Source of the DNA: a virus
IMG/VR virus record: IMGVR_UViG_3300032282_005530
Coordinates: 1 to 64,000 of that record
Length of the DNA stretch: 64,000 bases
Strand: one strand, 5' to 3'
This document shows positions 1 to 64,000 of this stretch, in pieces. The translations under genes and the position numbers were made by a program. Numbering within the stretch: position 1 is the first letter of the stretch; the number at the start of each line of letters is the position of its first letter. The notes under the pieces were generated by a model. That model did not search any database, was not told where the DNA came from, and saw nothing but the letters and a program-made list of their open reading frames with translations.

Positions 1-123
1 GTAGCAAAACTGGCACTAGTTGAATTTGTAGCAAAACTGGCACTAGTTGAATTTGTAGCAAAACTGGCACTAGTTGAATTTGTAGCAAAACTGGCACTAG
101 TTGAATTTGTAGCAAAACTGGCA
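1..123. repeat. Perfect 27-bp tandem repeat GTAGCAAAACTGGCACTAGTTGAATTT (4 copies + partial), coding TNSTSASFA
   Basis: Units at 1-27, 28-54, 55-81, 82-108, partial 109-123; no spacers. Confidence 0.95.
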
Positions 124-416
124 GAAGTTGCAAAACTAGCAGTGCCAACTAAATCACCATTAAAAGAAGCCGTTACACTTGTTAATGATATGTTATCTTT
201 TAATACGACCGGATCTTCCGGAGCACCATTACCGGCAATATTTCCTGCAGTTTCAACTGTTTCAATAACAAAAACAGAAGCACTAATAGCATTATCTACG
301 ATTCCACCTGCAATCCACCCGGTGCCATCTGGACTTGATATAAGTAAAGAAGCTGTGCCGGGTAATGGTAAAACAAATGGAATTGCCTTTATTGAGAACC
401 CATCGTTAAAACTCAT
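1..416 (-). CDS. Tail fibre-like protein, 5' part (runs off window start); not in ORF track
   Basis: ATG at 416, 1 nt after TGA of the upstream gene; open to the window edge: MSFNDGFSIKAIPFVLPLPGTAS...GTASFATSASFA(TNSTSASFA)n. Confidence 0.75.
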   Translation of the reverse strand, partial: MSFNDGFSIKAIPFVLPLPGTASLLISSPDGTGWIAGGIVDNAISASVFVIETVETAGNIAGNGAPEDPVVLKDNISLTSVTASFNGDLVGTASFATSASFATNSTSASFATNSTSASFATNSTSASFATNSTSASFA

Positions 417-417
417 T

Positions 418-822
418 TCAGCCTACTCCTGCCGAGCCGGACCAATTATTATTTAATTCGGTTGCCGATATGTTTGTTAAACCTGTTATGATACTTGCTG
501 ATAGTGCAGTACCATTGTTGCTCATTAAGTAAACTCGCGTGACTTTTAAATCTGCAGCAAAGCTTTCACCGGCAGATAATAAGAAAAAATTGTTTGTATT
601 TGATACACCATTTGAACTAAACCCAACGCGCATAGATACAGAACCTGTGCTAACATTTTTAACAATTATACTTTTTGTTACTTGCGGAAAACTAATTTCT
701 AGTGGAGTTGAACCACTTGCAGGAACAACAAGCGAACTCGAAACCCATGGAATACCAGATACTTGATAAGAAGCGGCATTACCTATACCTGGTCTGTGTA
801 AACTCATAAAATCTGTTGACAT
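418..822 (-). CDS. Hypothetical virion-associated protein (134 aa)
   Basis: ORF with GAGG-like SD and upstream CTATTTA motif; beta-rich; structural context. Confidence 0.7.
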   Translation of the reverse strand: MSTDFMSLHRPGIGNAASYQVSGIPWVSSSLVVPASGSTPLEISFPQVTKSIIVKNVSTGSVSMRVGFSSNGVSNTNNFFLLSAGESFAADLKVTRVYLMSNNGTALSASIITGLTNISATELNNNWSGSAGVG

Positions 823-841
823 TGTTCTTTATCCTCTGTTA

Positions 842-848
842 TAAATAG
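842..848 (-). promoter_or_regulatory. Putative phage late promoter core CTATTTA
   Basis: Same motif about 20 nt upstream of starts at 822, 2093 (CTAATTA), 3334, 5365, 51768, 61053 (CTAATTA). Confidence 0.55.
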
Positions 849-854
849 TAAAAA

Positions 855-2093
855 TTAAGCAATAGCACCAGTAGAACCACTAAATACTGCGGCTGCAATT
901 CTATTTATGGCTTCTTGTAATGTTGATGGTGGACTTCCAGACCAATGTGAAGGTTCAGAAGCACTAAACGCAATATTACCAGTTAATTCTGTAAACTGTG
1001 CTATTGTTCCGGTTAGTTCACCAGGTAAAGTTAATTTACCATCATTTCCAAAATCCCACACATATGAAGCAGAAGTAGTATTTTGTGTAGTAGTAATTTG
1101 AACCCAATGTTTTTCAGTATAGCTATTATCTTGATCTCTAATAATTATATTAGCTTTTTCTCCACCAACAATCAGTTGTGCATCGGCATCATCAATTAAA
1201 CCACCAGCACGAATATGAATGTGGTTTGGAGAAGTTGGATCGATTACTAAATATTGACCATTAACAATTAAATTTGTATCAGGTATTAATTCTAATGTAG
1301 AAGCACCAAAATAATCGCCGGAACTACTTGGAATGCTACTAATTCTTGTGTTATATACAAAATTTAAATTCTCTAAAATATTTATATTTGTTGCTGTTAC
1401 TTCTGTAAATTGTGCCGTTGTTCCGCTTACTGCTTGTAGAGATGCGTGACCACTTCCAGTTAGGTTTCCACTTATATATAAACCTGGAAAGGCTATTAAT
1501 TTATCATATGAAGAAGTATAAATAATATAAGCATAATCAGGATATTGTGATAGGTCTACTTGTCCTCCTAATACCAAATTTCCGGAAATATTAGCATTAG
1601 AAGAAGATATTGTTGTAAATAATGCTGTAGAACCGGTTAAAGAGCCACTAACTAAAACTGTTGATGAACTATTTCCAAGTTCTAAATTTATACCATTAAT
1701 TTTAGTTAATTGTGTCGAAGCATTACCAAATCCGGCTGTTACTGGAGTTGAAAGTTTAAAAAACTGAAAGTGTTGAGCATTAGTATCAAGAACCATTCTT
1801 GTGCTTGTATCTTGATAAACATCAGTTACAATTGAGGAACCGCTAATTCTTAAAAAATTAGTATCCAAAACATCATCAACTCTATGATCGTATGTTTGAA
1901 TAGTTGAGGCAGTTAAATTACTTGCTGTTAAATTTGTTACAGTTAAAGAGTTAAAAGTAGAACCAGTTACATAATTGAGAATTTGTTCGGCTGATGCTCT
2001 TTTTGTTGTGACTGTTTCATAATCAACAATAGGAACAAAATCATTTGAAGTTACTGTCGAAGACGCTGTTAGTTCTGAAATTTTTACTGACAT
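855..2093 (-). CDS. Tail fibre/adhesin-like protein (412 aa)
   Basis: N-terminal MSVKISEL...VPIVD...TTKR motif typical of phage fibre N-termini; Ser/Thr-rich beta repeats. Confidence 0.6.
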   Translation of the reverse strand: MSVKISELTASSTVTSNDFVPIVDYETVTTKRASAEQILNYVTGSTFNSLTVTNLTASNLTASTIQTYDHRVDDVLDTNFLRISGSSIVTDVYQDTSTRMVLDTNAQHFQFFKLSTPVTAGFGNASTQLTKINGINLELGNSSSTVLVSGSLTGSTALFTTISSSNANISGNLVLGGQVDLSQYPDYAYIIYTSSYDKLIAFPGLYISGNLTGSGHASLQAVSGTTAQFTEVTATNINILENLNFVYNTRISSIPSSSGDYFGASTLELIPDTNLIVNGQYLVIDPTSPNHIHIRAGGLIDDADAQLIVGGEKANIIIRDQDNSYTEKHWVQITTTQNTTSASYVWDFGNDGKLTLPGELTGTIAQFTELTGNIAFSASEPSHWSGSPPSTLQEAINRIAAAVFSGSTGAIA

Positions 2094-2114
2094 CTATAAA
2101 TCCTCAATTGTATA

Positions 2115-2121
2115 TAATTAG
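2115..2121 (-). promoter_or_regulatory. Putative late promoter core CTAATTA
   Basis: About 22 nt upstream of ATG 2093; variant of the recurring motif. Confidence 0.45.
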
Positions 2122-2376
2122 TTATTCTATTATTATAAAAGTTCCATCTTCTGTTAATAAATATTCTCCATCTTCAGTCACTAGAACTGTAGATGGTACA
2201 GGACTTGGTGGACCGGCAGAAACTGGTTCCATTAAAAAGTCAAATAATCTAGCTCCGTCTTGTGAAATCGTTTCATTATTATAATACATACTACCAGAAT
2301 ACGTAAACACTCTTACTTTTGGATAAGTCTTAATACGATTTACAAATATGTCATTCCTCTCAAATTTTTTTAACAT
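2122..2376 (-). CDS. Small structural protein with C-terminal (L/V)TEDG repeats (84 aa)
   Basis: ORF starts 1 nt after upstream stop; ends LVTEDGEYLLTEDGTFIIIE. Confidence 0.7.
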   Translation of the reverse strand: MLKKFERNDIFVNRIKTYPKVRVFTYSGSMYYNNETISQDGARLFDFLMEPVSAGPPSPVPSTVLVTEDGEYLLTEDGTFIIIE

Positions 2377-2377
2377 T

Positions 2378-3334
2378 TTATAGATCCATTTTTAATTTAA
2401 ATGTATAACTATCTAATTCTCTTTTTCTTACAGGATTTGCTAGTTTTGCAATACCTATTAGATTTTTTTGTTCATCATATATTGCTATTTTCGAAATGTA
2501 TGTTGTTTTTTTAAAATCTGGTTCTTCATCAACAAATGAAGAACTAACCATATTTTTACTAACAATATTACTATTTTCGATATAAACGTAAGAACTTGTA
2601 ATTGGTTGTAAATTCTGGCCATATTCTATCGATGTTGGATTATTAGAGTGATTTAATTCTCCAATTTTCGCATGAGCCATCATGGTTATATTTGGTATAT
2701 AATTTGTTCCCTCAAAATCTAATAAGAAACTCGATGAAACAACTCTATTAGTTTCATCTGAACCGGTATGCATGAAATATTTCCAAGAAGGAGGATAATA
2801 TGTCAAACCTATGCCAAATAAATCTGTATATATCGGATGCAAATTCCAAGAACCGGTTAATATTATAAATCCCTCATTATATAATACTACACCGGCTACA
2901 CTTCCGGAACCAACACTACCACTTGGACCAACTTGAATAAGTTCTCCATTTTGCTTAATATCTTTTAGTTCTGCTATTAAAGTTCCCGTTAAATACCATT
3001 TACAATCGATACTTCCTTTACGAATAGAAGAACCATAAAATATAGATGGAATACTAATCAAACTTATTTCTTGTTGTTCTTTGTCGCCAAAAGAAGAACT
3101 ATAATAATAATGCTTGCTTATATTTCCATAATAATCTAATGTATTTTTTAATGCTTTTACATAGTCTCTATTTTGATTTGTATGTACATAATCTCTAGTT
3201 ATGTTTGAAACATAAGGATATTCGCTTCCAGTTATAATATCGCCATATTGAAATTGGCTAAAATTAGTTGCAGAAACTGTTTTAAAGTTATTTAAACTTC
3301 CATCTTTTGTTATAAATTGCTTTGGTCTTGCCAT
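2378..3334 (-). CDS. Baseplate/tail-collar-like structural protein (318 aa)
   Basis: C-terminus YISKIAIYDEQKNLIGIAKLANPVRK...FKLKMDL, paralogous to 3396..4412. Confidence 0.6.
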   Translation of the reverse strand: MARPKQFITKDGSLNNFKTVSATNFSQFQYGDIITGSEYPYVSNITRDYVHTNQNRDYVKALKNTLDYYGNISKHYYYSSSFGDKEQQEISLISIPSIFYGSSIRKGSIDCKWYLTGTLIAELKDIKQNGELIQVGPSGSVGSGSVAGVVLYNEGFIILTGSWNLHPIYTDLFGIGLTYYPPSWKYFMHTGSDETNRVVSSSFLLDFEGTNYIPNITMMAHAKIGELNHSNNPTSIEYGQNLQPITSSYVYIENSNIVSKNMVSSSFVDEEPDFKKTTYISKIAIYDEQKNLIGIAKLANPVRKRELDSYTFKLKMDL

Positions 3335-3341
3335 AATAATA

Positions 3342-3370
3342 AAAACTGCCTAAAATAAATAGGCAGTTTC
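3342..3370 (-). terminator. Intrinsic terminator-like hairpin
   Basis: Minus strand GAAACTGCCTA-TTTATTT-TAGGCAGTTTTT downstream of 3396..4412. Confidence 0.6.
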
Positions 3371-3395
3371 TTTCTTTTGATTTTAATATTCGTAA

Positions 3396-4412
3396 TCAAT
3401 AATCAAGTCTTACTCTCAAAATCATCTCATTTGTTGGATCTTTCTTGAGAGGTTCACTTAATTTAGCAACAGCAAGCAGTTCATTATCTGCAGAATAAAG
3501 ACCAACAGATGTTATATAACTTACTGGATTGTCTAATGACGAATTTTTTACAACAATCTTACTTGAACTTAAGTAAGTTGGATTTGAACTATAATTAAAT
3601 TCATTATGATTTAATCTGCAGAAATAAATTGTTGAATTTAATTCTGTTGTATTATTAAAATTAACATCATTTACTCTTCTTCTCAGAGAATCCGCAGCAA
3701 CTTGCATAGAACTTGTTTGGAACAAATTACTTACATCACCGGTTGAACCGGTCATAGTTGCTCCGCTAAACAAAGAAGCAGTCAAAACAGCAATACCTGC
3801 TTGATAATATAATAAACCAACTCCTGTTCCTTCTACGGCAGCAGAACTTGTATATAATATTCCATATTCTCCTGATGGAGAGTTTATACGATATTCGTTT
3901 TGAGCACCATAATCACCAACTGTTTTTAATGTTCCACTAAATGGCGTAGAAAACGAACCTGTACCAAGAACCAATCTAAAACTATCTTTTTTGATTTCAT
4001 CTTTAACAAGAAGTCTCGAGAAGTTTATAAAGAATACTTCTGTTAATTTGTCGCCCTCTGTTAAATCACCATTACGATCAAATTCTAAAATAGTTCCTGT
4101 TACATCATTACCAACAAGAACTTGTGCCATTTGATTATAAACATTTATTTTTTTGGCATTTTGTTCATTAAGAGAACTTGATAAACCAGATTTTGGGCTC
4201 AATCCAACAGTTATATCAAATATGTGATTTGCTGAAGAACTTAAAACGGGATAATCATATACTGATTGGAACATTCCATGAGAATAGTTTTTAATATTAT
4301 TATCAGAATAAGTGCCAGATACTATTGTTCCTGTAATGGGAATTGCTTCGTGTAAGAGTGTGCGAGTTGAAACAACATCATTATTCAAAAAAGTCTTATA
4401 TATTGTAGCCAT
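3396..4412 (-). CDS. Baseplate/tail-collar-like structural protein (338 aa)
   Basis: C-terminus YITSVGLYSADNELLAVAKLSEPLKK...RVRLDY; GGAG SD. Confidence 0.6.
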   Translation of the reverse strand: MATIYKTFLNNDVVSTRTLLHEAIPITGTIVSGTYSDNNIKNYSHGMFQSVYDYPVLSSSANHIFDITVGLSPKSGLSSSLNEQNAKKINVYNQMAQVLVGNDVTGTILEFDRNGDLTEGDKLTEVFFINFSRLLVKDEIKKDSFRLVLGTGSFSTPFSGTLKTVGDYGAQNEYRINSPSGEYGILYTSSAAVEGTGVGLLYYQAGIAVLTASLFSGATMTGSTGDVSNLFQTSSMQVAADSLRRRVNDVNFNNTTELNSTIYFCRLNHNEFNYSSNPTYLSSSKIVVKNSSLDNPVSYITSVGLYSADNELLAVAKLSEPLKKDPTNEMILRVRLDY

Positions 4413-4429
4413 TTTATTCTCCTAATTTA

Positions 4430-5365
4430 TCATTTTAACTTTAAAAATCTTACAGGAATATCAATTCTGTAACCGGTTGTAGCACCAATAACTCTTACTG
4501 TACTATCGATATATCTAAAATCTCCAGAATTCGAATCGACTGTTAATGTAATATCAGAACCAAGTTGTTCAAACAAGAATGTACTTGTTTGTAAATCTAG
4601 AGAAGCGTTTATTTTAAATTCTAATATAGTGCCTCTTGGACCTCTTATAGCTTGTAATATAGTGTCTGTATTAGTATTAGTACTAATAAAAACTTGGTCA
4701 GTTCCTTCAGAAAAGAAATAACTTGCCACTTGATCATCGTCCAGATATGATAAACTGGCTCTTGTATTATTTTTACTTGCAATAGTGCCAAGACGATTAT
4801 CTAATTCAATTATATATTGAGTTTCTTTTAAATCTACTGAAATTCCTCCAGGTGAAGATGGTGAAATTTCATTTGTATCTAGTCCTTGATCTGTTCGAAT
4901 AAATGTTGCGTCTTGACCGGTAGTTGATGACTGTCCAACTCCTTGTATGTGGCCTTGACTGATTGATAGTTCCGACATTTTTTCTCTTGTATTTTGATCT
5001 ACAGATACAAGAAATAGACCATTGCAGTTTGATAAATTACTTGTTTTATTTGCTTGATTTTCTTGACTTAATTTTATGATAGGCATAAATAATAAGTCAT
5101 TTCTTGATACTGTGATTAATTTCGATTTTAAACTAACTGAATTATTTGTAAATGCTTCTAATATTGGAGTTTGTAACAAACTTAGATCATAATAAGCAGA
5201 ACCGCTTGTATTATTTTTATCGTAAAGACCATAATTTATTTCATCGTCTCCAAGCGCAAATTTTGCTATTCTAAAACTTCCATCTGCTTTTGCTAATCTA
5301 TATCTACCTGTATCAGTTAATACAGCGTCTAATATTATGTCGCCACTATTATCAAGAAATGCCAT
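4430..5365 (-). CDS. Structural protein, tail-collar-like N-terminus (311 aa)
   Basis: ILDAVLTDTGRYRLA...KFALGDDEINY; AGGAG SD; upstream CTATTTA at 5385-5391. Confidence 0.6.
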   Translation of the reverse strand: MAFLDNSGDIILDAVLTDTGRYRLAKADGSFRIAKFALGDDEINYGLYDKNNTSGSAYYDLSLLQTPILEAFTNNSVSLKSKLITVSRNDLLFMPIIKLSQENQANKTSNLSNCNGLFLVSVDQNTREKMSELSISQGHIQGVGQSSTTGQDATFIRTDQGLDTNEISPSSPGGISVDLKETQYIIELDNRLGTIASKNNTRASLSYLDDDQVASYFFSEGTDQVFISTNTNTDTILQAIRGPRGTILEFKINASLDLQTSTFLFEQLGSDITLTVDSNSGDFRYIDSTVRVIGATTGYRIDIPVRFLKLK

Positions 5366-5384
5366 TTTTTATTCTCCTACGGTA

Positions 5385-5391
5385 TAAATAG
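5385..5391 (-). promoter_or_regulatory. Putative late promoter core CTATTTA
   Basis: About 20 nt upstream of ATG 5365. Confidence 0.55.
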
Positions 5392-5404
5392 TATTTTAGT
5401 GTTT

Positions 5405-8400
5405 TTATTCTAATTTGTAATTAAATTTAAACTTTATTTCAATCTTTTTGCCAGTTTGTTTTGATGTTGCGATCATTTTAAAAGTTTTGCCCCATGGAGA
5501 AGCAAAATTTGTAATTCCTAATGAAAAATTATTTTCTAAGGCTTGTTGCGCATTTTGTGAACCTAACAATCTAGTATCTTGGGAATTAATTAAATAATGT
5601 TGCATCTGTGGTTTTATTTTAATAAATCTTCTCATTTCTAGTGAATTTTCAAACTTTGGAGTTTCAAATTCATAGTTTTTAATAATTGGAAATATCATGC
5701 CATTTTCATTTATCATTTCCAACTCATATACTGGAGATGGATTTGATATATTATCATGAACATCTACTGTTCTAAAGCAATAATAATATTTTTTATTAGG
5801 CTCTATGTCATCAATAATACTTCCAGCATTAATATTGCTTTCATTTTCTATATTTGGATTTGGTAATATTAATTTTATATATCCATTTCGAAATTCAGTA
5901 TAATTTCTTGGCTTTTTATCTAATTTCATGACTTCATATCTTTTTACAAAATCATCTGTTTTATATACTACAAGACCTCTTGAATTTTTATTATACGTAT
6001 CTATCTTATCTACATCACTCTCTAATATGCTAATCGGTTGTAATTTTTCTTCTCCGGTTCTTGTATTTAAAAATAAACCAATTTTATTATCTTTTCCAAA
6101 ATATGGAACAAATTCAATTTCTGGCGAAAGAGGAGGATGTTCTCTTATAGATAAATTATCAAAATTTATCATTTCGACTTCCATAACCATGGGTTCAATT
6201 TTTGACATTACTTCTATATCAAAATTATAATCTTGTTGATAATTTAATAATCTTTGTTGATAATGTGTAGAAGCAACTATTTGATAGGCAAATATTTTAT
6301 ATTTATATTCTTTTGAATATTTTATCTGAGTATCAATAATATTAATATAATCTATACCATCAACTTTTGGAATCCAAAAATTTTGTATTGGATTATCTTG
6401 TGTTTCGTTTTTTTCATATTTTGCTATACGATATGCAACTGTTTCATTATAAGCCTTTTTTCCATTTAATAAATCGATGTAATTTCGGAAATTATTTTTT
6501 AGAAATGTTTTTACTTGTCCTAAAAATATTATTTTTCTTAAACTATTGATAAATCTCATAGAATTATTATTTCTATTTTGAAATTCATCAGTATTACCTA
6601 TTATCGTAGTATTTTCTGGATCTACAATAGGCATAGTTGAGCCAAATGTTTCTTCTTGAAATATACTTGACATCATGTCAGATAATTTATATTGTTTAGT
6701 GTTTTTTCTTTCTGTAGAAAATTCTGAAATTATTTGAGATGCGGGATTTGCAAGTGTATTATCGACAATATTTTGTTGAAACATTTTTTGTGAAATAATT
6801 TTTTCTTCTTGTACAAAAGAATTGCCAACAAATAAATTTGCTAATTTAACAATAAAATTATTTATTAATTCAGAATTATGAAGCATTTTTGTTATATTAG
6901 ATTTTTTATCTATTGGAATAGAAATATCTGTATACATTGGAAATGTAGATTTTTTTTCATTTAAATTTGCTAAATTTGCAATAGAATCAGTTAAAAAAAT
7001 TATATTTTTATTTTTTTTAATAAGACTTTCATAAAAACCAGCATTACTTTGTCGAGAGTTTATATAATCATTAGCATATCTTTCAAAATAAGAACTCTCT
7101 ATTAATATAGGCTCATTTGTGGATGAATTATTGGAATTAATAAAAATATCGTTTAATAAAACATATAAATTTGGTAATTCTTTTTCATTTGATTGTAAAT
7201 TTGTACTTATTGCTATATCTTCATATTTTTTAATATAAAAATTATATTTTACTTTTATATCCGTAATAAATGCATTAATTATATTAAGATTTTCTAATAA
7301 TTCTGTATTTTGAAATGGAAAAGTCATCTCAAAACTATCATCACGATAAGGACCATTTATAAATCTAGAAAATTGAAACTCTGTTTTGTTTTGATATTTT
7401 ATTTCACCCGTAAAACTTCTACCTAATAATAATTGTTTTTTTAATAATTTATCATTTTCATTCGAATTAGATATTAATCCAAGTTGTAGATTATTTTGAT
7501 TATTAATATTTATTGGTCTTGTTCTAAAAGTTAATACTTCTCTTACAACTGGAGAATATACAGATTGCGTTATAATTTCTTGTTGAATTGCTCTTAATAA
7601 TGACAAATATGTTATATCGCTTTTTGTACGATACAAAGCCAAACTATTATCTTGCTCAAGAGAATAAAAAGAATTGAAAAAATATTTCAATCTATCATCA
7701 ATTAATGGGGTTTCTAGTGAAAATCTTTCTTTTAATTGTGAAGTTTGTGTACCATAATCTTTTCTGTTTATAATAAAACCTTGTCGTCCAAAAGATAAAA
7801 AAGGAGATATATTGGTTCCAAAAGAAGAGCCAAATTCCAATCTTCTCGAAGCATCGTCTAGATCTTGTATGGCTTGTTGTGGTGTTATATCTGATTGAGT
7901 ATCATCTTGATCGGTTGTACTTGTTCCAACTCCTTGACCATTTCCGGTTCCAGTTCCATTTTGACCAGACTGAATACTTTGTACTAAACTACAAATAGCT
8001 TCTACTGTAGGTTGAAGCTCTTGTATTTGTGCTTGAATAGGAATTTGTCTTCCCGGATTACGACTATTATATAATGCTTGTTGATATTCAATTCTTAATT
8101 GTTGAAGTCTATTGTTTCCTTCTTCACACTGTTGTTGTAGTTCTTCTAAGGTATATGATGTGCCTTGAAAGTCATAAGTATCTCCAGAAGTTCTATCTCG
8201 GCAATTTTCTGCATTATCTGCAGTCGATACTCCCAAATCGATCATACCTGAAAATACAGCAGAGCCTTCTTGTGTTGCACCGGGTACTGTTGAAGTTCCA
8301 GAGCCTCCAGAAGTTTGTGGATTTATAGTTAAGGGAATAGTAATTTGTAAATCGGGGTTTGAATTATTTTGTTGTCGAACGAATTGTTCTTTAAGTCTTT

Positions 8401-8731
8401 GCCAATTCATTCTATATTCTACATTATCAATATATCCATAAATTTGTGTTTGATTATTGTTATAATATAATGTAATATCATAATTGTTGCCATCTTTCAC
8501 AACTCTAATTGTCCATGGGTTTCCTGGCCCCACAACACTTGAATTACTTTCTTTTTGATCTCTTATAGAATAAATCCATTGAGAAGTATTATTATTCCCG
8601 GAATAGGGAAAACCACCACTACCATTTTTTCTAAACGGCAAAAGTAGTGGATTAGTACTTCCTATTCTTGTTTCATATTCGACTGTTACTTTATTAAAAT
8701 CAAAACTAAATCTTCCAGAAACAATTTGCAT
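5405..8731 (-). CDS. Large hypothetical protein, probably virion (1108 aa)
   Basis: Long ORF in structural block; FN3-like C-terminal segment (IEPNKKYYYCFRTVDVHDNISNPS). Confidence 0.75.
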   Translation of the reverse strand: MQIVSGRFSFDFNKVTVEYETRIGSTNPLLLPFRKNGSGGFPYSGNNNTSQWIYSIRDQKESNSSVVGPGNPWTIRVVKDGNNYDITLYYNNNQTQIYGYIDNVEYRMNWQRLKEQFVRQQNNSNPDLQITIPLTINPQTSGGSGTSTVPGATQEGSAVFSGMIDLGVSTADNAENCRDRTSGDTYDFQGTSYTLEELQQQCEEGNNRLQQLRIEYQQALYNSRNPGRQIPIQAQIQELQPTVEAICSLVQSIQSGQNGTGTGNGQGVGTSTTDQDDTQSDITPQQAIQDLDDASRRLEFGSSFGTNISPFLSFGRQGFIINRKDYGTQTSQLKERFSLETPLIDDRLKYFFNSFYSLEQDNSLALYRTKSDITYLSLLRAIQQEIITQSVYSPVVREVLTFRTRPININNQNNLQLGLISNSNENDKLLKKQLLLGRSFTGEIKYQNKTEFQFSRFINGPYRDDSFEMTFPFQNTELLENLNIINAFITDIKVKYNFYIKKYEDIAISTNLQSNEKELPNLYVLLNDIFINSNNSSTNEPILIESSYFERYANDYINSRQSNAGFYESLIKKNKNIIFLTDSIANLANLNEKKSTFPMYTDISIPIDKKSNITKMLHNSELINNFIVKLANLFVGNSFVQEEKIISQKMFQQNIVDNTLANPASQIISEFSTERKNTKQYKLSDMMSSIFQEETFGSTMPIVDPENTTIIGNTDEFQNRNNNSMRFINSLRKIIFLGQVKTFLKNNFRNYIDLLNGKKAYNETVAYRIAKYEKNETQDNPIQNFWIPKVDGIDYINIIDTQIKYSKEYKYKIFAYQIVASTHYQQRLLNYQQDYNFDIEVMSKIEPMVMEVEMINFDNLSIREHPPLSPEIEFVPYFGKDNKIGLFLNTRTGEEKLQPISILESDVDKIDTYNKNSRGLVVYKTDDFVKRYEVMKLDKKPRNYTEFRNGYIKLILPNPNIENESNINAGSIIDDIEPNKKYYYCFRTVDVHDNISNPSPVYELEMINENGMIFPIIKNYEFETPKFENSLEMRRFIKIKPQMQHYLINSQDTRLLGSQNAQQALENNFSLGITNFASPWGKTFKMIATSKQTGKKIEIKFKFNYKLE

Positions 8732-8791
8732 TTTATATATCCTTAAATCTCATATTCACGAATTTATTAATAAATTTAATCAACCTCTCGA

Positions 8792-11700
8792 TTACGGACC
8801 ACGTGGATTGCTGATCGGATTTGTTGTAGTGTTTGAAGTTGAAGTTGAGCGATATAACTCTCTAGAAAGAGAAATTAAATTTGTTAATTCTATTCTTAAA
8901 TAATCTTGTTGTATTTGCGTATCAGGATTTAGTGATGGAGTTTTTAAAATAAAATATTTATTAAAAATAAAATTTTCTATATCCGGATCATTTATTACTC
9001 CAATCGTAGGATTGGTATATGGCGATAAACGACATAAAATACTTTCATTTTCACGCATATTAAGAAACTTTTCTGCATTTAAAACTTTCCATTGTGGATT
9101 TTGAATATTTATCATTCCTTCCGAAGTTTCATCAATTGAAAAATCATTTAAATACTGTATTTCCATGATATTGTCAAAATAAAAATAATTTAATGCCTTG
9201 TTTTCTATTGCTTTATCAAAAGTTGTATAAGCAAAATAATTATCTAAAAATTGCAAAAAATCCGTAGTTCTGGCAGCCATTGCTTTTATGTGATATGGTG
9301 CATTCAGTAATTTTTGCTCATAATATGGACTATTGGAATATCTACCGTTTCTAAGATTTTTTAATATATCTGTTAAAAGGAATGAAAATAATTGTATATT
9401 CTGTCTTTCAGAAAAATCAAATTTAGTTCCTTTAATTACTGGTATAGAAATAGCAGTTAAAAATTTTAACAATTCTTCTGCATTTGGCTGCTCTATTGAT
9501 GGATTGGCCACAGAATTACCTAGTGATGCCATACTAGGTGGTGATGGTCCGACAGATACTTGTTGACCATTTGTACTTGCAATGTTATAATTTAAAAAAT
9601 CGCAGTTAAAATAAGTTTTCCATAATTCTTCTAAATCAAATATTATTCTTTGTTTATTGGTTATAGAAAAACTTCTTGATCCATCTTCATTGTTTAAAGG
9701 ATAAAATCGTTTAGATAATTTTACATTTTTTTCTAATTTAAATTGCATTATTTCTGAAAATAAAGAAGTCATATTTTCGAAAATATTACCTTGATATATA
9801 CTTTTTACCTGTGAGGTTGAAGCGTTGTCAGCTCTGATGGCATCTTCAGTACTTAAACCCAGAGGAGATGTAATAACGGAATAATTTTTTAAATCAAATC
9901 TAACGGGACTAATGTGAGAATAACTATCAGTAGATGTATTTAATGATAAATTTACTGGCTGATTATTAATTTGAACAAAAAATGGCGGCAATAATGGAAC
10001 ACCATCATTATTTGCAGATGGAATATCAAAATATTTTTTAATTTCTTGCGTTATTCGAATATTGAAATTTTTAGCGTCTATTTGTCTTATTCCAACGTCT
10101 GATGCTCTTCTTTCTTTGCTCGTAGAAAAATAATCTACAGACATATTATTAGAATATCTACTATCATAGAAATTATTAAACATTTTTTTAATTTTAAATG
10201 TTCTCACTTCTCTTTCGGAAGAAGTTTTCTTAGTTAAATCATTATTTATTTGGGAAGAAGTATCTTTATTTACTTTTATTAATCTTTCAAGTGTCACTAT
10301 CATATAATCAAATAATTCAATTATTTTTGATATTGAAGTAGGATTTCCTGAACGAGGATTTAAGTAATTTTGTAATATAATTAAAAATGAATTTTTATCT
10401 TGTTCAGAAATATTCTCAGCACTAAATAAAGACAACGCATAAAGCAAAACTGAGGGTTCAATAATCCATGGTTCTCTTCTTATAAATTGTCTTTCTAATT
10501 GTTGTGCTAATTGATCAGATATTTTATTTGTTACAACATCGAAACCATGTGCTATAATATCCGTTCTTGTATTGTCTGAATTAAGAGTATTTAAATGTGG
10601 ATTATCATTTTCTAAAAAATATTTTTTCATTGTAGGCTTACTAACTAAATTATAATATCTAGTAAGACTATTTTTACTATTATTTAATATATTTAAAATA
10701 TCAGTTATTAATTTAATCGTTCCATCCTCAACTTCTAATTCCACACCATACTGATATGAACCTTCAAAATTTATTTTTTGTTGTAAAGTAAAAAGTTGAT
10801 CTGTAGCAGTGAAATATCTAATAGAACGAGAAACCATTTCTTTTGTAGCAAGATTAACTTCTCCAATAAAATTTCTACCATTTTCAGAACTAATTGTAAT
10901 AAAATCTTTCCACGATAATCTATCTCTAGAAGAAATAATACTAATTTCATTATCATAATTATTGTTTGAATTTTGTATTTCTTTTATCTGGGATATTTTC
11001 TTGTCAATTTGATTTTCAATTCTTCTTCTTTTTATATTTAATTTTAATATTCTTGATTTATTAATAGCTGCTTCCTTGAAATCACTATTTTTTGTATTAT
11101 ATAAATGTCCAAGAGAAGAAAAGTGTTTTAATGCTTTGTTAAAATCTATTCCAAAAATAAATTTTAAAACACCATCATAATCACGACTTAAAAATAAATC
11201 TGAAAAGATATTATCATTACCTGATAATTTAAAATTTGTTGACTGAATTTTTGTAATATCAGTAATATTGGAAGCAGATAAGAACAAAGAAGAAAAATCA
11301 ACTATCTTTCTTTCAATTTCTGAAATGTTTCGAAAATCTTGTACTTTATTATTAGCAACACTTGTTAATGTGAGATTAGCAGATGCTGGACCTTCTTCAT
11401 CTCCTGTTCTCCAAATATTTTGTGGCGATAAATGAACAGGACCATCCCATGTCTGACCATTCTCATCGACATATATATTACTTGTATCAACAACCCTAAA
11501 ACTATCAATAACTATTTCACTAGTAACTTTACCATTTTCTTCTAAAGATTCAGCAATATCATAATCGATATTAAAATCTTGTGATAATTTTTCAAGGTCT
11601 ATTCTAGATACGGCAAAATATGATAAATGCTCTGGATTTGTTTGTGTTAATTCATATGAAATTTGATATGGAACTTCATATATTAAATTACCATCATTAT

Positions 11701-12160
11701 CTGGATAAGATGAAAATGAATTTAACTGTGAGTTATTACGTAGAGAAATAGTTTTGATTGTCACATTAGATGATAATATGTTTCTTATTCTATTTCGCTC
11801 GGTTTCACGTGAAATAAAACTAGCACCACTTGATATGAATCCTGATGCAATTAATGAATTATCAGTTAATAATGAATTAAATTGATTTGTTCCTAATGTC
11901 TTTATCATATTATTAGAATAAGATAAAATACTGGTCGCATCTTTATTTGTTGATTGAAATACATCAACTTTTACGTATTTTATTATAACATTTTGATTAA
12001 ACCAAGTTCCAAATTGATCATTGTCTAAAGTTTCTTTTATTATTAAATTTAAATTAATTATTAATTTATTATTTTCTAAAGAGTTACTAATAGTTATTTT
12101 ATTTATAATAACTTTTGGTAAAATACCTTGTAAAACTTGTTCTTGTGCTGTTGCGACCAC
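8792..12160 (-). CDS. Large hypothetical protein, probably virion (1122 aa)
   Basis: GTG start with GAGG SD; long ORF in structural block. Confidence 0.75.
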   Translation of the reverse strand: MVATAQEQVLQGILPKVIINKITISNSLENNKLIINLNLIIKETLDNDQFGTWFNQNVIIKYVKVDVFQSTNKDATSILSYSNNMIKTLGTNQFNSLLTDNSLIASGFISSGASFISRETERNRIRNILSSNVTIKTISLRNNSQLNSFSSYPDNDGNLIYEVPYQISYELTQTNPEHLSYFAVSRIDLEKLSQDFNIDYDIAESLEENGKVTSEIVIDSFRVVDTSNIYVDENGQTWDGPVHLSPQNIWRTGDEEGPASANLTLTSVANNKVQDFRNISEIERKIVDFSSLFLSASNITDITKIQSTNFKLSGNDNIFSDLFLSRDYDGVLKFIFGIDFNKALKHFSSLGHLYNTKNSDFKEAAINKSRILKLNIKRRRIENQIDKKISQIKEIQNSNNNYDNEISIISSRDRLSWKDFITISSENGRNFIGEVNLATKEMVSRSIRYFTATDQLFTLQQKINFEGSYQYGVELEVEDGTIKLITDILNILNNSKNSLTRYYNLVSKPTMKKYFLENDNPHLNTLNSDNTRTDIIAHGFDVVTNKISDQLAQQLERQFIRREPWIIEPSVLLYALSLFSAENISEQDKNSFLIILQNYLNPRSGNPTSISKIIELFDYMIVTLERLIKVNKDTSSQINNDLTKKTSSEREVRTFKIKKMFNNFYDSRYSNNMSVDYFSTSKERRASDVGIRQIDAKNFNIRITQEIKKYFDIPSANNDGVPLLPPFFVQINNQPVNLSLNTSTDSYSHISPVRFDLKNYSVITSPLGLSTEDAIRADNASTSQVKSIYQGNIFENMTSLFSEIMQFKLEKNVKLSKRFYPLNNEDGSRSFSITNKQRIIFDLEELWKTYFNCDFLNYNIASTNGQQVSVGPSPPSMASLGNSVANPSIEQPNAEELLKFLTAISIPVIKGTKFDFSERQNIQLFSFLLTDILKNLRNGRYSNSPYYEQKLLNAPYHIKAMAARTTDFLQFLDNYFAYTTFDKAIENKALNYFYFDNIMEIQYLNDFSIDETSEGMINIQNPQWKVLNAEKFLNMRENESILCRLSPYTNPTIGVINDPDIENFIFNKYFILKTPSLNPDTQIQQDYLRIELTNLISLSRELYRSTSTSNTTTNPISNPRGP

Positions 12161-12172
12161 TTAAATACCTCT

Positions 12173-13204
12173 TTAGCAGTTCTTTATGTCATCTTCATTA
12201 AATGAACTATCATAAATAGAAGTTAATTGTTCTCTATTTTGCTGACGTTGTAAAGAATTATCAGTATATTCTTCGCAATCATAATTCGTATTATAAATTG
12301 AAGAATTTATATTTCTCATATTATTAATTAATTCGCAAATGAGATTTTTTTCAATTTCTTGATCAACCAATATATTAAAATAATTCATAGCCCTATATGG
12401 ATCTTGTTCTTTTAAAGTATTATAATATTCTACATCTTGTGAAGACATTTGTGGTGGATCTAATAAAATTCCATCTTTATATACTTCAAATTTCTGATCA
12501 AAAATTAATGGAATCATTTTTTCTTGTTCCGTATTTTCATTTTCAACCATAAACATTTCAATATCAAAATTTTTCATTTGATCTTCTACATTTTTTTCTG
12601 TTAATTCAATCATCAAATAATCATCTTGTATATAAATTGAAGAACCATCTCCAAATGTAATTGGAACATTTATAGAATTATAATTCTGTGAATTTTCATT
12701 TGCGTTTATTGCACTGATTTTAAATTCTATTGGTTTCATTTCTAATAATGGTACTTTTAAATTCGGAATAGAACTACCAGTTTGTATGGTTGTTGTTTGC
12801 TGTATTTCTCCTCTTAGAATAGCAGCATTTATAGCAGGTATTTTTTTATCTCCTAAAAAGGATGTTCCTATTCTTTGACCATTTGAATAATGTTTTTCAA
12901 GATGAGGAGCAGAACTTAACATTTCTGTATTATTTTGATTTTGTTTAATTAAGAATAAATTTTTTTCTACTTCTTCTTCAATTCCAGTAAAAACATATTG
13001 AACTTTTTGTCTTGGTACTTCTTTTATTCTGTCTACGGCACTTGCATTTGTTTCTTCTACACCTGAATATTTTGCATCATAAATAATATCATCATCAAAA
13101 AAAGCATAATAAACAGGCTTTAATTTTCCTTTCGAAAGTAGATGTTTTCCATATTGTGTTAATTCTATTTGAATTACTTCTTCTTTCTGATTAAAAAATG
13201 TCAT
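12173..13204 (-). CDS. Structural protein; N-terminus resembles 4430..5365 (343 aa)
   Basis: IELTQYGKHLLSKG...YYAFFDDDIIY; ATGA overlap with upstream gene. Confidence 0.65.
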   Translation of the reverse strand: MTFFNQKEEVIQIELTQYGKHLLSKGKLKPVYYAFFDDDIIYDAKYSGVEETNASAVDRIKEVPRQKVQYVFTGIEEEVEKNLFLIKQNQNNTEMLSSAPHLEKHYSNGQRIGTSFLGDKKIPAINAAILRGEIQQTTTIQTGSSIPNLKVPLLEMKPIEFKISAINANENSQNYNSINVPITFGDGSSIYIQDDYLMIELTEKNVEDQMKNFDIEMFMVENENTEQEKMIPLIFDQKFEVYKDGILLDPPQMSSQDVEYYNTLKEQDPYRAMNYFNILVDQEIEKNLICELINNMRNINSSIYNTNYDCEEYTDNSLQRQQNREQLTSIYDSSFNEDDIKNC

Positions 13205-16200
13205 GTATTAATACTCCCAGAAACATATTCTAGTTCAACATCTACTTTGGCGGTTTCAACCAGAGAAAAATAATCATAAGGCCAGTTAAAACTATATGGC
13301 GCTACAGTTTTACCAGTAACAATTTCTGGGAACAATGAATCGTCTTTTGAATTTGCTGTCATTTTAAAATAATCTATTTCTGCTCTTCGTTTTACCTTGA
13401 ACATCAAGAATTTAATATTTGACGGTAATCCTTGTCCATGGAAGAAATCAAATAATGAATTTTTATGAGTTATTATTTGCTCTTCTCTTTCTGCTCTTGT
13501 AGCTATTTTTGGCATCACACCTTGCCAAATATTAGATAAATCTTTTTGCTCAAGAACGCTTTTAAATTCAGTAATATACATTACAAATGGTTTTATATCA
13601 TTATAAAGTATAAAATTTAAATTTGGTGGTATAACATATTTGTTCATAAGCTTAATCATTCTACTTATACTTGTATCAATTATGCTGCCATCTGTATCAA
13701 GATAATATCTTAAATCTACCGCTGGCTTCCCTTGTAGTATATTATCTCTTTGAATTGTAAACATGTTTTCATCAATTTTAAAAAAATTATGATTTTCTAT
13801 TAAAGTAGTTCCATTAGCAAATAATGTTTGTGGGTCTTCACCTCTATAATATACTATTCTCTGTTCCGGAACTGATTTTTCAGAATAAGGAATTATGACT
13901 AAAGCTTCAGAAATTTCTTTTGTATCTGCTATTTCTCCTATTCTTCTTGACAAAACACTCTTATTAAATCCACAAGCCTGAAGAAGAGAGCCGGTCTTTG
14001 AGCTGACTGTTAAACTTTTTATTCTTTCCGGATATGTTTCTGCAAGTTCTAAATATATTCCTTTGTTAGTAGGTATTTTTCCATATCCGCTCCACATTCC
14101 AATTCCAAAACCGGAACCTGTTGGAATAATATGTGAAGAAGAAATTTCTTTTAGTTCCAAATCTGCCGCAGATGCAGATAAAACATCTGTTGCTGATACA
14201 TAAGTACTGTCAGAAAAATCTAGTATTGGTGTTTCCATTTTTGTAGAAATTACCCATTGAAGAGGATTTCCAGCATTTGTGGCAGTTCCATTACTAAATC
14301 CACTTCCTTGTTGTGATAAAAATCCGCCTAAAAAGTTATTAGACAATGTACTAGCAGAACGCAAATCAACTGTTTGTATTCTAAATTGTTTTGTACCCAT
14401 AAGTTCTACTGAAGAACTTAATGGCATTGCTACTTCATTATACAGACTACCAGAAGGATACTTCGAAGAATTAATTAAACCGGTATTGCTGAAAGTCATT
14501 GTCAGATTTGGCAATATTTCATCTAAAGTATATTTTCTACTTCCATCATAGGGCTTAAATGAAATAGTTGCTATTGCGTTTCCATAAAAATATGGTGGAG
14601 TATATGCTGCATATGCTGGATCTTCAAGAACTTTATGCATACTCAAATTGTTATTTATTGACGTCAAATCCGTATTTGAACCACTCCAAAATGCTGGTCC
14701 AAAATACATGCCTTTCATTTTTCCATAATTATCATCTAATGAAGAAGAATAAGAATCTGCCATAGTGATAGATTTATTTCTTAAAACAACATTCATATAA
14801 TATGTTTTTGATGCATCAAGAGTTAAGAACTCTGTTTCTGGTCTTGAGAAAAATGCAGTTAATTTTGATTCTTTTAAGAAAAAATTAATTGTTTCTGCTA
14901 AGAAATTATTTATTGCTAAACTATAGATTGAATTAGAATTATTTTCTAATTCAAAGAAGCTTTGAAATTTATATTTATTACCAGCAGATTTTCCAAAATC
15001 AGCAGCATCGCTTTCTAGATTAATTTCTCTTGATTTCATTATTCTATTTTCTTCACCTTTTTCAGAAGAAGAAACAGGCAAACCTCTAAAAACATCTAAA
15101 ATTGTTTCAAATGGAATTCTATATGATGGTTTTTGATTTAAATTAGTAAAATAATTATTTATTGGCAACGAACCGGTATAAACCGCCCAATCAACTGCTA
15201 TGCCAGATTTGATTAAATTATAAAATATACCAGGTGAATATAATGGCTCCAAGAAAGCACTTTCTTTAGAAAATTTTTGCAAATAACCATCAGAAGATGT
15301 ATGGTAAAACAATCCATCTATTATATTTGAACCAGTTTGCAATAAGAAGCCACCTTTAACAGAATCTGTATCAAGATAAGAGTCTTTTAAATAATTTACT
15401 AGTTTTATACTATAATCTTGTGGATAAAAACCATTATAAGGTAATAATTTTTTAACTGCTTTTATTTTAAAAGTTATATTATCTAATTTTGTTAATTCAC
15501 GATTTTGATCTTGTATTTGGTCTCTTAAACTAAATTCAATATTATTGACAAAATTATCTAAATTTATTTTCCTTTCATTACCATTATTTTCTTTTATTAA
15601 TGAAGGAATTTTATTAGATATATTAAATTCTGGTATTACCGAATAAGAACCAAGATAGTCATTTGACATCAAACGAACATCTTCATAAAAATCTTCATAA
15701 CTATCGTACCATGGATTTATTCCCGATAATTTTTCAGTATATCTGTTTAATCCCAAATCAATTGAAGATGATTTTAATATATGGTTTTGTGTCTCATTCA
15801 TTGAGCAAGTTATAATAGAACTATGCTCATAAACATATTTTGGAGATACTGCAAGTGCTGAAGGATCTCTAATATTGACACCTGGATAAGACAGATTGTT
15901 TTTTAAAACAACATTTAAATTTTCACGAGATGTTGTAGAAATACTGTTAAAGAAATATCTTTCAGGCAAAGACCATACAGGATGTTGTTCGAATAAGTAT
16001 TGATTGGAAGAACTATTCCAACTAACAGAAGTAAAAATTAATTTATTATTTAATTCTGCTCCATTTTTAAATGCAGTATCTATTAAAGAACTTGAAATGC
16101 TAGAACCAGAAATATAATTATCATAACTTATATTATTTGTATCTTCTATTAATTCAAGTGCAGATATACTTGGAGTTTGAAACGGCAATTCATACTGAGA

Positions 16201-19200
16201 ATCAACAGTTTCTCCAATTGAATTAATATAACTTTTTGAAGTTCTCATTCTATTTTGTTGCTGATCTCTCCAGAATGCTCTTTGAGTTCCAAGTTGGCGA
16301 TCGTATCCATCAATACTGTAACCAGGCTGATCGGTTATATAATCAGTTCTTTTTCTAAATTGTTTTAAACCTGTAAATTTAGAATTTGGAAATATTGTCT
16401 CATTATATGAATACCCAAGTAATCTTTGAATAGGATTATCGGTAGATTCAAGAAAATTAGTATAATTTCTATATAATACATCATACATTTGAAATGGTTG
16501 ATTTAATGTTTGTAATCCAAGTATTGTTTCTATTTCTTTATTTGAAAAACGTTCAATATTATTCTCGTATGTATGTATTATTTCTAATCCTGAATTTGGA
16601 TTTCTTGAATTCTTTAAAACAATTCTATGTTTTAATGGTTTATTATTTAAATTAATTGGAGGTTCTTTAAATCTAAATGATGTATCATATTTATCATTTA
16701 AATTAAAAGAAATAATATTTGTATTTTCTGTTGTTAATTTTCTTGTTATAGGATGTTGGCTGTTTCTTATTGATTTCCAACTTGCTGCTTGATATGGTCC
16801 ATTAAAATATGTTGAATAGCTTACTAGTCCAGTATTTTCTGGGGTTATATTTGCAGACGAAGTAAAGGCAATAATTGATACATTTTTATTTCCTTTTTCA
16901 TCTATTAATTGTGAAGTATCTTTATCTATTATCGATGAATAAACGTGTATTGGAGCAGGTATTTTAGAATTATCTAATTTATGTTCAGAATATTTTTTAG
17001 GCTGCATTCCATAAGAAGATTTACTTGTTCTATATAATTCATTAATTTGTTCTTCAGTTAAAGTTTTATCCCATATTATTATATCGTGCAAATTGTAGTT
17101 GTATCTTGGAGAGTTGTTCTTTGAAGGAATAAATAAATTAGTAATATTTAAATTTTTATATAATTTTGCTTCTGTGGCTAATCCAGCATCAATATATATT
17201 TTATTATTAACAGTATTCAAAGTTGATACGCGTTTTGTTGAACCAATTCTAAGAGTTTCTGAGCTTAAATCAGTTACGAGTGTGATCAAATGCCAATTAC
17301 CATCGTTGACAAATGGCTGTGATTTTTTAGTATTTGTTATTCCACTTCCACTAACAAATAGACTTGAACCGGTTGGCGATACATTTAATAATAAGCTATG
17401 ATCAAAATCAGAACCACTATATTGTAATATAGGTATTGGTGAATTTCCATTAAAATTAAATTCATGTATTGAATCAGTGTGTTCACCAATAATATATAAT
17501 TTTTGTTGTTCTTGATTAGTTTCTCTGATAAACAAACCTGTTCCGGATGCTTCATATGCTGAAACATCTAGAGTATATTCATTGATAAGATTAAAATCAG
17601 AAGTTAAATCCCACGGTCTTTCTAAGTTATATGAATAGACACTTTTTGTAGTTTTATCAAATATAATTACTCTTCTTCCTTCTGCTCCTCCTATATGAAG
17701 CGCATTTGGACTTCCAGTAATAGATTTAGAAGTAGCAGAACCGGTAGAACTTAAATCCCACGGATCAGAAAGAGTTTTTTCATAAATCTTATTATTAACA
17801 TCTCCAACTACATACAATTTTGTTCCATCTGGTTTAAAATATAAGTCTCTTGGTCCAGCATCATCATTGAACGCATAAAATGTTGCTAAATAAGCCGTTG
17901 TAATATTCCAAGAAGTTATTATATATCTGTAGATCGCTACATTCGGAAAAGAACTTATTAAATATAAACTATTACCATCCGGACTTATATAAATACCTCG
18001 AGGCTGAGTCGACTGAATAGATATGTTAAAAGAACCAGCAGAAGAGGTTGTTGTCAAATCCCATGGAGTAGATAAATCAAATTGATATATTCTATTATTG
18101 GCATTTCCAACAATATATACTCTTGTTCCGTCAGATTTAAAAAACAATCCTTCTGGCTGATTATCGGTTGAATTATAAGAATACGATCCAACATATGTTG
18201 AATCTGAAAGATCATAATTAAGATATTCAGATGTTTTCATCCACAAAGAAATACTAAAATCTTTTCTTAAAATATCAGATGAAATATTGCTCAAATCAAC
18301 ATACGTATTGCTTAAACCATTAAATGTTAAATATTTTCTATCTCTATACATAGTATTTGTATAGGTACTTACAAACACTTCATCTTTATCAATTGCGCCA
18401 CTTATACCTAAGTGATCTCCAAATGGACTATTTAACTGAAATTCTAAATCAGTAAAAGCACCATTAGAATTATAAAAACTGGCTGTGCTATATGGATGAT
18501 TAAAACTTTGATATTCTATTGGTTGCTGGTTTGAGCTTATAGAATCTGCAATCCACTTATATCTCAAATCGGTTGCCGGTATTGAATGCTGAACCCAAAA
18601 ATTGTCATGTCTTGAATAATTTAGTTCTTGTATTTGCTTTAATTCATTAACATATACAATACCAGAATTATATCCTGCTGCGCTGGCTGCATCTTCATCT
18701 TGATAAGCGCCGACAACAAATACACTTGCATCTGAATTTAATTGAACTCTAAAACCAAAATAATCACCAGCATTTATTGCTAAAGAACCAGTGATTTTGA
18801 GAGTTTCTGTCCATCCAACACTACCAGATCTAAAAATATAGGCAACACCAGAAGAAGAAGCATTCGGGTCTACTTCATCATCACGAGCACCTACTGCAAG
18901 TATATCACCAGATGAATTAAGAGAAACACTAGTACCAAATCGATCGTTTTCGTGGGCCAAGGAGCCAGTTAAGGCAGCTGTTTCTATCCACCCAGAACTG
19001 CCAGAAGAGAATATATAAACAACACCAGAAAATAAATCATTCGGAACATATTCATCAGCCCAAGCACCAACAGCAAGAATATTGCCTTCAGAGTTTAAAG
19101 ATAGAGAAATACCAAATTGATCGTCCACATCAGTTGCATAACTTCCTGTTAATACAGAACTTTCAATCCAGCCAGAACTACCAGAAGAAAACATGTAAAC

Positions 19201-20763
19201 AACACCAGAACTTAATCCGTTCGAACCGCTTTCATCTTTATATGCTGCGATTGCAAGAGTGTTTCCTACAGAATTTAAAGAAACTGTATAGCCAAAATTG
19301 TCGTCTGTATCTGTTGCTAAAGAACCGGTTAATCTTGCAGTTTCAATCCAGCCAGAACTACCAGAAGAAAATATATATGTAATTCCGGAATTATTTCCAT
19401 TTGAACCACTTTCATCTTGATATGCACCAACAGCAAGAATATCACCTACAGAATTCATTGCAATACTACGACCGCTAAAAAGTTCGCTTCCATCAATTGC
19501 AAGAGAACCAGTTATTATGGCATTTTCAGTCCATCCCGAACTTCCGGAGGTAAATATATAAACAACACCAGAACTTAATCCATTTGAACCGCTTTCATCA
19601 TTTTGAGCACCAATTGCAAGAATATTGCCAGCAGAATTTATTGCTAAACTATATCCAAAATTATCATTAGCATCCGTAGCCAAAGAGCCGGTTAATCTTG
19701 CGGCTTCAATCCACGAAGAATTATTTTTGGTAAATATATAAACAACGCCAGAACTTAACCCATTTGAACCACTTTCATCTTCGACAGAACCAACAGCAAG
19801 GATGTTTCCTAAAGAATTTAGTGCAATACTACGACCAAAATAGTCATTCGTATCTATCGCCAAAGAACCGGTTAGATATATTTGATCATTTATTTCAGTT
19901 GATTGTATTCTTTGTTTTACTAATGTATTTCTATTTACACCATGTATCGTTACTGCATTAACAGAACCACTATCTGGTAAAAGAGCATAAGTTGAACCAG
20001 AATTAAATTGTGCTGCGTGCTGAGTTAGTTGATTATAGTATGGCTGTCTTACTTTTATATTTCTTGTTGTAAGAGAATTGTTTGGTGAAAACTCTTCACC
20101 AGCTCTATCTAAAACACCTCTTGAGCTTTCTTGTTTGCCACCTGGAGCATTAAATCTTTGAACAAAAGTTGTTTTATCTTGATATTCTTTTCCTTTTGCA
20201 TCTATTCTTGTTATATCAGGGAGAGAATATATTTGTTGTGATGAAGATGAAACGAATTGAGTAGTTAATACACCATTTGCTTCAAATCCATCAGCAATTA
20301 AATTATTGTTTAAACCACGACCAACATTTTGAATAACTTGATAATTGTATTCAAAATTACCTGCGATATTTCCACTTGTTTGTATATTTTTAATATTTAT
20401 TGGTGATTTAGCAGTAAAATCTCGGGTTAATATTGCTCTTGGTCTGTTTATATCTACTACATCTGGTCCATATATTTTTATAGAATTTTGTGAAGCAGAA
20501 ATAAAATATCCTTCTGCTCTACTGTCACCATTATCAGTACTGGAATTTAAATTAATATGACGATGTTGATTGCCGCCAACATGTTGTTGAGTAAATGGAC
20601 CTTGTAACGGTGAATTTTCTAATTGACCATATTCATCACGATGATGATTGACTATATCAATGTTTTGTCCAACAGCAGCAGTTAGTTGCGCTGTATATCC
20701 TGTATTAACAGAAGAACTTACAACAGTAAACGGAAGTTTACCTCTTGTATTAATATCAGTCAT
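13201..20763 (-). CDS. Giant baseplate/receptor-binding protein (2520 aa) with FG-GAP propeller, LamG domain and a second beta-propeller
   Basis: 7 TGSLA..FG.S...LAVGA..DE repeats; LamG motifs FSISLWMK/DGNWHLITL/DIIIWDKTLTEEQINELY; GLFFKSDGTRVYIVG-type repeats. Confidence 0.8.
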   Translation of the reverse strand: MTDINTRGKLPFTVVSSSVNTGYTAQLTAAVGQNIDIVNHHRDEYGQLENSPLQGPFTQQHVGGNQHRHINLNSSTDNGDSRAEGYFISASQNSIKIYGPDVVDINRPRAILTRDFTAKSPINIKNIQTSGNIAGNFEYNYQVIQNVGRGLNNNLIADGFEANGVLTTQFVSSSSQQIYSLPDITRIDAKGKEYQDKTTFVQRFNAPGGKQESSRGVLDRAGEEFSPNNSLTTRNIKVRQPYYNQLTQHAAQFNSGSTYALLPDSGSVNAVTIHGVNRNTLVKQRIQSTEINDQIYLTGSLAIDTNDYFGRSIALNSLGNILAVGSVEDESGSNGLSSGVVYIFTKNNSSWIEAARLTGSLATDANDNFGYSLAINSAGNILAIGAQNDESGSNGLSSGVVYIFTSGSSGWTENAIITGSLAIDGSELFSGRSIAMNSVGDILAVGAYQDESGSNGNNSGITYIFSSGSSGWIETARLTGSLATDTDDNFGYTVSLNSVGNTLAIAAYKDESGSNGLSSGVVYMFSSGSSGWIESSVLTGSYATDVDDQFGISLSLNSEGNILAVGAWADEYVPNDLFSGVVYIFSSGSSGWIETAALTGSLAHENDRFGTSVSLNSSGDILAVGARDDEVDPNASSSGVAYIFRSGSVGWTETLKITGSLAINAGDYFGFRVQLNSDASVFVVGAYQDEDAASAAGYNSGIVYVNELKQIQELNYSRHDNFWVQHSIPATDLRYKWIADSISSNQQPIEYQSFNHPYSTASFYNSNGAFTDLEFQLNSPFGDHLGISGAIDKDEVFVSTYTNTMYRDRKYLTFNGLSNTYVDLSNISSDILRKDFSISLWMKTSEYLNYDLSDSTYVGSYSYNSTDNQPEGLFFKSDGTRVYIVGNANNRIYQFDLSTPWDLTTTSSAGSFNISIQSTQPRGIYISPDGNSLYLISSFPNVAIYRYIITSWNITTAYLATFYAFNDDAGPRDLYFKPDGTKLYVVGDVNNKIYEKTLSDPWDLSSTGSATSKSITGSPNALHIGGAEGRRVIIFDKTTKSVYSYNLERPWDLTSDFNLINEYTLDVSAYEASGTGLFIRETNQEQQKLYIIGEHTDSIHEFNFNGNSPIPILQYSGSDFDHSLLLNVSPTGSSLFVSGSGITNTKKSQPFVNDGNWHLITLVTDLSSETLRIGSTKRVSTLNTVNNKIYIDAGLATEAKLYKNLNITNLFIPSKNNSPRYNYNLHDIIIWDKTLTEEQINELYRTSKSSYGMQPKKYSEHKLDNSKIPAPIHVYSSIIDKDTSQLIDEKGNKNVSIIAFTSSANITPENTGLVSYSTYFNGPYQAASWKSIRNSQHPITRKLTTENTNIISFNLNDKYDTSFRFKEPPINLNNKPLKHRIVLKNSRNPNSGLEIIHTYENNIERFSNKEIETILGLQTLNQPFQMYDVLYRNYTNFLESTDNPIQRLLGYSYNETIFPNSKFTGLKQFRKRTDYITDQPGYSIDGYDRQLGTQRAFWRDQQQNRMRTSKSYINSIGETVDSQYELPFQTPSISALELIEDTNNISYDNYISGSSISSSLIDTAFKNGAELNNKLIFTSVSWNSSSNQYLFEQHPVWSLPERYFFNSISTTSRENLNVVLKNNLSYPGVNIRDPSALAVSPKYVYEHSSIITCSMNETQNHILKSSSIDLGLNRYTEKLSGINPWYDSYEDFYEDVRLMSNDYLGSYSVIPEFNISNKIPSLIKENNGNERKINLDNFVNNIEFSLRDQIQDQNRELTKLDNITFKIKAVKKLLPYNGFYPQDYSIKLVNYLKDSYLDTDSVKGGFLLQTGSNIIDGLFYHTSSDGYLQKFSKESAFLEPLYSPGIFYNLIKSGIAVDWAVYTGSLPINNYFTNLNQKPSYRIPFETILDVFRGLPVSSSEKGEENRIMKSREINLESDAADFGKSAGNKYKFQSFFELENNSNSIYSLAINNFLAETINFFLKESKLTAFFSRPETEFLTLDASKTYYMNVVLRNKSITMADSYSSSLDDNYGKMKGMYFGPAFWSGSNTDLTSINNNLSMHKVLEDPAYAAYTPPYFYGNAIATISFKPYDGSRKYTLDEILPNLTMTFSNTGLINSSKYPSGSLYNEVAMPLSSSVELMGTKQFRIQTVDLRSASTLSNNFLGGFLSQQGSGFSNGTATNAGNPLQWVISTKMETPILDFSDSTYVSATDVLSASAADLELKEISSSHIIPTGSGFGIGMWSGYGKIPTNKGIYLELAETYPERIKSLTVSSKTGSLLQACGFNKSVLSRRIGEIADTKEISEALVIIPYSEKSVPEQRIVYYRGEDPQTLFANGTTLIENHNFFKIDENMFTIQRDNILQGKPAVDLRYYLDTDGSIIDTSISRMIKLMNKYVIPPNLNFILYNDIKPFVMYITEFKSVLEQKDLSNIWQGVMPKIATRAEREEQIITHKNSLFDFFHGQGLPSNIKFLMFKVKRRAEIDYFKMTANSKDDSLFPEIVTGKTVAPYSFNWPYDYFSLVETAKVDVELEYVSGSINT
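18650..19880 (-). repeat. Seven 177-183 bp coding repeats (FG-GAP-like blades)
   Basis: TGSLA-encoding anchors near 19861, 19681, 19501, 19318, 19138, 18958, 18781. Confidence 0.85.
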
Positions 20764-20777
20764 TATTTACTCCCAAT

Positions 20778-23700
20778 TCATTCGTCGGAACAATCTTTTT
20801 TCTCAATAACTTTAAGTACATCAATCTCTAAATATCCACCCGAACCAATTTTTGTTGCAGGTTTTACAACATCCATGTTAATAGGATTTTTATTTACATA
20901 TATTTGTATATCTGTACCAAAATCTGCAACTCTTGTAAACTTCTTTTTATATTCAGAAGATAGTGCTTGAAATATTCCATTTAATTCACTGCTTCTTTCT
21001 TTTCTTTCTTTCCACCACAAACAATTATTTCTTTCGTTTAATGGTATAGGAGCGTGTCCGTGTTGCCAATCATATTTTAATTCACCTATAGTTTTAACAA
21101 CTGCTATTGGTAAATCTGCTCCAAATTCTATTGAGGGCAGTTTCCACATGTATTTATTTCTTTCTAAAACATGACTTTCAACAACATCACTTATTTCATC
21201 AGAGAAATCCGCCGATGCTGGTATTAGTTGATATACCATTTTATTGATTGCATTATCGATCCATTTAAAATAATCTACATATTTTTCTAAATCTGGTTTA
21301 TTTGAAACTTTTTCGAAAAACATTTCTCTTAGCTTGATTAATTCTCTATACTCTCTCTCAAATTGATATTGGGGTTTTCCTATTAAATTATTAAATTCTG
21401 TTATAGTTCCAAAAAATCTAATCATTTCTTCTGAAATTGTTTGATACATACTCTTTTCCAGAGCAAAATAATAATTTAAAGGTCTTGTATCTTTTGTAAA
21501 AATTTCAACATCTTCTCTGATTATGTTTATAAGATCTGTATCTGATATATTTTCTGGCAATCTATGCTTGGCAATAGAAACGTATCCGTTTTCGACCATG
21601 TCGATATTGTTTCTAAAAAAGAAATCTCCTACACCGGTATTTAAATTATTAACTACATCTCCGATAATATCATAATTATTTTCTAAAGAACCGCTCGATA
21701 TATCCATGATGAAAAATTTACCATCATATGTATTCGAAGGTCCGGTTCCACTTCCATTATCAGAACCTGTAACAAGAGAGAAGTCCCAATTTAATGCAAG
21801 AGTTTTAATTTGCGGTATTTCTAAACTTGAACTAATAGGTAATGTTTCTAAATTGTTATATGGTCTATCTTGTCCATAATTTTTTGGATCTTTTGCATGT
21901 TGTATTAATATTTCATCATCCAAATATGAACACCAGTATCTAATATTTGATAGTTTTATATCACTATTATGCAATATAGAGCCGGTAAAATTTTCTCTAT
22001 GACAACCAGCATATATTCTTTTTGCTGCAGCAAAATGTTGTTCTGCAATATTTTGCGGAACAGATGCAGTTAAGCGTATTTCTAAATCAACAATATCCTG
22101 CGTTGTATTGAGAGCATAAAATTCAAATACATAATCTCCTACAGTACCACTATTAATTTTTAAAGAATTAGGATATTTTTCATGTTTTATTTTTGCATTT
22201 AAATTCCATTTTTCATTATTATACAAATCTTTTATTAAACTTGAAGTAAGTTGAAATCCCATATACGAAGAAGACACTAAAAAGTATCCATCAGACGATA
22301 AAATATCTGGTCTTACAATATAAACTTCTAAATTTGCCTCATCGGAACCATTCCATGTTGTATCTCCTGGCGAGAATGTATTTGCAGAATGCATACCAAA
22401 AACTGAAGATGTTAAAAAATATGTATCAAAAAATATTTTTTGTGATTGTTTAAACTTTTGTGGAATAACAATTTCCGCTTCAAAAGTAGAACCATGATAG
22501 GATAAATTAGAATTTCCAGGTATATAAGAAATAGATTGCGGGTATAGACTTGAAGTCATCTGATAGATTGTTCCTTGAAATCTATCTGGATCATTGAAAC
22601 TTATAAATTTTTTCTTATAATATGTATTTATAAATCTATCATCAAATGTATAAGTGGCATCATTTGAATATATATTCAACTTTACTAATTCTTCATCGAC
22701 ACCAAAGCATCTCAATAAATTTCTTATTGATTTTTCAGTACCCTTTGATTTATTTATATAAGCCAAATTATTATATATGTTTTGGTATATATGATTTTTT
22801 ACATTAAAAAGCCTATCTTCATATAGAATATCTTCTGTTCTATTTCCTAAGTTTTCTAATATAGAAGAATTTGTAAATATATCTTGAGTAACAAAACCCA
22901 TAGATTCTAATAGTTTCATTCCATATGGGAATGCTCTTCCGTTTGAATATTTAACCTCTTTTAAAGATGGTAAGTGCTTAATTTTAATAAAAAGATCATC
23001 AAAATATGAACCAATTATTTGTGTTAATTCATAAAGTTTATTACTTTCATTTATTTGATCTTCTTCAACTATCCAAGATGGAATAGTATAATAAATCATA
23101 GAGTTATTATTATTGTCATGAAGATTTCCAAGTTCTTCTTTTTCTTGTAACAATGATTGAACACTTGGGTGTGTTAAATATATAACTGGATCTTGAAATT
23201 CAGTTTTTGATGCACCAGAATCAACAATTGCAGAACCGGTATTCCTTGAACCAAGTGCATATCCTGTCCAAGAACCGTTTGAAAATCTACCTGAATAATC
23301 TAAAATCTTTGTATCGTATCTTGTATCGATTGAAGATGAATTGTAAATTCCTTCATTAAATTTAAAATATACTCCTAAATTAGTATTTGAAATATCTGTA
23401 TTGGCTCCTCCATTAATTTGAGTAAACCAATATCTTGAAATATCTTTTTCACTTCTTTTTGTTTTCCAGTATCTAAATTCATCTAAAGAACCCGATAATT
23501 TTCCATAACCTAAAGCAGCGTTTCCACCGCTTACTTGAGTTCCAAGAGAACCAATCCAACCAAGCATTGCTCCATATACTCTTCCTATTGAAGAGCCAGT
23601 AACAATAGTATCATTTAAATCGCCATTCTTAAATAATCTAAATTGTATATTACTTCCAGTATTTACAGCGGTAATAGAATAAAAATTCCAATTTCCATCT

Positions 23701-24464
23701 GATAAATCTAGATTTTGTCCTATAGATATATTGTTATTAAAATTTGAACCGGAGGACATTTCTAAGAAAAATTTATTTTCTTCTCCAGAAACTCCAGGAT
23801 GTATTTCTACTCTAAATCTTCCATAATCAGAGCCAAAACTCGCTGTATTCCAAAGATCAAAAATAACTTGTTTATTGCTTCCGCTTAAATTATCTTTTTT
23901 CAGCCAAAATTCTATAGTCGTACCAAGATTACCATCCAACAATAAATTACTTTCTCTATTTTCTTGTGCATCTAAAATATTTGATGTACCAAATAAAGGT
24001 TGTAATTTAAATTGATCTAAATTTTCTGCGGTATTTGGACCACCTTTGACAAGTATATATTCCTTATCAATTGGATTTGAATATCCATCAGAAGAAACTG
24101 ATGAAGAAAGACCATATGAATATCCAAGATTTATGTAACCATTTTGTCTCGGATATTCATTTTCGAAAATATAATTTTGAATATCTGATGCTTCTTTGGT
24201 CCATTTAAGTTTTTCACTTGCACTTCCATCATATGGATATTTTTTACATATTGTTTCTATTGCATCTGTATAATATTTTTTTGCTGAACCGAAAAAAGCA
24301 AAATTTTTAGGATCACTATAATCTATGTCTGGTTTTATTAATTTTCTTTCTTCTAGCTCTTGTATAATATATTCTGCAGATTCAACATCACGAGAAGCAT
24401 CTTCTAAATTAGTTGAAACAAGTATTTTACTTGATTTTTTACCAAACAGATTTATCAAAGACAT
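20778..24464 (-). CDS. Baseplate wedge-associated protein with LamG domain (1228 aa)
   Basis: TIEFWLKK...GSLDEFRYWK LamG motifs; KSKGTEKSIRNLLRCFG wedge-type motif; close to gp6-like gene. Confidence 0.65.
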   Translation of the reverse strand: MSLINLFGKKSSKILVSTNLEDASRDVESAEYIIQELEERKLIKPDIDYSDPKNFAFFGSAKKYYTDAIETICKKYPYDGSASEKLKWTKEASDIQNYIFENEYPRQNGYINLGYSYGLSSSVSSDGYSNPIDKEYILVKGGPNTAENLDQFKLQPLFGTSNILDAQENRESNLLLDGNLGTTIEFWLKKDNLSGSNKQVIFDLWNTASFGSDYGRFRVEIHPGVSGEENKFFLEMSSGSNFNNNISIGQNLDLSDGNWNFYSITAVNTGSNIQFRLFKNGDLNDTIVTGSSIGRVYGAMLGWIGSLGTQVSGGNAALGYGKLSGSLDEFRYWKTKRSEKDISRYWFTQINGGANTDISNTNLGVYFKFNEGIYNSSSIDTRYDTKILDYSGRFSNGSWTGYALGSRNTGSAIVDSGASKTEFQDPVIYLTHPSVQSLLQEKEELGNLHDNNNNSMIYYTIPSWIVEEDQINESNKLYELTQIIGSYFDDLFIKIKHLPSLKEVKYSNGRAFPYGMKLLESMGFVTQDIFTNSSILENLGNRTEDILYEDRLFNVKNHIYQNIYNNLAYINKSKGTEKSIRNLLRCFGVDEELVKLNIYSNDATYTFDDRFINTYYKKKFISFNDPDRFQGTIYQMTSSLYPQSISYIPGNSNLSYHGSTFEAEIVIPQKFKQSQKIFFDTYFLTSSVFGMHSANTFSPGDTTWNGSDEANLEVYIVRPDILSSDGYFLVSSSYMGFQLTSSLIKDLYNNEKWNLNAKIKHEKYPNSLKINSGTVGDYVFEFYALNTTQDIVDLEIRLTASVPQNIAEQHFAAAKRIYAGCHRENFTGSILHNSDIKLSNIRYWCSYLDDEILIQHAKDPKNYGQDRPYNNLETLPISSSLEIPQIKTLALNWDFSLVTGSDNGSGTGPSNTYDGKFFIMDISSGSLENNYDIIGDVVNNLNTGVGDFFFRNNIDMVENGYVSIAKHRLPENISDTDLINIIREDVEIFTKDTRPLNYYFALEKSMYQTISEEMIRFFGTITEFNNLIGKPQYQFEREYRELIKLREMFFEKVSNKPDLEKYVDYFKWIDNAINKMVYQLIPASADFSDEISDVVESHVLERNKYMWKLPSIEFGADLPIAVVKTIGELKYDWQHGHAPIPLNERNNCLWWKERKERSSELNGIFQALSSEYKKKFTRVADFGTDIQIYVNKNPINMDVVKPATKIGSGGYLEIDVLKVIEKKDCSDE

Positions 24465-25891
24465 TATTTATGCACCCTAAATTTAAATGTATCTTTTAGT
24501 TCATAAAACTCACCATTATATTCGAAACCAAAAAATAATTTATAAGAATATTCTGGTTCCAATAAATTCATATCAAAATCAAAATAATTACCAATATTAT
24601 CATACGATGTTAGAGTATGTTTAAAGCTTCCTGTTCCGTAAGGAATTACTTCATATCCATCTGCTATTCTTATAATTTTATAATATAAATTTTCTATAAT
24701 TGTAGTATCCGGTTCATAATATGCTACATGATATAAATTTGAATCCCAATTTCTATTTTTTATTTCTACTCTCAATCTAACATTATCACTGTTTCTATAA
24801 TTTTGTTTTAATTGAGGCATAGACAATATGTATTCTGGTATTGAAAAATCATCTGAAGCATCTTGAGTTTTTGTATATATAAGAGAACCTGTGTGAAGTT
24901 CGGTTCCTCCTAAAGTTCTCCATACATCATATAAATACGAATAACTACCACTTATACCTATAGAAGCAGTATAAACACCAGTTGTATAATATCCTCCAGT
25001 TACAGTTGTCGTAGATCCATTTAATAAAGCCAAAGGTAATCCTGATGGACCATCGTCAACAGTTCCACTATACATACTTACCAATAAAGTTCCTGTACCT
25101 ACAGTGGGAATATTTTTTAATTGCCCTCTAATATTATTGTACAAAAATAGAGTATTTAAATTATCTTGTGCTGAGACAAGCTCGCTACTCATATAGAAAC
25201 TGTTTCTTTTATCTTTTATAGATGAATTACTTCTTACTTCAATCCAGGGTCTTTTATAAAAAAACTGACTTCTTCTTGCGAAGAATTTTTTCGTGTAATA
25301 AGATTGATTGTCGTTTTCTAAAGAAGAACTAAGACAAATTAAAAATCCATTATTTGTTATTTCTGAATTTATCCATTTTTCTACAATATTAGTAACATCT
25401 ACTTCTAAATCGTCAGTCGATAATTGAATTGTCGATATTGTTTCTTCGTTTTGTAGATAATCTCCACCTTCAATTGTCCAACCTTGAGTAGAAGATGCAC
25501 TTATCCAATTTGCTGGGCCAATATCTAAATATTGTTCCATATCAAGACCGTAACCTTCTGTCCAAGAACGAGATAATGGAAAAACACTAACAGTTATATT
25601 TTCCGGTGTTTCTTGTGAGTGAGAAGCGTTACTTAATTTTAAAATAAATTGACAACTTCCACTATCCGCAATAACTTTATTATTTCTATCGCTAAGAATA
25701 TTTGATATTGGAAACTGTACTAAAATTCTTGATTTTTCAGAAGATGTTTCACTTACTTGAGCATATATGGAAAATATTTCTAATATGTCAGAAGCACCCA
25801 TATTTGATTTAGTTGCCCTTGTAATATTATCATTTTTATAAGCATTTGTAATAGTTGTATCTTTTTCTGCTACATATCTTTTTATTGTCAT
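24464..25891 (-). CDS. Structural protein, DNRLRE-like N-terminal domain (475 aa)
   Basis: AEKDTTI...SRILVQF...PLSRSWTEG...VDVTNIVEKW...NNGF pattern; 1-nt overlaps with neighbours. Confidence 0.55.
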   Translation of the reverse strand: MTIKRYVAEKDTTITNAYKNDNITRATKSNMGASDILEIFSIYAQVSETSSEKSRILVQFPISNILSDRNNKVIADSGSCQFILKLSNASHSQETPENITVSVFPLSRSWTEGYGLDMEQYLDIGPANWISASSTQGWTIEGGDYLQNEETISTIQLSTDDLEVDVTNIVEKWINSEITNNGFLICLSSSLENDNQSYYTKKFFARRSQFFYKRPWIEVRSNSSIKDKRNSFYMSSELVSAQDNLNTLFLYNNIRGQLKNIPTVGTGTLLVSMYSGTVDDGPSGLPLALLNGSTTTVTGGYYTTGVYTASIGISGSYSYLYDVWRTLGGTELHTGSLIYTKTQDASDDFSIPEYILSMPQLKQNYRNSDNVRLRVEIKNRNWDSNLYHVAYYEPDTTIIENLYYKIIRIADGYEVIPYGTGSFKHTLTSYDNIGNYFDFDMNLLEPEYSYKLFFGFEYNGEFYELKDTFKFRVHK

Positions 25892-27690
25892 CAGCTTATT
25901 TCTCCAACTATGTCAGAATTTGGAAACTTCACTTCAAAAATAACATTGTTTGGAGCCTCTATATATCTGCCATCTGGTGACATAAAACTTTCAACATCAA
26001 ACAAAGTATCAGAATAGTCAGCGCCTCTCTTTTGAGAAACCTTAACCCACTTTACATCATTTACGCCAGTAACATTTTTAAGAGCAGTATATATATCGCT
26101 TATAAAAAATGATTCTCCAATATGCATCTTTACAGAATATAAAGTTGATAAAGCACTTATACAACTTCTTAATACATCAACGTTGTCTGCTTCTATATCT
26201 GATACGATTTTAAAGTTAATTTCTAAATTAACTATTTTTGCATCTATTACATCTATTGTATCATTTATCATTCTATTTTTATTAAGCCAAGTTTTTATAT
26301 TTTGTTTTATGGATTCATTGCAAACTTCCAAAGTTCTGTTTTGATTTTCACTAATAACATAAATGTTTAAATTTCTTTTAAACGAATCATTATCTCTTAG
26401 TATTCTTGCTCTTTTTATATTTCCATATTCTGGGGGCATATTATAAATTAATGCTTCATAATCTTTTTCTGTAACTGCTCTATTTTGAGAGCCGAATGTA
26501 TTATAAACTCTAAATTTTAATTCTTCAGAAGTCATATTTGGTATATCACCAACTATTGGTTCTTCATTGTTTACCTCTATAGATGATCTAACTAAATCGA
26601 TTTTTTGTTGTTGAAGAGATCTCGTGTCTCCAAAATCAAAAATAGGATCATTCACATTTTTAAGAGTTCCGGCGCCGGCATTAACATTATTAGATGTATT
26701 TGCGCGCGCTATTATTTGCAGAATAGTATTTGAAGGAACAACACCTAGTTTATCTGATTTTATTAAATTGTTTGGATCAAATTCCTTGTCTGATATATAA
26801 TTTTTACCATAATATTCTAAAGTAACAGATGCTGGGTCTACCAGATCTTGATTATAGGTTTCTGCAGACGAATCGCCAGTTCCGAATTGTAAATATGTAC
26901 CTTCTCTATCTCGCAAAACAACAAATCTTCTCGGAACCGTGAAGGGTTTTAAGATATTTTTAACTTGATTATTTGTAGTATTATCTCTGTTTAATACTGG
27001 TTTATATACTATATCTTGACTTAAATAATCAACTTCATAATATTCATTTCCATCACCATCTTTGACAGATATGATTTCAGTTAAAAAATCAATTTCAACT
27101 GGTATTTTTAAAAATCTTTGATACTGACCGACAGTATAGAATGTCTGAGCTAAATAACCAGATTGAACTCTTCCATAAGCTTTAATTGCATATGTTTCTG
27201 GTAAACCGGTTTGTTCATTGACGGTTCCAACTACTACCTCATTATCTTGTCTGTTAAAAAATACATCTTCTACTAGTGTAAATGCTTCTCCAAATACTGT
27301 TGAAAATATACTATTTTTTCTTAAAACTGGAATATAATCCGGATCTGGTCTATCGCCTGTCACATAAGCTGGGACTAATATGAAAAAACTTGCAATACCA
27401 TGTGAAGAAGGATTTTCAGAATATTTAAAACCAAATGGTTTTGATAATTTTAATATATTATCAAACTCTGTGGCAGTATCTAAAAAACTCTCATTTGCGT
27501 TATAATCTACATAAAAAGATAAATTATCGCCAATATATGAAACAGTATCTAGCATTAAACTACCAAAACCAACTTCACTAAAATCTTTATATGTTTCTGG
27601 ATAGTATTTTTTGGCATGCTCTACTAAAGCATTTTTAATTGCTTGATAATCTCTTGCTAAATAATCGATTGGTATATTCTTTTTTGGCAT
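25891..27690 (-). CDS. Baseplate wedge subunit, T4 gp6-like (599 aa)
   Basis: DYQAIKNAL...DFSE...LMLDTVSYIGD..SFY; QNRAVTEKDYE. Confidence 0.85.
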   Translation of the reverse strand: MPKKNIPIDYLARDYQAIKNALVEHAKKYYPETYKDFSEVGFGSLMLDTVSYIGDNLSFYVDYNANESFLDTATEFDNILKLSKPFGFKYSENPSSHGIASFFILVPAYVTGDRPDPDYIPVLRKNSIFSTVFGEAFTLVEDVFFNRQDNEVVVGTVNEQTGLPETYAIKAYGRVQSGYLAQTFYTVGQYQRFLKIPVEIDFLTEIISVKDGDGNEYYEVDYLSQDIVYKPVLNRDNTTNNQVKNILKPFTVPRRFVVLRDREGTYLQFGTGDSSAETYNQDLVDPASVTLEYYGKNYISDKEFDPNNLIKSDKLGVVPSNTILQIIARANTSNNVNAGAGTLKNVNDPIFDFGDTRSLQQQKIDLVRSSIEVNNEEPIVGDIPNMTSEELKFRVYNTFGSQNRAVTEKDYEALIYNMPPEYGNIKRARILRDNDSFKRNLNIYVISENQNRTLEVCNESIKQNIKTWLNKNRMINDTIDVIDAKIVNLEINFKIVSDIEADNVDVLRSCISALSTLYSVKMHIGESFFISDIYTALKNVTGVNDVKWVKVSQKRGADYSDTLFDVESFMSPDGRYIEAPNNVIFEVKFPNSDIVGEIS

Positions 27691-27718
27691 TTATAAAACC
27701 TCAATTATAAATATATTC

Positions 27719-28108
27719 TCAACTGATTATTAGTTGTCCGTCAGACTGTATTGTTATATTTTCACTAGTACCCAAAGGTGTTATAAAAATACCTATATTT
27801 ACAGACAAAAGATTTCCTTCTTGATTTAAGGAGCCATAACTTATATTCGTTAATTCAATATATGGTGCATATCTTGCTATTTGGGTTCTTAGTCTTGATT
27901 CAAAATTTATAATAAGTGTAGAGCTATAATTTTCAAATAGAATTCTTTTCAATCCAACCCCAAAATTACTATCCATTATTCTTTCGCCAGGATTTGTTAA
28001 TAATAACATTAAAAAATTTTGCCTAACCAGACTTTTTAAATCGCTGATCATATTGTAGCCTTGCTGACTACCGAGTTTTAGAGGTAATTTAGGACCAAAT
28101 GCCGACAT
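27719..28108 (-). CDS. Baseplate wedge subunit, gp25-like (129 aa)
   Basis: VRQNFLMLLLTNPGERIMDSNFGVGLKRILFE. Confidence 0.9.
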   Translation of the reverse strand: MSAFGPKLPLKLGSQQGYNMISDLKSLVRQNFLMLLLTNPGERIMDSNFGVGLKRILFENYSSTLIINFESRLRTQIARYAPYIELTNISYGSLNQEGNLLSVNIGIFITPLGTSENITIQSDGQLIIS

Positions 28109-28127
28109 TTTTATTCACCTTAATTAA

Positions 28128-31100
28128 TTATTCAATAGTATATTTTTTATATCCATCTAAATCAAGACATAATTGTTTTAATTGATTTTTTATTTCTTGA
28201 TTAATTTGTGTATTTTCATCGGCATATACATCATAACCTAATAAAAGTATCTCGGCGCCAAGCAATATTAAACCCGGTATTGTAATCGGAGGCCCATATC
28301 CAAATCCTGCTGGTGGTATACCAAATATATTTACTGGCAACTGTGCTAAGGAATATGGCAACAATGTATTAAATGGGAACATCAATTCTGATGGCGTAGA
28401 TGAACCTGGAGATGAGTTTCCTTGAGAAGCAAAACTTGTAGCAATTTTTACAGCATTCCTTATCAGCATAGAAGTACTTATATTTGGATCTGTCAAAGAA
28501 CAATAATATTGTAAAACATGTACTGCTGCTTTTGCTGCTACTTTAGTTGCTATGGCGGCATTTGCTTGATCGAAAGCAAAAGTACTTTTCCATACCTCAC
28601 TTAATTCGTCCCAATCAATTTCGTTATTAAGTGAAATCATTTGTGTATTAATATCATTTAATATTGCAGTTTTTGTTTCGTCAAATGGCTGTTTTATTTG
28701 CATATTACCAAGTGTATAGACACTTGAAAATATTAATATATTTGATAATAAATTATTTATTTTATAAATGTTATAAATATTTGTATATTCTGGATCACAT
28801 AAAAAATCTTGTTTTATTTGTTCTGTCAAAGTTGTTAAAGTTGTCGACAAACTATTATTTTCTCCAATTTCTAAACAATTTAATAAATCTTGTGATGTCG
28901 AAATATTTTCAAATTCATTAATTAATCTAGCCTTTTCTAGAAATGGCAATACAGTTATAATACCCATTTTATCTTTTTCAGTTTGTCCTGAAGAATTAAT
29001 TTTAGATGGAATAAAATATGGAATAGCAAAACTTGAATAAAATTCATTCGCAGTAATATATTCTGTTGATCCTGGTGCTGTAAGAACTTTAATCCTATAA
29101 TTATTACTTCCTAACCATACTTTATATTTTTCTCTTGCCGTTAATTCAGCAACTCCTCTTTGGAGTATCGAACGATTATCGCCAGAAACAGGTTCAGGAA
29201 TTTCTAAAATACTTTGCGAGTTTGGTTGAGGATCTTTTATAAAAGTTAATCTTACTCCATATTTTACTCCTTCATCAAATAATTCATTTAAGATATTTGT
29301 AACAGAATTTGTTTGAGATAATAAATTATGAATATATCTAACAAAACCGTACATTTTTTTTATACTAACATAACCATAACATTTAAAATTATTTTGATAT
29401 TCTTTTATTAAATTTAAATTATTAGAATTTATTATTGAAGATGAGATTTTTACAAAAGGAACATAAATATATCTTTCGGCTATAAAAGAAAATGAATCTG
29501 TAAATTTACTATTTTGTTTTTGTAAATATAAATCTATATTATTACGATTATCATCTAAATCAACATTTTTTATATCATGTAGGTCAAATAATTTTTTAGT
29601 AAATAAATTATTAATTATAAAATTATCCAAGAATTGCTGTTCGTTTATATTTTCTTGACATGATTCACCAAGTTCTTCTATTACTCTTTGATTTGTTGAA
29701 GTTATATAAGAAAGTTTATTAAAAATTATATTAAGTTCATTAAAAGCAAGATTTCTGAGATGTAATTTAAAAATTTCTATTTCATTTTTTTCTATTTCAT
29801 TTTCAAGACATTGTATTGTAAAATCTAGCTTTTCTTCATATTCAGGCGTCATTGGCACATCATTTTCAATTTTATTTTTATATTTTATAAGAATAAATCT
29901 ATCTGATGATAAAAGTTTATTAGTATCTTTTAAAAATTTTAATCTTTCAAATAATTCTGGTCTTTCATTATTATCGATAAATTGTTTAAAGTAGTAATCA
30001 TGAATATAGCCAACGTGTTGTTTTATTAAAAGCAAATAAGCATTTCTATTGTTTTTTAAACCACTAGAAAAAGAAATAATTTTATTATATACATGTTCTG
30101 AAACATAAGATGCAAACATTAAATCTTGTATTATTTCTTTTTTAAATTTAAAAGTTCTTAAAACATTAATACTTCTTAAGCAAAATTCAGAACAAGCAGT
30201 TCTCATTAATCCTATTATTAAGCCATCTATTATTGATAATATTAGACTATTATCCGAATCTGATGCTAGTTGTTGTATACTTTGTACACTTAAAGCATCT
30301 CTTTCTCTTTGAGAAGAAATTTGTAAAATTAATTTGGCTAATTCTTCTCTACCATATAAATTTGGATCTAAATTCAACTGTTTTTGTTCTTCTGTTGGAA
30401 CAGGACAAAAATTTATATATTTCATAGCATTATCGATAAATGCTGTATCTTTTAAAAGCGGTGGATTAACTGAACCTTCATTATTTAAATTAGGAAAAAT
30501 AGAAGATAATGTTCTTTTAAATTCACTATCGGGTGGAGGTGCGGGAATTTCTTTTAATAAACTATCATTCATTATTTCATCAGTTATAATACCAAAGGAA
30601 GCCTTTAAAAATGAAGCATATCCATCTTGTACGTATAAATCGATAGTATTTAATATATTTTCAGTCTGAGAATCTACCGCTAAAAATATTGAATTTTTTA
30701 ATATTTGTGAATATTGTGTTTTATAAGTTAAGTAATTACGATTAGAAGTTTGTGAACCGGTTGGTACTTCGTATGAAAATACTACAGTATTTGGTCTTTC
30801 TAGATTATTTTCATATATTTTGTATATATTTTTTTCATTTGTTTGAACATTTTCTATTTTCCAACTTCTATTCAAATTAGATAGAAATGCTTCATATATT
30901 TTTTTAGATTCTTCAGAAGTATAAATATATTGACCCTCTACATTGATTGATAAAGCATCTTGTTCTTGTGAATAGTTAAATTTAATATTATCATCTATAT
31001 CACCGAATCCTTGTTTAAATATTCCACTTCCCACATATCTATGAGTATTATCAAATATATATCTGCCGCCGGCGGGAAATTCATCATCAGATGGATATAT

Positions 31101-34100
31101 TCCACTAGGTGTTTCATTATCCGATTCTGGTGCATTAAATCCACCTTTATTTAATAAATCTTTAAATTCTTGATTTTCTATCTTTTGTGTTTCTCCTTCA
31201 CTATTATTTGTGACATTAAACTCATATACTTTTCTTTGAATTTTTTTCTTTAATACAGTATTATTGTAAAAATTATTTGTAGAATTTCTAAATTTATTAT
31301 ATGTTGATTTTAAATTGTTTCTTATCAATCTTCTACTAGATTCATCAACAATTTTTATAGATTTACCGTCTGGTAATAGGCCTATTAATATTGGTTTATA
31401 TACTTTATCTTGAATTTCTTTTTGAACTTTATCTGGACTAATTCTAAAAAGACTATCGATAAGATCTGCATAATTATTGTTTGAACGATTGTTTAATTGT
31501 TCAATTTGTGACGGTGTAATTTGTATTGAAGGTTGCTGTGTGCGATCTGTTTGTGGCTGTTGATTCTGATTTATTTGCTCTTGTGTATCTAGAGAATTTT
31601 GTGAATTATCTCTACGAGGTATACAAAAAATGCCATTTTTTTGCTCTTCAGATGAAACTCTGGAGGAATATGCTGATGCGGCTGCAATTATTTCTTCTCT
31701 AGATTGTGAAATACCGGTAAGAGAACCAAGAGCAGAAAAAATACTTCTAACAGTTGCAGGTGCAGATATTGAAGTTAATACCGGATCGTACTCATTCATC
31801 GAACGAGATATTAGTACTATATCTTGATCTGGTGCTCTGCCAGCCAAAACATTAAGAAAATTAGAGGGCTCCATAGAATTAGAAACCAGCTTTAAGAAAC
31901 TTGTAAATTTTACATATATTTCTTGTTCAGAAATAACTGCTTGGCTATTTTGATCTTGATTATTAGCAAGTAATTTATTTACTGTTGTATTTTTGGCTTT
32001 TATTTCTACACCACCAACAACTGGATAATTCCACGATGCTGTTAGATTTGTTTGTTCTGTTACGATTATCGATGATGTTAAATGAGAATTTAAAATATCA
32101 GTTATTTGCTCTACATAATTTGTTGGATTAATATCTGGGTTATTTTGTAAAAATCCGTCTAAATCAAACTGCCCATTTTTAATCTGTGTTATTAAGCTTT
32201 GCGATTCGGCGCCCAAAACAGAAGCAGCGATTTCATTCGTAGCTAAATCAAATATAGACTTCCAACCATTGCATGTTGTTAATAGGTCAACTATTTTTAA
32301 AAATATTGATATGATTAAATCGTAAAATAATTTAATTATTGTAAAATCAATAGATACTTTTATATCATTGTATATATCTATTTCTGGCAATGAAGGCCAT
32401 CTAAATGAGCCAAAAATAAAACTTAAATCAAATATATCAAATAATTTTACTAAATCACATAATATATCTGTATTTATACCATACTCTGTTTCTAGTTTGT
32501 CTAACATTCCATCTATTAATTCAGAGTCAAAAAGTCGTTTCTCTTCATCTGTTAATGTTAGTTCTTGATTCAGTTTTAAATCTCTATATTCTTGTAATTT
32601 TGTTTCAAGTTTTACTTCCATAATTCTAGTATATGGATCTTCAGATAAATTACCTAATATTCTATCGGCTTCTGTTAAAGCAAATCCAGGCTCAACTCTT
32701 AAATCTAATTGTTGAAAAATAATAGTTCTTCTTCTATTTTCAGCAATATTTTGTTCTAATTGTGCTATTTCTTCCAGTAATATTGCCTCTCTTTGATCTC
32801 TGGCCTTCTCTATTTTTACTCTATTAATTGATTGAAGAATAGTAGGATATACGCTTTGAGGAAATGCTTTTTTAACTATTTCTTCAAGTTGAGAAAATCT
32901 GAAACTTTTTAAAACATCTCTGCAAGATGAAGTTTGTGGAAGAAAACATTTTTGTACTTCTTTTAAAAGACATGCAATATTTAATCTAGCCGTGACAATG
33001 TCTTTAAATCTGTCAATTAAATATTTGTCTGTTATAGATAAAAATTTATCTCCTAACTCTTTTATTATAGATGGATCTCCTATAAAAGATAATGTATTTT
33101 GAGGAAGATTTGCAAAACCATTTCTTTTTATAATATTTTTAAAAAACTTATTAGCATTTTGATCTCGCGCTATTTTAGCAGCCGGCGTTTGATCTGCAGA
33201 TGAATAATAATATCGAGTATGTTTTCTTATCAGTTCTTCTGCTTTTGATAAACTTATTTTATTTTCACTTAAAGTTTCTTTAAAAAATGCAGATGGACCT
33301 TGTAAAATATTTGGTATAAAATATAAATCTGGAAATGTATAATAATCAAATGCACCGGACTCTACTTTGATTAACCATTTAGAAACGGCATCTCCTCCAA
33401 AAGCAATTTCTTGTCTAAGTAATTTATGTCTTGATTTGGTTACAATATCATTGTCAAGATACTCTTCATAAGGTATTGATGCTTCTGGATTACTTAAATC
33501 GGATGGCGGGCAAAAGGTCCAATCAATTTCTTGTATATTAAAATCAATATAATCAATATCAGATAATATAGAAAGTATTGTTGGTTCAAAGAATTCTGTT
33601 AGAGGAGCTGAAGGATTTATTGCAAAATCTTCTGGTGATATTATAGCAACGAATTTTTGTTTTCTTTCTGGTGCTGTGCTTTGAAATGGATCGCTAAATG
33701 TTTTGATTCTAGTTGAAGAACCAAATTCAACTTTAAGTGGTGATGTATTCTCAATCTTTTTTTGTATTATTACTTGTGGTTCTTCTTTATAAAATGTTAA
33801 TTTAAAATAAAGTTGTTCTTTTCTTATTCTTTGCGAATCGTATTCTGCATTACTAACAATCTGATCTGAGTTTAAATCAAGTATTTGTTGACCAATAAAT
33901 GTTTGATCATAAAAATTATAACCAACATATTGTGATTTAAATTCATCTAAATTAGCGGTTTTTGCTAAAGCATTTTCAGCTAATTGTGCAAGTTTTTTTC
34001 TTATAATATTATCAATTACTTTTATTCTTGCTTTATTAAGTTTACTTTCCTCCATGTTTCTTTGCGCATTTGAACTATCTTCAAACTGGCTCAAAAATGA

Positions 34101-34865
34101 ATGCGTTTCTGGTTCTACTTCTCTTAAAGAATTAAAGAATATTTCGTTTTCTTTAAAAATAAGTGAAGAATTATTAGCAAAATTATCAAGATTGTTTAAA
34201 TCATCTATTTCGAATAATTCAGATAATGGCATTTCTAAATTAGAAAATTCATTTATTATTCTAGTATAATAAACACTAGGTTTTTCGGTCCAGCCAAATT
34301 CAGGTATATATTGAGAAGTAATACTGTTTAGTTTACTTAATAAAAAAGTATATTTATCAGCGTCTAAAGAAATATTTAAATTTTGATTATAATTCTCAAA
34401 ATCTATTGGAGATAAAATATCTACTTTTAATTTTATATAAGGTTTAACATTTAAAAATTGTAATATTGCATTATCAGGATTTGTATTCGCAGCAGCAAAT
34501 ACATCAAACTCTGAGCCGAAATCATCTATTGGTAATATAGCATCTGGTAATATATCAGTTCCAACATAGCCACTTTCCTGAAGAGATTGTCGAGTACTAA
34601 CATATCTTGCTGAATACAGTTCATTAACTAATTTAACTAAACTTTCTTTATATTTTTTATTTTGAAAACTTTCTCTTAAATTTTTATAAGTTACATTTTG
34701 ATTAACAAATGTCAGTCCTGGTTTTTCTGGATTGACTGGGTTATTATTGTTTAAATCGATTTCGGAGTTTTGAAGAAATTTTATTAATTTTTCTATCTTT
34801 TTATCAATAGTTGATAAATCGATAGTAAAAGAAGTTGGTACAACATTTTTAAGTATTAAAGGCAT
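28128..34865 (-). CDS. Giant hypothetical protein (2245 aa), probably virion
   Basis: 6.7-kb ORF between spike-like and gp25-like genes; no motif recognised. Confidence 0.75.
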   Translation of the reverse strand: MPLILKNVVPTSFTIDLSTIDKKIEKLIKFLQNSEIDLNNNNPVNPEKPGLTFVNQNVTYKNLRESFQNKKYKESLVKLVNELYSARYVSTRQSLQESGYVGTDILPDAILPIDDFGSEFDVFAAANTNPDNAILQFLNVKPYIKLKVDILSPIDFENYNQNLNISLDADKYTFLLSKLNSITSQYIPEFGWTEKPSVYYTRIINEFSNLEMPLSELFEIDDLNNLDNFANNSSLIFKENEIFFNSLREVEPETHSFLSQFEDSSNAQRNMEESKLNKARIKVIDNIIRKKLAQLAENALAKTANLDEFKSQYVGYNFYDQTFIGQQILDLNSDQIVSNAEYDSQRIRKEQLYFKLTFYKEEPQVIIQKKIENTSPLKVEFGSSTRIKTFSDPFQSTAPERKQKFVAIISPEDFAINPSAPLTEFFEPTILSILSDIDYIDFNIQEIDWTFCPPSDLSNPEASIPYEEYLDNDIVTKSRHKLLRQEIAFGGDAVSKWLIKVESGAFDYYTFPDLYFIPNILQGPSAFFKETLSENKISLSKAEELIRKHTRYYYSSADQTPAAKIARDQNANKFFKNIIKRNGFANLPQNTLSFIGDPSIIKELGDKFLSITDKYLIDRFKDIVTARLNIACLLKEVQKCFLPQTSSCRDVLKSFRFSQLEEIVKKAFPQSVYPTILQSINRVKIEKARDQREAILLEEIAQLEQNIAENRRRTIIFQQLDLRVEPGFALTEADRILGNLSEDPYTRIMEVKLETKLQEYRDLKLNQELTLTDEEKRLFDSELIDGMLDKLETEYGINTDILCDLVKLFDIFDLSFIFGSFRWPSLPEIDIYNDIKVSIDFTIIKLFYDLIISIFLKIVDLLTTCNGWKSIFDLATNEIAASVLGAESQSLITQIKNGQFDLDGFLQNNPDINPTNYVEQITDILNSHLTSSIIVTEQTNLTASWNYPVVGGVEIKAKNTTVNKLLANNQDQNSQAVISEQEIYVKFTSFLKLVSNSMEPSNFLNVLAGRAPDQDIVLISRSMNEYDPVLTSISAPATVRSIFSALGSLTGISQSREEIIAAASAYSSRVSSEEQKNGIFCIPRRDNSQNSLDTQEQINQNQQPQTDRTQQPSIQITPSQIEQLNNRSNNNYADLIDSLFRISPDKVQKEIQDKVYKPILIGLLPDGKSIKIVDESSRRLIRNNLKSTYNKFRNSTNNFYNNTVLKKKIQRKVYEFNVTNNSEGETQKIENQEFKDLLNKGGFNAPESDNETPSGIYPSDDEFPAGGRYIFDNTHRYVGSGIFKQGFGDIDDNIKFNYSQEQDALSINVEGQYIYTSEESKKIYEAFLSNLNRSWKIENVQTNEKNIYKIYENNLERPNTVVFSYEVPTGSQTSNRNYLTYKTQYSQILKNSIFLAVDSQTENILNTIDLYVQDGYASFLKASFGIITDEIMNDSLLKEIPAPPPDSEFKRTLSSIFPNLNNEGSVNPPLLKDTAFIDNAMKYINFCPVPTEEQKQLNLDPNLYGREELAKLILQISSQRERDALSVQSIQQLASDSDNSLILSIIDGLIIGLMRTACSEFCLRSINVLRTFKFKKEIIQDLMFASYVSEHVYNKIISFSSGLKNNRNAYLLLIKQHVGYIHDYYFKQFIDNNERPELFERLKFLKDTNKLLSSDRFILIKYKNKIENDVPMTPEYEEKLDFTIQCLENEIEKNEIEIFKLHLRNLAFNELNIIFNKLSYITSTNQRVIEELGESCQENINEQQFLDNFIINNLFTKKLFDLHDIKNVDLDDNRNNIDLYLQKQNSKFTDSFSFIAERYIYVPFVKISSSIINSNNLNLIKEYQNNFKCYGYVSIKKMYGFVRYIHNLLSQTNSVTNILNELFDEGVKYGVRLTFIKDPQPNSQSILEIPEPVSGDNRSILQRGVAELTAREKYKVWLGSNNYRIKVLTAPGSTEYITANEFYSSFAIPYFIPSKINSSGQTEKDKMGIITVLPFLEKARLINEFENISTSQDLLNCLEIGENNSLSTTLTTLTEQIKQDFLCDPEYTNIYNIYKINNLLSNILIFSSVYTLGNMQIKQPFDETKTAILNDINTQMISLNNEIDWDELSEVWKSTFAFDQANAAIATKVAAKAAVHVLQYYCSLTDPNISTSMLIRNAVKIATSFASQGNSSPGSSTPSELMFPFNTLLPYSLAQLPVNIFGIPPAGFGYGPPITIPGLILLGAEILLLGYDVYADENTQINQEIKNQLKQLCLDLDGYKKYTIE

Positions 34866-35773
34866 TAGTTTGTCCTATTATAACGACTATTTATATAGTT
34901 TAAGCCAGAAGTATTAAGATAATTTCTTCTCATAATATCTATTCTTGGAATGGCTACTTTTGTGCTTTTTAAAACAGTGTGTTGATGAATAACAGAATTT
35001 TGAGATTTTACAGTATTATTTAAATTAATATCTAGTTCTTTTATTAATGATTGTGCAGTAAAATCTGATAAATGTGTGTGCTCCATTATTGCATCATTAA
35101 TTTTCATTTGTGCATCAAAAGAACTATATAATTTTTTATATAAACTTTCAATTTCTAATAAAATATCTTTTAGTAATAATACTAAATTATCGCCTTTTAC
35201 CATTGCTTGAGTTGTATTTTCAGCATCACCAGCAATTAAATAAATTCCTCTTATTGGTTTTGGAGTATGTGATGGATCTTCCTGTCTACCGGTTATTAGT
35301 TCTGCTGGTTGTTGATCTACGCCAGTTACAAGCTTTATTGCTCCTCGTGAAAAAAATCTTAATTCATCTGCTTTTAAAATTATAGCAGACTGATTTACAG
35401 ATTGTGAATCATAAAAATATCCTTTTGAACCCCAATATTTATCAGAATTTGTTTTCTCTATTATTGAAATAACTGCAGAGTCATAATAAAAATTTGGACT
35501 CAAATTCGAACAAGAAGTATATGGAACAGGCTGATCTTTGATTGCCGTTCCTAATCCAGCACATAAAGTTATGGTAGATGAATCAATTTTTTTATCTGCT
35601 ATGTTGGCTGTAACCGGACCAAGTATTATGTGAGTATTTGCTTCTGAGGTTATGTGGTTTTCTCCGCTCTGTTTAACATATTTTACAGAGCCAGGAACCC
35701 TTACTTCCAATCCTTCAGAGATCGTACTTGCTTTTTTTAGCATTTCTTCATACTGTGCTGTAAAAGATGACAT
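34865..35773 (-). CDS. Baseplate central spike-like protein (302 aa)
   Basis: AIILKADELR...VKGDNLVLLL...EHTH (HxH metal motif found at spike tips); position in baseplate block. Confidence 0.55.
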   Translation of the reverse strand: MSSFTAQYEEMLKKASTISEGLEVRVPGSVKYVKQSGENHITSEANTHIILGPVTANIADKKIDSSTITLCAGLGTAIKDQPVPYTSCSNLSPNFYYDSAVISIIEKTNSDKYWGSKGYFYDSQSVNQSAIILKADELRFFSRGAIKLVTGVDQQPAELITGRQEDPSHTPKPIRGIYLIAGDAENTTQAMVKGDNLVLLLKDILLEIESLYKKLYSSFDAQMKINDAIMEHTHLSDFTAQSLIKELDINLNNTVKSQNSVIHQHTVLKSTKVAIPRIDIMRRNYLNTSGLNYINSRYNRTN

Positions 35774-35774
35774 A

Positions 35775-37103
35775 TTATATACTCAATTTAAATGCATTTA
35801 TTATTTTATAAGTAGCATTGTATAATTTTGAGCCTCGTTTAGAAGGTATAAAAGAAAACAAATTTTCTCTTCTAAAAATAAATGAACTTCCAAACATAGG
35901 ATCATTACATATATAATTACCTTCTGGATCTTTTTTATATGCCATTATATAATGATCTCCTATTCCATCTTGTCCAAGATTAGTTTCACTTCCAATTTTG
36001 TAATCAACATGTAAAATGGCTACTGAATTACTATCAATGGTTTCATCGATAAATTTTTTTAAACTTTCTAAATCAGTAGAGGGGGCGCTTGAAACATATC
36101 TTATATTTAAAGAATTAGCAAGTTGCGTGCGATCAATTACAGCGCCAACAGAATTAAATATTTTAAAATTATAATTTTCTAATTTTTTTTGTGTTTCATA
36201 TTTTTTAATTATTTCATATGATTCCTTCGGATTTATAGTTTCTCTTTTTAAAAGCCAATTTCTAGACATAGTATAACAAGTAACAAGACAACCAATACTG
36301 CTGAAGCTTTTACTTGTATCGCCACCAAGTTTTAAGGTTCTCCAACCTTCTTCTGCTTGCCAATAAGCAGGTGTAGGTGGAGAATTTATGATTGTAACAT
36401 CACAATTTTCTCTTTTTTCACAATTATCGATATTTTGTTTTGGTTTTGCTATTTCTTCATCTTGTTTATTAACTATATTTTCTTCTATCTGTGAAACGTT
36501 CAATTCAGAAATAAAACTTCTTTCTTCTTCTGTTAATTGAGTAAAAGTATTATTTTCTTTACTTATAATTTCATAAAAACCCTTTATTCGCTCTCCGCTT
36601 TCTTCTGTTGCATTAAAATAATGTATCTTTACTCTCTCTCCTTCTAAAGGTCTCTTTTGAGAAGGATCTAAAGGAGCAAACAAATCATGCTCTGATACTG
36701 AATTCATGAATTCGAATTTTAAATTTTCCCTTTCTTGTTTTGTTAATCTTGGAGTTATTTTATCTAAAATATTTTGTGGATTAGTTTTAGAAGACTTATC
36801 AAGTTCTGTTCTAGCATAAACACAGAAGCCCTCTAAATATCCTGGTGATTGTTGTTCACCCATTTGTTGGTTTAAATGATGTGATAATAATTTATATTTT
36901 ATTTGAGTAACCGGAGATAATACTACTACTCCAACAAATGTTGATGGAAGAGGTGTTTTATCTTGCTCTTCAATAGTCTTTTGAAAATTATAAAATCCGC
37001 TTCTTGGCTGTTCTACTCTACTATCTGCTTTTCTCTTTCTATACCATGTAGATGTATCATGTGGTATACTAAGGCCTTTTTTTCTATAAATATTTTCAGC
37101 CAT
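35775..37103 (-). CDS. Baseplate-associated protein with C39-like cysteine peptidase domain (442 aa)
   Basis: YWQ...W...IGCLVTCYTM...DHYIMAY...NDPM (Cys-His-Asp). Confidence 0.65.
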   Translation of the reverse strand: MAENIYRKKGLSIPHDTSTWYRKRKADSRVEQPRSGFYNFQKTIEEQDKTPLPSTFVGVVVLSPVTQIKYKLLSHHLNQQMGEQQSPGYLEGFCVYARTELDKSSKTNPQNILDKITPRLTKQERENLKFEFMNSVSEHDLFAPLDPSQKRPLEGERVKIHYFNATEESGERIKGFYEIISKENNTFTQLTEEERSFISELNVSQIEENIVNKQDEEIAKPKQNIDNCEKRENCDVTIINSPPTPAYWQAEEGWRTLKLGGDTSKSFSSIGCLVTCYTMSRNWLLKRETINPKESYEIIKKYETQKKLENYNFKIFNSVGAVIDRTQLANSLNIRYVSSAPSTDLESLKKFIDETIDSNSVAILHVDYKIGSETNLGQDGIGDHYIMAYKKDPEGNYICNDPMFGSSFIFRRENLFSFIPSKRGSKLYNATYKIINAFKLSI

Positions 37104-37108
37104 TTAGA

Positions 37109-37399
37109 TTATTCCTCTATCTCCTCTATTTCATTATAGAGTTTTTCTTTATCTTTATTATCTAAATCGCCATATTTATCTTCATCTGACTTTTTCATCA
37201 AACCAATTAATTTAACCAATTGTTCATTGGAACGCTGAAGTGTTTCCAGATATTTAGCAGCAACCATTCCAGTTGTAGCATACCTATCTTGTTGCTGTCC
37301 TATATATTGAGCAACATCTTCAAGTAATTCTTGTGCGGCTTCTCGATCTTTGTTTATATTTTCTATTGCTTGTAGGATTAATTCATCTTTAGATTTCAT
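37109..37399 (-). CDS. Hypothetical helical protein (96 aa)
   Basis: ORF co-oriented, tightly packed. Confidence 0.7.
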   Translation of the reverse strand: MKSKDELILQAIENINKDREAAQELLEDVAQYIGQQQDRYATTGMVAAKYLETLQRSNEQLVKLIGLMKKSDEDKYGDLDNKDKEKLYNEIEEIEE

Positions 37400-37418
37400 A
37401 TTAATAATTATGGTCTAA

Positions 37419-38150
37419 TTAAATTTCTCCATTATCCCAAGTTTTCTTAAAATCTTTATATTTTTGTCTTATTTTATTGAGATTGTTCACAACTTGTTTT
37501 GTGTTTAAGTCAGTAATCTCACGTACATATAAATATATGGCTTTTTTATTAAAAATCTCTATAGAATCAGGTTCTTTTAATAATATTATTATAGCATCCA
37601 GAACCTTTTTTTCATTTGCCTTTAAATCTAGTTTTTTCCAACCTTCTATCTCTAGCCATAAATGATTCCAAAATTCTTCATTTTCTCTTTTTATATCAGT
37701 ATCGTTATGTATAATTAAATTATCATAATCAACTTCTTTTTGATGCTCTGCATCATCCAGAAATAATTCTTTTTTATTTTGACGACTTACTTTTTTAACT
37801 TTATGAATAAACCAATTTTTTGTAATAACAGAAAAATAACTAAACGCTTTGGAACCCTTAGACGGATCGAATTTGTCTAATATTGTTGTGATCCAAATCT
37901 TACATTCTTCTTTTAAATCGTCGATATTTGGAAGATTGTTAAATTTATAGGTAAATACAATTTTATTTACCATTTCATTAAAAGCCGGTCCAATAAGACT
38001 TCTGTATAAATGTTGTCTTACTTTTGGATCTTTTGTGAGAGAATATTCAATTATAGCATCCTCATGATCCTGAGTAAAATACAGTTTTTCCTGTTGTTGA
38101 GGCGAATTTTTCTTTCTTCTCCTCGTTGTCTTCGGAGTCGTCTTCGTCAT
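37419..38150 (-). CDS. T4 gp55-like late-transcription sigma factor (243 aa)
   Basis: YFTQDHEDAIIEY...DDLKEEC...KFDPSKGSKAFSYFSVITKNWF resembles gp55/sigma region 2. Confidence 0.7.
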   Translation of the reverse strand: MTKTTPKTTRRRKKNSPQQQEKLYFTQDHEDAIIEYSLTKDPKVRQHLYRSLIGPAFNEMVNKIVFTYKFNNLPNIDDLKEECKIWITTILDKFDPSKGSKAFSYFSVITKNWFIHKVKKVSRQNKKELFLDDAEHQKEVDYDNLIIHNDTDIKRENEEFWNHLWLEIEGWKKLDLKANEKKVLDAIIILLKEPDSIEIFNKKAIYLYVREITDLNTKQVVNNLNKIRQKYKDFKKTWDNGEI

Positions 38151-38451
38151 CTGGTTCCTCTTCGATAATTTCTTCTTGGTCTTCCAATAATTCCATGACT
38201 TCTTTATATTTTGTCATGTAATTTCTTAAATCTCGTGAATGACGAATAAGATTTTTTAAAGTTTCATCGCCATAATACATTTCAAGTTCATAAATGAATT
38301 TAATATGTTGATCAAATTCACTTAATCTGCCATATAATTCAACTAGATTATTGGAAACAAAGTTAAGTCTAAATACCAATTTAAAACAAAACCATCCAAG
38401 AAGAGCGGTTGAAACGATAAATAAAATTAATAAGAATATTAGTATAGTCAT
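38062..38451 (-). CDS. Membrane-anchored hypothetical protein (129 aa)
   Basis: N-terminal hydrophobic helix, acidic tail; ATGA overlap upstream; overlaps sigma gene by 89 nt. Confidence 0.7.
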   Translation of the reverse strand: MTILIFLLILFIVSTALLGWFCFKLVFRLNFVSNNLVELYGRLSEFDQHIKFIYELEMYYGDETLKNLIRHSRDLRNYMTKYKEVMELLEDQEEIIEEEPDDEDDSEDNEEKKEKFASTTGKTVFYSGS

Positions 38452-38711
38452 TCAGGTTTATATTCTGTCTTGGTTAATTCTTTCTTTTCACGTTTTATTT
38501 CTTCACGGGCTTCTTCAATATAAGACTCAACTATAGAACCTACTTTTTGGGTAGATTGCTTTTTTATTGTACCACTGAAATATGGAAGTTTTAACAAAGT
38601 TTGTTCTTTACAAACTTCACATTCATTCTTTTTGTCTGTCATCGCATGATAATATTCAAAAGTATTATCACACTTTTCACAATGATATACGTATCTAGGC
38701 ATATCATTCAC
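38448..38711 (-). CDS. FmdB-like zinc ribbon protein
   Basis: MPRYVYHCEKCDNTFE...CEVC. Confidence 0.8.
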   Translation of the reverse strand: MNDMPRYVYHCEKCDNTFEYYHAMTDKKNECEVCKEQTLLKLPYFSGTIKKQSTQKVGSIVESYIEEAREEIKREKKELTKTEYKPE

Positions 38712-38922
38712 TTACAAATTGAGGTACTTCTTCTTCGTCTTCTGGTAATTTTGCTCTCACTGATGGTGGATTTGAAACAACTAATTCTCCATCTGGTCCA
38801 GTAAATAGTTCAAAACCTTTTAACACTGGAACAATGTCAGTCTGAGTTAGTAGGCTATTCTGTAAAGCCATCATTACTGCTCCGAGAGCTTGATTTGATA
38901 ATTTTAATTTTTCCATTTTCAT
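38704..38922 (-). CDS. Hypothetical protein (72 aa)
   Basis: ORF coupled to upstream cupin gene. Confidence 0.7.
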   Translation of the reverse strand: MKMEKLKLSNQALGAVMMALQNSLLTQTDIVPVLKGFELFTGPDGELVVSNPPSVRAKLPEDEEEVPQFVSE

Positions 38923-39257
38923 ACCCTTCCGTAAGAATCTTCGTATCTTACTATATCTTCTTCTGCAAATGAAGTGCCTGTTTGTACTTCTATTACTACG
39001 AGATCATCAGTTCCAACGTTTTCTAATCTGTGTTTTGTAGTTGCTGGAATAAAATATATCATTCCTGCTTGTGTTGGTGAAATTTCATCATCAAGAGTTA
39101 TTTCACCATTTCCACTTATAACACACCACAACTCATTTCTATTTTGATGAGATTGTAGACTAAACTTTTGTCCTGGCTTTACAACTAGTTTTTTTACTTT
39201 ACATTTTTCTTCTTCGTGGAGAATTTGAAACGTTCCCCAAGGTCTTGTTTCTGTCAT
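38919..39257 (-). CDS. Phosphomannose isomerase type II C-terminal cupin domain
   Basis: RPWGTF...VKPGQKFSLQSH..RNELW...HRLEN...EVQTG...EEDIVRYEDSYGR. Confidence 0.9.
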   Translation of the reverse strand: MTETRPWGTFQILHEEEKCKVKKLVVKPGQKFSLQSHQNRNELWCVISGNGEITLDDEISPTQAGMIYFIPATTKHRLENVGTDDLVVIEVQTGTSFAEEDIVRYEDSYGRV

Positions 39258-40234
39258 TTACTGCTCCTTTTCACATATTCTAAATCACTTTCATACATTT
39301 CTTTTGCTAATTGTTTAATATCAGTTTTAGGTTGCCAATTAAGAACTTTTTTTGCTTTTTCTGCATTTCCTAAAAGGAATGGAACTTCATGAGGCCTGAA
39401 TAATCTTGGATCTATTTCTAAATATTTATACGGATCAAGTTGAGCATTGTTAAAAACTAATTCTAAGAAATCTCTAACAGATTTCGAAATACCAGTTGCT
39501 ATTACATAATCGTCCGGTTTATCTTGTTGCAACATCAACCACATAGCCTCAACATAATCTCTTGCATGACCCCAATCTCTTTTTGCATCTAGATTTCCAA
39601 GTTGGATCTTTGCTTGTAGTCCTAATTTAATTTTGGCGGCGGCTATTGTTATTTTTCTTGTTACAAAAGTCTCACCGCGTCTTGGCGATTCATGATTAAA
39701 TAATATACCACTATTTGCATGAATATTATATGAATAACGATAATTTCTAGTTAGATTGTGTGCAAATAATTTAGCACAAGCATATGGAGACGCAGGTGTC
39801 ATCAAGCTAGTTTCTACGTATCCTATTTCTGGTGTTGGTGCATCTCCATACATTTCCGAAGAAGAAGCTTGATAAAATTTTGTATCTGGTTTTATATTTC
39901 TAATTGCTTCTAATATTCTCATAGGTCCCATTGCAACACTATCAACACTATGTTCTACTAAATCAAAAGAAACTTTTACATGAGATTGTGCAGCTATGTT
40001 GTAAATTTCATCTGGTTTATATTGTTGTATAAATCTATAAATCGAGCCATTATCATTTAAATCATAATATTCTAACTTAAAATTAGAATCTGATAATATA
40101 TGATCTATTCTATTGGTATTGATTAGACTTGTTCTTCTTTTTGTGCCAATTACTTTATATCCTTTAGACAATAAAAGTTCTGCTAAATAAGAACCATCTT
40201 GGCCAGTAACTCCAGTTATAAGTGCGGTTTTCAA
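39254..40234 (-). CDS. gmd: GDP-mannose 4,6-dehydratase
   Basis: ALITGVTGQDGSYLAELLL; FYQASSSEMYG; GILFNHESPRRGETFVTRKIT; GNLDAKRDWGHA. Confidence 0.97.
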   Translation of the reverse strand: MKTALITGVTGQDGSYLAELLLSKGYKVIGTKRRTSLINTNRIDHILSDSNFKLEYYDLNDNGSIYRFIQQYKPDEIYNIAAQSHVKVSFDLVEHSVDSVAMGPMRILEAIRNIKPDTKFYQASSSEMYGDAPTPEIGYVETSLMTPASPYACAKLFAHNLTRNYRYSYNIHANSGILFNHESPRRGETFVTRKITIAAAKIKLGLQAKIQLGNLDAKRDWGHARDYVEAMWLMLQQDKPDDYVIATGISKSVRDFLELVFNNAQLDPYKYLEIDPRLFRPHEVPFLLGNAEKAKKVLNWQPKTDIKQLAKEMYESDLEYVKRSSK

Positions 40235-40260
40235 AATAGACTCCTAAATATTAATATCTT

Positions 40261-41421
40261 TTAAATAACACAATTAATTAAATCACAAACTTGCTTAATA
40301 TCATCATATGTTAAATTTTGATTATTTGGTACATATAAACCATATTTATGTATTAAATCACAATTTTTTAGATTTGTTATTCCATGATTTTTAATCCAAA
40401 ATGGTTGTAATCCCATAGAGCCAGCAATCAATGGACGACACTCAATATTATTATTTTTTAATACATCTATTATTGTATTTCTATTTTTAGAAACAATTGG
40501 AAATGCAAAATTTGATATTAAATTTTCTCTCATAGCAATATTAACATTATTATTTTTAATATTATTTAAATAAGTTTTAAAATTTTCGAATCTTACTTTA
40601 GAAAAACTTTCTAAATTTTTTATTTGCCTCAAGCCTATAAAAGCTTGTAAATCCGTTGCTCTAAAATTAAATCCAGAATAATAAAATGTATATAAAGAAT
40701 CAAAACCGGTTATTTTCCACTCATCTCTAAGTTTATTTTTAAAATGTTCATTATTGTCTCGATCCCATCCGTGATTTCTGATACTCAATAGAACCTGATA
40801 CAATTCTTCATCATTTGTATTTATGAAACCACCTTCTATTGTGCTAAGGTGATGGCCAAAATAAAATGAATAAAAAGAAGCAAGTCCAAAATTTCCTAAA
40901 TATGTATCTTTATATTTACTTCCAGCACTTTCGCAATTATCTTCCAATAATAAAACATCATACTTTTTACATAATTCCACAATTCTATTCATATCTGGAA
41001 CTAATCCTAAAACTGAAACTAAAATTAAAGAAGATGGATTTTCTTTTTCGAAGATTTGCTCTAAATGTTCTAGATCACAAGATAAATCTTGTAAATTACA
41101 ATCACACAATATTACATCCATACCTAATATTTCCGGAGATGAAACATCAGTATGCCAACTTAAAGAAGGTACGACTATTTTATTGTTCTTCAATCTTCCC
41201 ATTTGTTGAAGCGCACTTAGGGTTAAAAATATCGCAGAAGAACCAGAATTAACAAATACAGAATATTTAGTACCTATTTTTTCTGCCCATCTATCTTGAA
41301 GTTCAACAGTTAATTTTCCTTTTGTTAGTTGAGGAGTATCTTCTGTACTCAACCATTCACAAAGAGATCTAATATCTTCTTTATTTATTGTATCATTTAC
41401 AAGTTTTATCATAGTATTCAT
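40261..41421 (-). CDS. DegT-family PLP enzyme, ColD-type GDP-4-keto-6-deoxymannose 3-dehydratase
   Basis: VNSGSSA; LLEDNCES; SFYFGHHLSTIEGG has His at the position of the aminotransferase Lys, as in ColD/E1 dehydrases. Confidence 0.8.
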   Translation of the reverse strand: MNTMIKLVNDTINKEDIRSLCEWLSTEDTPQLTKGKLTVELQDRWAEKIGTKYSVFVNSGSSAIFLTLSALQQMGRLKNNKIVVPSLSWHTDVSSPEILGMDVILCDCNLQDLSCDLEHLEQIFEKENPSSLILVSVLGLVPDMNRIVELCKKYDVLLLEDNCESAGSKYKDTYLGNFGLASFYSFYFGHHLSTIEGGFINTNDEELYQVLLSIRNHGWDRDNNEHFKNKLRDEWKITGFDSLYTFYYSGFNFRATDLQAFIGLRQIKNLESFSKVRFENFKTYLNNIKNNNVNIAMRENLISNFAFPIVSKNRNTIIDVLKNNNIECRPLIAGSMGLQPFWIKNHGITNLKNCDLIHKYGLYVPNNQNLTYDDIKQVCDLINCVI

Positions 41422-42298
41422 ATACCTTTCTTATTCCATCAAATAGATTTATAAAATTATAATTTCCAATAATATTTAAAAGCTTTTTATTTGTTACATC
41501 TTTTCTATGTTGACCATTTGGCTTTGTTGTGTCAAAAATAATTTGCAAATTTTGATTATTAGTAGACTTTAAAGCTATTTCCGCTATTTCTTTTATATTG
41601 TAAATCTCATTATTAGATACATTACAGTTTTCAGTTATATTATTATCTAAAAATATTTTTATTATATATGCTAAATCTTTAGCATGCATAAATTGCCTTA
41701 TTGGCGTACCATCTCCATAAATTTCTATATTTTGTTTTTTATTTTTATTTGCTTCATGTATTTTTCTTATCAAAGATGAAACATAATGTGAGTTTTCATC
41801 AAATTTATCATATTCTCCATACAGATTACATGGTATTAAATAATTATATTTTTTATTATATTGTTTATTAATAGAGTCAATTTGTACTGCTAAAGTTCTC
41901 TTTGCATATGCATATGAAAAATTTGACTTAGCTGGTGGACCTTCGAATAGCATATCTTCATTCATTGGATAATTCGCAACAATATCAGGATATATGCAGG
42001 TACTTAAAACAGACAAACAATCTTCTACTGAATATTTTACACAATTTTGTAATAAGAATGTGTTCATCAATACATTTTCTTCTAAAAATTGTACTGGGTA
42101 TTTTAGATTTTCTGTTATACCGCCTACTCTTGCTGCTAGATGTATTACTTTTGTTGGCTTAATATCTTTAAAAAGCTTATCTACTTGTTGTTGACTAGTC
42201 AAATCACAGTCTTTTGAAGATAAATATATGCCTTCGAACTTTAATTCTTTAAGGAATTTGCCAACCATTCCGGAACCGCCAGTTATTAAAGTTGTCAT
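41393..42298 (-). CDS. GDP-L-fucose synthase/ColC-like epimerase-reductase
   Basis: ITGGSGMVG; HLAARVGGI; LSTCIYP; YAYAK; PCNLYG; GDGTPIRQFMHAKD. Confidence 0.9.
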   Translation of the reverse strand: MTTLITGGSGMVGKFLKELKFEGIYLSSKDCDLTSQQQVDKLFKDIKPTKVIHLAARVGGITENLKYPVQFLEENVLMNTFLLQNCVKYSVEDCLSVLSTCIYPDIVANYPMNEDMLFEGPPAKSNFSYAYAKRTLAVQIDSINKQYNKKYNYLIPCNLYGEYDKFDENSHYVSSLIRKIHEANKNKKQNIEIYGDGTPIRQFMHAKDLAYIIKIFLDNNITENCNVSNNEIYNIKEIAEIALKSTNNQNLQIIFDTTKPNGQHRKDVTNKKLLNIIGNYNFINLFDGIRKVYEYYDKTCK

Positions 42299-42897
42299 TT
42301 ATTTTTTCTCCAACACTCCCAAACAAAAGGAAAGTCATAAATTTTAATAAAATTATTTTCTATTAATAAATTTTGTATATTATTACGACGATTTTGACAA
42401 TTTTCAATAAAATCATGAAATTGAACTTGTATGGAATTTATTTTTTGAATTGTATATTTTAAATCAGCTAAATTTTCTAATAAACTATATTCTTCACCTT
42501 CTATATTTATTTGGATTAAATCAATTTTATTTAAAGAAAAAATTTCAAACAATTTTTCAATTGTAATCATTTTTATGTCTATAAAATTATCAGTTTTTTT
42601 ATAAACAGAACTAGCATCCTTGTCTAAATATATTTTTTGTGTAGTATTTTTATCTGAAATACCACAATTTAAAATGTGAACCTTTTTATTGTTTTTATAT
42701 TTTTCTACTAGTATATTATAAAATTCTGGTACAGATTCTAATAAAATTATATTAGGATTATATTTTTTAATAATTTTATCTGCCCATACACCAGTATACG
42801 CTCCTAAGTCAACAACATAACTATCTTCATTGAGCTCGTGTTGAACAGAAAATGTATTATCTCCATTCGATGAGAACCAATTATTTATATTGCTCAT
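42295..42897 (-). CDS. FkbM-family methyltransferase
   Basis: VVDLGAYTG...IDLIQINIEGEEY...IQVQFH. Confidence 0.85.
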   Translation of the reverse strand: MSNINNWFSSNGDNTFSVQHELNEDSYVVDLGAYTGVWADKIIKKYNPNIILLESVPEFYNILVEKYKNNKKVHILNCGISDKNTTQKIYLDKDASSVYKKTDNFIDIKMITIEKLFEIFSLNKIDLIQINIEGEEYSLLENLADLKYTIQKINSIQVQFHDFIENCQNRRNNIQNLLIENNFIKIYDFPFVWECWRKNK

Positions 42898-42900
42898 AAT

Positions 42901-43719
42901 TCATATTTCCTTCAGTAGTAAAGAATATAACGCTCTCTCTAGCATATCATAGTTAAGACTAAGATTAAAATTAATATCAATATGCTTTTTTTTACTTTCA
43001 TAAAGTTTAAAATCTATCTTATTTATTATTTTTTCTAAATAAGATAAATTATCGAATGTTAATATGCCATCTTTATTAAAATAATCACCTATATTTGGAC
43101 AACCCCAATAAATTGGTATTGTACCAACTGCAATACAATCGATTATTTTTTCAGTAAAATACCCTTCTATTTTAGCATTTTCTACAATAATAGAAAACAT
43201 ATAATCATTTAATCCATCTTCTTTAAATTTTATTGGCTTTGTTGAGCTTCCAAAAAAATCTATGTCAAAATTATTAAATTTTTTATAAATATCGTGCCTT
43301 AATTTATGTCCTTCAAGAAAATTTTTTTCAGAAAATATCATAGATATTTTCTTACTCTTTTTTTCAATAACTTGTGGATTTTTTATCCAACAACCACCCA
43401 AAGGAAGATATAAACCATTTGAAATATTTTTTATTAAATTTATATCATGAGTATATATACGATCAAATTTAGTACAATTTTCTTCCAAATAATCATATAC
43501 ATGAGGTATTAATTTGCGGCACTCTAAAGGCATCGCAATTTTTTTACCAGAAATATTTTCTATAAAATTAGATCTAATAAAATTATCAGTAAAAATAAAA
43601 ATATTTGAATTATTAAAATTATTTCTTTCATATTCGATTAAATTAAATTCTTTATTAGGAACAGAATATTTAATATGAGAAAAGTTTGAATCAAATAAAT
43701 TAACAGTAATTTTATTCAT
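42901..43719 (-). CDS. GT10-like (alpha-1,3/4 fucosyltransferase family) glycosyltransferase
   Basis: YMFSIIVEN...YFTEKIIDC..GTIPIYWG; start re-called at ATG 43719 (ATGA overlap). Confidence 0.8.
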   Translation of the reverse strand: MNKITVNLFDSNFSHIKYSVPNKEFNLIEYERNNFNNSNIFIFTDNFIRSNFIENISGKKIAMPLECRKLIPHVYDYLEENCTKFDRIYTHDINLIKNISNGLYLPLGGCWIKNPQVIEKKSKKISMIFSEKNFLEGHKLRHDIYKKFNNFDIDFFGSSTKPIKFKEDGLNDYMFSIIVENAKIEGYFTEKIIDCIAVGTIPIYWGCPNIGDYFNKDGILTFDNLSYLEKIINKIDFKLYESKKKHIDINFNLSLNYDMLERALYSLLLKEI

Positions 43720-44495
43720 ATTTTTATCCAGTCTTCCGGAAAAAGATCTTGTGTATCTTGTGGACCAAATTCGCCAAACCACTTGATGGGACAAATTACC
43801 TTTTTTTGTTTATTTTTATTTAACCATGCAGACCACCAACTAAAAGTACTATTTGCAATAACATTAAAAGAACATCTAGACATTAAATATAGATCTATAT
43901 AATCTTGTTCGTTATTAATAAATTGTAAATTTTTAAATTTTAAATTATGTTTGCACCATTCTACATCGTCACTGAACAATAAAATATTTTTATCTTCGTT
44001 TAAAATTTGTAATGCATTTTTATAATATTCAATATCACATACTGGATGTATTTTAGGATATCTCAAGTAATCGCCTCTTCTAACATGTAAAGAAATTGAA
44101 TTATTAAAATCTATATTCGAATATTTTTTATTTATATAAGAACTTATTTCTTCTGTTTCTTCAAATAATTTTTTAATGTCTTCTTTATGATCGATAAAAT
44201 ATTTTTCACTCTGAAAATATCCATCTAAAATTTGATTATTTTCAAGTGTAATTTGTTCATATGAAAATTTTTTTTCATTAAAAGATTTTAAATATAAATT
44301 TGGCTTTTCTTTTGATAATATAATTTTTGAAAAAATATTATTTTTATATTTATCAAAACTATATCCGTGAATTGAAGTATTGACATAGTTTTGATAAATG
44401 ACTAATTCTGTTGAAAGATTTTTGGATAAAGAAAAAGCCGCAGCTATTTGAAATAGCTGATTTCCTAGTCCGCCTTTTAAATTGCAGGATATCAT
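43716..44495 (-). CDS. GT11 (alpha-1,2 fucosyl/colitosyltransferase family)
   Basis: GGLGNQLFQ; GYFQSEKYF; HVRRGDY; IANSTFSWW. Confidence 0.93.
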   Translation of the reverse strand: MISCNLKGGLGNQLFQIAAAFSLSKNLSTELVIYQNYVNTSIHGYSFDKYKNNIFSKIILSKEKPNLYLKSFNEKKFSYEQITLENNQILDGYFQSEKYFIDHKEDIKKLFEETEEISSYINKKYSNIDFNNSISLHVRRGDYLRYPKIHPVCDIEYYKNALQILNEDKNILLFSDDVEWCKHNLKFKNLQFINNEQDYIDLYLMSRCSFNVIANSTFSWWSAWLNKNKQKKVICPIKWFGEFGPQDTQDLFPEDWIKI

Positions 44496-45226
44496 ATGTT
44501 TAATTTATTATATGGTATTTTATTTCTTATTTTACGATCGGTTGATAATTGTAGATTAAGATTTACTTTATGATCATTTATTGGATTGCTAGTATTATAG
44601 CAATAAAGAATATCAGATACACATTTATGTTTTCCACCACTCATCTCTAACATCGGAAACATTATGGCTAAATCCCACGCCATTCTATAAAATTCACCAT
44701 CATCATCTTTTAAGTCTTCTATTTTTATATTTTTCCAAAGTTTATATTTAAAAGTTCTTAAATGACTCGCTCTCCATGTGTCTTTTCTATAAAGATTATT
44801 TTTTATAACATTTTCTGAATACGAAGTAACATTTGAAGGTAAAATTCCTTGTGGATAATGTACATAAGTTCCATATGTTAACAATATATCTTCGTTAGAA
44901 TAATAATAATTTAACTTATACAAAGCAAAATCATCAAATAACCAGTCATCTCCATCTAATAATACTATAACATCTTCATCGCTTGGTTTTGAATAGTTAA
45001 TAGTATCATAAATATTTTTTAAAGCATATTTTTTTTCAGTATTCGTTATAATATTTAATTTAGGATCCTTATATTTATTTAATACTTCTAATCCACGATC
45101 TGTAGAAATATCATCAGAAAAATAACATGAAAAATTATCATATTTTTGAGATAATAAACTTTCTACCGTTTTAGACAACCATTTTTCTGTGTTATAAAAT
45201 GGAATTATAATTTTAAAATTAATCAT
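44492..45226 (-). CDS. GT2 glycosyltransferase
   Basis: IIIPFYN...DDISTD...LDGDDW. Confidence 0.9.
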   Translation of the reverse strand: MINFKIIIPFYNTEKWLSKTVESLLSQKYDNFSCYFSDDISTDRGLEVLNKYKDPKLNIITNTEKKYALKNIYDTINYSKPSDEDVIVLLDGDDWLFDDFALYKLNYYYSNEDILLTYGTYVHYPQGILPSNVTSYSENVIKNNLYRKDTWRASHLRTFKYKLWKNIKIEDLKDDDGEFYRMAWDLAIMFPMLEMSGGKHKCVSDILYCYNTSNPINDHKVNLNLQLSTDRKIRNKIPYNKLNI

Positions 45227-45229
45227 ATT

Positions 45230-45835
45230 TTAATGTCCTACTTTATACATGATATAGTCTGAAATATAGATTTTTGCTTTATTGTCAATACTCTTCTTTA
45301 AGAAGAAAAAATCTTCTGCTTCACTAGATTCAAATAATATATTATTTTCTTTTAAAAAAGATGTTTTTATAGCAAAAGATATACCTACATTTCCAACATA
45401 TAAAGAGTTATTTCCATATCTTGGAATTATTGTTCCATCTTTTAAAATCATTCTAAATATGCAAAAATCAAAATCATTTTTATTTGATTCCAATTTTAAT
45501 GCTTCAACATAATCAGATGACAAAGTATCGTCATCATCTAAAAAGCCTATCCACTCGGAATCAATCTGTTTGTTTAGTAAATGATTTCTAACGCCGCCGG
45601 CTTTACTGTGATTTTGTGCTTTAAAATCAACATTTTTTAAAAAACCTGTTTTAGGAAGATAAAAATAATTTATTCTATCGTCTTGCATTGGTATTTTTAT
45701 TTGTTGTTCAGTTAATCCATCAAATCCAACATAAGCACACCAATCATCTTGGCTTTGTTTTATTAATGAATTTAAAGAATTATTTAAACTTTCTCTCGCT
45801 ACACTTGGTATAATAAAAGTAATAAATTTTTTCAT
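45230..45835 (-). CDS. GT2-like glycosyltransferase
   Basis: FIIPS...AGGVRN...WIGFLDDDD; start re-called at ATG 45835 (ATGA overlap). Confidence 0.8.
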   Translation of the reverse strand: MKKFITFIIPSVARESLNNSLNSLIKQSQDDWCAYVGFDGLTEQQIKIPMQDDRINYFYLPKTGFLKNVDFKAQNHSKAGGVRNHLLNKQIDSEWIGFLDDDDTLSSDYVEALKLESNKNDFDFCIFRMILKDGTIIPRYGNNSLYVGNVGISFAIKTSFLKENNILFESSEAEDFFFLKKSIDNKAKIYISDYIMYKVGH

Positions 45836-46890
45836 AATATTATTTTTGATATTTTGTTGTTCCAAATTTTTCCAAACAATACATGATCGCTTATCATCTG
45901 TTTATCATTCTTTTTTTCTCCAACAGAATTAAATGTCAAAGATTCATCATGCCAAAAAAATAAATCTTTTCCATAATACATCACTTTCTTATTGTCTTCA
46001 GAAACTCTCAGACAAATATCAACATCCTGAAAGTTTTTCGAAAGTGAAGGATTTAATCCGCCATTTTTAATAAACCAAAATAAATCATATAAATGAAAAG
46101 CACCGGTTATAAATGTTTCACCTTTATCGCAATTTACTAAATGATTATTGGGTTTAGAAAATCTTTTAAAATGTAGTGGATTATATAATATTGGATTATT
46201 TGCAAATTGTATCCAAGCTCCACCTCCAAATTGAACTGTTCCTCTCCATTTTCCATCTTTCATATCTGGAAAATGTTGCTTCACATTTTCACTATCTTCT
46301 GTATGGCCTCTAAATGATTTAAGAGGATAAAGAAGTTTAGTTCCGGAAATAGTTGAACCATCTTCTCTGTGCTTTTTAATTATTGTTTCTAAGTATTCTC
46401 TTTTTTCAACCCATAAATCATTATTCCACAATATTATTTCTTCACAACCTAATTTGTTGGCGACATATGCTCCAATATTACAAAGCATTGAAAAGTTGAA
46501 ACCCTTTTGATTATCAACTTGTAATAAAGAAAGAGAAGAGTATTTTAAAAGAGACGAATAATCATCTGTAGAACGATCATCAACTACCATTATATTACAA
46601 ATCTCATCAACCTTGTTGATGAATAAATTATTCAAAGTATATTCAATTAAATCTAGATTATTCCTTGAAGGAATAATAATAAATGGTTTTGTTTTATCAA
46701 ATTGTGTTTTTTGTTTTGTAAATTTGCAAATATATTCAACATCAATAGATTTAAATTTCGCTTGTTCTCCAATTACTTCATCAAGCAAGATTTCTTTTTG
46801 TTTGACTATAAATTTATCTGTAAAAATATCTATATCTTCATTAAATAAATTACACTCAAAGAATAATTTCTGTTCCATCTGATTTTCCAT
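45832..46890 (-). CDS. GT2 glycosyltransferase
   Basis: IIIPS...VVDDRSTD...FNFSMLCN.G...WNND...QDVDICLR. Confidence 0.85.
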   Translation of the reverse strand: MENQMEQKLFFECNLFNEDIDIFTDKFIVKQKEILLDEVIGEQAKFKSIDVEYICKFTKQKTQFDKTKPFIIIPSRNNLDLIEYTLNNLFINKVDEICNIMVVDDRSTDDYSSLLKYSSLSLLQVDNQKGFNFSMLCNIGAYVANKLGCEEIILWNNDLWVEKREYLETIIKKHREDGSTISGTKLLYPLKSFRGHTEDSENVKQHFPDMKDGKWRGTVQFGGGAWIQFANNPILYNPLHFKRFSKPNNHLVNCDKGETFITGAFHLYDLFWFIKNGGLNPSLSKNFQDVDICLRVSEDNKKVMYYGKDLFFWHDESLTFNSVGEKKNDKQMISDHVLFGKIWNNKISKIIL

Positions 46891-48088
46891 TCAATACTTG
46901 AACAAATTTTTGTACTTGTTTTTGTTCCGCAAATTCTTCTAAAATATATTCTTTTAATTTCCTTGCTGGAGCAAGAGCAGCACCATAGTTCTTTTGTACT
47001 TTTCTCATAGCGTCCATGACACTACTTTCTTTAACAAAGCACCACTGACTATCTGCTTGTATCACGCCTTCCCAAACTGCTTCTTTGTTTACATTTGCCA
47101 AATCAAAATCGATACTTGTAAAATGATTTCTCATTCTTACCTTGCCGTCTTCTTTAAGCGGTGCAAGTAGAAAATCAACATGACCACTCCACTTAGGAGC
47201 GATTACCGGAAGTCCATTGCATACCGCTTCGAACAATGGTAATCCAAATCCTTCTCCGTGGGTTGTTGATACAATTGCCTTAATTTTTGGATGAGTATAA
47301 AGAGATTGCATTTCTTCATCGCTCATATTACCATGAAGGAGATATACTTTGCATTTTGCATCTGTAAATTCCTTCTTTAGTAGTTCAATTCTTTTTTCGC
47401 ACATCAATCTGTCAGCGATACAGTTTTTGGCAAAGTTCAACTTCAAAACCAACCCAACATCAGCATCATTTTTAAACTCTTTTAAAAAGGCTTTGATAGT
47501 TGTTTCGACATTTTTCCTTGGTCCCCACTGTGCAACAGAAAGGAAGTTAAAATCGGTTTTTAAATCGAGATTAATTTCTTTTTGTTCTAATTTCTTAACC
47601 GGAAAATGAACCACTTCAACTGGAGTTGTATTTTTAAAATCTATTACTTGACCTGTTTGTGGGTGTTGTAATTTATACTCTGTTACATCAAATATCTGCT
47701 TCGAATGATTGGATACAACAATAATTTTATCCATTAATCTTGCTTTATCAATCCACTGTGGAGAAACTTTTGTTGTTTCAATACCAGCTGTATATCCGAT
47801 ATTTACAGCCGCTATTTTTTCAAATTCGTTTGGTATAGTGATCTGAATACTTATATCAAATGGACCTTTTTGTTGAATGTATCCATGAGTTTTGGCCATT
47901 AATCCTGCAAGCCATTCTGTTTCTTGTGATTGTTCAATTGTCCAACCGGTTTTTCCCCAAGGAATATTAACAAGATATATGTCGAATAGGTCTTCTCTTG
48001 TTCGTAGAGAACGAAGTGCAAATCTCGCTTGTTCTCCGTAACCACTTAAAGATAAAGCTGGTCCTTTTACTAAAACTTTCTTTCTCAT
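46856..48088 (-). CDS. GT4 glycosyltransferase
   Basis: SGYGEQAR; GPRKN; HGEGFGLPLFEA...GLPVIAPKWSGHVDF. Confidence 0.9.
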   Translation of the reverse strand: MRKKVLVKGPALSLSGYGEQARFALRSLRTREDLFDIYLVNIPWGKTGWTIEQSQETEWLAGLMAKTHGYIQQKGPFDISIQITIPNEFEKIAAVNIGYTAGIETTKVSPQWIDKARLMDKIIVVSNHSKQIFDVTEYKLQHPQTGQVIDFKNTTPVEVVHFPVKKLEQKEINLDLKTDFNFLSVAQWGPRKNVETTIKAFLKEFKNDADVGLVLKLNFAKNCIADRLMCEKRIELLKKEFTDAKCKVYLLHGNMSDEEMQSLYTHPKIKAIVSTTHGEGFGLPLFEAVCNGLPVIAPKWSGHVDFLLAPLKEDGKVRMRNHFTSIDFDLANVNKEAVWEGVIQADSQWCFVKESSVMDAMRKVQKNYGAALAPARKLKEYILEEFAEQKQVQKFVQVLNGKSDGTEIIL

Positions 48089-49350
48089 GCGATCTCCTTA
48101 AAGGTCCAACGAGCATAATTTTTTCTATTTTCCCATGAACCACGCTCATTATACATTTTTGTAAAGATTTCATCCCACTTATTCATAAGAGTTGCAGTAT
48201 TATAGTTTATTTGTAAATGATTTCTGCCGGCAGTTCCAAGTGCGCGTCTTTCTTGCTCGCTCATATTATAAATTTTTAATAGAGCATTTATAAAATCATC
48301 TTTATTTACTCGATCTTCATAAATAAATGGAACTTCTTGAGAGCCAACAATCATTTGTGAAACAATTGGCAATTCAACACCAAAATAATTTCCATTTTCA
48401 TCTTTTACTTGTTCTTGTAGTCCACCGGTTCTTGGAACGATTATTGGAGTTTCACATGCTAAACTTTCCATGGTTGAAAGACCAAATCCTTCGGCATCAG
48501 ATAGGCTTACTGTTACGTCGGCAAGATTATACATCGCTGCTAAATCTAATGGACCTACTCTTGAAGGAGAGAACATAACTTCTCCATTTGACAAACCTAA
48601 TTCTGCGATGATTGCTTCAAGATTTGGCCCATGTACATCTTTAGGATCTGTGTGCATCAATAGTTTGGCTTTATCTTTTCCTACAATTTTTAGGAAATCA
48701 GCAAACCACCATACAACACTTCCAGGATTTTTTCTACGAGCATTTCTACTGTTCCAAAATACAGTAAATTTTTTAACCGGGTCTTTTGGAAAGATCATCT
48801 TTCTAAAATTATTTATTTGTTCCTCGGGCATCCTTTTAAACATATCCATGTCGACCGAATGAGGAACATAATGTGTTTCTACTTCTGGGGCCACATTTCT
48901 AACAATATCATCTGTTACTTTTGATATTGTTGCTATTATATCGTTAGACACATAAAAAGGTTTATTGAATTTTGGATATGGATAATTGTCCCATACATGA
49001 TAATAAATCATGGGAACATTGCAACGAATTTCGTCTTCTATTTCCCATAACCAACCATAAAAACGAGGATCTGTCATAAACCAAAGAATATCTGGTTTTT
49101 GTTGCTTTAAAATTTGTCTTATAAGATCTTGCGTACCATATCCATCAACTGGGACTATGATAAAATCATCGCCCCATTCATGGGTTTTTTGTGGGCGATA
49201 ATCATTGTGCTTCATCGCACCACCAAGGCATATGAAAGAATACTTACCAGTCTTTAACATCGCCTCGATCATATATCTGGTTTGAGTTCCAACACCAGAA
49301 GGCGATAATGGATGATCTGATATTGTTAATATCTTAATTTTTTTATTCAT
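48085..49350 (-). CDS. GT4 glycosyltransferase
   Basis: SDHPLSPSGVG; RNARRK; AEGFGLSTMESLACETPII..TGGLQEQV. Confidence 0.9.
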   Translation of the reverse strand: MNKKIKILTISDHPLSPSGVGTQTRYMIEAMLKTGKYSFICLGGAMKHNDYRPQKTHEWGDDFIIVPVDGYGTQDLIRQILKQQKPDILWFMTDPRFYGWLWEIEDEIRCNVPMIYYHVWDNYPYPKFNKPFYVSNDIIATISKVTDDIVRNVAPEVETHYVPHSVDMDMFKRMPEEQINNFRKMIFPKDPVKKFTVFWNSRNARRKNPGSVVWWFADFLKIVGKDKAKLLMHTDPKDVHGPNLEAIIAELGLSNGEVMFSPSRVGPLDLAAMYNLADVTVSLSDAEGFGLSTMESLACETPIIVPRTGGLQEQVKDENGNYFGVELPIVSQMIVGSQEVPFIYEDRVNKDDFINALLKIYNMSEQERRALGTAGRNHLQINYNTATLMNKWDEIFTKMYNERGSWENRKNYARWTFKEIA

Positions 49351-49359
49351 TAAACTTCC

Positions 49360-50169
49360 TCAAGGACAGTGCTGTGTTCTATGGAATGAACACGTTGAGC
49401 ACGATAGTTTATTTTTTATAAACCTTTCGTGGTCAACATTATGCACACATTCTTGTAAAAGTTTAAGAGCATTATTTACTTTTTTCTCACCACTAGTAAC
49501 GCGGAATAATTCTACTTTATCTTTCTTTGCTGTTCGCTTAAGAAGTCCGAAATGAGTTTCGATTTTATCTACTGGAATACCGTGTTTTTTCGAAAAGAAA
49601 TGCTTATAATAAGTCAACTGATAAGTGACCATCGCATCACTTTTCTTTTGTGGTTCCCATCCCCAACTACAAGTTTTCCAGTCGATAATATGATGAACAC
49701 CGTCTTTTGTTTTTAGAACAAGATCGATATATCCTTTGTATTTATAATCATCAGCCTTATATTGTTCAATTTCTTCAAGTAAATCTTCTTCAGCAGAAAA
49801 GAATTGAAATTCACCAAAATACTGCTGTGCTGCTGGATATACTAGATCCACCAACTCACGACCTTGATTTTCAAAATCTTTTAGATCTTTTTCTGATATG
49901 CCTTCACGGATTTGTTTTGATAAGGCACTAATTTCTTTGGAGAAGTTAAATGAAAAGTCTTTTCCATAATCAAAAGATCCTTCCTTCTCTTGCTTAAAGA
50001 TTTTCTCGCTTGTTGAGTGAATTGCTTTTCCGAAAGCAGTATGAATAGACTCGCGGCCTGCGGCAATACCATCAACCCGAGTGAGTTTATAGTAGAAAGG
50101 ACAAAACTTCCAATCTTTGATTGAAGAATAACTAACATAATCAGGTTTTTTATTTTCTGTTTCAAGCAA
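49360..50169 (-). CDS. Cas4/AddB-like PD-(D/E)XK exonuclease
   Basis: SYSSI...CP; FGKAIH; GYIDL...IIDWKT; QLTYY; C-terminal CSTC...C. Confidence 0.85.
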   Translation of the reverse strand: MLETENKKPDYVSYSSIKDWKFCPFYYKLTRVDGIAAGRESIHTAFGKAIHSTSEKIFKQEKEGSFDYGKDFSFNFSKEISALSKQIREGISEKDLKDFENQGRELVDLVYPAAQQYFGEFQFFSAEEDLLEEIEQYKADDYKYKGYIDLVLKTKDGVHHIIDWKTCSWGWEPQKKSDAMVTYQLTYYKHFFSKKHGIPVDKIETHFGLLKRTAKKDKVELFRVTSGEKKVNNALKLLQECVHNVDHERFIKNKLSCSTCSFHRTQHCP

Positions 50170-50182
50170 CGGACACCTCTCG

Positions 50183-50884
50183 TTAGGTTCCTAGTAAGAG
50201 TTCTATTTTTTCAAAAACAGCAGGAGAAATCTTTTTAACATTGTCGTATTCACGACGAGCAAAATATTCCTCAAAGCAATTAGCAAAATATTCTCTCAAG
50301 GAAGTTGCGCCATATGGCGATACAAATAAATTTGGTGTCAATTGTGTTAGAGTTGGATATCCTACAATTAGGTAAAGAAACTCATCAAACTTTTGACTAA
50401 ATTCTGTATTACCGTAAGACGCGTCGGACACCTGATTGTACCCGTATGCCTTCAGCAAGTCAAGCAAAGCACGTCTTTTGCGTAAAAATTCTTCCTCTAT
50501 CTTGCCATCTTCATATATATCCATACCATAAGTTTCTTCTACGCAATGTGCTATTTCATGAACAATATCTTCGTAAACATCTTGTTCGTCATCTTGTTCA
50601 GGAAGAACGTATATCGCTCCATCTTTATAAAGAGCATTTAAATCTCTCTTCAACAAGAAATCATAATCTCCAATATAAATTCCATCTAAATTTTGAACAA
50701 AATGCTCTGGAATAATAATTTGTAATTTTTTTAAAATGTTATTTAAATTAATGTTTTCCGGCATTTCTTGTTGCTGAATTACATTAATATTACCAAATAT
50801 AGTTTGTTCTATTAGTTTGACTTGATACGAAGATTTAAAATATCTATTGAAGTTTCTGCTCATTTTCAGCTCGCTCCATATCAA
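50183..50884 (-). CDS. HExxH zinc metallopeptidase-like protein (start may be ATG 50863)
   Basis: VHEIAHCVE...SPYGATSLREYFANCFE. Confidence 0.65.
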   Translation of the reverse strand: MIWSELKMSRNFNRYFKSSYQVKLIEQTIFGNINVIQQQEMPENINLNNILKKLQIIIPEHFVQNLDGIYIGDYDFLLKRDLNALYKDGAIYVLPEQDDEQDVYEDIVHEIAHCVEETYGMDIYEDGKIEEEFLRKRRALLDLLKAYGYNQVSDASYGNTEFSQKFDEFLYLIVGYPTLTQLTPNLFVSPYGATSLREYFANCFEEYFARREYDNVKKISPAVFEKIELLLGT

Positions 50885-51092
50885 GAAGACATTGTCTATA
50901 TCCTCTTAAAAAATTTTCCTGTGCTACAAGTAGTAAAAAATCTGGAAATTCTTTTGCTAATACATCTACACACATTTCGACGTTTACTTCGCCGTTTTCT
51001 GGTTTTAATTTTTCACCAACATATTGAACAAACATTTCTTTTAGTGGATTATCTTTTTGTACCACTGTTTCTTCTAATTCTCTATCGTCCAT
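50844..51092 (-). CDS. Hypothetical protein (82 aa)
   Basis: GAGGAG SD; ORF co-oriented. Confidence 0.75.
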   Translation of the reverse strand: MDDRELEETVVQKDNPLKEMFVQYVGEKLKPENGEVNVEMCVDVLAKEFPDFLLLVAQENFLRGYRQCLLDMERAENEQKLQ

Positions 51093-51111
51093 ATTATCTC
51101 CTCAAAGTATT

Positions 51112-51768
51112 TTATTTATTATCTCTAACAATTCCATGACAGGAACAATTTGGTATTCCTAGATTATCAAAATTAAGCGAAATAATTTGCTCTTTTGATA
51201 CAAAATTTTTCAATTCTTCACTCATTTTATATTCACCATTTTCAAATTTTATTAAACCTTTTTTATAAAGTTCAAAAATTAATTTTTCTGCTGTGTCGTG
51301 AGAGTGATTGTGAATTTGATTTGATTCTTTTCTATCTTGTCCGGAACATAAAAATAGATTTTCTGGTGTGTTATTTAATTTATCTCCGTCAATATGGTGA
51401 ATTATTTCGTGCTCTTCTAGATGTCTTCCTATTTGTTTTTCTATAACTAAAATATGCTCCATAATATATCTACCGCCTCTATATGGTTTTGAACGAGGGT
51501 GATCGTCAACCAAAACTGCTTTATATCCACCGCCCTGTTTTCTCCAACCTTTTCTAATATTTCCCAAGCTTATCTTTTTTTTTAATTCTTTTGATAATTT
51601 TTTTCCCCAATTAGGATGATTTTCACCAGATACAGAACACTTTCTACATAAATGCTCTTTTTTGTATTTTGCCGTTATGTATTTAACATTTCTTTCTTTA
51701 TTACACTTTTCACATTTAACTTTTATTATATCTTTCCAAGATTTTTCTTCTATATTATCTAATATCAT
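51112..51768 (-). CDS. HNH homing endonuclease with NUMOD3-like motif
   Basis: GENHPNWGKKLSKELKKKIS; EHILV...IIHHIDGDKLNNTPENL. Confidence 0.88.
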   Translation of the reverse strand: MILDNIEEKSWKDIIKVKCEKCNKERNVKYITAKYKKEHLCRKCSVSGENHPNWGKKLSKELKKKISLGNIRKGWRKQGGGYKAVLVDDHPRSKPYRGGRYIMEHILVIEKQIGRHLEEHEIIHHIDGDKLNNTPENLFLCSGQDRKESNQIHNHSHDTAEKLIFELYKKGLIKFENGEYKMSEELKNFVSKEQIISLNFDNLGIPNCSCHGIVRDNK

Positions 51769-51803
51769 TTCACTATCTCCTTTTTAGAAGTAAATAGTGA
51801 AAT
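51767..51803 (-). promoter_or_regulatory. RBS/start-sequestering hairpin containing CTATTTA
   Basis: Perfect 10-bp inverted repeat ATTTCACTAT (51767-76)/ATAGTGAAAT (51794-803); motif at 51791-97. Confidence 0.7.
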
Positions 51804-51819
51804 AAAATATTTTCTACCT

Positions 51820-53136
51820 TTATAAAATACGAGCCGCCAAACTTGCAACAGCAGATCTTTCACCCTTGGTAAGGGTTACGTGGCCGGCTAATTGTGTTGA
51901 TTTAAATTTTTCAACAGCGTAGGCAAGTCCGTTACTTGTATCATTAACATAGACATTATCTATTTGCTCTATATCGCCCGTTAAAACGATTTTGGTGTCT
52001 TCGCCTACACGAGTGACGATTGTTTTTAGTTCGTGCGCTGAGAGGTTTTGTGCTTCGTCTATAATCATGAATGCCTTGGCGATGCTGCGACCACGAATAT
52101 AGGTTAGAGCTTCAATTTCAATTTGACCCTTCATCATATATTCTTGTAATAATTCTTTATCATTACCAAGAAGGAACTGAAGATTGTCTTGGATTGGACT
52201 TAACCATGGCAACATTTTTTCTTCCATGGTTCCGGGCAAATAACCAATATCACGACCAAGTGGCTGAACTGGACGAGATACAATTAAGCGAGTATAAAGA
52301 CCTTTTGTAAGCATTTGCTCTAATCCAGCAGCAATCGCAGTTAGAGTTTTACCTGAACCAGCTTTACCTACAAGGGTTACAACTGGAACGGTTGGATCCA
52401 TCAATAGGTCCATAGCGAAACTTTGCTCTCTATTACGAGATTCAATTCCATAAATATTATTTCTTCCCTTAAACTCACCAATCTTGCGAAGTGGAGTATC
52501 TTTATTTATAAATCTGGCGAGAGCAGTTTTGTTTGGATTATTATTGCTTATCAAAGTTAGATACTGATGTGGGTAGAGATAAGATGCTGCCTTGTCTTCT
52601 AAAAACATTTGCTCACCCTTATAGTGGCGATCAATAAATTCGTCATCAACAACAATTTCTTTAAATCCAGAATACAATTCTGAACTACTGGAGATTACTT
52701 GATTTGAATCATATCCTTCAGAACCAAGACCTATTGAATCGCAAATAACTCGCATATTAATATCACGAGATACAACAACAACTTTTTTATCTTGATTATT
52801 TTTCCATACCGCATATGCCGTAGCAATAATAACGTGATCTGGAACTGTCAAATCTAAATCGGCTGGAAAGGTAGAAGGAGAAAATGCAACAGATTTAAGA
52901 AGACCTTTGCCTTTTTGTAATCTTACACCTTCTTGTAGAGAACCTTTTTCTCTTAATTCATCAAGAATTTTAATAAAGTTACGAGCATTTTGTCCAACAC
53001 CGTCTTGACGATTTTTATGTTTATCGACTTCTTCAAGAACTTTTAATGGAATATAAACATCATCTTTGCCAAAACTATAAACAGCATTAGCATTAGCCAA
53101 ACAAACACTTGTATCTAGCACGAATATTTTTTTCAT
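51820..53136 (-). CDS. phoH: PIN-PhoH family protein
   Basis: FVLDTSV PIN N-terminus; GKAGSGKT; IGYLPG; YIRGRS; DEAQN; GDIEQID. Confidence 0.93.
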   Translation of the reverse strand: MKKIFVLDTSVCLANANAVYSFGKDDVYIPLKVLEEVDKHKNRQDGVGQNARNFIKILDELREKGSLQEGVRLQKGKGLLKSVAFSPSTFPADLDLTVPDHVIIATAYAVWKNNQDKKVVVVSRDINMRVICDSIGLGSEGYDSNQVISSSSELYSGFKEIVVDDEFIDRHYKGEQMFLEDKAASYLYPHQYLTLISNNNPNKTALARFINKDTPLRKIGEFKGRNNIYGIESRNREQSFAMDLLMDPTVPVVTLVGKAGSGKTLTAIAAGLEQMLTKGLYTRLIVSRPVQPLGRDIGYLPGTMEEKMLPWLSPIQDNLQFLLGNDKELLQEYMMKGQIEIEALTYIRGRSIAKAFMIIDEAQNLSAHELKTIVTRVGEDTKIVLTGDIEQIDNVYVNDTSNGLAYAVEKFKSTQLAGHVTLTKGERSAVASLAARIL

Positions 53137-53199
53137 TTTGTTACCAACTTTTCTTTATAATAATTATGTATTTTAACCTGCGGCAATATAGTTACATAT

Positions 53200-53952
53200 A
53201 TGCCGCAGTTTTTTAAACAACTATTTGGCATGATTTTACTAGTGATATTCTCTACTAGTTGCGGATGTGTAACTGTATTAAATTCAGTTAATTTCAAAAA
53301 TGCTCCAAGAGAATCGTTTGTTAAGGTTGAAATTCTCACTTCTGAATACGCCTCTATGGGCTCTGGAGTAATTATCAACCATATCGATAATTTGAACACG
53401 ATTATTCTTACTGCTGGTCATGTTTGTGATTTTAACACAATAGCAATCAGAGTTTTAGATCTACAAGAAAATAAATATCCTGTTATTGGATTTGTAGTTT
53501 CTTCTGAAGACGATTTATGCTTGCTTATAACAGAAACAATAATACCAGCCAATCCATTAAAAATGGCTGAAAATGCTCCCGAAATAGGAGATCATATTTA
53601 TAATATTGCTGCACCATTAGGATTACATGGTCCAAATATGGCATTAATGTTTGATGGATATTATGAAGGTGCTGTTCAACTGCAAGAAGAAGAATATAAA
53701 TCTAGCGTTTATAAATTAGTTGGTGTTGGTGGAAGTTCTGGTTCTCCAATTTTTAATGAAAATTGGGAAATAATAGGAATTATTTCTCGTGGAGTTCCAG
53801 ATTTTCAACATGTTATGTTGGCAACAAATCACGAAAGAACTAGTTTATTTTACAAATATTCTTTCACTTATGATTTTAAAATAAAAATATTACAATCAAG
53901 AAAAATAAAAGAAAATTTTTCTGAAAAAGTAAAAGAAATATTTAATCAATAA
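53200..53952 (+). CDS. Trypsin-like serine protease with signal/lipoprotein-like N-terminus
   Basis: GSGVII; LTAGHVC; DLCLL; GGSSGSPIFN; hydrophobic N-terminus ending FSTSC. Confidence 0.88.
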   Translation: MPQFFKQLFGMILLVIFSTSCGCVTVLNSVNFKNAPRESFVKVEILTSEYASMGSGVIINHIDNLNTIILTAGHVCDFNTIAIRVLDLQENKYPVIGFVVSSEDDLCLLITETIIPANPLKMAENAPEIGDHIYNIAAPLGLHGPNMALMFDGYYEGAVQLQEEEYKSSVYKLVGVGGSSGSPIFNENWEIIGIISRGVPDFQHVMLATNHERTSLFYKYSFTYDFKIKILQSRKIKENFSEKVKEIFNQ

Positions 53953-53953
53953 T

Positions 53954-54136
53954 TTATTTATTTAATTTTTTAATTATCTCACGAGAAACTAAAACTTCTT
54001 TAAATCCACCGGGTATTTCTAAAAACGCGCCACCGTCATATTCAGACCAGCCTTCAATTATATAAATTAACTCTTCTATTTCTTCTTGAGTTAGTTGATC
54101 TTTAAATTCGAAATCAAAAGTTACTCGCAACTTCAT
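53954..54136 (-). CDS. Hypothetical protein (60 aa)
   Basis: Start re-called at ATG 54136; the track's longer start lies in a terminator. Confidence 0.6.
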   Translation of the reverse strand: MKLRVTFDFEFKDQLTQEEIEELIYIIEGWSEYDGGAFLEIPGGFKEVLVSREIIKKLNK

Positions 54137-54164
54137 ATAATATATAGTCTTTAAAAAAGACAAT

Positions 54165-54185
54165 AAAAAACCCCCTTTCGGGGGC
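54165..54185 (-). terminator. Intrinsic terminator after tRNA-Gln
   Basis: GCCCCCGAAAGGGGGTTTTTT. Confidence 0.9.
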
Positions 54186-54203
54186 AAATAATTATTAAGT
54201 TTT

Positions 54204-54277
54204 TGGTTGGGGAACAGGGACTCGAACCCCGATAAGTGGAATCAAAATCCACGGTCCTGCCATTAGACGATTCCCCA
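54204..54277 (-). tRNA. tRNA-Gln(UUG)
   Basis: Cloverleaf; GTGGA-TT-TTG-AT-TCCAC; CCA encoded. Confidence 0.95.
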
Positions 54278-54286
54278 ATAAAATTA

Positions 54287-54868
54287 TTAAATATTATTAA
54301 TTAATTCTTCAAACTTTTCGAATGATTCTCCAAAAATTATATGTGAATTATTTTTTATTTTTTCTCTACTCCAATTCCACCATTCTGATTTTAAAAGAAT
54401 ATCTATTTGTCTATCAGTAAATCTCTTCTTTACAACTTTTCCTGGATTACCAACAACAATAGAATACGGCTCTATATCTTTTGCTACTACGGCATGTGTT
54501 CCTATTACTGAACCTGTTCCTATTTTAACACCGGATAAAATTGTAGAAGATCTGCCTAGCCAAACATCATTCTCGATTATAATGTTTCCTTTAGTTAATA
54601 ATTCTGTTGTTGTATCTGACTTCATATCTAAATCCGGTAGATATGTTGTTATACGTTTTATATTGTGGTTTCCTCCCAGAAAGAAAGATACTTGTGCTGC
54701 TATAGAGCAAAATTTTCCTATTTTTAATTTAGCCTGATGCTCAGTAGCTTGTTCGTAATAAACAACAGAATTTAACAAAGAATTAAAACTAACAGTTATT
54801 CTTGTTGAAGAATCGATGTTTATTATGTGTGGTATATCTTTATGCTTGTGAAGTTCAACTGCCATCAT
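54287..54868 (-). CDS. CatB/Vat-like hexapeptide O-acetyltransferase
   Basis: IGKFCSIA...GGNH...ENDVWLG...ILSGVKIG.G.VIG..AVVAKDIEPYSIVVGNPG...EWWNW. Confidence 0.9.
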   Translation of the reverse strand: MMAVELHKHKDIPHIINIDSSTRITVSFNSLLNSVVYYEQATEHQAKLKIGKFCSIAAQVSFFLGGNHNIKRITTYLPDLDMKSDTTTELLTKGNIIIENDVWLGRSSTILSGVKIGTGSVIGTHAVVAKDIEPYSIVVGNPGKVVKKRFTDRQIDILLKSEWWNWSREKIKNNSHIIFGESFEKFEELINNI

Positions 54869-54893
54869 ATATTTATAATTTTATATTAATATT

Positions 54894-54980
54894 TGGTGCC
54901 CCGAGCCGGAATCGAACCGGCATGACCTTGCGGTCGGCGGATTTTAAGTCCGCTGCGTCTACCTGTTCCGCCATCGGGGC
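54894..54980 (-). tRNA. tRNA-Leu(UAA)
   Basis: GCGGA-CT-TAA-AA-TCCGC; long variable arm; CCA. Confidence 0.96.
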
Positions 54981-54992
54981 AGGAACGAGATC

Positions 54993-55021
54993 AGTATAAC
55001 ACCGATCTCCCGGTCTGTCAA
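54993..55021 (-). promoter_or_regulatory. sigma70-type promoter for tRNA-Leu
   Basis: TTGACA-17 nt-TATACT with extended -10 TG; -35 overlaps the upstream TGA. Confidence 0.85.
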
Positions 55022-55533
55022 GCCGCTGCCATCTGCTTTGTGTATTCAAAGAGCATAATGTTACACGCTTGCGCCGTATTTAAACAAAAACCTATTCCCG
55101 GCATTGGAATTTGTACAACTTCACTGTGCTGGAGAATATCGGATGGTACTCCTGTTTGTTCGTTCCCCACCACAATACAGACCTTACGATCTGTCGGATA
55201 CGCATAATCATACAAACTCCTTGAGCTGTCTGTTAATTCCGCTGATACAATATGAATATTATTCTCTCTGCAATAAGTTAAAAAATGATGTGGATTAGAA
55301 AACTTTTGAAGTTCTATGAAGTCACTTGTAGTACCTGAAAGCTCTCTTAGTTCTTTTGGTTCCGGACAACAACCAATCAGATTTACTTTACTTGCTCCAA
55401 AACAAGCAGCGGCCCTTATAACATAACCAATATTTGGTTCATGTTTAAAATTAATACAAGCAACCTCTACTGGAAACTTAACAGAGAGTTTTTCTTTGTT
55501 CTTATATCTTTCTCGACGAGTTTCACCGCGCAT
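55018..55533 (-). CDS. SPOUT (TrmH/TrmL-like) RNA 2'-O-methyltransferase
   Basis: PNIGYVIRAAACFG...VVGNEQTG...QIPMPG..CLNTAQA; start re-called at ATG 55533 (GGAG SD). Confidence 0.9.
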   Translation of the reverse strand: MRGETRRERYKNKEKLSVKFPVEVACINFKHEPNIGYVIRAAACFGASKVNLIGCCPEPKELRELSGTTSDFIELQKFSNPHHFLTYCRENNIHIVSAELTDSSRSLYDYAYPTDRKVCIVVGNEQTGVPSDILQHSEVVQIPMPGIGFCLNTAQACNIMLFEYTKQMAAA

Positions 55534-55535
55534 AT

Positions 55536-55856
55536 TCACTCCATAAAAAGAAAACAACTTGTTGGCATATTATCAGAGCATTCAATATTCCTTAGTTCTT
55601 CTTTACAAAGATAAATCATTTGCAAATCTGGTAGTTCTACGTTACACATTTCTCCATCTTTTACAACTTTATCGCAATCTTCTACATCAAATCCAGTACA
55701 GGCATGTGCTTGTACACACAAAACTTCATATGCATCATTACAAGCAGATTTTTTCTTATTTAATGACATTTGTAGTTCTACTGCATTTTTAGCAGTAATA
55801 CCAAATAAAAAACCACCCGCTAATCCTATAATACAAAAAAGAATATTTTTTTTCAT
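55536..55856 (-). CDS. Cys-rich membrane-anchored/secreted protein (106 aa)
   Basis: N-terminal hydrophobic segment, 8 downstream Cys. Confidence 0.7.
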   Translation of the reverse strand: MKKNILFCIIGLAGGFLFGITAKNAVELQMSLNKKKSACNDAYEVLCVQAHACTGFDVEDCDKVVKDGEMCNVELPDLQMIYLCKEELRNIECSDNMPTSCFLFME

Positions 55857-56341
55857 GTATTTAATCCTTTTCTCTTTGTTCCATCATTACCTTTATGAAC
55901 TATGAAATCGGCAGCATAAATAGCAAAAATAGAATCAGGCTTACAGTATGCTTTAAATCCCATCGATTCAGCATACCCAATAGCACCAGCAACAAGTCGA
56001 CTCGATTCATAGGTAATATCTGGATTCAAATCAAAGTCAATACATTCAATATCTATTGAATAATCGTCTCTTAACGTCGTAGCAAACTCAATTGCTTTCT
56101 CGACCTCAACCCAAAGACGAACTTGTGGTTCTTCAATTTTAGCAATTTTTTCTTTTGAATAAAGAATAAAAGCACCACTCTTGTCTGGATGAATTCCGAC
56201 AAGAGTAGTAATAAAGACAGTTTTATCCTTGATGTTCATACTATCACATCCAACACGATATTTAATATTTGGATGTTTTGAAATCACATCTTCTAGTGAT
56301 ACTTCTGAACCATCGTGTAAAGTTTTAATTTTTAGTTCCAT
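55853..56341 (-). CDS. RNase H-like YkuK (DUF458) family protein
   Basis: VGCDS...RLWVEVEKAI...DLNPD...KPDS..A.YAAD; start re-called at 56341. Confidence 0.75.
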   Translation of the reverse strand: MELKIKTLHDGSEVSLEDVISKHPNIKYRVGCDSMNIKDKTVFITTLVGIHPDKSGAFILYSKEKIAKIEEPQVRLWVEVEKAIEFATTLRDDYSIDIECIDFDLNPDITYESSRLVAGAIGYAESMGFKAYCKPDSIFAIYAADFIVHKGNDGTKRKGLNT

Positions 56342-56365
56342 AAACATTCCTAGGAATATAAACAA

Positions 56366-56393
56366 GACTGCCCTGTTTTTAGGCAGGGCAGTC
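56366..56393 (-). terminator. Terminator-like hairpin
   Basis: GACTGCCCTG-8 nt-CAGGGCAGTC followed by TTGTTT. Confidence 0.7.
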
Positions 56394-56406
56394 ATCTAAT
56401 CATCTA

Positions 56407-56724
56407 TCAAGTAGCAGGCTTCCAACCAAGCTTTTTAAAGTGTTCTGAACGAGAACTAAACCACTCTCGTCCCTTCTCTGAATCATTGCGGGAGATAAAT
56501 TTAATTCCTTTTGTAGTTACTGGATAAGCTACATGCTTCAATCCACTTAGATTAGCAAGTGCTACTGTCTTTACTCGGAAAGGAATTTCATCAACCATAA
56601 CAACCATTCCGTGTTGTGGAACGAAATTAGCCTCAACAGTCTTTACGAGTGTTGAATTCTGGTGTTCTTCACGACCACGAAGTTCAAGATCAAGATTTAG
56701 TTCAATTGTACGCTTATCAGACAT
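56407..56724 (-). CDS. Hypothetical protein (105 aa)
   Basis: AGGAG SD before ATG 56724. Confidence 0.7.
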   Translation of the reverse strand: MSDKRTIELNLDLELRGREEHQNSTLVKTVEANFVPQHGMVVMVDEIPFRVKTVALANLSGLKHVAYPVTTKGIKFISRNDSEKGREWFSSRSEHFKKLGWKPAT

Positions 56725-56757
56725 AACATTTCTCCTTTTGTTCAAGTGTCGGTAGTC

Positions 56758-57192
56758 TCAATCTACCATGCACATATCATATCTTTCTACATCAATACCA
56801 GATTTTTTTAAGATGTCTAATCCTTTTGAATCTCGGTATTCATCACAAAAAATAACTTTTTTAATTCCAGCATTAACAATCATACGAGCACAAACAGGAC
56901 AAGGCGAATGAGTGAGATACATTTTTTTGTTTCTGTGATCTCCAAAATTCATCTTGATCAACGCATTTGCTTCTGCGTGGATGAACCCACTTTTACCCGG
57001 CTCCATACTATCAGGTTGATTATTTCCACCTTGCTCGTCTCCGTTGTAACCAATAGCAAGAACACTAGTATTGTCTTCTGTAACAATTACAGAACCAACT
57101 TTCAATCTGGGATCACGGGAACGTTCTGCGATATGCAGAGTTAATCCCATCCAGATTTCATCCCACTTTGGTTTTTTCTTTGGTCTTGCCAT
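56758..57192 (-). CDS. dCMP deaminase family protein
   Basis: KVGSVIV...GYNG...HAEANA...THSPCPVCARMIVNAGI; start probably 57192. Confidence 0.9.
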   Translation of the reverse strand: MARPKKKPKWDEIWMGLTLHIAERSRDPRLKVGSVIVTEDNTSVLAIGYNGDEQGGNNQPDSMEPGKSGFIHAEANALIKMNFGDHRNKKMYLTHSPCPVCARMIVNAGIKKVIFCDEYRDSKGLDILKKSGIDVERYDMCMVD

Positions 57193-57376
57193 ACTTTTCC
57201 CCATAACATTCATCACAAAGTTTTTCTTCTTGTAATGTTGTCCATTCCCATTCATTCATACAACAATCACAAAGCTTTGATGGGTCTTTAATCGCCGCTC
57301 TATTCGCTTTTGACAAGACTCTTGCTGCTTTTAATGCTGCTTTAAGTATTTTGCCTTCTTTTTTATTTTCATTCAT
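57158..57376 (-). CDS. Small Zn-finger-like protein (72 aa)
   Basis: CDCC...CDEC; starts 4 nt after tRNA-Arg CCA. Confidence 0.55.
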   Translation of the reverse strand: MNENKKEGKILKAALKAARVLSKANRAAIKDPSKLCDCCMNEWEWTTLQEEKLCDECYGEKYGKTKEKTKVG

Positions 57377-57380
57377 GATT

Positions 57381-57457
57381 TGGCGCTCTCGGAGAGATTC
57401 GAACTCCCGACCTTACGGGTAGAAACCGTCGGCTCTATCCAACTGAGCTACGAGAGC
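57381..57457 (-). tRNA. tRNA-Arg(UCU)
   Basis: ACGG-TT-TCT-AC-CCGT; CCA. Confidence 0.95.
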
Positions 57458-57465
57458 ATTTCCTT

Positions 57466-57630
57466 TCACTTTCCTAATACACGATACAAATCAAAACATC
57501 CACTACACTGACCTATTGATAATACGATAATCAATAGGGTTGAAACGGCGCCCAACTGTCTTGAAAATTCTTTTACAGCACCGGCCCAAGTTTCAGTAAC
57601 TACAATCGTATTTTTATTCTGTTCTGTCAT
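57466..57630 (-). CDS. Small membrane protein (54 aa), not in ORF track
   Basis: MTEQNKNTIVVTETWAGAVKEFSRQLGAVSTLLIIVLSIGQCSGCFDLYRVLGK, fills the gap between tRNA-Asn and tRNA-Arg. Confidence 0.55.
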   Translation of the reverse strand: MTEQNKNTIVVTETWAGAVKEFSRQLGAVSTLLIIVLSIGQCSGCFDLYRVLGK

Positions 57631-57643
57631 TTTCTTCTCTATT

Positions 57644-57720
57644 TGGCTGTCCAGGTTGGGGTCGAACCAACGACTTCGTGATTAACAGTCACGCGCTACT
57701 ACCAACTGAGCTACTGGACA
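57644..57720 (-). tRNA. tRNA-Asn(GUU)
   Basis: CGTGA-CT-GTT-AA-TCACG; CCA. Confidence 0.95.
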
Positions 57721-58186
57721 ATAAAATATTTCTTTCATTTTTGTCTATCATATTTCTGATATTTTCAATTTTATCAGAAAATCTTTTATCTGTTTCATAT
57801 TTTTTAAATATGTATGAATTATTTTCTATGTGGGTTTTTATTCGGTGGCAATTTGCGCATAATATTCTACATTTTGCTATTTCATTTTTTATAGCTTCAG
57901 ACTTTACACCTATTCTTACCATTTCAGAAACAGACTCAGTTTTATTATCAATATGATCAAACTCTAAAACCATTGGATTTTGTTCTTCGCATATAAAACA
58001 TTTGTGCGCTTCTTTTATTTCTAAAACTACATCTTGTAAACGATTTCTGTTATTTTTTACTCTTTCTTGTTGCTTTAATTTATTTTTATTCCACCAAATA
58101 CTTTGATTTTTTTTATTACATGAACGACATTGTTTTCTTCCATTTTTGTAAACTACTTTTTCTTCATTATGCTCTTTACAAATCAC
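57689..58186 (-). CDS. HNH endonuclease overlapping tRNA-Asn
   Basis: CFIC...LEFDH...EIAKCRILCANCHRIKTH; last 32 nt lie inside tRNA-Asn. Confidence 0.88.
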   Translation of the reverse strand: MICKEHNEEKVVYKNGRKQCRSCNKKNQSIWWNKNKLKQQERVKNNRNRLQDVVLEIKEAHKCFICEEQNPMVLEFDHIDNKTESVSEMVRIGVKSEAIKNEIAKCRILCANCHRIKTHIENNSYIFKKYETDKRFSDKIENIRNMIDKNERNILLSSSSVGSSA

Positions 58187-58187
58187 T

Positions 58188-58263
58188 TGGTACTCCCGGT
58201 GGGATTCGAACCCACATTTGTACGCTTATAAGGCGCGCGCATTAACCGTAATGCTACAGGAGT
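58188..58263 (-). tRNA. tRNA-Ile(UAU)
   Basis: ACTCCTG/CGGGAGT acceptor; loop CT-TAT-AA; A73; CCA. Confidence 0.9.
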
Positions 58264-58269
58264 AAATAG
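58263..58269 (-). promoter_or_regulatory. Putative late promoter CTATTTA ending on nt 1 of tRNA-Ile
   Basis: Minus strand ACTATTTA-CTCCTG. Confidence 0.5.
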
Positions 58270-58329
58270 TACTTATAACTTGTAAGAGACTTATAAAACT
58301 TCTACCGAGTTACGAGAGCACATGCATGC

Positions 58330-58358
58330 ATCATAGCAGAGATCGCTGGCCGCGTCAA
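58330..58358 (-). promoter_or_regulatory. sigma70-type promoter upstream of tRNA-Ile
   Basis: TTGACG-17 nt-TATGAT with extended -10 TG. Confidence 0.8.
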
Positions 58359-58372
58359 GCACGGCACAACGG

Positions 58373-58618
58373 TCATTTATTTTTTTTATTCTTTTTTGGC
58401 GTTTCTTCTGTTTGAACTAATGCTGGATTTGTTCTTACTTTGACTACAAATGTTTCAACTCCAGCAGCGTTTACAAAACGTTTTACTTTTACCTGTTTTG
58501 TTTCATCGGATAGAAAAGTTTTTCTAAATGTATCCGCTTCTCCGAATGTTGAAAACACTCGCTTATTATCCCATGGTGGTCCATCTTTATGTGGAACTTT
58601 TTCAACTTGTTCTGTCAT
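58373..58618 (-). CDS. Hypothetical basic protein (81 aa)
   Basis: ORF co-oriented. Confidence 0.7.
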   Translation of the reverse strand: MTEQVEKVPHKDGPPWDNKRVFSTFGEADTFRKTFLSDETKQVKVKRFVNAAGVETFVVKVRTNPALVQTEETPKKNKKNK

Positions 58619-58913
58619 TTTTTTTCTCTCTTTCTTTATTAAATTTCTCTAATCTAACTCGATGCTGATGTAACAAAACAATCAAACGATTGGTATTATC
58701 TTGATCGAGATTTACAACATCCCAATTTCCATATTTGCACTTATAGCCAAGTAGATATTTACCTACTGTGACTAGTTTTCCAATAATATTTTTTGGCTGT
58801 ATTAATTGAAAGTGAAAAAATAATTCTGGTGGCCATTCACCATCGCTTTGTTCACTTGTTACGCAAAATGTATGTTCCTTACTGGAACAAGTGCATTCAA
58901 AATAATCATTCAT
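58602..58913 (-). CDS. Hypothetical protein
   Basis: Start re-called at ATG 58913 (ATGA overlap); YFECTCSSKEH. Confidence 0.7.
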   Translation of the reverse strand: MNDYFECTCSSKEHTFCVTSEQSDGEWPPELFFHFQLIQPKNIIGKLVTVGKYLLGYKCKYGNWDVVNLDQDNTNRLIVLLHQHRVRLEKFNKEREKKNDRTS

Positions 58914-59155
58914 ACCGGTTGGACCCATTTTTCTAAAAATAATTCTTCTTCGGTACAATTATCATGAAAACCAATCCATATTTGTTGGTGAGAGCTAATA
59001 AATTTAAATATATCATTAAACTCACCACTAATAAGATATACTCTACCGGTTATTCCATTTTCGACTGTATATTTTCCACAATCTTTTTCTACGAGAAGTG
59101 GAGGAAGAACAGGTTTTGTGAACTTGTCCATAAAAACAAACATACTGTAATGCAT
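58910..59155 (-). CDS. Hypothetical protein (81 aa)
   Basis: ORF co-oriented, coupled downstream. Confidence 0.65.
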   Translation of the reverse strand: MHYSMFVFMDKFTKPVLPPLLVEKDCGKYTVENGITGRVYLISGEFNDIFKFISSHQQIWIGFHDNCTEEELFLEKWVQPV

Positions 59156-59167
59156 TTTATTCTCTTT

Positions 59168-59761
59168 TCAGAAACATGTCTCTAAAAACAATTTTAACAT
59201 TTTTTTTGAAGGTTTTAAAGTTCTTGTGAATGTTTTTGGCATATTAGAAAATATTTTATTTGTTCTAGATGGTGCAGTTTTAAACCATTTTCTTTTTATT
59301 TTGGCTGCTTCATATCCAAGAACATAACTATTTGCTTTCTGAATATAAAGTTTCTCATCTTTATATAATTTATATTCTTTTATAAATTTTAAAGCTCTCT
59401 TCTCGCAATCCAATTCACATTTTTGTATTAATTCACAAGTTTTTTGTAATTTATTCTTAGAAAGTTCTATTTTTCCTTCAAGCCATTCATCAAAATCAAC
59501 ATAAGCATCAGAAGTAGCTTTATCTAAAAATTTATTTTCTTTCCATTGACAAAAATGACTATATTCATGTGCTAATACGGTAAGCCATTCATCACAATAA
59601 ATAGCAACATTTAATCGTCGCTCATCGTCACTCCAATAACCAGAAACACCTATCTTTTTTGAGAGTTTTATTTCTTGTTTTGGATGAAAGACTATTTCAA
59701 CCCCATGTCTTAAACAGTCTTCTTGAACCAATTCTAAGAACTTCAGGATTGAATTTTTCAT
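59168..59761 (-). CDS. HExxH metallopeptidase-like protein (197 aa)
   Basis: VLAHEYSHFCQW...ELDCEKRA; CTAGTTA motif variant just upstream, possibly leaderless. Confidence 0.65.
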   Translation of the reverse strand: MKNSILKFLELVQEDCLRHGVEIVFHPKQEIKLSKKIGVSGYWSDDERRLNVAIYCDEWLTVLAHEYSHFCQWKENKFLDKATSDAYVDFDEWLEGKIELSKNKLQKTCELIQKCELDCEKRALKFIKEYKLYKDEKLYIQKANSYVLGYEAAKIKRKWFKTAPSRTNKIFSNMPKTFTRTLKPSKKMLKLFLETCF

Positions 59762-59789
59762 ATATTTAACTAGTCATAACGAAAAATTT

Positions 59790-59863
59790 TGGTGGACCGG
59801 GAGAGAATCGAACTCTCAATTCAACGATGCAAACGTCGTGTTATCCCATTTAACTACCAGCCC
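59790..59863 (-). tRNA. tRNA-Ala(UGC)
   Basis: G3:U70 identity pair; CGACG-TT-TGC-AT-CGTTG; CCA. Confidence 0.93.
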
Positions 59864-59866
59864 ATA

Positions 59867-59957
59867 TGGCGGACAGGGTGAGATTCGAACTCACGATAGG
59901 CTATTAACCTACTCCGGGTTAGTAATCCGGTGCCTTCAGCCACTCGGCCACCTGTCC
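59867..59957 (-). tRNA. tRNA-Ser(ACU)
   Basis: GGACAGG acceptor, G73, long variable arm; CCGGA-TT-ACT-AA-CCCGG; CCA. Confidence 0.88.
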
Positions 59958-59964
59958 ATTATAT

Positions 59965-60216
59965 TTACTTAGGTGGAAAAACCACTTTTACCATAACTAA
60001 TTTAAAATCATCTTTACTATCTTTTCCCCAAAGTAAACTATCTACCATTCTACCAAGCCAATTTTTTCTTACAAGAGTTACAGAATAATTTTTCTTTATC
60101 ATATCACCTTGTTCTGGTGTTAAAAATTTTTCTGAAACAAGCGCATCAACAAACCCCTCTTTTACAAGGTTAAAATTGATTGGAAGACTTTCATCATATT
60201 GAACTATTTGTGACAT
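59965..60216 (-). CDS. Hypothetical protein (83 aa)
   Basis: ORF between tRNA genes. Confidence 0.7.
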   Translation of the reverse strand: MSQIVQYDESLPINFNLVKEGFVDALVSEKFLTPEQGDMIKKNYSVTLVRKNWLGRMVDSLLWGKDSKDDFKLVMVKVVFPPK

Positions 60217-60243
60217 ATTTAAATCTCTCTAAAATTAAGTCCG

Positions 60244-60327
60244 ATGTTTAACCCGGATTCGAACCGGGATGCCATAACGGCGCTATAAACTACTTTATAG
60301 TGAGTCTACCAATTCCTCCAGTAAACA
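60244..60327 (-). ncRNA. Aberrant tRNA-Leu-like gene (closed anticodon arm, no CCA)
   Basis: Leu-type D arm GAGGAATTGGTAGACTC, variable arm, perfect T arm CCCGG-TTCGAAT-CCGGG; anticodon arm CTATAAA-GTAG-TTTATAG. Confidence 0.75.
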
Positions 60328-60335
60328 TAAGACAG

Positions 60336-60410
60336 TGGTGACGGGTGCGGGAATCGAACCCGCGATGCCTGGGTGAAAGCCAAGTGTTATAACCGTTTAA
60401 CTAACCCGCC
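60336..60410 (-). tRNA. tRNA-Glu(UUC)
   Basis: CTTGG-CT-TTC-AC-CCAGG; CCA. Confidence 0.93.
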
Positions 60411-61053
60411 TTTTCTTTTTTATAAAACCTACAGCACTTTTATGAATATTAAATTTTTTAGCTATCATACTATAACTATCTTGATCGTTTAAGATTGATA
60501 ATATTTGTTCTTCCGAAAGTTTCGGTTTAAATCTCGTTTTTTTTCCGGATTCAATAAAATTATTTTCATTTTGTTTTTTTCTATATTTTCCACAACAAAT
60601 ACGACTACAAAAGTTTGTTTTTTTTGGTTTTCTTTCAGAGTTATAATTTTTTAAACAATGCATACAATTTAAATTATATTTTGGATTATAAATATCGTAC
60701 AATAAATAAAATTTTGTAGTATGATATTTGTTTTTTACATAATCAAAAATATGTTTTAAATCTTTTTTATATAAAACTTTAATTTTATATCCATTATCAA
60801 TTGCTATTTGAGTTTTTATTTTAACAATTTCTGTTTCATATCCTTTAATTTCTACAATTTCACTCGTATCGGTTAAAATAAAATCTGGATAATATTTTAT
60901 ATTACCATCTGTTAAAAAACCCGGAAACCTACAAAAAGATATATTATTTTCTAAATTATAAATTACCCAGCACAATTCATATGTAGAACCACAATATATA
61001 CCTTTATAATATCCGGTCTTACTGCGACCAGTACCTTTTCTTATTCCGCCCAT
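60397..61053 (-). CDS. PD-(D/E)XK endonuclease with Zn finger and HTH, overlapping tRNA-Glu
   Basis: STYEL...YYPDF...EIKG; CMHC...FCSRIC; SYSMIAKKFNIHKSAV; last 14 nt inside tRNA-Glu. Confidence 0.8.
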   Translation of the reverse strand: MGGIRKGTGRSKTGYYKGIYCGSTYELCWVIYNLENNISFCRFPGFLTDGNIKYYPDFILTDTSEIVEIKGYETEIVKIKTQIAIDNGYKIKVLYKKDLKHIFDYVKNKYHTTKFYLLYDIYNPKYNLNCMHCLKNYNSERKPKKTNFCSRICCGKYRKKQNENNFIESGKKTRFKPKLSEEQILSILNDQDSYSMIAKKFNIHKSAVGFIKKKRRVS

Positions 61054-61115
61054 ATTAAATTTCCTTTAATATAATTAGAATATTCCTAGCCATTAGACAA
61101 TAAAAAATTAAAAAA

Positions 61116-61188
61116 AGCCGATACTCAGACTTGAACTGAGAACCTTCGCGTTACAAGGGCGATGCTCTACCAATTGAGCTATGTCGGC
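61116..61188 (-). tRNA. tRNA-Thr(UGU), CCA not encoded
   Basis: GCCGACA acceptor; TCGCC-CT-TGT-AA-CGCGA; followed by a T run. Confidence 0.88.
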
Positions 61189-61190
61189 AA

Positions 61191-61214
61191 ATTGGCACAC
61201 GAAAGTGTGCCAAT
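61191..61214 (-). terminator. Strong hairpin (terminator or processing signal) just before tRNA-Thr
   Basis: ATTGGCACAC-TTTC-GTGTGCCAAT; only a short U tail. Confidence 0.5.
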
Positions 61215-61217
61215 ATA

Positions 61218-61496
61218 TCACTTTTTACGTAGACGAGTAACCGCTACAGCAAGAAGTCCTACAACCAATACTAAAACTGCTCCAGTGGCAGGTGTAAGTT
61301 GAAGACCTTCATCATCAGTGTCAGTTACAGCAACTTGTACCCCTTCTACGGTTACAGCTACGTCCGGAACTGCTTCACCTTCACCAGCTACTACTGGTGC
61401 TGCTGCAACGACTTCTTCAGTTTTAGGTGAATCTGTAACTGCTGTAGCTGTATCAGTTGTTTGTGTAGTTGGCGTGTTTGTTGTTTGATTATCCAT
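61218..61496 (-). CDS. Thr/Val/Ala-rich protein with C-terminal membrane anchor
   Basis: AAGGAG SD before ATG 61496; C-terminal hydrophobic helix + RLRKK. Confidence 0.7.
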   Translation of the reverse strand: MDNQTTNTPTTQTTDTATAVTDSPKTEEVVAAAPVVAGEGEAVPDVAVTVEGVQVAVTDTDDEGLQLTPATGAVLVLVVGLLAVAVTRLRKK

Positions 61497-61854
61497 TTGT
61501 TTCTCCTTCAAAATAAGTAACAATATTATATTTTTTGATAGACTGCACGTATTCCATTCTATCAATTCCTAACAGAGCAGCGGCTTCCCGATCTGATCTG
61601 GTGGCAGATGCAGCATACATTAGTAGTGCCGCCTTGGCAACATCTTTGAGACTCTTATAAATTGGTATTCCAAAAAGAGCAGTACCAGATGCTTTAATTG
61701 CTAATTCTAATTTTAAACCTATCAATTCTTCTATTGTTAGTGAATTTAACATTATTTCAAATTGTTCTGATATTTTACCATCGCGTTTTAATTTTTTCGA
61801 CAACGAATAGTGTTCGCGTTTACCTTGAATTTTTCTTTTCTTCTTCCAAGTCAC
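61489..61854 (-). CDS. Fis-like HTH DNA-binding protein
   Basis: LLMYAASATRSDREAAALLGIDRMEYVQSIKKYNI resembles the Fis/NtrC C-terminal HTH. Confidence 0.6.
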   Translation of the reverse strand: MTWKKKRKIQGKREHYSLSKKLKRDGKISEQFEIMLNSLTIEELIGLKLELAIKASGTALFGIPIYKSLKDVAKAALLMYAASATRSDREAAALLGIDRMEYVQSIKKYNIVTYFEGETNG

Positions 61855-62113
61855 TTACTAATCCTAAAAGGGCATAACCCGCTATATCACGATATGGACT
61901 TTCACCAAACGCATCTTTTCTTGTAGCTATGCGAAACAATTTATCAATTATTCGTGTTATTGTTAATAGATCTCTATAGTTTTCTGGTTTAACACCGTTA
62001 GGAAATAAAATTTTTATTATCTCTTCACTTTTCGAAAAACTATCGCCATAAGCTTCTTGTTTTTCTTTTACAAGTTTACCTATTTCAGTAGCAGTTTTTA
62101 TATAGTCTCTCAT
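61820..62113 (-). CDS. DUF1599-like nucleotide-modification-associated protein
   Basis: EKQEAYGDSF...DKLFRI...YRDIAGYALL. Confidence 0.55.
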   Translation of the reverse strand: MRDYIKTATEIGKLVKEKQEAYGDSFSKSEEIIKILFPNGVKPENYRDLLTITRIIDKLFRIATRKDAFGESPYRDIAGYALLGLVSDLEEEKKNSR

Positions 62114-62119
62114 GCCAAT

Positions 62120-62148
62120 AAATTAGCACATGTTTAGAAACATGTAAA
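62120..62148 (-). promoter_or_regulatory. Possible sigma70-type promoter overlapped by a palindrome
   Basis: TTTACA-17 nt-TAATTT with TG; ACATGTTT-AG-AAACATGT at 62128-62145. Confidence 0.4.
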
Positions 62149-62150
62149 GA

Positions 62151-64000
62151 CTATCTACGTTTTCTTCTTTCCATGACTGGATTTGGAGAAGCCGGCGGTG
62201 GTTGTTCTAAATTAGAAGATGGCATTTGAGAAGTTGTATTTCCTTCTGGAGAGTTTGAATCAAGTTTTTGTTTTTCTTTTTCATAAGAAGGGGTTGTTGG
62301 CTCTTCTGGAGTTTTTGCCATATCATCTTCGAAAATATCCATATGTAACAATTCATTTGTTAAAAGATATTCAGAAAAAGCATCTTTGTCGCGCTGATCT
62401 GATAAAACATCATAAGCATCTTTTATTTGTTTTTTAATTTTATTAAACGTTCTTTGAGACATATCACGACCAGTTGTATCAAGGCCATCATCTACTTCTG
62501 GTTCTGGTTTTAATTCTGTTTTATCAGAAACTTTTGGTTCGTTTTTCTTTGCAAAAGGATCAATAAATCTTGGATCTGATTTTGCTGCTTGGCGAGCTTG
62601 ACTTAATTCCGCTTCGTCTTCTTGTTCCTTTAATTCAACATCAACAGAGACTTTTTCTTCTGGTGTTTCTGTTGCAGTAATTAAATTTTTTGTTGCTTTA
62701 ACAAGATTTGCTCTGAATGAATCACGTTGTTCTTTACTGGTTGTTAATTGCTTATAACTATTTTCTATTGTTGGAACAATTTTTTTAAGAAGATCTCTAA
62801 GAACATTGATCCCGGTTATAGGATGTGGTGGTTCTTCATCTTTTTCCTGCAAGAGTTTTCTTATAACTAATCGTAATTGTTTTTCTTCTTGAAGAATTTT
62901 TTCTTCACGCTCTTTCATTTTACGTTTTAATGCTTCACGTACTACTTTGCGTAATTTAATTTCTTCAATAAATTCTTTTCTGTTTACCATGAATTGTTCC
63001 TCTTGCATAATTAGCACTTTAATGCGTTCTTTTCTGGATGGTTCATCATCTCTTTTTTGAACAGAAATTCCAAGACGAGCATTATTATCACCACCGTAAT
63101 TAACATTAACTTCATCAACTTCTTCTGTTTCTTCTAAATGATCTTGATTTACGTGCCCAGCAACTCCACCGCCGCTCATAGCCATTTCTTCTAGATCTTG
63201 TTCTTCTTTAATAGATTTAAAATATTCAACTTGACGAAGACGATTTTTTGCACCAGCACGACTATTATAGCAACCTAATTTTTTCTTTTTTCCTTCTTTG
63301 GTTTTCTTTTTCGAAAAGACACACCATTTATTTCCAGATTTTCTTATAATTTCATTTAACAAAGAAGGGGACAAAGGTTCCAGAACTTTTTTTTTGTTGT
63401 CTTCAAGAATTTCAATTCTGGAACGGATCAAATTCATTAATCTGATGCCTTCTTCCAGTTCAAGACGACCAGCAAAGTTCTTCATAAACGTTTCTACGTC
63501 GCCATCAATAGCGGCTTGACGCGCTTTACTGGCTGAAACTGACTGAACACCTTCGCCTTCATCAAGTCTTTCACCGGCAGAAACTATTTCAATAGATTTA
63601 AAATTATAATCTTTATTATACTTATTTAATACTTCAAACTGTTCTTTTCTATCAGAACCAACAATTACTTTTAAATTCTTGTAACCTTGTTCTGATAGAT
63701 ATTTGGCAGTATCAAATATAGTATTAATATTAGTATTATTTAATATATTACTGTTATATTCAGGGAAGATTTTACTAAGATAAGAGATCTTTTCCTGGAT
63801 TGTTAAGGGATTTTTTTGTTTGTCTGTTGTTTTTGTTGGAACAATAAAGAAATCAGCTTTATTTTGTTTTGCTAGATCTGAAGCGACTTTAAATACAATT
63901 TCATGACCGATCGTTGGTGGATTAAATCTACCAAATGAAATGATTGCTGTCTTATTTTCAGACAGTTTATTTAATGGAGGTATTGTACCACGTGAATATT
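62151..64000 (-). CDS. Cytidyltransferase-like (nucleotidyltransferase) multidomain protein; 5' end beyond window
   Basis: Frame of the track ORF 62151..63485 reads open to 63998: FGRFNPPTIGH...KNPL...VGSDR...SAGER...VSASKAR. Confidence 0.85.
   Translation of the reverse strand, partial: YSRGTIPPLNKLSENKTAIISFGRFNPPTIGHEIVFKVASDLAKQNKADFFIVPTKTTDKQKNPLTIQEKISYLSKIFPEYNSNILNNTNINTIFDTAKYLSEQGYKNLKVIVGSDRKEQFEVLNKYNKDYNFKSIEIVSAGERLDEGEGVQSVSASKARQAAIDGDVETFMKNFAGRLELEEGIRLMNLIRSRIEILEDNKKKVLEPLSPSLLNEIIRKSGNKWCVFSKKKTKEGKKKKLGCYNSRAGAKNRLRQVEYFKSIKEEQDLEEMAMSGGGVAGHVNQDHLEETEEVDEVNVNYGGDNNARLGISVQKRDDEPSRKERIKVLIMQEEQFMVNRKEFIEEIKLRKVVREALKRKMKEREEKILQEEKQLRLVIRKLLQEKDEEPPHPITGINVLRDLLKKIVPTIENSYKQLTTSKEQRDSFRANLVKATKNLITATETPEEKVSVDVELKEQEDEAELSQARQAAKSDPRFIDPFAKKNEPKVSDKTELKPEPEVDDGLDTTGRDMSQRTFNKIKKQIKDAYDVLSDQRDKDAFSEYLLTNELLHMDIFEDDMAKTPEEPTTPSYEKEKQKLDSNSPEGNTTSQMPSSNLEQPPPASPNPVMERRKRR

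What the first reader, a model, noticed from the sequence alone, without database searches (positions are those of the whole stretch)
57644..58269. HNH endonuclease that borrows its RBS from tRNA-Ile and its stop codon from tRNA-Asn
Seen: (1) GTG 58186 lies 1 nt after the CCA of tRNA-Ile(UAU); the obvious SD is GGGAG (58197-58193) in the 3' acceptor strand, 6 nt from GTG and paired with ACTCCTG in the folded tRNA. (2) CTATTTA ends on tRNA nt 1, so a late transcript would start inside the 5' acceptor strand and free the SD. (3) The ORF reads 32 nt into tRNA-Asn (LSSSSVGSSA-TGA). (4) A sigma70 promoter upstream makes the full precursor. Inference: early RNA folds and is processed into tRNAs, leaving a nuclease message without SD or stop codon (RNase P cut, tmRNA substrate), while late RNA yields nuclease. 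The tRNA cloverleaf would itself be the translational switch. Free-standing endonucleases in tRNA clusters are known (T4 SegB); I do not know this wiring to be described.
Basis: partly seen in the sequence, partly recalled or inferred. Interest (0 to 1): 0.88.

Follow-up and report, generated by a model that had tools for sequence, protein, structure and literature searches.

The report
Homing nuclease gene wired into tRNAs
A selfish nuclease gene in a large freshwater phage sits so tightly between two tRNA genes that its ribosome-binding site lies inside one tRNA and its stop codon inside the next, so tRNA folding and processing probably keep it nearly silent.

Summary
The GTG start at 58186 lies 1 nt after the CCA of tRNA-Ile(UAU). 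GGGAG lies in the 3' acceptor strand. CTATTTA ends on tRNA nt 1. The TGA stop lies 32 nt inside tRNA-Asn. A sigma70-type promoter lies upstream.

The ORF is a real HNH endonuclease under purifying selection (dN/dS 0.15 against a 72% relative). A block made of a 34-nt leader, tRNA-Ile and the HNH gene recurs in an otherwise unrelated phage contig with the same junction.

Across the wider HNH family, 47 of 66 genes that end near a same-strand tRNA have their stop inside it. I found no such survey in print.

CTATTTA is the most enriched non-tRNA heptamer upstream of ORFs in this genome. The phage encodes a gp55-like late sigma. A second HNH gene carries the same box in the 5' arm of a hairpin that covers its RBS.

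The logic is not new. Hairpin plus late promoter is known for T4 I-TevI-III, and loss of the stop codon through tRNA processing was proposed for T4 SegB and T5 nucleases. Using the acceptor stem as the sequestering helix is a new variant. No RNA data exist, so the switch remains inferred.

The parts
58330..58358 (-). Sigma70-type (early-class) promoter TTGACG-17-TATGAT with a TG extension and GATC in the spacer. It would make the precursor carrying tRNA-Ile, HNH and tRNA-Asn.
   Evidence: 10 of 12 matches, TG; it belongs to a GC-rich TTGAC..GATC..TGCTA promoter class that recurs at 55021 and in the 78-82 kb region of the genome. L083 has TTGACA-17-TAAGAT with the same GATCTCTG spacer core upstream of its tRNA-Ile.
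58304..58319 (-). Fragment resembling the 5' end of a tRNA-Arg gene. It may be a scar of the cassette's insertion.
   Evidence: 14 of 16 nt identical to the first 16 nt of tRNA-Arg(tct) at 57457. Rfam finds no tRNA here at E<=1.
58263..58296 (-). Conserved 34-nt leader ending on tRNA nt 1. DNA further upstream cannot be aligned between the window and L082.
   Evidence: 29 of 34 identical to L082 (my count from the alignment), although synonymous sites of the adjacent HNH gene differ at pS 0.575.
58263..58269 (-). CTATTTA box, a candidate single-box late promoter. If it is read like T4's late box, RNA would start near tRNA nt 7.
   Evidence: enriched upstream of ORFs, 17-22 nt before 8 ORF starts. 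(conserved at the same place in L082). Function as a promoter is inferred, not shown.
58188..58263 (-). tRNA-Ile(UAU) with encoded CCA. Its acceptor stem is ACUCCUG/CGGGAGU.
   Evidence: 60.3 bits. L082 shows a G-C to A-U change on both sides of an anticodon-stem pair.
58193..58197 (-). GGGAG, the only SD-like sequence before the start codon. It lies in the 3' acceptor strand, 6 nt before the GTG.
   Evidence: mean unpaired probability is 0.00 in RNAs that keep the 5' acceptor strand and 0.64-0.65 in RNAs that start at tRNA nt 6-10. GGAG-type SDs are enriched upstream of this phage's ORFs.
57689..58186 (-). HNH endonuclease gene, 165 aa, GTG start, stop TGA at 57691-57689.
   Evidence: phrog_2255, E 2.6e-24. 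(invariant CxxC, DH and CxNCH). (dN/dS 0.148 against L082).
57689..57720 (-). 32-nt overlap between the last 11 sense codons plus the stop of the HNH gene and the 5' part of tRNA-Asn (the first of these codons starts at 57721, one nt before the tRNA). RNase P cleavage at 57721/57720 would leave a message without a stop codon.
   Evidence: The same SSSSVGSSA tail is present in P0009 and P0014, and SGSSVGSSA in P0016. RNase P cleavage is inferred.
57644..57720 (-). tRNA-Asn(GUU) with encoded CCA.
   Evidence: 60.8 bits.
37419..38150 (-). gp55-like late sigma factor, the candidate reader of the CTATTTA box (acting in trans).
   Evidence: phrog_234, late sigma transcription factor, E 9.6e-8. No Pfam hit.

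Best explanation
Shown from sequence: this is a free-standing HNH homing-type endonuclease gene. It travels as a cassette made of a 34-nt leader, tRNA-Ile(UAU) and the HNH gene, and it sits inside a phage tRNA operon directly in front of tRNA-Asn. Its translation signals are embedded in the flanking tRNAs. The only SD is the 3' strand of the tRNA-Ile acceptor stem, and the stop codon lies 32 nt inside tRNA-Asn.

Inferred mechanism:
- On transcripts from the early sigma70-type promoter, the cloverleaf forms and the SD is paired.
- Maturation of the tRNA-Ile 3' end removes the message's ribosome-binding site, and possibly its start codon.
- RNase P cleavage at tRNA-Asn removes the stop codon.
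- So one RNA molecule can yield either tRNAs or nuclease, not both, and nuclease made from processed RNA would be a non-stop product.

A second class of transcripts would start at the CTATTTA box, read by the phage's gp55-like late sigma. These RNAs would begin about tRNA nt 7, lack the 5' acceptor strand, expose the SD and allow translation.

The design combines two known ideas: the I-TevI-type gate (occluding helix plus late promoter) and the SegB-type processing limiter. The difference is that a functional tRNA serves as the occluding helix.
For: - Anatomy.
- Real, selected gene: phrog_2255 at E 2.6e-24, conserved HNH and zinc residues, dN/dS 0.148.
- Start codon fixed by homology: every full-length homologue begins M-I-C there.
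- Junction conserved: L082 has tRNA-Ile, then AA, then ATG, with the same GGGAG and the same CTATTTA on nt 1. P0001's N-terminal extension matches the translated tRNA-Ile at 15 of 18 residues.
- Cassette: apart from the frames on the tRNA-Ile/HNH block itself, no ORF of at least 45 aa in the 8.4 kb of L082 matches the 82-kb genome. The leader is 29 of 34 identical despite pS 0.575.
- SD rarity in tRNA tails: 12 of 551.
- Folding: SD unpaired probability is 0.00 with the 5' strand and about 0.65 without it.
- Box: 7 of 91 upstream regions against 0.6 expected. 17 sense-strand CTA[AT]TTA sites, 11 followed by an ORF start within 40 nt, 8 of them at 17-22 nt. CTATTTA ranks first of 105 same-composition heptamers.
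- gp55-like sigma.
- Second HNH gene (51112-51768, HNH_3 plus NUMOD3) with a 13-bp hairpin over its AUG and SD, and the box in the 5' arm.
- Stop inside a tRNA is family-wide: 47 of 66 ORFs and 26 of 41 clusters at 60% identity, across 14 tRNA species, in both viral and cellular contigs. Fisher p = 7e-6 against other ORFs.
- Precedent for both halves of the logic: PMC2330249 Discussion.
Against: - No RNA evidence of any kind. No RNA run holds the stretch.
- CTATTTA has not been shown to be a promoter. Two copies lie in loops of terminator-like hairpins (3362, 70687). In L082 it occurs only at the tRNA, so its conservation there could serve tRNA leader processing instead.
- The permutation test is modest: 5 of 13 sites against 4 of 22 for the runner-up.
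- The wiring is dispensable. L083 has its own SD in a 55-nt spacer. L082 has its own stop. Most close homologues are about 152 aa and end before the tRNA-derived tail.
- L006/L007 abut a tRNA with no SD in its tail.
- The window and L082 share descent, so they count as one evolutionary event.
- The controls include unrecognised nucleases and possibly spurious ORFs.
Confidence: 0.45

Rival explanations
1. There is no temporal switch. The nuclease is simply squeezed into the tRNA operon and is made at a very low, constitutive level. It comes from the small fraction of precursor RNAs that ribosomes reach before the acceptor stem closes or before processing. The overlaps are by-products of where this nuclease family inserts and of selection for compact arrays. 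The CTATTTA box serves something else, such as late transcription of the downstream tRNAs or a leader-processing signal.
For: - Overlap with the downstream tRNA is a general habit of the family, whatever the tRNA (14 species).
- The overlap lengths look like 'first stop met in the tRNA': 18 of 47 end at tRNA nt 8-10, mostly on a TAG.
- Relatives do well without the wiring (L083, L082).
- The SegB paper argues that segB stays restrained with no nearby promoter.
- In L082 the box is found only at the tRNA.
Against: - The 34-nt leader carrying the box is conserved far above the neutral level.
- The same box sits in the 5' arm of an RBS-covering hairpin at a second nuclease gene.
- The acceptor stem carries a 5-mer SD found in only 12 of 551 tRNA tails.
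Confidence: 0.3
2. tRNA punctuation. Endonucleolytic 3' processing of tRNA-Ile releases an mRNA that begins 0-2 nt before the start codon, and this mRNA is translated as a leaderless message. The GGGAG in the acceptor stem would be irrelevant.
For: - Gaps of 1-2 nt in the window, in L082 and behind P0001.
- L006/L007 have a 1-nt gap with no SD. L041, L079, L126 and L136 have 13-19-nt spacers without an SD.
I did not test it.
Against: - The window's start is GTG. Leaderless initiation in bacteria strongly prefers a 5'-terminal AUG (established knowledge, recalled).
- In E. coli-type hosts, tRNAs with an encoded CCA are matured by a cut further downstream followed by exonucleolytic trimming (recalled). 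That would destroy the start codon rather than expose it.
- The model does not explain the SD-like acceptor strand or the conserved box.
Confidence: 0.12
3. The gene is a silent or decaying remnant. The GTG start and the missing stop codon are signs of erosion, and the overlaps are accidents.
For: - A weak start codon (GTG, where relatives have ATG).
- Its own stop is lost compared with the ~152-aa relatives.
- The Pfam HNH match is below threshold (13.9 bits against 21.4).
Against: - dN/dS is 0.148 over 151 codons.
- All catalytic and zinc-binding residues are intact.
- The 165-codon frame is uninterrupted.
- The same tRNA-derived tail is kept in P0009 (93% identical) and in the distant P0014 and P0016.
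Confidence: 0.05

Closest known systems
T4 SegB (GIY-YIG homing endonuclease in the T4 tRNA gene cluster)
   Same: A free-standing nuclease gene inside a phage tRNA operon, co-transcribed with the tRNAs. For segB, tRNA maturation is proposed to cut the message between the last codon and the stop codon, and a structure is predicted to occlude the SD and start (PMC2330249, Discussion passages).
   Different: - The nuclease fold differs (GIY-YIG against HNH).
- The SegB occluding structure is an ordinary hairpin, not a tRNA stem.
- No promoter lies near the segB 5' end.
- Here the overlap is 32 nt, not just the stop codon.
[quoted passage not shown]
   Same: The SD and start are paired in read-through RNA. 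A late promoter lies in or just before the 5' arm, so late RNAs lack that arm and are translated (as summarised in PMC2330249). The second HNH gene of this window (51112-51768) fits this pattern directly.
   Different: Here the occluding helix would be the acceptor stem of a functional tRNA, so the promoter would fire inside a tRNA gene. The promoter's activity has not been shown.
[quoted passage not shown]
   Same: HNH nuclease ORFs located in a phage tRNA cluster. Lowered expression through primary-transcript processing has been proposed for them (PMC2330249, which cites a paper and a personal communication).
   Different: I did not compare their sequences or junctions. The primary T5 papers were not in the searchable library (one search returned only citing papers).
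HNH endonuclease genes linked to tRNA arrays in bacteria, plasmids and mycobacteriophages
   Same: HNH genes are the protein genes most widespread in or beside tRNA arrays, and they are thought to spread the arrays (PMC8421152, PMC6409571 and PMC5966550; passages seen).
   Different: A word search for 'overlap' found no occurrence in PMC6409571 or PMC5966550. In PMC8421152 I searched only for the nuclease terms. None of the passages I saw describes ORF-tRNA overlaps or shared translation signals.
Mitochondrial tRNA punctuation of polycistronic transcripts
   Same: Coding regions abut tRNAs with no spacer, so tRNA excision defines the mRNA ends (recalled; not taken from any call).
   Different: In mitochondria excision creates functional mRNAs. 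Here excision would remove the SD and the stop codon.

Membership tests
HNH (beta-beta-alpha-Me) endonuclease | Significant match to HNH family profiles | tested here: met
   phrog_2255 'HNH endonuclease', E 2.6e-24, residues 3-150. Most of the other 10 PHROG hits are also annotated HNH endonuclease. Pfam PF01844 is below its cut-off (13.9 bits against 21.4). No relative with a solved structure was found by sequence.
HNH (beta-beta-alpha-Me) endonuclease | Catalytic His...Asn...His residues with two CxxC zinc-binding pairs | tested here: met
   Invariant in 17 aligned sequences: C63, C66, D77, H78, C110, N112, C113 and H114. The assignment of roles to these residues is my inference. No structure was predicted.
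Free-standing homing endonuclease gene | Patchy occurrence in otherwise unrelated genomic contexts | tested here: met
   L082 shares only the leader, tRNA-Ile and HNH block with the 82-kb genome. There is one copy in the phage's own record. Caveat: that record is only 44% complete.
Free-standing homing endonuclease gene | A cognate allele without the nuclease gene exists and is cleaved site-specifically | not testable with these tools
   No HNH-free tRNA-Ile/tRNA-Asn allele was found. Cleavage needs a bench assay.
I-TevI-type translational gate | SD and/or start codon base-paired in read-through transcripts | tested here: met
   The SD is the 3' strand of a 7-bp acceptor stem in a tRNA scoring 60.3 bits. 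Its unpaired probability is 0.00. The start codon itself is not paired (0.8-0.99 in RNA starting at the mature tRNA 5' end; 0.46-0.71 in the full-length sigma70-type transcript).
I-TevI-type translational gate | Late or middle promoter in or just upstream of the 5' arm, giving RNAs that lack the arm | tested here: inconclusive
   The CTATTTA box is enriched upstream of ORFs, is conserved in L082, and a gp55-like sigma is present. No transcript start data are available.
SegB-type limitation by tRNA processing | Nuclease ORF co-transcribed with tRNAs, with an RNase P site lying before its stop codon | tested here: met
   The stop codon lies 32 nt inside tRNA-Asn. There is no terminator-like site between 58330 and 57644 on the minus strand. 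Co-transcription is inferred.
SegB-type limitation by tRNA processing | Processing actually lowers nuclease output (non-stop message, tmRNA tagging) | not testable with these tools
   This needs in vivo or in vitro RNA and protein assays.

The most novel reading that the evidence does not exclude
A functional tRNA doubles as the translational gate of a selfish nuclease that carries it around. The leader, tRNA-Ile(UAU) and HNH gene form a mobile unit. In this unit the acceptor stem hides the nuclease's SD, and a late promoter firing inside the tRNA gene unmasks it.

More generally, this HNH family has evolved to end inside the next tRNA, so that RNase P turns its message into a non-stop, self-destroying one. 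That would be a widespread rule, 'tRNA maturation vetoes nuclease expression', acting in the tRNA arrays of both phages and bacteria.
Probability: 0.3. Interest if true: 0.75.

Novelty: new variant of a known kind. Interest (0 to 1): 0.55.

Why it matters
Homing endonucleases must be expressed just enough to spread without harming their carrier. How free-standing ones in tRNA clusters are restrained has only been guessed at for T4 SegB and the T5 nucleases.

This locus gives a cleaner and testable case. Both ends of the message are physically part of tRNAs, so tRNA biogenesis and nuclease synthesis compete for the same RNA molecule.

The family-wide count suggests this is a common design rather than a curiosity: 47 of 66 HNH genes that end next to a tRNA stop inside it, in both phages and cellular genomes. 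It also shows that automatic annotation, which avoids CDS-tRNA overlaps, will often truncate or miss these genes.

If the internal promoter is real, it would be an example of a promoter firing inside a tRNA gene to make a deliberately defective tRNA transcript that serves as an mRNA leader.

Tried and rejected
- **Close relatives among isolated phages.** blastn of 57300-58700 gave 139 records, all tRNA-sized matches covering at most 7% of the query. tblastn of P0016 gave 153 records, all below 60% identity.
- **DNA context of the close homologues P0001-P0013.** Whether their ~152-aa products end at their own stops or at the first codons of a tRNA is therefore unknown, except for L082.
- **IMG/VR scans.** Alignment A1, P0016 and P0011 returned only relatives of 53% identity or less.
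- **Metagenome scan.** It gave one close locus (L082, 72%) and L083 (48%).
- **Exact-pattern scans.** The tRNA-Ile 3' 25-mer hit three unrelated tRNA-Leu genes. The tRNA-Asn 30-mer hit nothing. No HNH-free allele was found.
- **RNA evidence.** No RNA holder was listed.
- **Contigs of four DNA runs laid on 56700-59300.** They gave only short fragments. These include pieces that span the tRNA-Ile/HNH junction in other freshwater runs, but no joint that skips the HNH gene. The listed joints had short sides or came from other organisms' tRNAs.
- **Solved structures.** None was found by sequence. I did not predict a structure.
- **Leader as a decayed whole tRNA.** I considered this and rejected it. 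Only a 16-nt tRNA-Arg-like piece matches, and Rfam sees no tRNA there.
- **CTATTTA as a general feature in front of tRNAs.** Rejected: it precedes only tRNA-Ile.
- **Literature searches.** Searches found no paper describing an SD inside a tRNA acceptor stem or a survey of HNH-tRNA overlaps.
Full report
**What is there.** The window is part of an 82,365-bp viral record that is about 44% complete. It has 31% G+C. Its genes include baseplate proteins, PhoH, dCMP deaminase and glycosyltransferases, and a gp55-like late sigma at 37419-38150 (phrog_234, E 9.6e-8).

Between 54.2 and 61.2 kb, on the minus strand, lies an array of ten tRNA genes interspersed with small ORFs. tRNA-Ile(tat) is at 58188-58263 and tRNA-Asn(gtt) at 57644-57720. 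Both end in an encoded CCA and both score about 60 bits against the Rfam tRNA model. The ORF between them is 57689-58186, 165 aa.

Reading one search confirms each item of the finding:
- The GTG at 58186 lies one base after the CCA.
- GGGAG (58197-58193) lies in the 3' acceptor strand, 6 nt before the GTG.
- CTATTTA (58269-58263) ends on tRNA nt 1.
- The frame runs 32 nt into tRNA-Asn, ending ...LLSSSSVGSSA-TGA.
- TTGACG-17-TATGAT lies at 58358-58330.

That promoter belongs to a GC-rich TTGAC...GATC...TGCTA class. The class is repeated in front of tRNA-Leu (55021) and many times in the 78-82 kb region of the genome.

- The protein matches PHROG HNH families (phrog_2255, E 2.6e-24). The Pfam HNH model is only sub-threshold.
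- A search of 5.8 billion proteins gave 95 relatives.
- The thirteen closest are 56-93% identical. Twelve are full-length: eleven begin M-I-C at exactly this position, and P0001 has the same M-I-C after a 19-residue extension. P0009 is a fragment that lacks the N-terminus. The distant P0014 and P0016 also begin M-I-C.
- The CxxC, DH and CxNCH residues are invariant across 17 sequences.
- Against the 72%-identical copy in L082, dN/dS is 0.148, with synonymous sites nearly saturated (pS 0.575). The protein is therefore under purifying selection.

**The tRNA junctions in relatives.**
- L082 is a 23-kb freshwater metagenome contig. Its tRNA-Ile(tat) is followed by AA and then ATG. It has the same CGGGAGUACCA tail and the same ...gACTATTTA|ctcctg at tRNA nt 1.
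- P0001 (83% identical) was called with a 19-residue N-terminal extension. Of its first 18 residues, 15 match the window's tRNA-Ile translated in the appropriate frame. So its ATG also follows the CCA by 2 nt.
- L083 (48% identical) also has tRNA-Ile(tat) upstream, and an early-type promoter with the same GATCTCTG spacer core. But its acceptor stem has the purine strand on the 5' side, a 55-nt spacer carries its own AAAGAGG, and there is no CTATTTA.
- The borrowed SD is therefore a derived state of one sub-clade, not a property of the family.
- On the 3' side, L082 has its own TAA TAG and no tRNA-Asn.
- P0009 (93% identical) ends ...SLSSSSVGSSA. The distant P0014 and P0016 (43-45% identical, and lacking the C-terminal ~30 residues) end ...SLSSSSVGSSA and ...SLSGSSVGSSA. 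They read into a tRNA-Asn in the same frame.

**A mobile cassette.**
- Apart from the frames that overlie the tRNA-Ile/HNH block itself, no ORF of at least 45 aa in the 8.4 kb of L082 has a match in the 82-kb genome. The caveat is that the genome record is incomplete.
- The shared block starts 33 nt before the tRNA. The 34 nt that end on tRNA nt 1 are 29 of 34 identical, while DNA further upstream cannot be aligned.
- With pS at 0.575 next door, this leader is under constraint.
- Just upstream, in the window, lies a 16-nt piece matching the 5' end of tRNA-Arg at 14 of 16 positions. It may be an insertion scar.

**Family-wide habit.** I took the loci returned for distant relatives from IMG/VR, metagenomes and GTDB genomes, called tRNAs with ARAGORN, and extended each HNH match to its stop codon.
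- Of 220 distinct HNH ORFs, 66 end within -70 to +50 nt of the start of a same-strand tRNA. Of those 66, 47 have their stop inside the tRNA.
- Among the 47, 18 end at tRNA nt 8-10 (mostly the conserved U8-A9-G10 read as TAG) and 9 end at nt 13-15.
- Other ORFs of at least 80 aa in the same loci overlap in 55 of 146 cases (Fisher p = 7e-6). This control is conservative, because it contains other nucleases and possibly spurious ORFs.
- After single-linkage clustering at 60% identity, 26 of 41 tRNA-adjacent clusters contain an overlapping member. These involve 14 tRNA species. The split is 13 of 20 viral and 10 of 18 cellular-genome clusters.
- On the 5' side, tight junctions also occur: L006/L007 at 1 nt; L126, L136 and L041 at 13-14 nt; L034 and L079 at 18-19 nt. 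Most of these lack an SD in the tRNA tail or the spacer.
- Only 12 of 551 distinct tRNAs carry a 5-mer SD in their last 12 nt.

**The CTATTTA box.**
- It is under-represented in the window as a whole (13 found, 28 expected).
- It is nevertheless the most enriched non-tRNA heptamer in the 80 nt upstream of ORFs (7 of 91 regions, 0.6 expected).
- On the coding strand there are 17 CTA[AT]TTA sites. Eleven are followed by the start of an ORF of at least 50 aa within 40 nt, eight of them at 17-22 nt. On the other strand the figure is 1 of 6.
- Among 105 heptamers of the same composition, CTATTTA ranks first. The margin is modest: 5 of 13 sites against 4 of 22.
- If the box is read like T4's single late box (recalled: the last base lies at -6), RNA would begin immediately before the SDs of those genes. 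At tRNA-Ile it would begin at about nt 7.
- A second nuclease gene, 51112-51768 (HNH_3 plus NUMOD3), has a 13-bp hairpin covering its AUG and part of its AAGGAG, with the box in the 5' arm (-16.2 kcal/mol, z = -2.1). This is the I-TevI arrangement in plain form, in the same phage.
- Against the promoter reading: two boxes sit in loops of terminator-like hairpins. L082 has the box only at the tRNA.

**Energetics.** With the 5' acceptor strand present, the SD's mean unpaired probability is 0.00. This holds for RNA starting at 58322 and at 58263. For RNAs starting at tRNA nt 6-10 it is 0.64-0.65, and for an RNA starting at nt 4 it is 0.45. This follows from the design, but it puts a number on the effect.

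**Mechanism.**
- Shown: the SD is part of a tRNA helix. The stop codon lies beyond an RNase P site. The arrangement is conserved and the gene is under selection.
- Follows from established tRNA processing (recalled): a molecule that yields mature tRNA-Ile loses the message's SD, and a molecule cut by RNase P at tRNA-Asn has no stop codon. The RNase P-truncated message would still encode everything that is homologous to the ~152-aa relatives.
- Inferred: late transcripts from the box escape the first block.

I put the full switch at 0.45. The rivals are:
- a leaky, switch-less limiter, at 0.30;
- leaderless translation after tRNA excision, at 0.12;
- a silent remnant, at 0.05.

**Comparison with the literature.** I read the following as passages located by term search.
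- The Discussion of PMC2330249 states several relevant points. segB is transcribed as part of the tRNA precursor. A hairpin is predicted to hold its SD and start codon. I-TevI-III, and by suggestion MobE, escape such hairpins through late or middle promoters in or before the hairpin. [quoted passage not shown] Similar processing effects were proposed for T5 F-Tfl nucleases.
- PMC8421152, PMC6409571 and PMC5966550 document HNH genes in or beside tRNA arrays. A word search for 'overlap' found none in PMC6409571 or PMC5966550. In PMC8421152 I searched only for the nuclease terms. None of the passages I saw describes ORF-tRNA overlaps.
- Searches found nothing on an SD within an acceptor stem or on a survey of such overlaps.
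- Two things therefore look new: the use of a working tRNA as the occluding helix, with a candidate promoter firing inside the tRNA gene, and the family-wide statistics. The regulatory logic itself is known.

**Verdict.** The locus is a new variant of a known kind. Interest is 0.55.

Noticed in passing
window 60397-61053 (-), with tRNA-Glu at 60336-60410: A 218-aa ORF with no PHROG or Pfam hit ends 14 nt inside tRNA-Glu. It has CTAATTA 18 nt before its ATG. It contains a YYPDF...VEIKG stretch that looks like a PD-(D/E)xK nuclease motif, and an HTH-like C-terminus (my reading). It is probably a second nuclease of another fold wired in the same way.
   Followed up: partly
window 51112-51803 (-): A second HNH gene (HNH_3 plus NUMOD3) has a 13-bp hairpin covering its AUG and part of its SD, with the CTATTTA box in the 5' arm. 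This is an I-TevI-like gate.
   Followed up: yes
window 58304-58319 (-): A 16-nt piece matches the 5' end of tRNA-Arg(tct) at 14 of 16 positions, directly after the early promoter. It may be a scar of the cassette's insertion into a tRNA gene.
   Followed up: partly
window 55018-55557 (-): A SpoU-family RNA 2'-O-methyltransferase gene lies inside the tRNA array (PF00588, E 3.7e-26). It might modify tRNAs.
   Followed up: no
window 59867-59957 and 60243-60327 (-): ARAGORN calls a tRNA-Ser with anticodon ACT and a tRNA with a four-base anticodon (gtag). These are odd tRNAs that I did not examine.
   Followed up: no
genome 78-82 kb, and window 55021 and 58358: A class of GC-rich promoters, TTGAC(A/G)...GATC...TGCTA, stands out in an otherwise 31% G+C genome. 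GATC is present in 9 of the 23 TTGAC-N-TAnnnT matches listed.
   Followed up: partly
L006/L007 2927-2931: In an unrelated phage, an HNH gene of the same wider family starts 1 nt after a tRNA-Lys that has no encoded CCA, and there is no SD in the tRNA tail.
   Followed up: partly
L179-L258 (bacterial and archaeal MAG contigs): The same HNH family ends inside tRNA genes in cellular genomes too, for example in Saccharibacteria, Chloroflexota and Dactylosporangium. 10 of 18 tRNA-adjacent clusters overlap.
   Followed up: partly

What the first reader, a model, noticed from the sequence alone, without database searches (positions are those of the whole stretch)
60336..61078. Second, unrelated endonuclease also terminates inside a tRNA (Glu)
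Seen: the PD-(D/E)XK ORF ends AGG CGG GTT AGT TAA, with 14 nt inside tRNA-Glu. Its start sits in an 8-bp hairpin ATATTAAA-GGAAA-TTTAATAT (61072-61052) directly below CTAATTA (61078-61072). Inference: two nuclease families converge on the same design, where tRNA 5' maturation removes the stop codon and a late start opens the RBS. All three free-standing endonucleases in the window show the motif plus an occluded RBS or start.
Basis: partly seen in the sequence, partly recalled or inferred. Interest (0 to 1): 0.72.

Follow-up and report, generated by a model that had tools for sequence, protein, structure and literature searches.

The report
Homing nuclease carrying spare tRNA-Glu
A selfish DNA-cutting-enzyme gene in a freshwater phage sits where the phage's glutamate tRNA gene was broken and brings an altered spare copy whose first bases also supply the enzyme gene's stop codon; the overlap looks like a by-product of this compact cassette, not a proven control device.

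Summary
In detail: the 218-aa ORF 61053-60397(-) ends TAA 14 nt inside tRNA-Glu(UUC) 60410-60336, and its AUG lies in an A/U hairpin just below CTAATTA. The ORF is a PD-(D/E)XK + zinc-ribbon + HTH nuclease of a large, uncultured-phage family. In 65 dereplicated relatives, 29 end at the 5' edge of a same-strand tRNA-Glu(UUC) (19 inside it, 10 up to 26 nt before it) and 5 end in an opposite-strand one. The gene is mobile: none of 9 syntenic relatives holds it intact; three have tRNA-Thr and tRNA-Glu 3-4 nt apart and one keeps a 515-nt-deleted remnant. Family-wide the gene plus a complete tRNA-Glu lie nested between the two halves of a broken tRNA-Glu (halves pair 7/7 in 6 of 8 loci); the broken copy has the usual D arm, the carried copy an altered D stem. 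The window keeps only a D-arm stump (61098-61084). So the stop-in-tRNA is best read as an internal junction of a "break and replace" homing cassette; the closest homologues stop before the tRNA. The late-promoter/hairpin part matches known T4 control and has family support. Stop removal by RNase P is untested. This scan noted the same design before on other DNA; I found no paper on it.

The parts
61116..61188 (-). tRNA-Thr(UGU), left neighbour; in three relatives it is followed after 3-4 nt by tRNA-Glu
61084..61098 (-). Stump of the broken resident tRNA-Glu: exact D-arm motif GTCTAATGGCTAGGA; the acceptor strand before it is replaced by T/A-rich sequence
   Evidence: only hit in 64 kb, 0 mismatches; with 1 mismatch allowed 0.34 expected; same position as the 5' fragments of 16 related clusters
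61072..61078 (-). CTAATTA, candidate late-promoter element of this phage, 19 nt before the ATG
   Evidence: 17 copies versus 55 +/- 6 expected; 6 of 12 minus-strand copies lie 19-23 nt before an ORF start, four of them in the tail/baseplate part of the window. Function inferred.
61042..61082 (-). Leader hairpin (10-bp A/U inner stem 61074-61050 with loop GGAAA holding the SD, plus 6-bp outer stem) that pairs the AUG
60397..61053 (-). Nuclease gene, 218 aa: PD-(D/E)XK core (about 13-101), CxxC...CxxxC zinc ribbon (130-153), C-terminal HTH-like region; last 4 codons and the stop are read from the tRNA
60336..60410 (-). Complete tRNA-Glu(UUC), 'type A' allele with altered D stem (GTTA.../...TAAC) and A9; the only tRNA-Glu in the 82-kb record
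60397..60410 (-). 14-nt overlap of ORF end and tRNA 5' end
60558..61072 (-). 515-nt stretch deleted in natural variants (5-nt microhomology), leaving leader plus HTH-coding tail
   Evidence: L082; 18-kb contig of run X7 from another study, joint 60557/61073

Best explanation
The ORF is the nuclease gene of a mobile 'break and replace' homing cassette specific for phage tRNA-Glu(UUC) genes. Shown: the gene is an insertion between tRNA-Thr and tRNA-Glu, absent or decayed in relatives. In its family, the unit [late promoter - nuclease gene - complete tRNA-Glu] lies nested between the 5' and 3' halves of a broken tRNA-Glu split in the anticodon stem-loop. The carried tRNA differs from the broken one in acceptor and D stem. 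Inferred: the enzyme cuts the usual tRNA-Glu gene near the anticodon loop of a co-infecting phage that lacks the cassette. Repair then copies the cassette in. The altered D stem makes the carried tRNA-Glu a poor substrate, so the phage keeps a working tRNA-Glu without any intron. The nuclease gene is packed flush against its own tRNA, so its reading frame often runs on to the first stop in the tRNA. That stop is TAG at U8-A9-G10 in 13 clusters and TAA at positions 12-14 here, after loss of about 7 native codons and the native stop. The overlap is thus an inherited internal junction of the cassette. Expression is probably limited to late transcripts that start just below CTAATTA and cannot form the hairpin that pairs the AUG, as in T4 (inferred). 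A consequence, not shown to be a purpose: one transcript cannot give both a mature tRNA-Glu and an mRNA with its stop codon.
For: Mobility in this phage's own clade: 9 syntenic loci fetched with the neighbouring 197-aa gene. None has the intact gene. L086, L087 and L089 have tRNA-Thr then 3-4 nt then tRNA-Glu. L082 keeps a 190-nt remnant with the same junction to the tRNA. Run X2 holds the intact form, and X7 (another study) holds the 515-nt deletion. Two tRNA-Glu alleles occur, and their spread disagrees with the neighbour gene's identity: type A in the window, L082 (86%), L088 and L089 (66%); the usual type B in L083-L085 (79-83%) and L086/87 (68%). Family link to tRNA-Glu: of 80 viral loci, 38 have a same-strand tRNA-Glu(UUC) starting -26..+43 nt from the stop. 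After 90% dereplication, 34 of the 45 clusters with a tRNA at the stop have tRNA-Glu(UUC), which is 48 of 500 tRNAs in those loci (binomial 9e-26; clusters are related, so p is rough). Nesting, by nhmmer with a tRNA-Glu model: 22 of 65 clusters have a 5' fragment (model 1-8 to 24-38) before the gene. 5 have fragment-gene-complete tRNA-3' fragment, 10 have 5' fragment plus complete tRNA, 4 have complete tRNA plus 3' fragment, and 3 have both fragments without a complete tRNA. The two fragments of one locus pair 7/7 in their acceptor strands in 6 of 8 loci (5/7 in 2), against 2 of 56 cross-locus pairs. The 5' fragment pairs only 2-4/7 with the carried tRNA. Empty site for a nested locus: the exact 25-nt 5' half of L021's broken gene is the start of an uninterrupted tRNA-Glu(UUC) in 39 of 42 contigs (2 cut by the locus end, 1 is L021's own contig). 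L127 and L114 share 82% over 260 nt of upstream flank. Altered spare: the usual D-arm motif occurs 30 times in the 66 loci; 21 are orphan fragments, 17 of them upstream of the nuclease gene. 28 of 30 complete tRNA-Glu at the gene's 3' end lack it, with compensating changes in the D stem; all 5 type-B alleles of relatives have it. Window: exact D-arm stump at 61098-61084. Nuclease fold: Bax1 E 0.02-0.04, T7 endonuclease I 0.26; hhalign 93.6% to a relative that hits Phage_endo_I.
Against: No cleavage, homing or RNA data exist; target and immunity are inferred. In the window the case is incomplete. There is no 3' fragment, nhmmer did not find the stump, and the pattern hit alone is weak (with 1 mismatch allowed, 29 of 100 shuffles give a hit). 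Type A tRNA-Glu also occurs without the nuclease gene (L088, L089), so it may be an older allele rather than cargo. 20 of 65 clusters have no tRNA within 60 nt of the stop and 11 adjoin other tRNAs. 2 of 30 adjacent tRNA-Glu have the usual D arm (L051, L059). 10 of 13 tRNA-Glu elsewhere in these loci also lack the motif, so 'altered' may partly reflect lineage diversity. Single fragments have weak E-values (0.01-7). Clusters share ancestry, so counts overstate independent events.
Confidence: 0.68

Rival explanations
1. One reading: the stop codon is placed inside the tRNA so that RNase P cleavage at the tRNA 5' end removes it. Ribosomes then stall, tmRNA tags the product, and nuclease dose stays low. 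Together with the late start this is an evolved dosing device shared by two nuclease families.
For: Overlap is commoner in this family than for other ORFs of at least 100 aa that adjoin a same-strand tRNA in the same loci: 19 of 29 versus 4 of 30 with at least 6 nt (7 of 30 with at least 1 nt); Fisher 5e-5 and 0.0016. It arises in several registers: TAG 8-10, TAA 12-14, 15-43 nt, and antisense TGA in the T loop. A9 of the carried tRNAs creates the TAG, whereas the usual allele has C9. The HNH gene 57689-58186 also runs 32 nt into tRNA-Asn.
Against: 10 of 29 clusters stop 0-26 nt before the tRNA, among them the four closest full-length homologues with a downstream tRNA-Glu. The window's overlap follows loss of about 7 native C-terminal codons. 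The 13 ten-nt overlaps fall into a few junction lineages with related C-terminal peptides, so they are largely inherited. Several of the 'other' ORFs are themselves HNH or PD-(D/E)XK genes that stop just before the tRNA. There are no RNA ends and no tag data.
Confidence: 0.15
2. Anti-defence cargo: the altered tRNA-Glu is kept because it escapes a host tRNA-Glu-cutting defence. The nuclease serves mainly to spread or amplify it, as SegB amplifies tRNA-Tyr in T6.
For: SegB cuts within tRNA genes, is widely linked to tRNAs, and drives amplification of tRNA-Tyr under Septu pressure (PMC13096335, passages read). The carried tRNA-Glu alleles differ from the usual one in D stem and position 9.
Against: SegB shows no isotype preference (same paper), whereas this family is tied to one isotype and to a broken copy of that same tRNA. 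The anticodon loop, the usual target of anticodon nucleases (recalled), is unchanged in type A. No tandem amplification is seen in the window. This is not exclusive of the main explanation.
Confidence: 0.1
3. Chance: an ordinary gene that happens to abut a tRNA in a crowded tRNA array and reads on to the next stop, with no link between the two.
For: tRNA arrays here have 3-5-nt spacers, and any ORF without its own stop ends soon in a tRNA.
Against: Isotype-specific linkage is seen in 34 of 45 tRNA-adjacent clusters. There are also nested fragments with matching acceptor strands, and presence/absence among relatives.
Confidence: 0.03

Closest known systems
SegB of phages T4/T6 (free-standing GIY-YIG homing endonuclease in the tRNA gene cluster; PMC2330249 abstract read, PMC13096335 passages read)
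   Same: Free-standing nuclease gene inside a phage tRNA array. SegB recognises a tRNA-gene motif and spreads itself together with neighbouring tRNA genes. segB has a predicted late promoter and an RBS-hiding hairpin (PMC2988022).
   Different: Different fold (PD-(D/E)XK, not GIY-YIG). SegB recognises the shared T-arm motif, shows no isotype preference, and sits in an intergenic spacer. This family is tied to tRNA-Glu(UUC), lies inside a broken copy of it, and carries a complete altered copy.
Translational control of T4 intron endonucleases I-TevI/II/III and Aeh1 mobE (late promoter inside an RBS-sequestering hairpin; I-TevI autorepression at an operator like its homing site; review PMC2988022, passages read)
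   Same: A promoter-like motif lies directly before a hairpin that pairs the SD or AUG, both in the window and in many homologues. The stump of the target lies 5 nt before the promoter motif, as the I-TevI operator overlaps its promoter.
   Different: Transcript starts are not mapped here. The window's motif is CTAATTA, not TATAAATA. Binding of the nuclease to the stump is pure inference.
I-Ssp6803I (PD-(D/E)XK homing endonuclease; reference list of PMC3943268 seen; its place in the tRNA-fMet group I intron of Synechocystis is recalled)
   Same: A PD-(D/E)XK homing enzyme whose target is a tRNA gene, with insertion at the anticodon loop.
   Different: That enzyme rides a self-splicing intron that restores the tRNA. 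Here Rfam finds only tRNAs in 53-62 kb, the insert is nearly all ORF, and function is restored by a second, complete tRNA gene.
Free-standing endonuclease genes that split host genes (Aeh1 mobE in nrdA, T4 mobA between genes 60 and 39; 'fractured genes', PMC2677866, listing and abstract only)
   Same: The nuclease gene is inserted inside a conserved gene without an intron.
   Different: There the two gene parts stay functional, as split proteins or split inteins. Here the split tRNA halves are dead and a spare gene is supplied.
Synthetic 'cleave and rescue' gene drives (recalled, no call)
   Same: The logic: a nuclease against an important gene, linked to a recoded, uncuttable copy of that gene.
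   Different: The drive is man-made, Cas9-based and eukaryotic. Here the link to homing by repair and the immunity of the spare are inferred.

Membership tests
Free-standing homing endonuclease gene | Encodes a nuclease domain with extra DNA-binding modules | tested here: met
   E26/D57/E68/K70 and four Cys are invariant; there is an HTH-like tail; Atlas neighbours carry NUMOD3, TnsA_N and Phage_endo_I
Free-standing homing endonuclease gene | Present or absent at one conserved site among otherwise syntenic genomes | tested here: met
   0 of 9 syntenic loci have it intact, 3 have a 3-4-nt spacer, and 1 has a remnant; X7 and X5 contigs; the L021 allele is intact in 39 of 42 contigs
Free-standing homing endonuclease gene | Site-specific cleavage of the allele that lacks it, and one-way gene conversion | not testable with these tools
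   Needs enzyme assays or crosses; only allele incongruence is seen
PD-(D/E)XK nuclease superfamily | Motif E ... PD ... (D/E)xK on a restriction-endonuclease-like core | tested here: met
   YE26, P56-D57 and E68-x-K70 are invariant in 26 sequences
PD-(D/E)XK nuclease superfamily | Significant match to a curated family or solved structure of the fold | tested here: inconclusive
GIY-YIG Seg family (SegB) | GIY-YIG catalytic domain | tested here: not met
   No GIY-YIG hit in Pfam or PHROGs
Intron-encoded tRNA homing endonuclease (I-Ssp6803I type) | Gene lies in a group I intron that interrupts the tRNA | tested here: not met
   Rfam gathering scan of 53000-62000 gives nine tRNAs only; the 705-nt insert is a 62-nt leader plus ORF
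Break-and-replace tRNA cassette (design noted earlier in this scan; not found in print) | 5' fragment of a same-isotype tRNA before the nuclease gene | tested here: met
   Window: D-arm stump only. Family: 22 of 65 clusters
Break-and-replace tRNA cassette (design noted earlier in this scan; not found in print) | Complete tRNA of the same isotype directly after the gene, differing from the fragment | tested here: met
   Window tRNA-Glu type A versus the stump and type B. Family: 28 of 30 adjacent tRNAs lack the usual D arm
Break-and-replace tRNA cassette (design noted earlier in this scan; not found in print) | 3' fragment after the complete tRNA whose acceptor strand pairs with the 5' fragment | tested here: not met
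   Not found in the window. Met in relatives: 7/7 pairing in 6 of 8 loci
T4-type late-promoter/hairpin control of endonuclease translation | Hairpin pairs SD or AUG; late promoter placed so that late transcripts lack the 5' arm | tested here: inconclusive
   Hairpin and motif geometry are present and family leaders are structured. Transcript starts and promoter activity cannot be tested here
   19 of 29 lie inside and 10 of 29 before; the closest four lie before
   Runs are held as contigs only

The most novel reading that the evidence does not exclude
A natural 'cleave and rescue' drive for an RNA gene. The PD-(D/E)XK enzyme reads the D-arm/anticodon-stem DNA of the usual phage tRNA-Glu gene and cuts at the anticodon loop. 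The cassette it copies in carries a D-stem-recoded, uncuttable tRNA-Glu, so no intron is needed. The D-arm stump kept 5 nt before the promoter serves as an operator for autorepression, as in I-TevI. The stop codon inside the spare tRNA makes tRNA maturation and nuclease synthesis mutually exclusive on any one transcript, which ties nuclease dose to tRNA processing.
Probability: 0.3. Interest if true: 0.8.

Novelty: new variant of a known kind. Interest (0 to 1): 0.62.

Why it matters
Homing endonucleases are thought to need a self-splicing intron or intein to invade conserved genes, or else to sit beside them. Here a large family of phage nucleases appears to invade one tRNA gene directly and to pay for the damage with a spare, altered copy. 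If so, this explains three things: why nuclease genes in phage tRNA arrays sit flush against, or run into, the next tRNA; why orphan tRNA halves litter these arrays; and how phage tRNA alleles turn over and spread between lineages. It also yields candidate enzymes with a defined roughly 30-bp natural target, plus a natural set of 'resistant' target variants. The overlap further gives a simple test bed for competition between translation and RNase P processing on one RNA.

Tried and rejected
Group I intron: rejected. Rfam finds only tRNAs, and the N-terminal extensions of some relatives are zinc-finger coding sequence, not ribozyme.

Close relatives among cultured phages: none. tblastn of 50,697 phage records gave only 10 partial hits (Lak phages and one uncultured phage), and blastn found only tRNA matches.

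The exact 29-nt 5' fragment of L017 occurs only in its own contig, so no empty site was found that way. The shorter L021 fragment succeeded.

HNH gene 57689-58186: a single-sequence locus search gave 8 distant hits, which I did not analyse further. Its tRNA-Asn is the same allele as in relatives without the gene, and no tRNA-Asn stump precedes it. At that site the insertion is in a plain spacer, so 'same design' holds only for the run-on into the tRNA.

RNA evidence: the RNA runs hold at most 0.06 of the sampled words and are kept as contigs, which cannot show ends, so I did not lay them. No statement on expression is made. The X5 joint (60343/61114) has unknown letters between its sides, so I read it only as 'no nuclease gene there'.

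Literature: I found nothing on a nuclease gene nested in a split tRNA with a spare copy. Searches were made, over full text of open PMC and bioRxiv only; supplements are closed and subscription journals are not covered.

p-values treat clusters as independent, which they are not.
Full report
WHAT IS THERE. On the minus strand the window reads as follows. First comes tRNA-Thr(UGU) at 61188-61116, then a 62-nt leader. Next is an ATG at 61053 opening a 218-aa ORF that ends TAA at 60399-60397. tRNA-Glu(UUC) lies at 60410-60336, and 8 nt further on is an odd tRNA-like gene. ORF and tRNA-Glu share 14 nt. The last four codons and the stop are read from tRNA positions 1-14. The leader holds CTAATTA (61078-61072). 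Directly below it is an A/U hairpin whose loop carries the AGGA Shine-Dalgarno and whose 3' arm carries AU of the AUG. The hairpin core is weak (-2.5 to -4.5 kcal/mol). With an outer stem the 52-nt leader reaches -9.8 kcal/mol, z -2.7, and 2 of 200 shuffles fold as well. In an 86-nt frame it is not exceptional (z -1.05).

THE PROTEIN. Pfam gives nothing and PHROGs only weak hits. The protein has 442 relatives at E <= 0.001 among 522 candidates in the large protein set, nearly all unnamed. An alignment of 26 shows invariant E26, P56-D57 and E68-x-K70, then CxxC...CxxxC (130-153), then an HTH-like tail. A profile of it hits Bax1 (E 0.02-0.04) and T7 endonuclease I (0.26) among solved structures. 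6 of 26 members hit DUF790 and 5 of 26 hit Phage_endo_I, all below Pfam's cut-offs. hhalign gives 93.6% to a relative that matches Phage_endo_I. Atlas neighbours carry NUMOD3, TnsA_N and Phage_endo_I. I accept PD-(D/E)XK on motif plus consistent weak hits. Typical close homologues are 223-225 aa and end seven or so residues after the point where the window protein runs into the tRNA.

IT IS MOBILE. Using the neighbouring 197-aa gene I fetched 9 syntenic loci (58-86% identity). None holds the intact nuclease gene. In L086, L087 and L089, tRNA-Thr is followed after 3-4 nt by tRNA-Glu. L082, the closest relative, has a 190-nt remnant: the window's leader joined to the HTH-coding tail, with the same junction to the tRNA. 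Laying public contigs on the region shows three forms: the intact form in run X2, the same 515-nt deletion (5-nt microhomology) in an 18-kb contig of X7 from another study, and a contig of X5 that skips the gene. This is the presence, decay and absence pattern expected of a homing endonuclease gene.

THE FAMILY IS TIED TO tRNA-Glu. A scan of viral contigs gave 124 relatives, of which 80 loci were kept. In 38 of the 80, a same-strand tRNA-Glu(UUC) starts -26 to +43 nt from the ORF's stop. After dereplication at 90% identity there are 65 clusters besides the window:
- 19 end inside a same-strand tRNA-Glu(UUC). In 13 of these the overlap is exactly 10 nt, and the stop is the TAG formed by U8-A9-G10.
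- 10 end 0-26 nt before one.
- 5 end about 39 nt (one of them 1 nt) inside an opposite-strand tRNA-Glu. L027 also does so.
- 11 adjoin other tRNAs.
- 20 have no tRNA within 60 nt.
tRNA-Glu(UUC) is 48 of the 500 tRNAs in these loci, yet 34 of the 45 tRNAs at the stop. The four closest full-length homologues with a downstream tRNA-Glu (L002, L003, L004, L008) all stop before it.

THE NESTED ARCHITECTURE. While reading the sequence upstream of the homologues' starts, I saw tRNA-Glu 5' halves that break off after the D arm and are followed by TATAAATA. I then searched all loci with nhmmer, using a model built from the 46 distinct tRNA-Glu sequences. 22 of 65 clusters have a 5' fragment (model positions 1-8 to 24-38) before the gene:
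- 5 show the full order: 5' fragment, promoter and nuclease gene, complete tRNA-Glu, 3' fragment (L002, L017, L021, L023, L047).
- 10 have the 5' fragment plus a complete tRNA.
- 4 have a complete tRNA plus a 3' fragment.
- 3 have both fragments around the gene without a complete tRNA (L011, L034, L050).
In the best-kept pairs the missing model positions are about 30-37, which is the anticodon loop. The two fragments are halves of one gene. Their acceptor strands pair 7/7 in 6 of 8 loci (5/7 in two), against 2 of 56 cross-locus combinations. The 5' fragment pairs only 2-4/7 with the enclosed tRNA, which itself pairs 7/7. None of these 3' fragments lies in a tRNA called by ARAGORN; one further hit, in L066, does and was dropped.

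For L021 I found the unbroken target. Its exact 25-nt 5' half begins an uninterrupted tRNA-Glu(UUC) in 39 of 42 contigs; two others are cut by the locus end and one is L021's own contig. The 3' end of that tRNA equals L021's 3' fragment. L127 and L114 share 82% identity over 260 nt of the upstream flank. So nuclease gene and complete tRNA-Glu were inserted together into a resident tRNA-Glu gene.

THE CARRIED tRNA IS ALTERED. The D-arm motif of ordinary bacterial-type tRNA-Glu (GTCYA..GG..AGGA) is present in all five type-B alleles of the window's relatives. It occurs 30 times in the 66 loci. 21 of these are orphan fragments, and 17 of them lie upstream of the nuclease gene: 45-76 nt before it, or 328-416 nt where an N-terminal zinc-finger extension intervenes. 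In contrast, 28 of 30 complete tRNA-Glu at the gene's 3' end lack the motif. They have other D stems with compensating changes, and many have A9. In 10 clusters and in the window, the usual motif (fragment) and an altered one (complete tRNA) occur side by side. Caveats: 10 of 13 tRNA-Glu elsewhere in these loci also lack the motif, and L051 and L059 are exceptions.

THE WINDOW IN THIS LIGHT. The leader holds an exact D-arm motif at 61098-61084, the only hit in 64 kb, 5 nt before CTAATTA. That is the position of the 5' fragments in relatives. Its acceptor strand is gone, no 3' fragment is found, and the tRNA-Glu is the altered 'type A'. Type A also occurs in L082 (with the remnant) and in L088 and L089 (no nuclease gene). 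L083-L087 have the usual type B. This spread disagrees with the identity of the neighbouring gene, as expected if the allele moves with, or was left behind by, the cassette. The record's only tRNA-Glu is this one (the record is 44% complete).

THE STOP IN THE tRNA. Given the cassette, the ORF/tRNA junction is internal and inherited. Overlap is commoner here than for other tRNA-adjacent ORFs in the same loci (19 of 29, versus 4 of 30 with at least 6 nt). But several of those other ORFs are themselves HNH or PD-(D/E)XK genes that stop 1-8 nt before the tRNA. The ten-nt overlaps belong to few junction lineages, a third of the family has its own stop, and the window's overlap follows loss of the native C-terminus. 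I therefore read the overlap as compaction that is tolerated, not as a demonstrated device. Its consequence is real, however: a transcript cut by RNase P at 60410/60411 has no stop codon for this ORF. Whether that matters is open.

THE START. CTAWTTA is three-fold depleted in the window (17 versus 55 +/- 6). 6 of its 12 minus-strand copies lie 19-23 nt before an ORF start: this gene, the HNH gene at 51768, and four genes in the tail/baseplate part of the window. Two of three such structural-gene leaders are unstructured (z +0.7 and +1.3), and the third has a terminator-like hairpin that does not cover the start. The HNH leader at 51768 has a -15.4 kcal/mol hairpin (z -4.9), with the motif in its 5' arm and the AUG in its 3' arm. 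Family-wide, leaders are more structured than control starts, and half carry TATAAATA (my start predictions are rough for relatives with N-terminal extensions). This matches the control described for T4 endonuclease genes, including segB (PMC2988022). Transcript starts remain unmapped.

COMPARISON AND NOVELTY. SegB is the nearest described case. It is a free-standing GIY-YIG enzyme in the T4 tRNA cluster that recognises the T-arm motif and spreads neighbouring tRNA genes (PMC2330249, abstract). It is widely linked to tRNAs without isotype preference (PMC13096335, passages). The present family differs in fold, in isotype specificity, in lying inside a broken copy of its tRNA, and in carrying an altered complete copy. 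My five literature searches found no description of that design. Earlier notes of this scan describe the same design on other DNA, for several isotypes and nuclease folds. One of them (e1-5643258) concerns a tRNA-Glu case of apparently this family. I reached the architecture before reading those notes. They agree with it but are not independent evidence.

Noticed in passing
window 60243-60327 (-): tRNA-like gene with a 7-bp anticodon stem and a 4-nt loop, 8 nt after tRNA-Glu. It is kept in L082-L085 whether or not the nuclease gene is present, so it is not the missing 3' fragment.
   Followed up: partly
L085 4109-4731; L083 about 6221-6356: Another ORF (186 aa) between tRNA-Ile and tRNA-Asn runs 14 nt into a divergent tRNA-Asn allele. 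L083 keeps that allele plus a short remnant of the ORF's end. This may be a second nuclease-plus-tRNA-allele unit at the site that the window's HNH gene occupies.
   Followed up: partly
window 51757-51808 (-): The leader of HNH gene 51112-51768 folds into a 13+3-bp hairpin, -15.4 kcal/mol, z -4.9 (0 of 200 shuffles as good). CTATTTA lies in its 5' arm and the AUG in its 3' arm.
   Followed up: partly
window, whole: CTAWTTA is three-fold depleted (17 versus 55 +/- 6). 6 of 12 minus-strand copies lie 19-23 nt before ORF starts, which makes it a candidate late promoter of this phage.
   Followed up: partly
L048 3618-4517 (-): A 299-aa PD-(D/E)XK relative (Phage_endo_I E 2.5e-6, below cut-off) runs 54 nt into tRNA-Gln(UUG). 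This suggests sister families with other tRNA targets.
   Followed up: no
L011 2376-3207: The order here is complete tRNA-Glu, 5' fragment, nuclease gene, 3' fragment. The split gene's D arm is itself of the altered kind, which may mean a nuclease retargeted to a formerly resistant allele.
   Followed up: no
L014, L038, L048, L056 (about 2990-3080 in each): In this sub-family the nuclease gene is convergent with tRNA-Glu. The ORF ends 39-40 nt inside the antisense of the tRNA's 3' part, and the stop TGA comes from the T loop. Minus-strand 3' fragments lie upstream in L038, L048 and L056.
   Followed up: partly
L034 2144-3036: The two halves of the split tRNA-Glu have about 9 nt of complementarity around the break, longer than a normal anticodon stem.
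   Followed up: no
window 59867-59957 (-): tRNA-Ser called with anticodon ACT, kept in all nine relatives.
   Followed up: no
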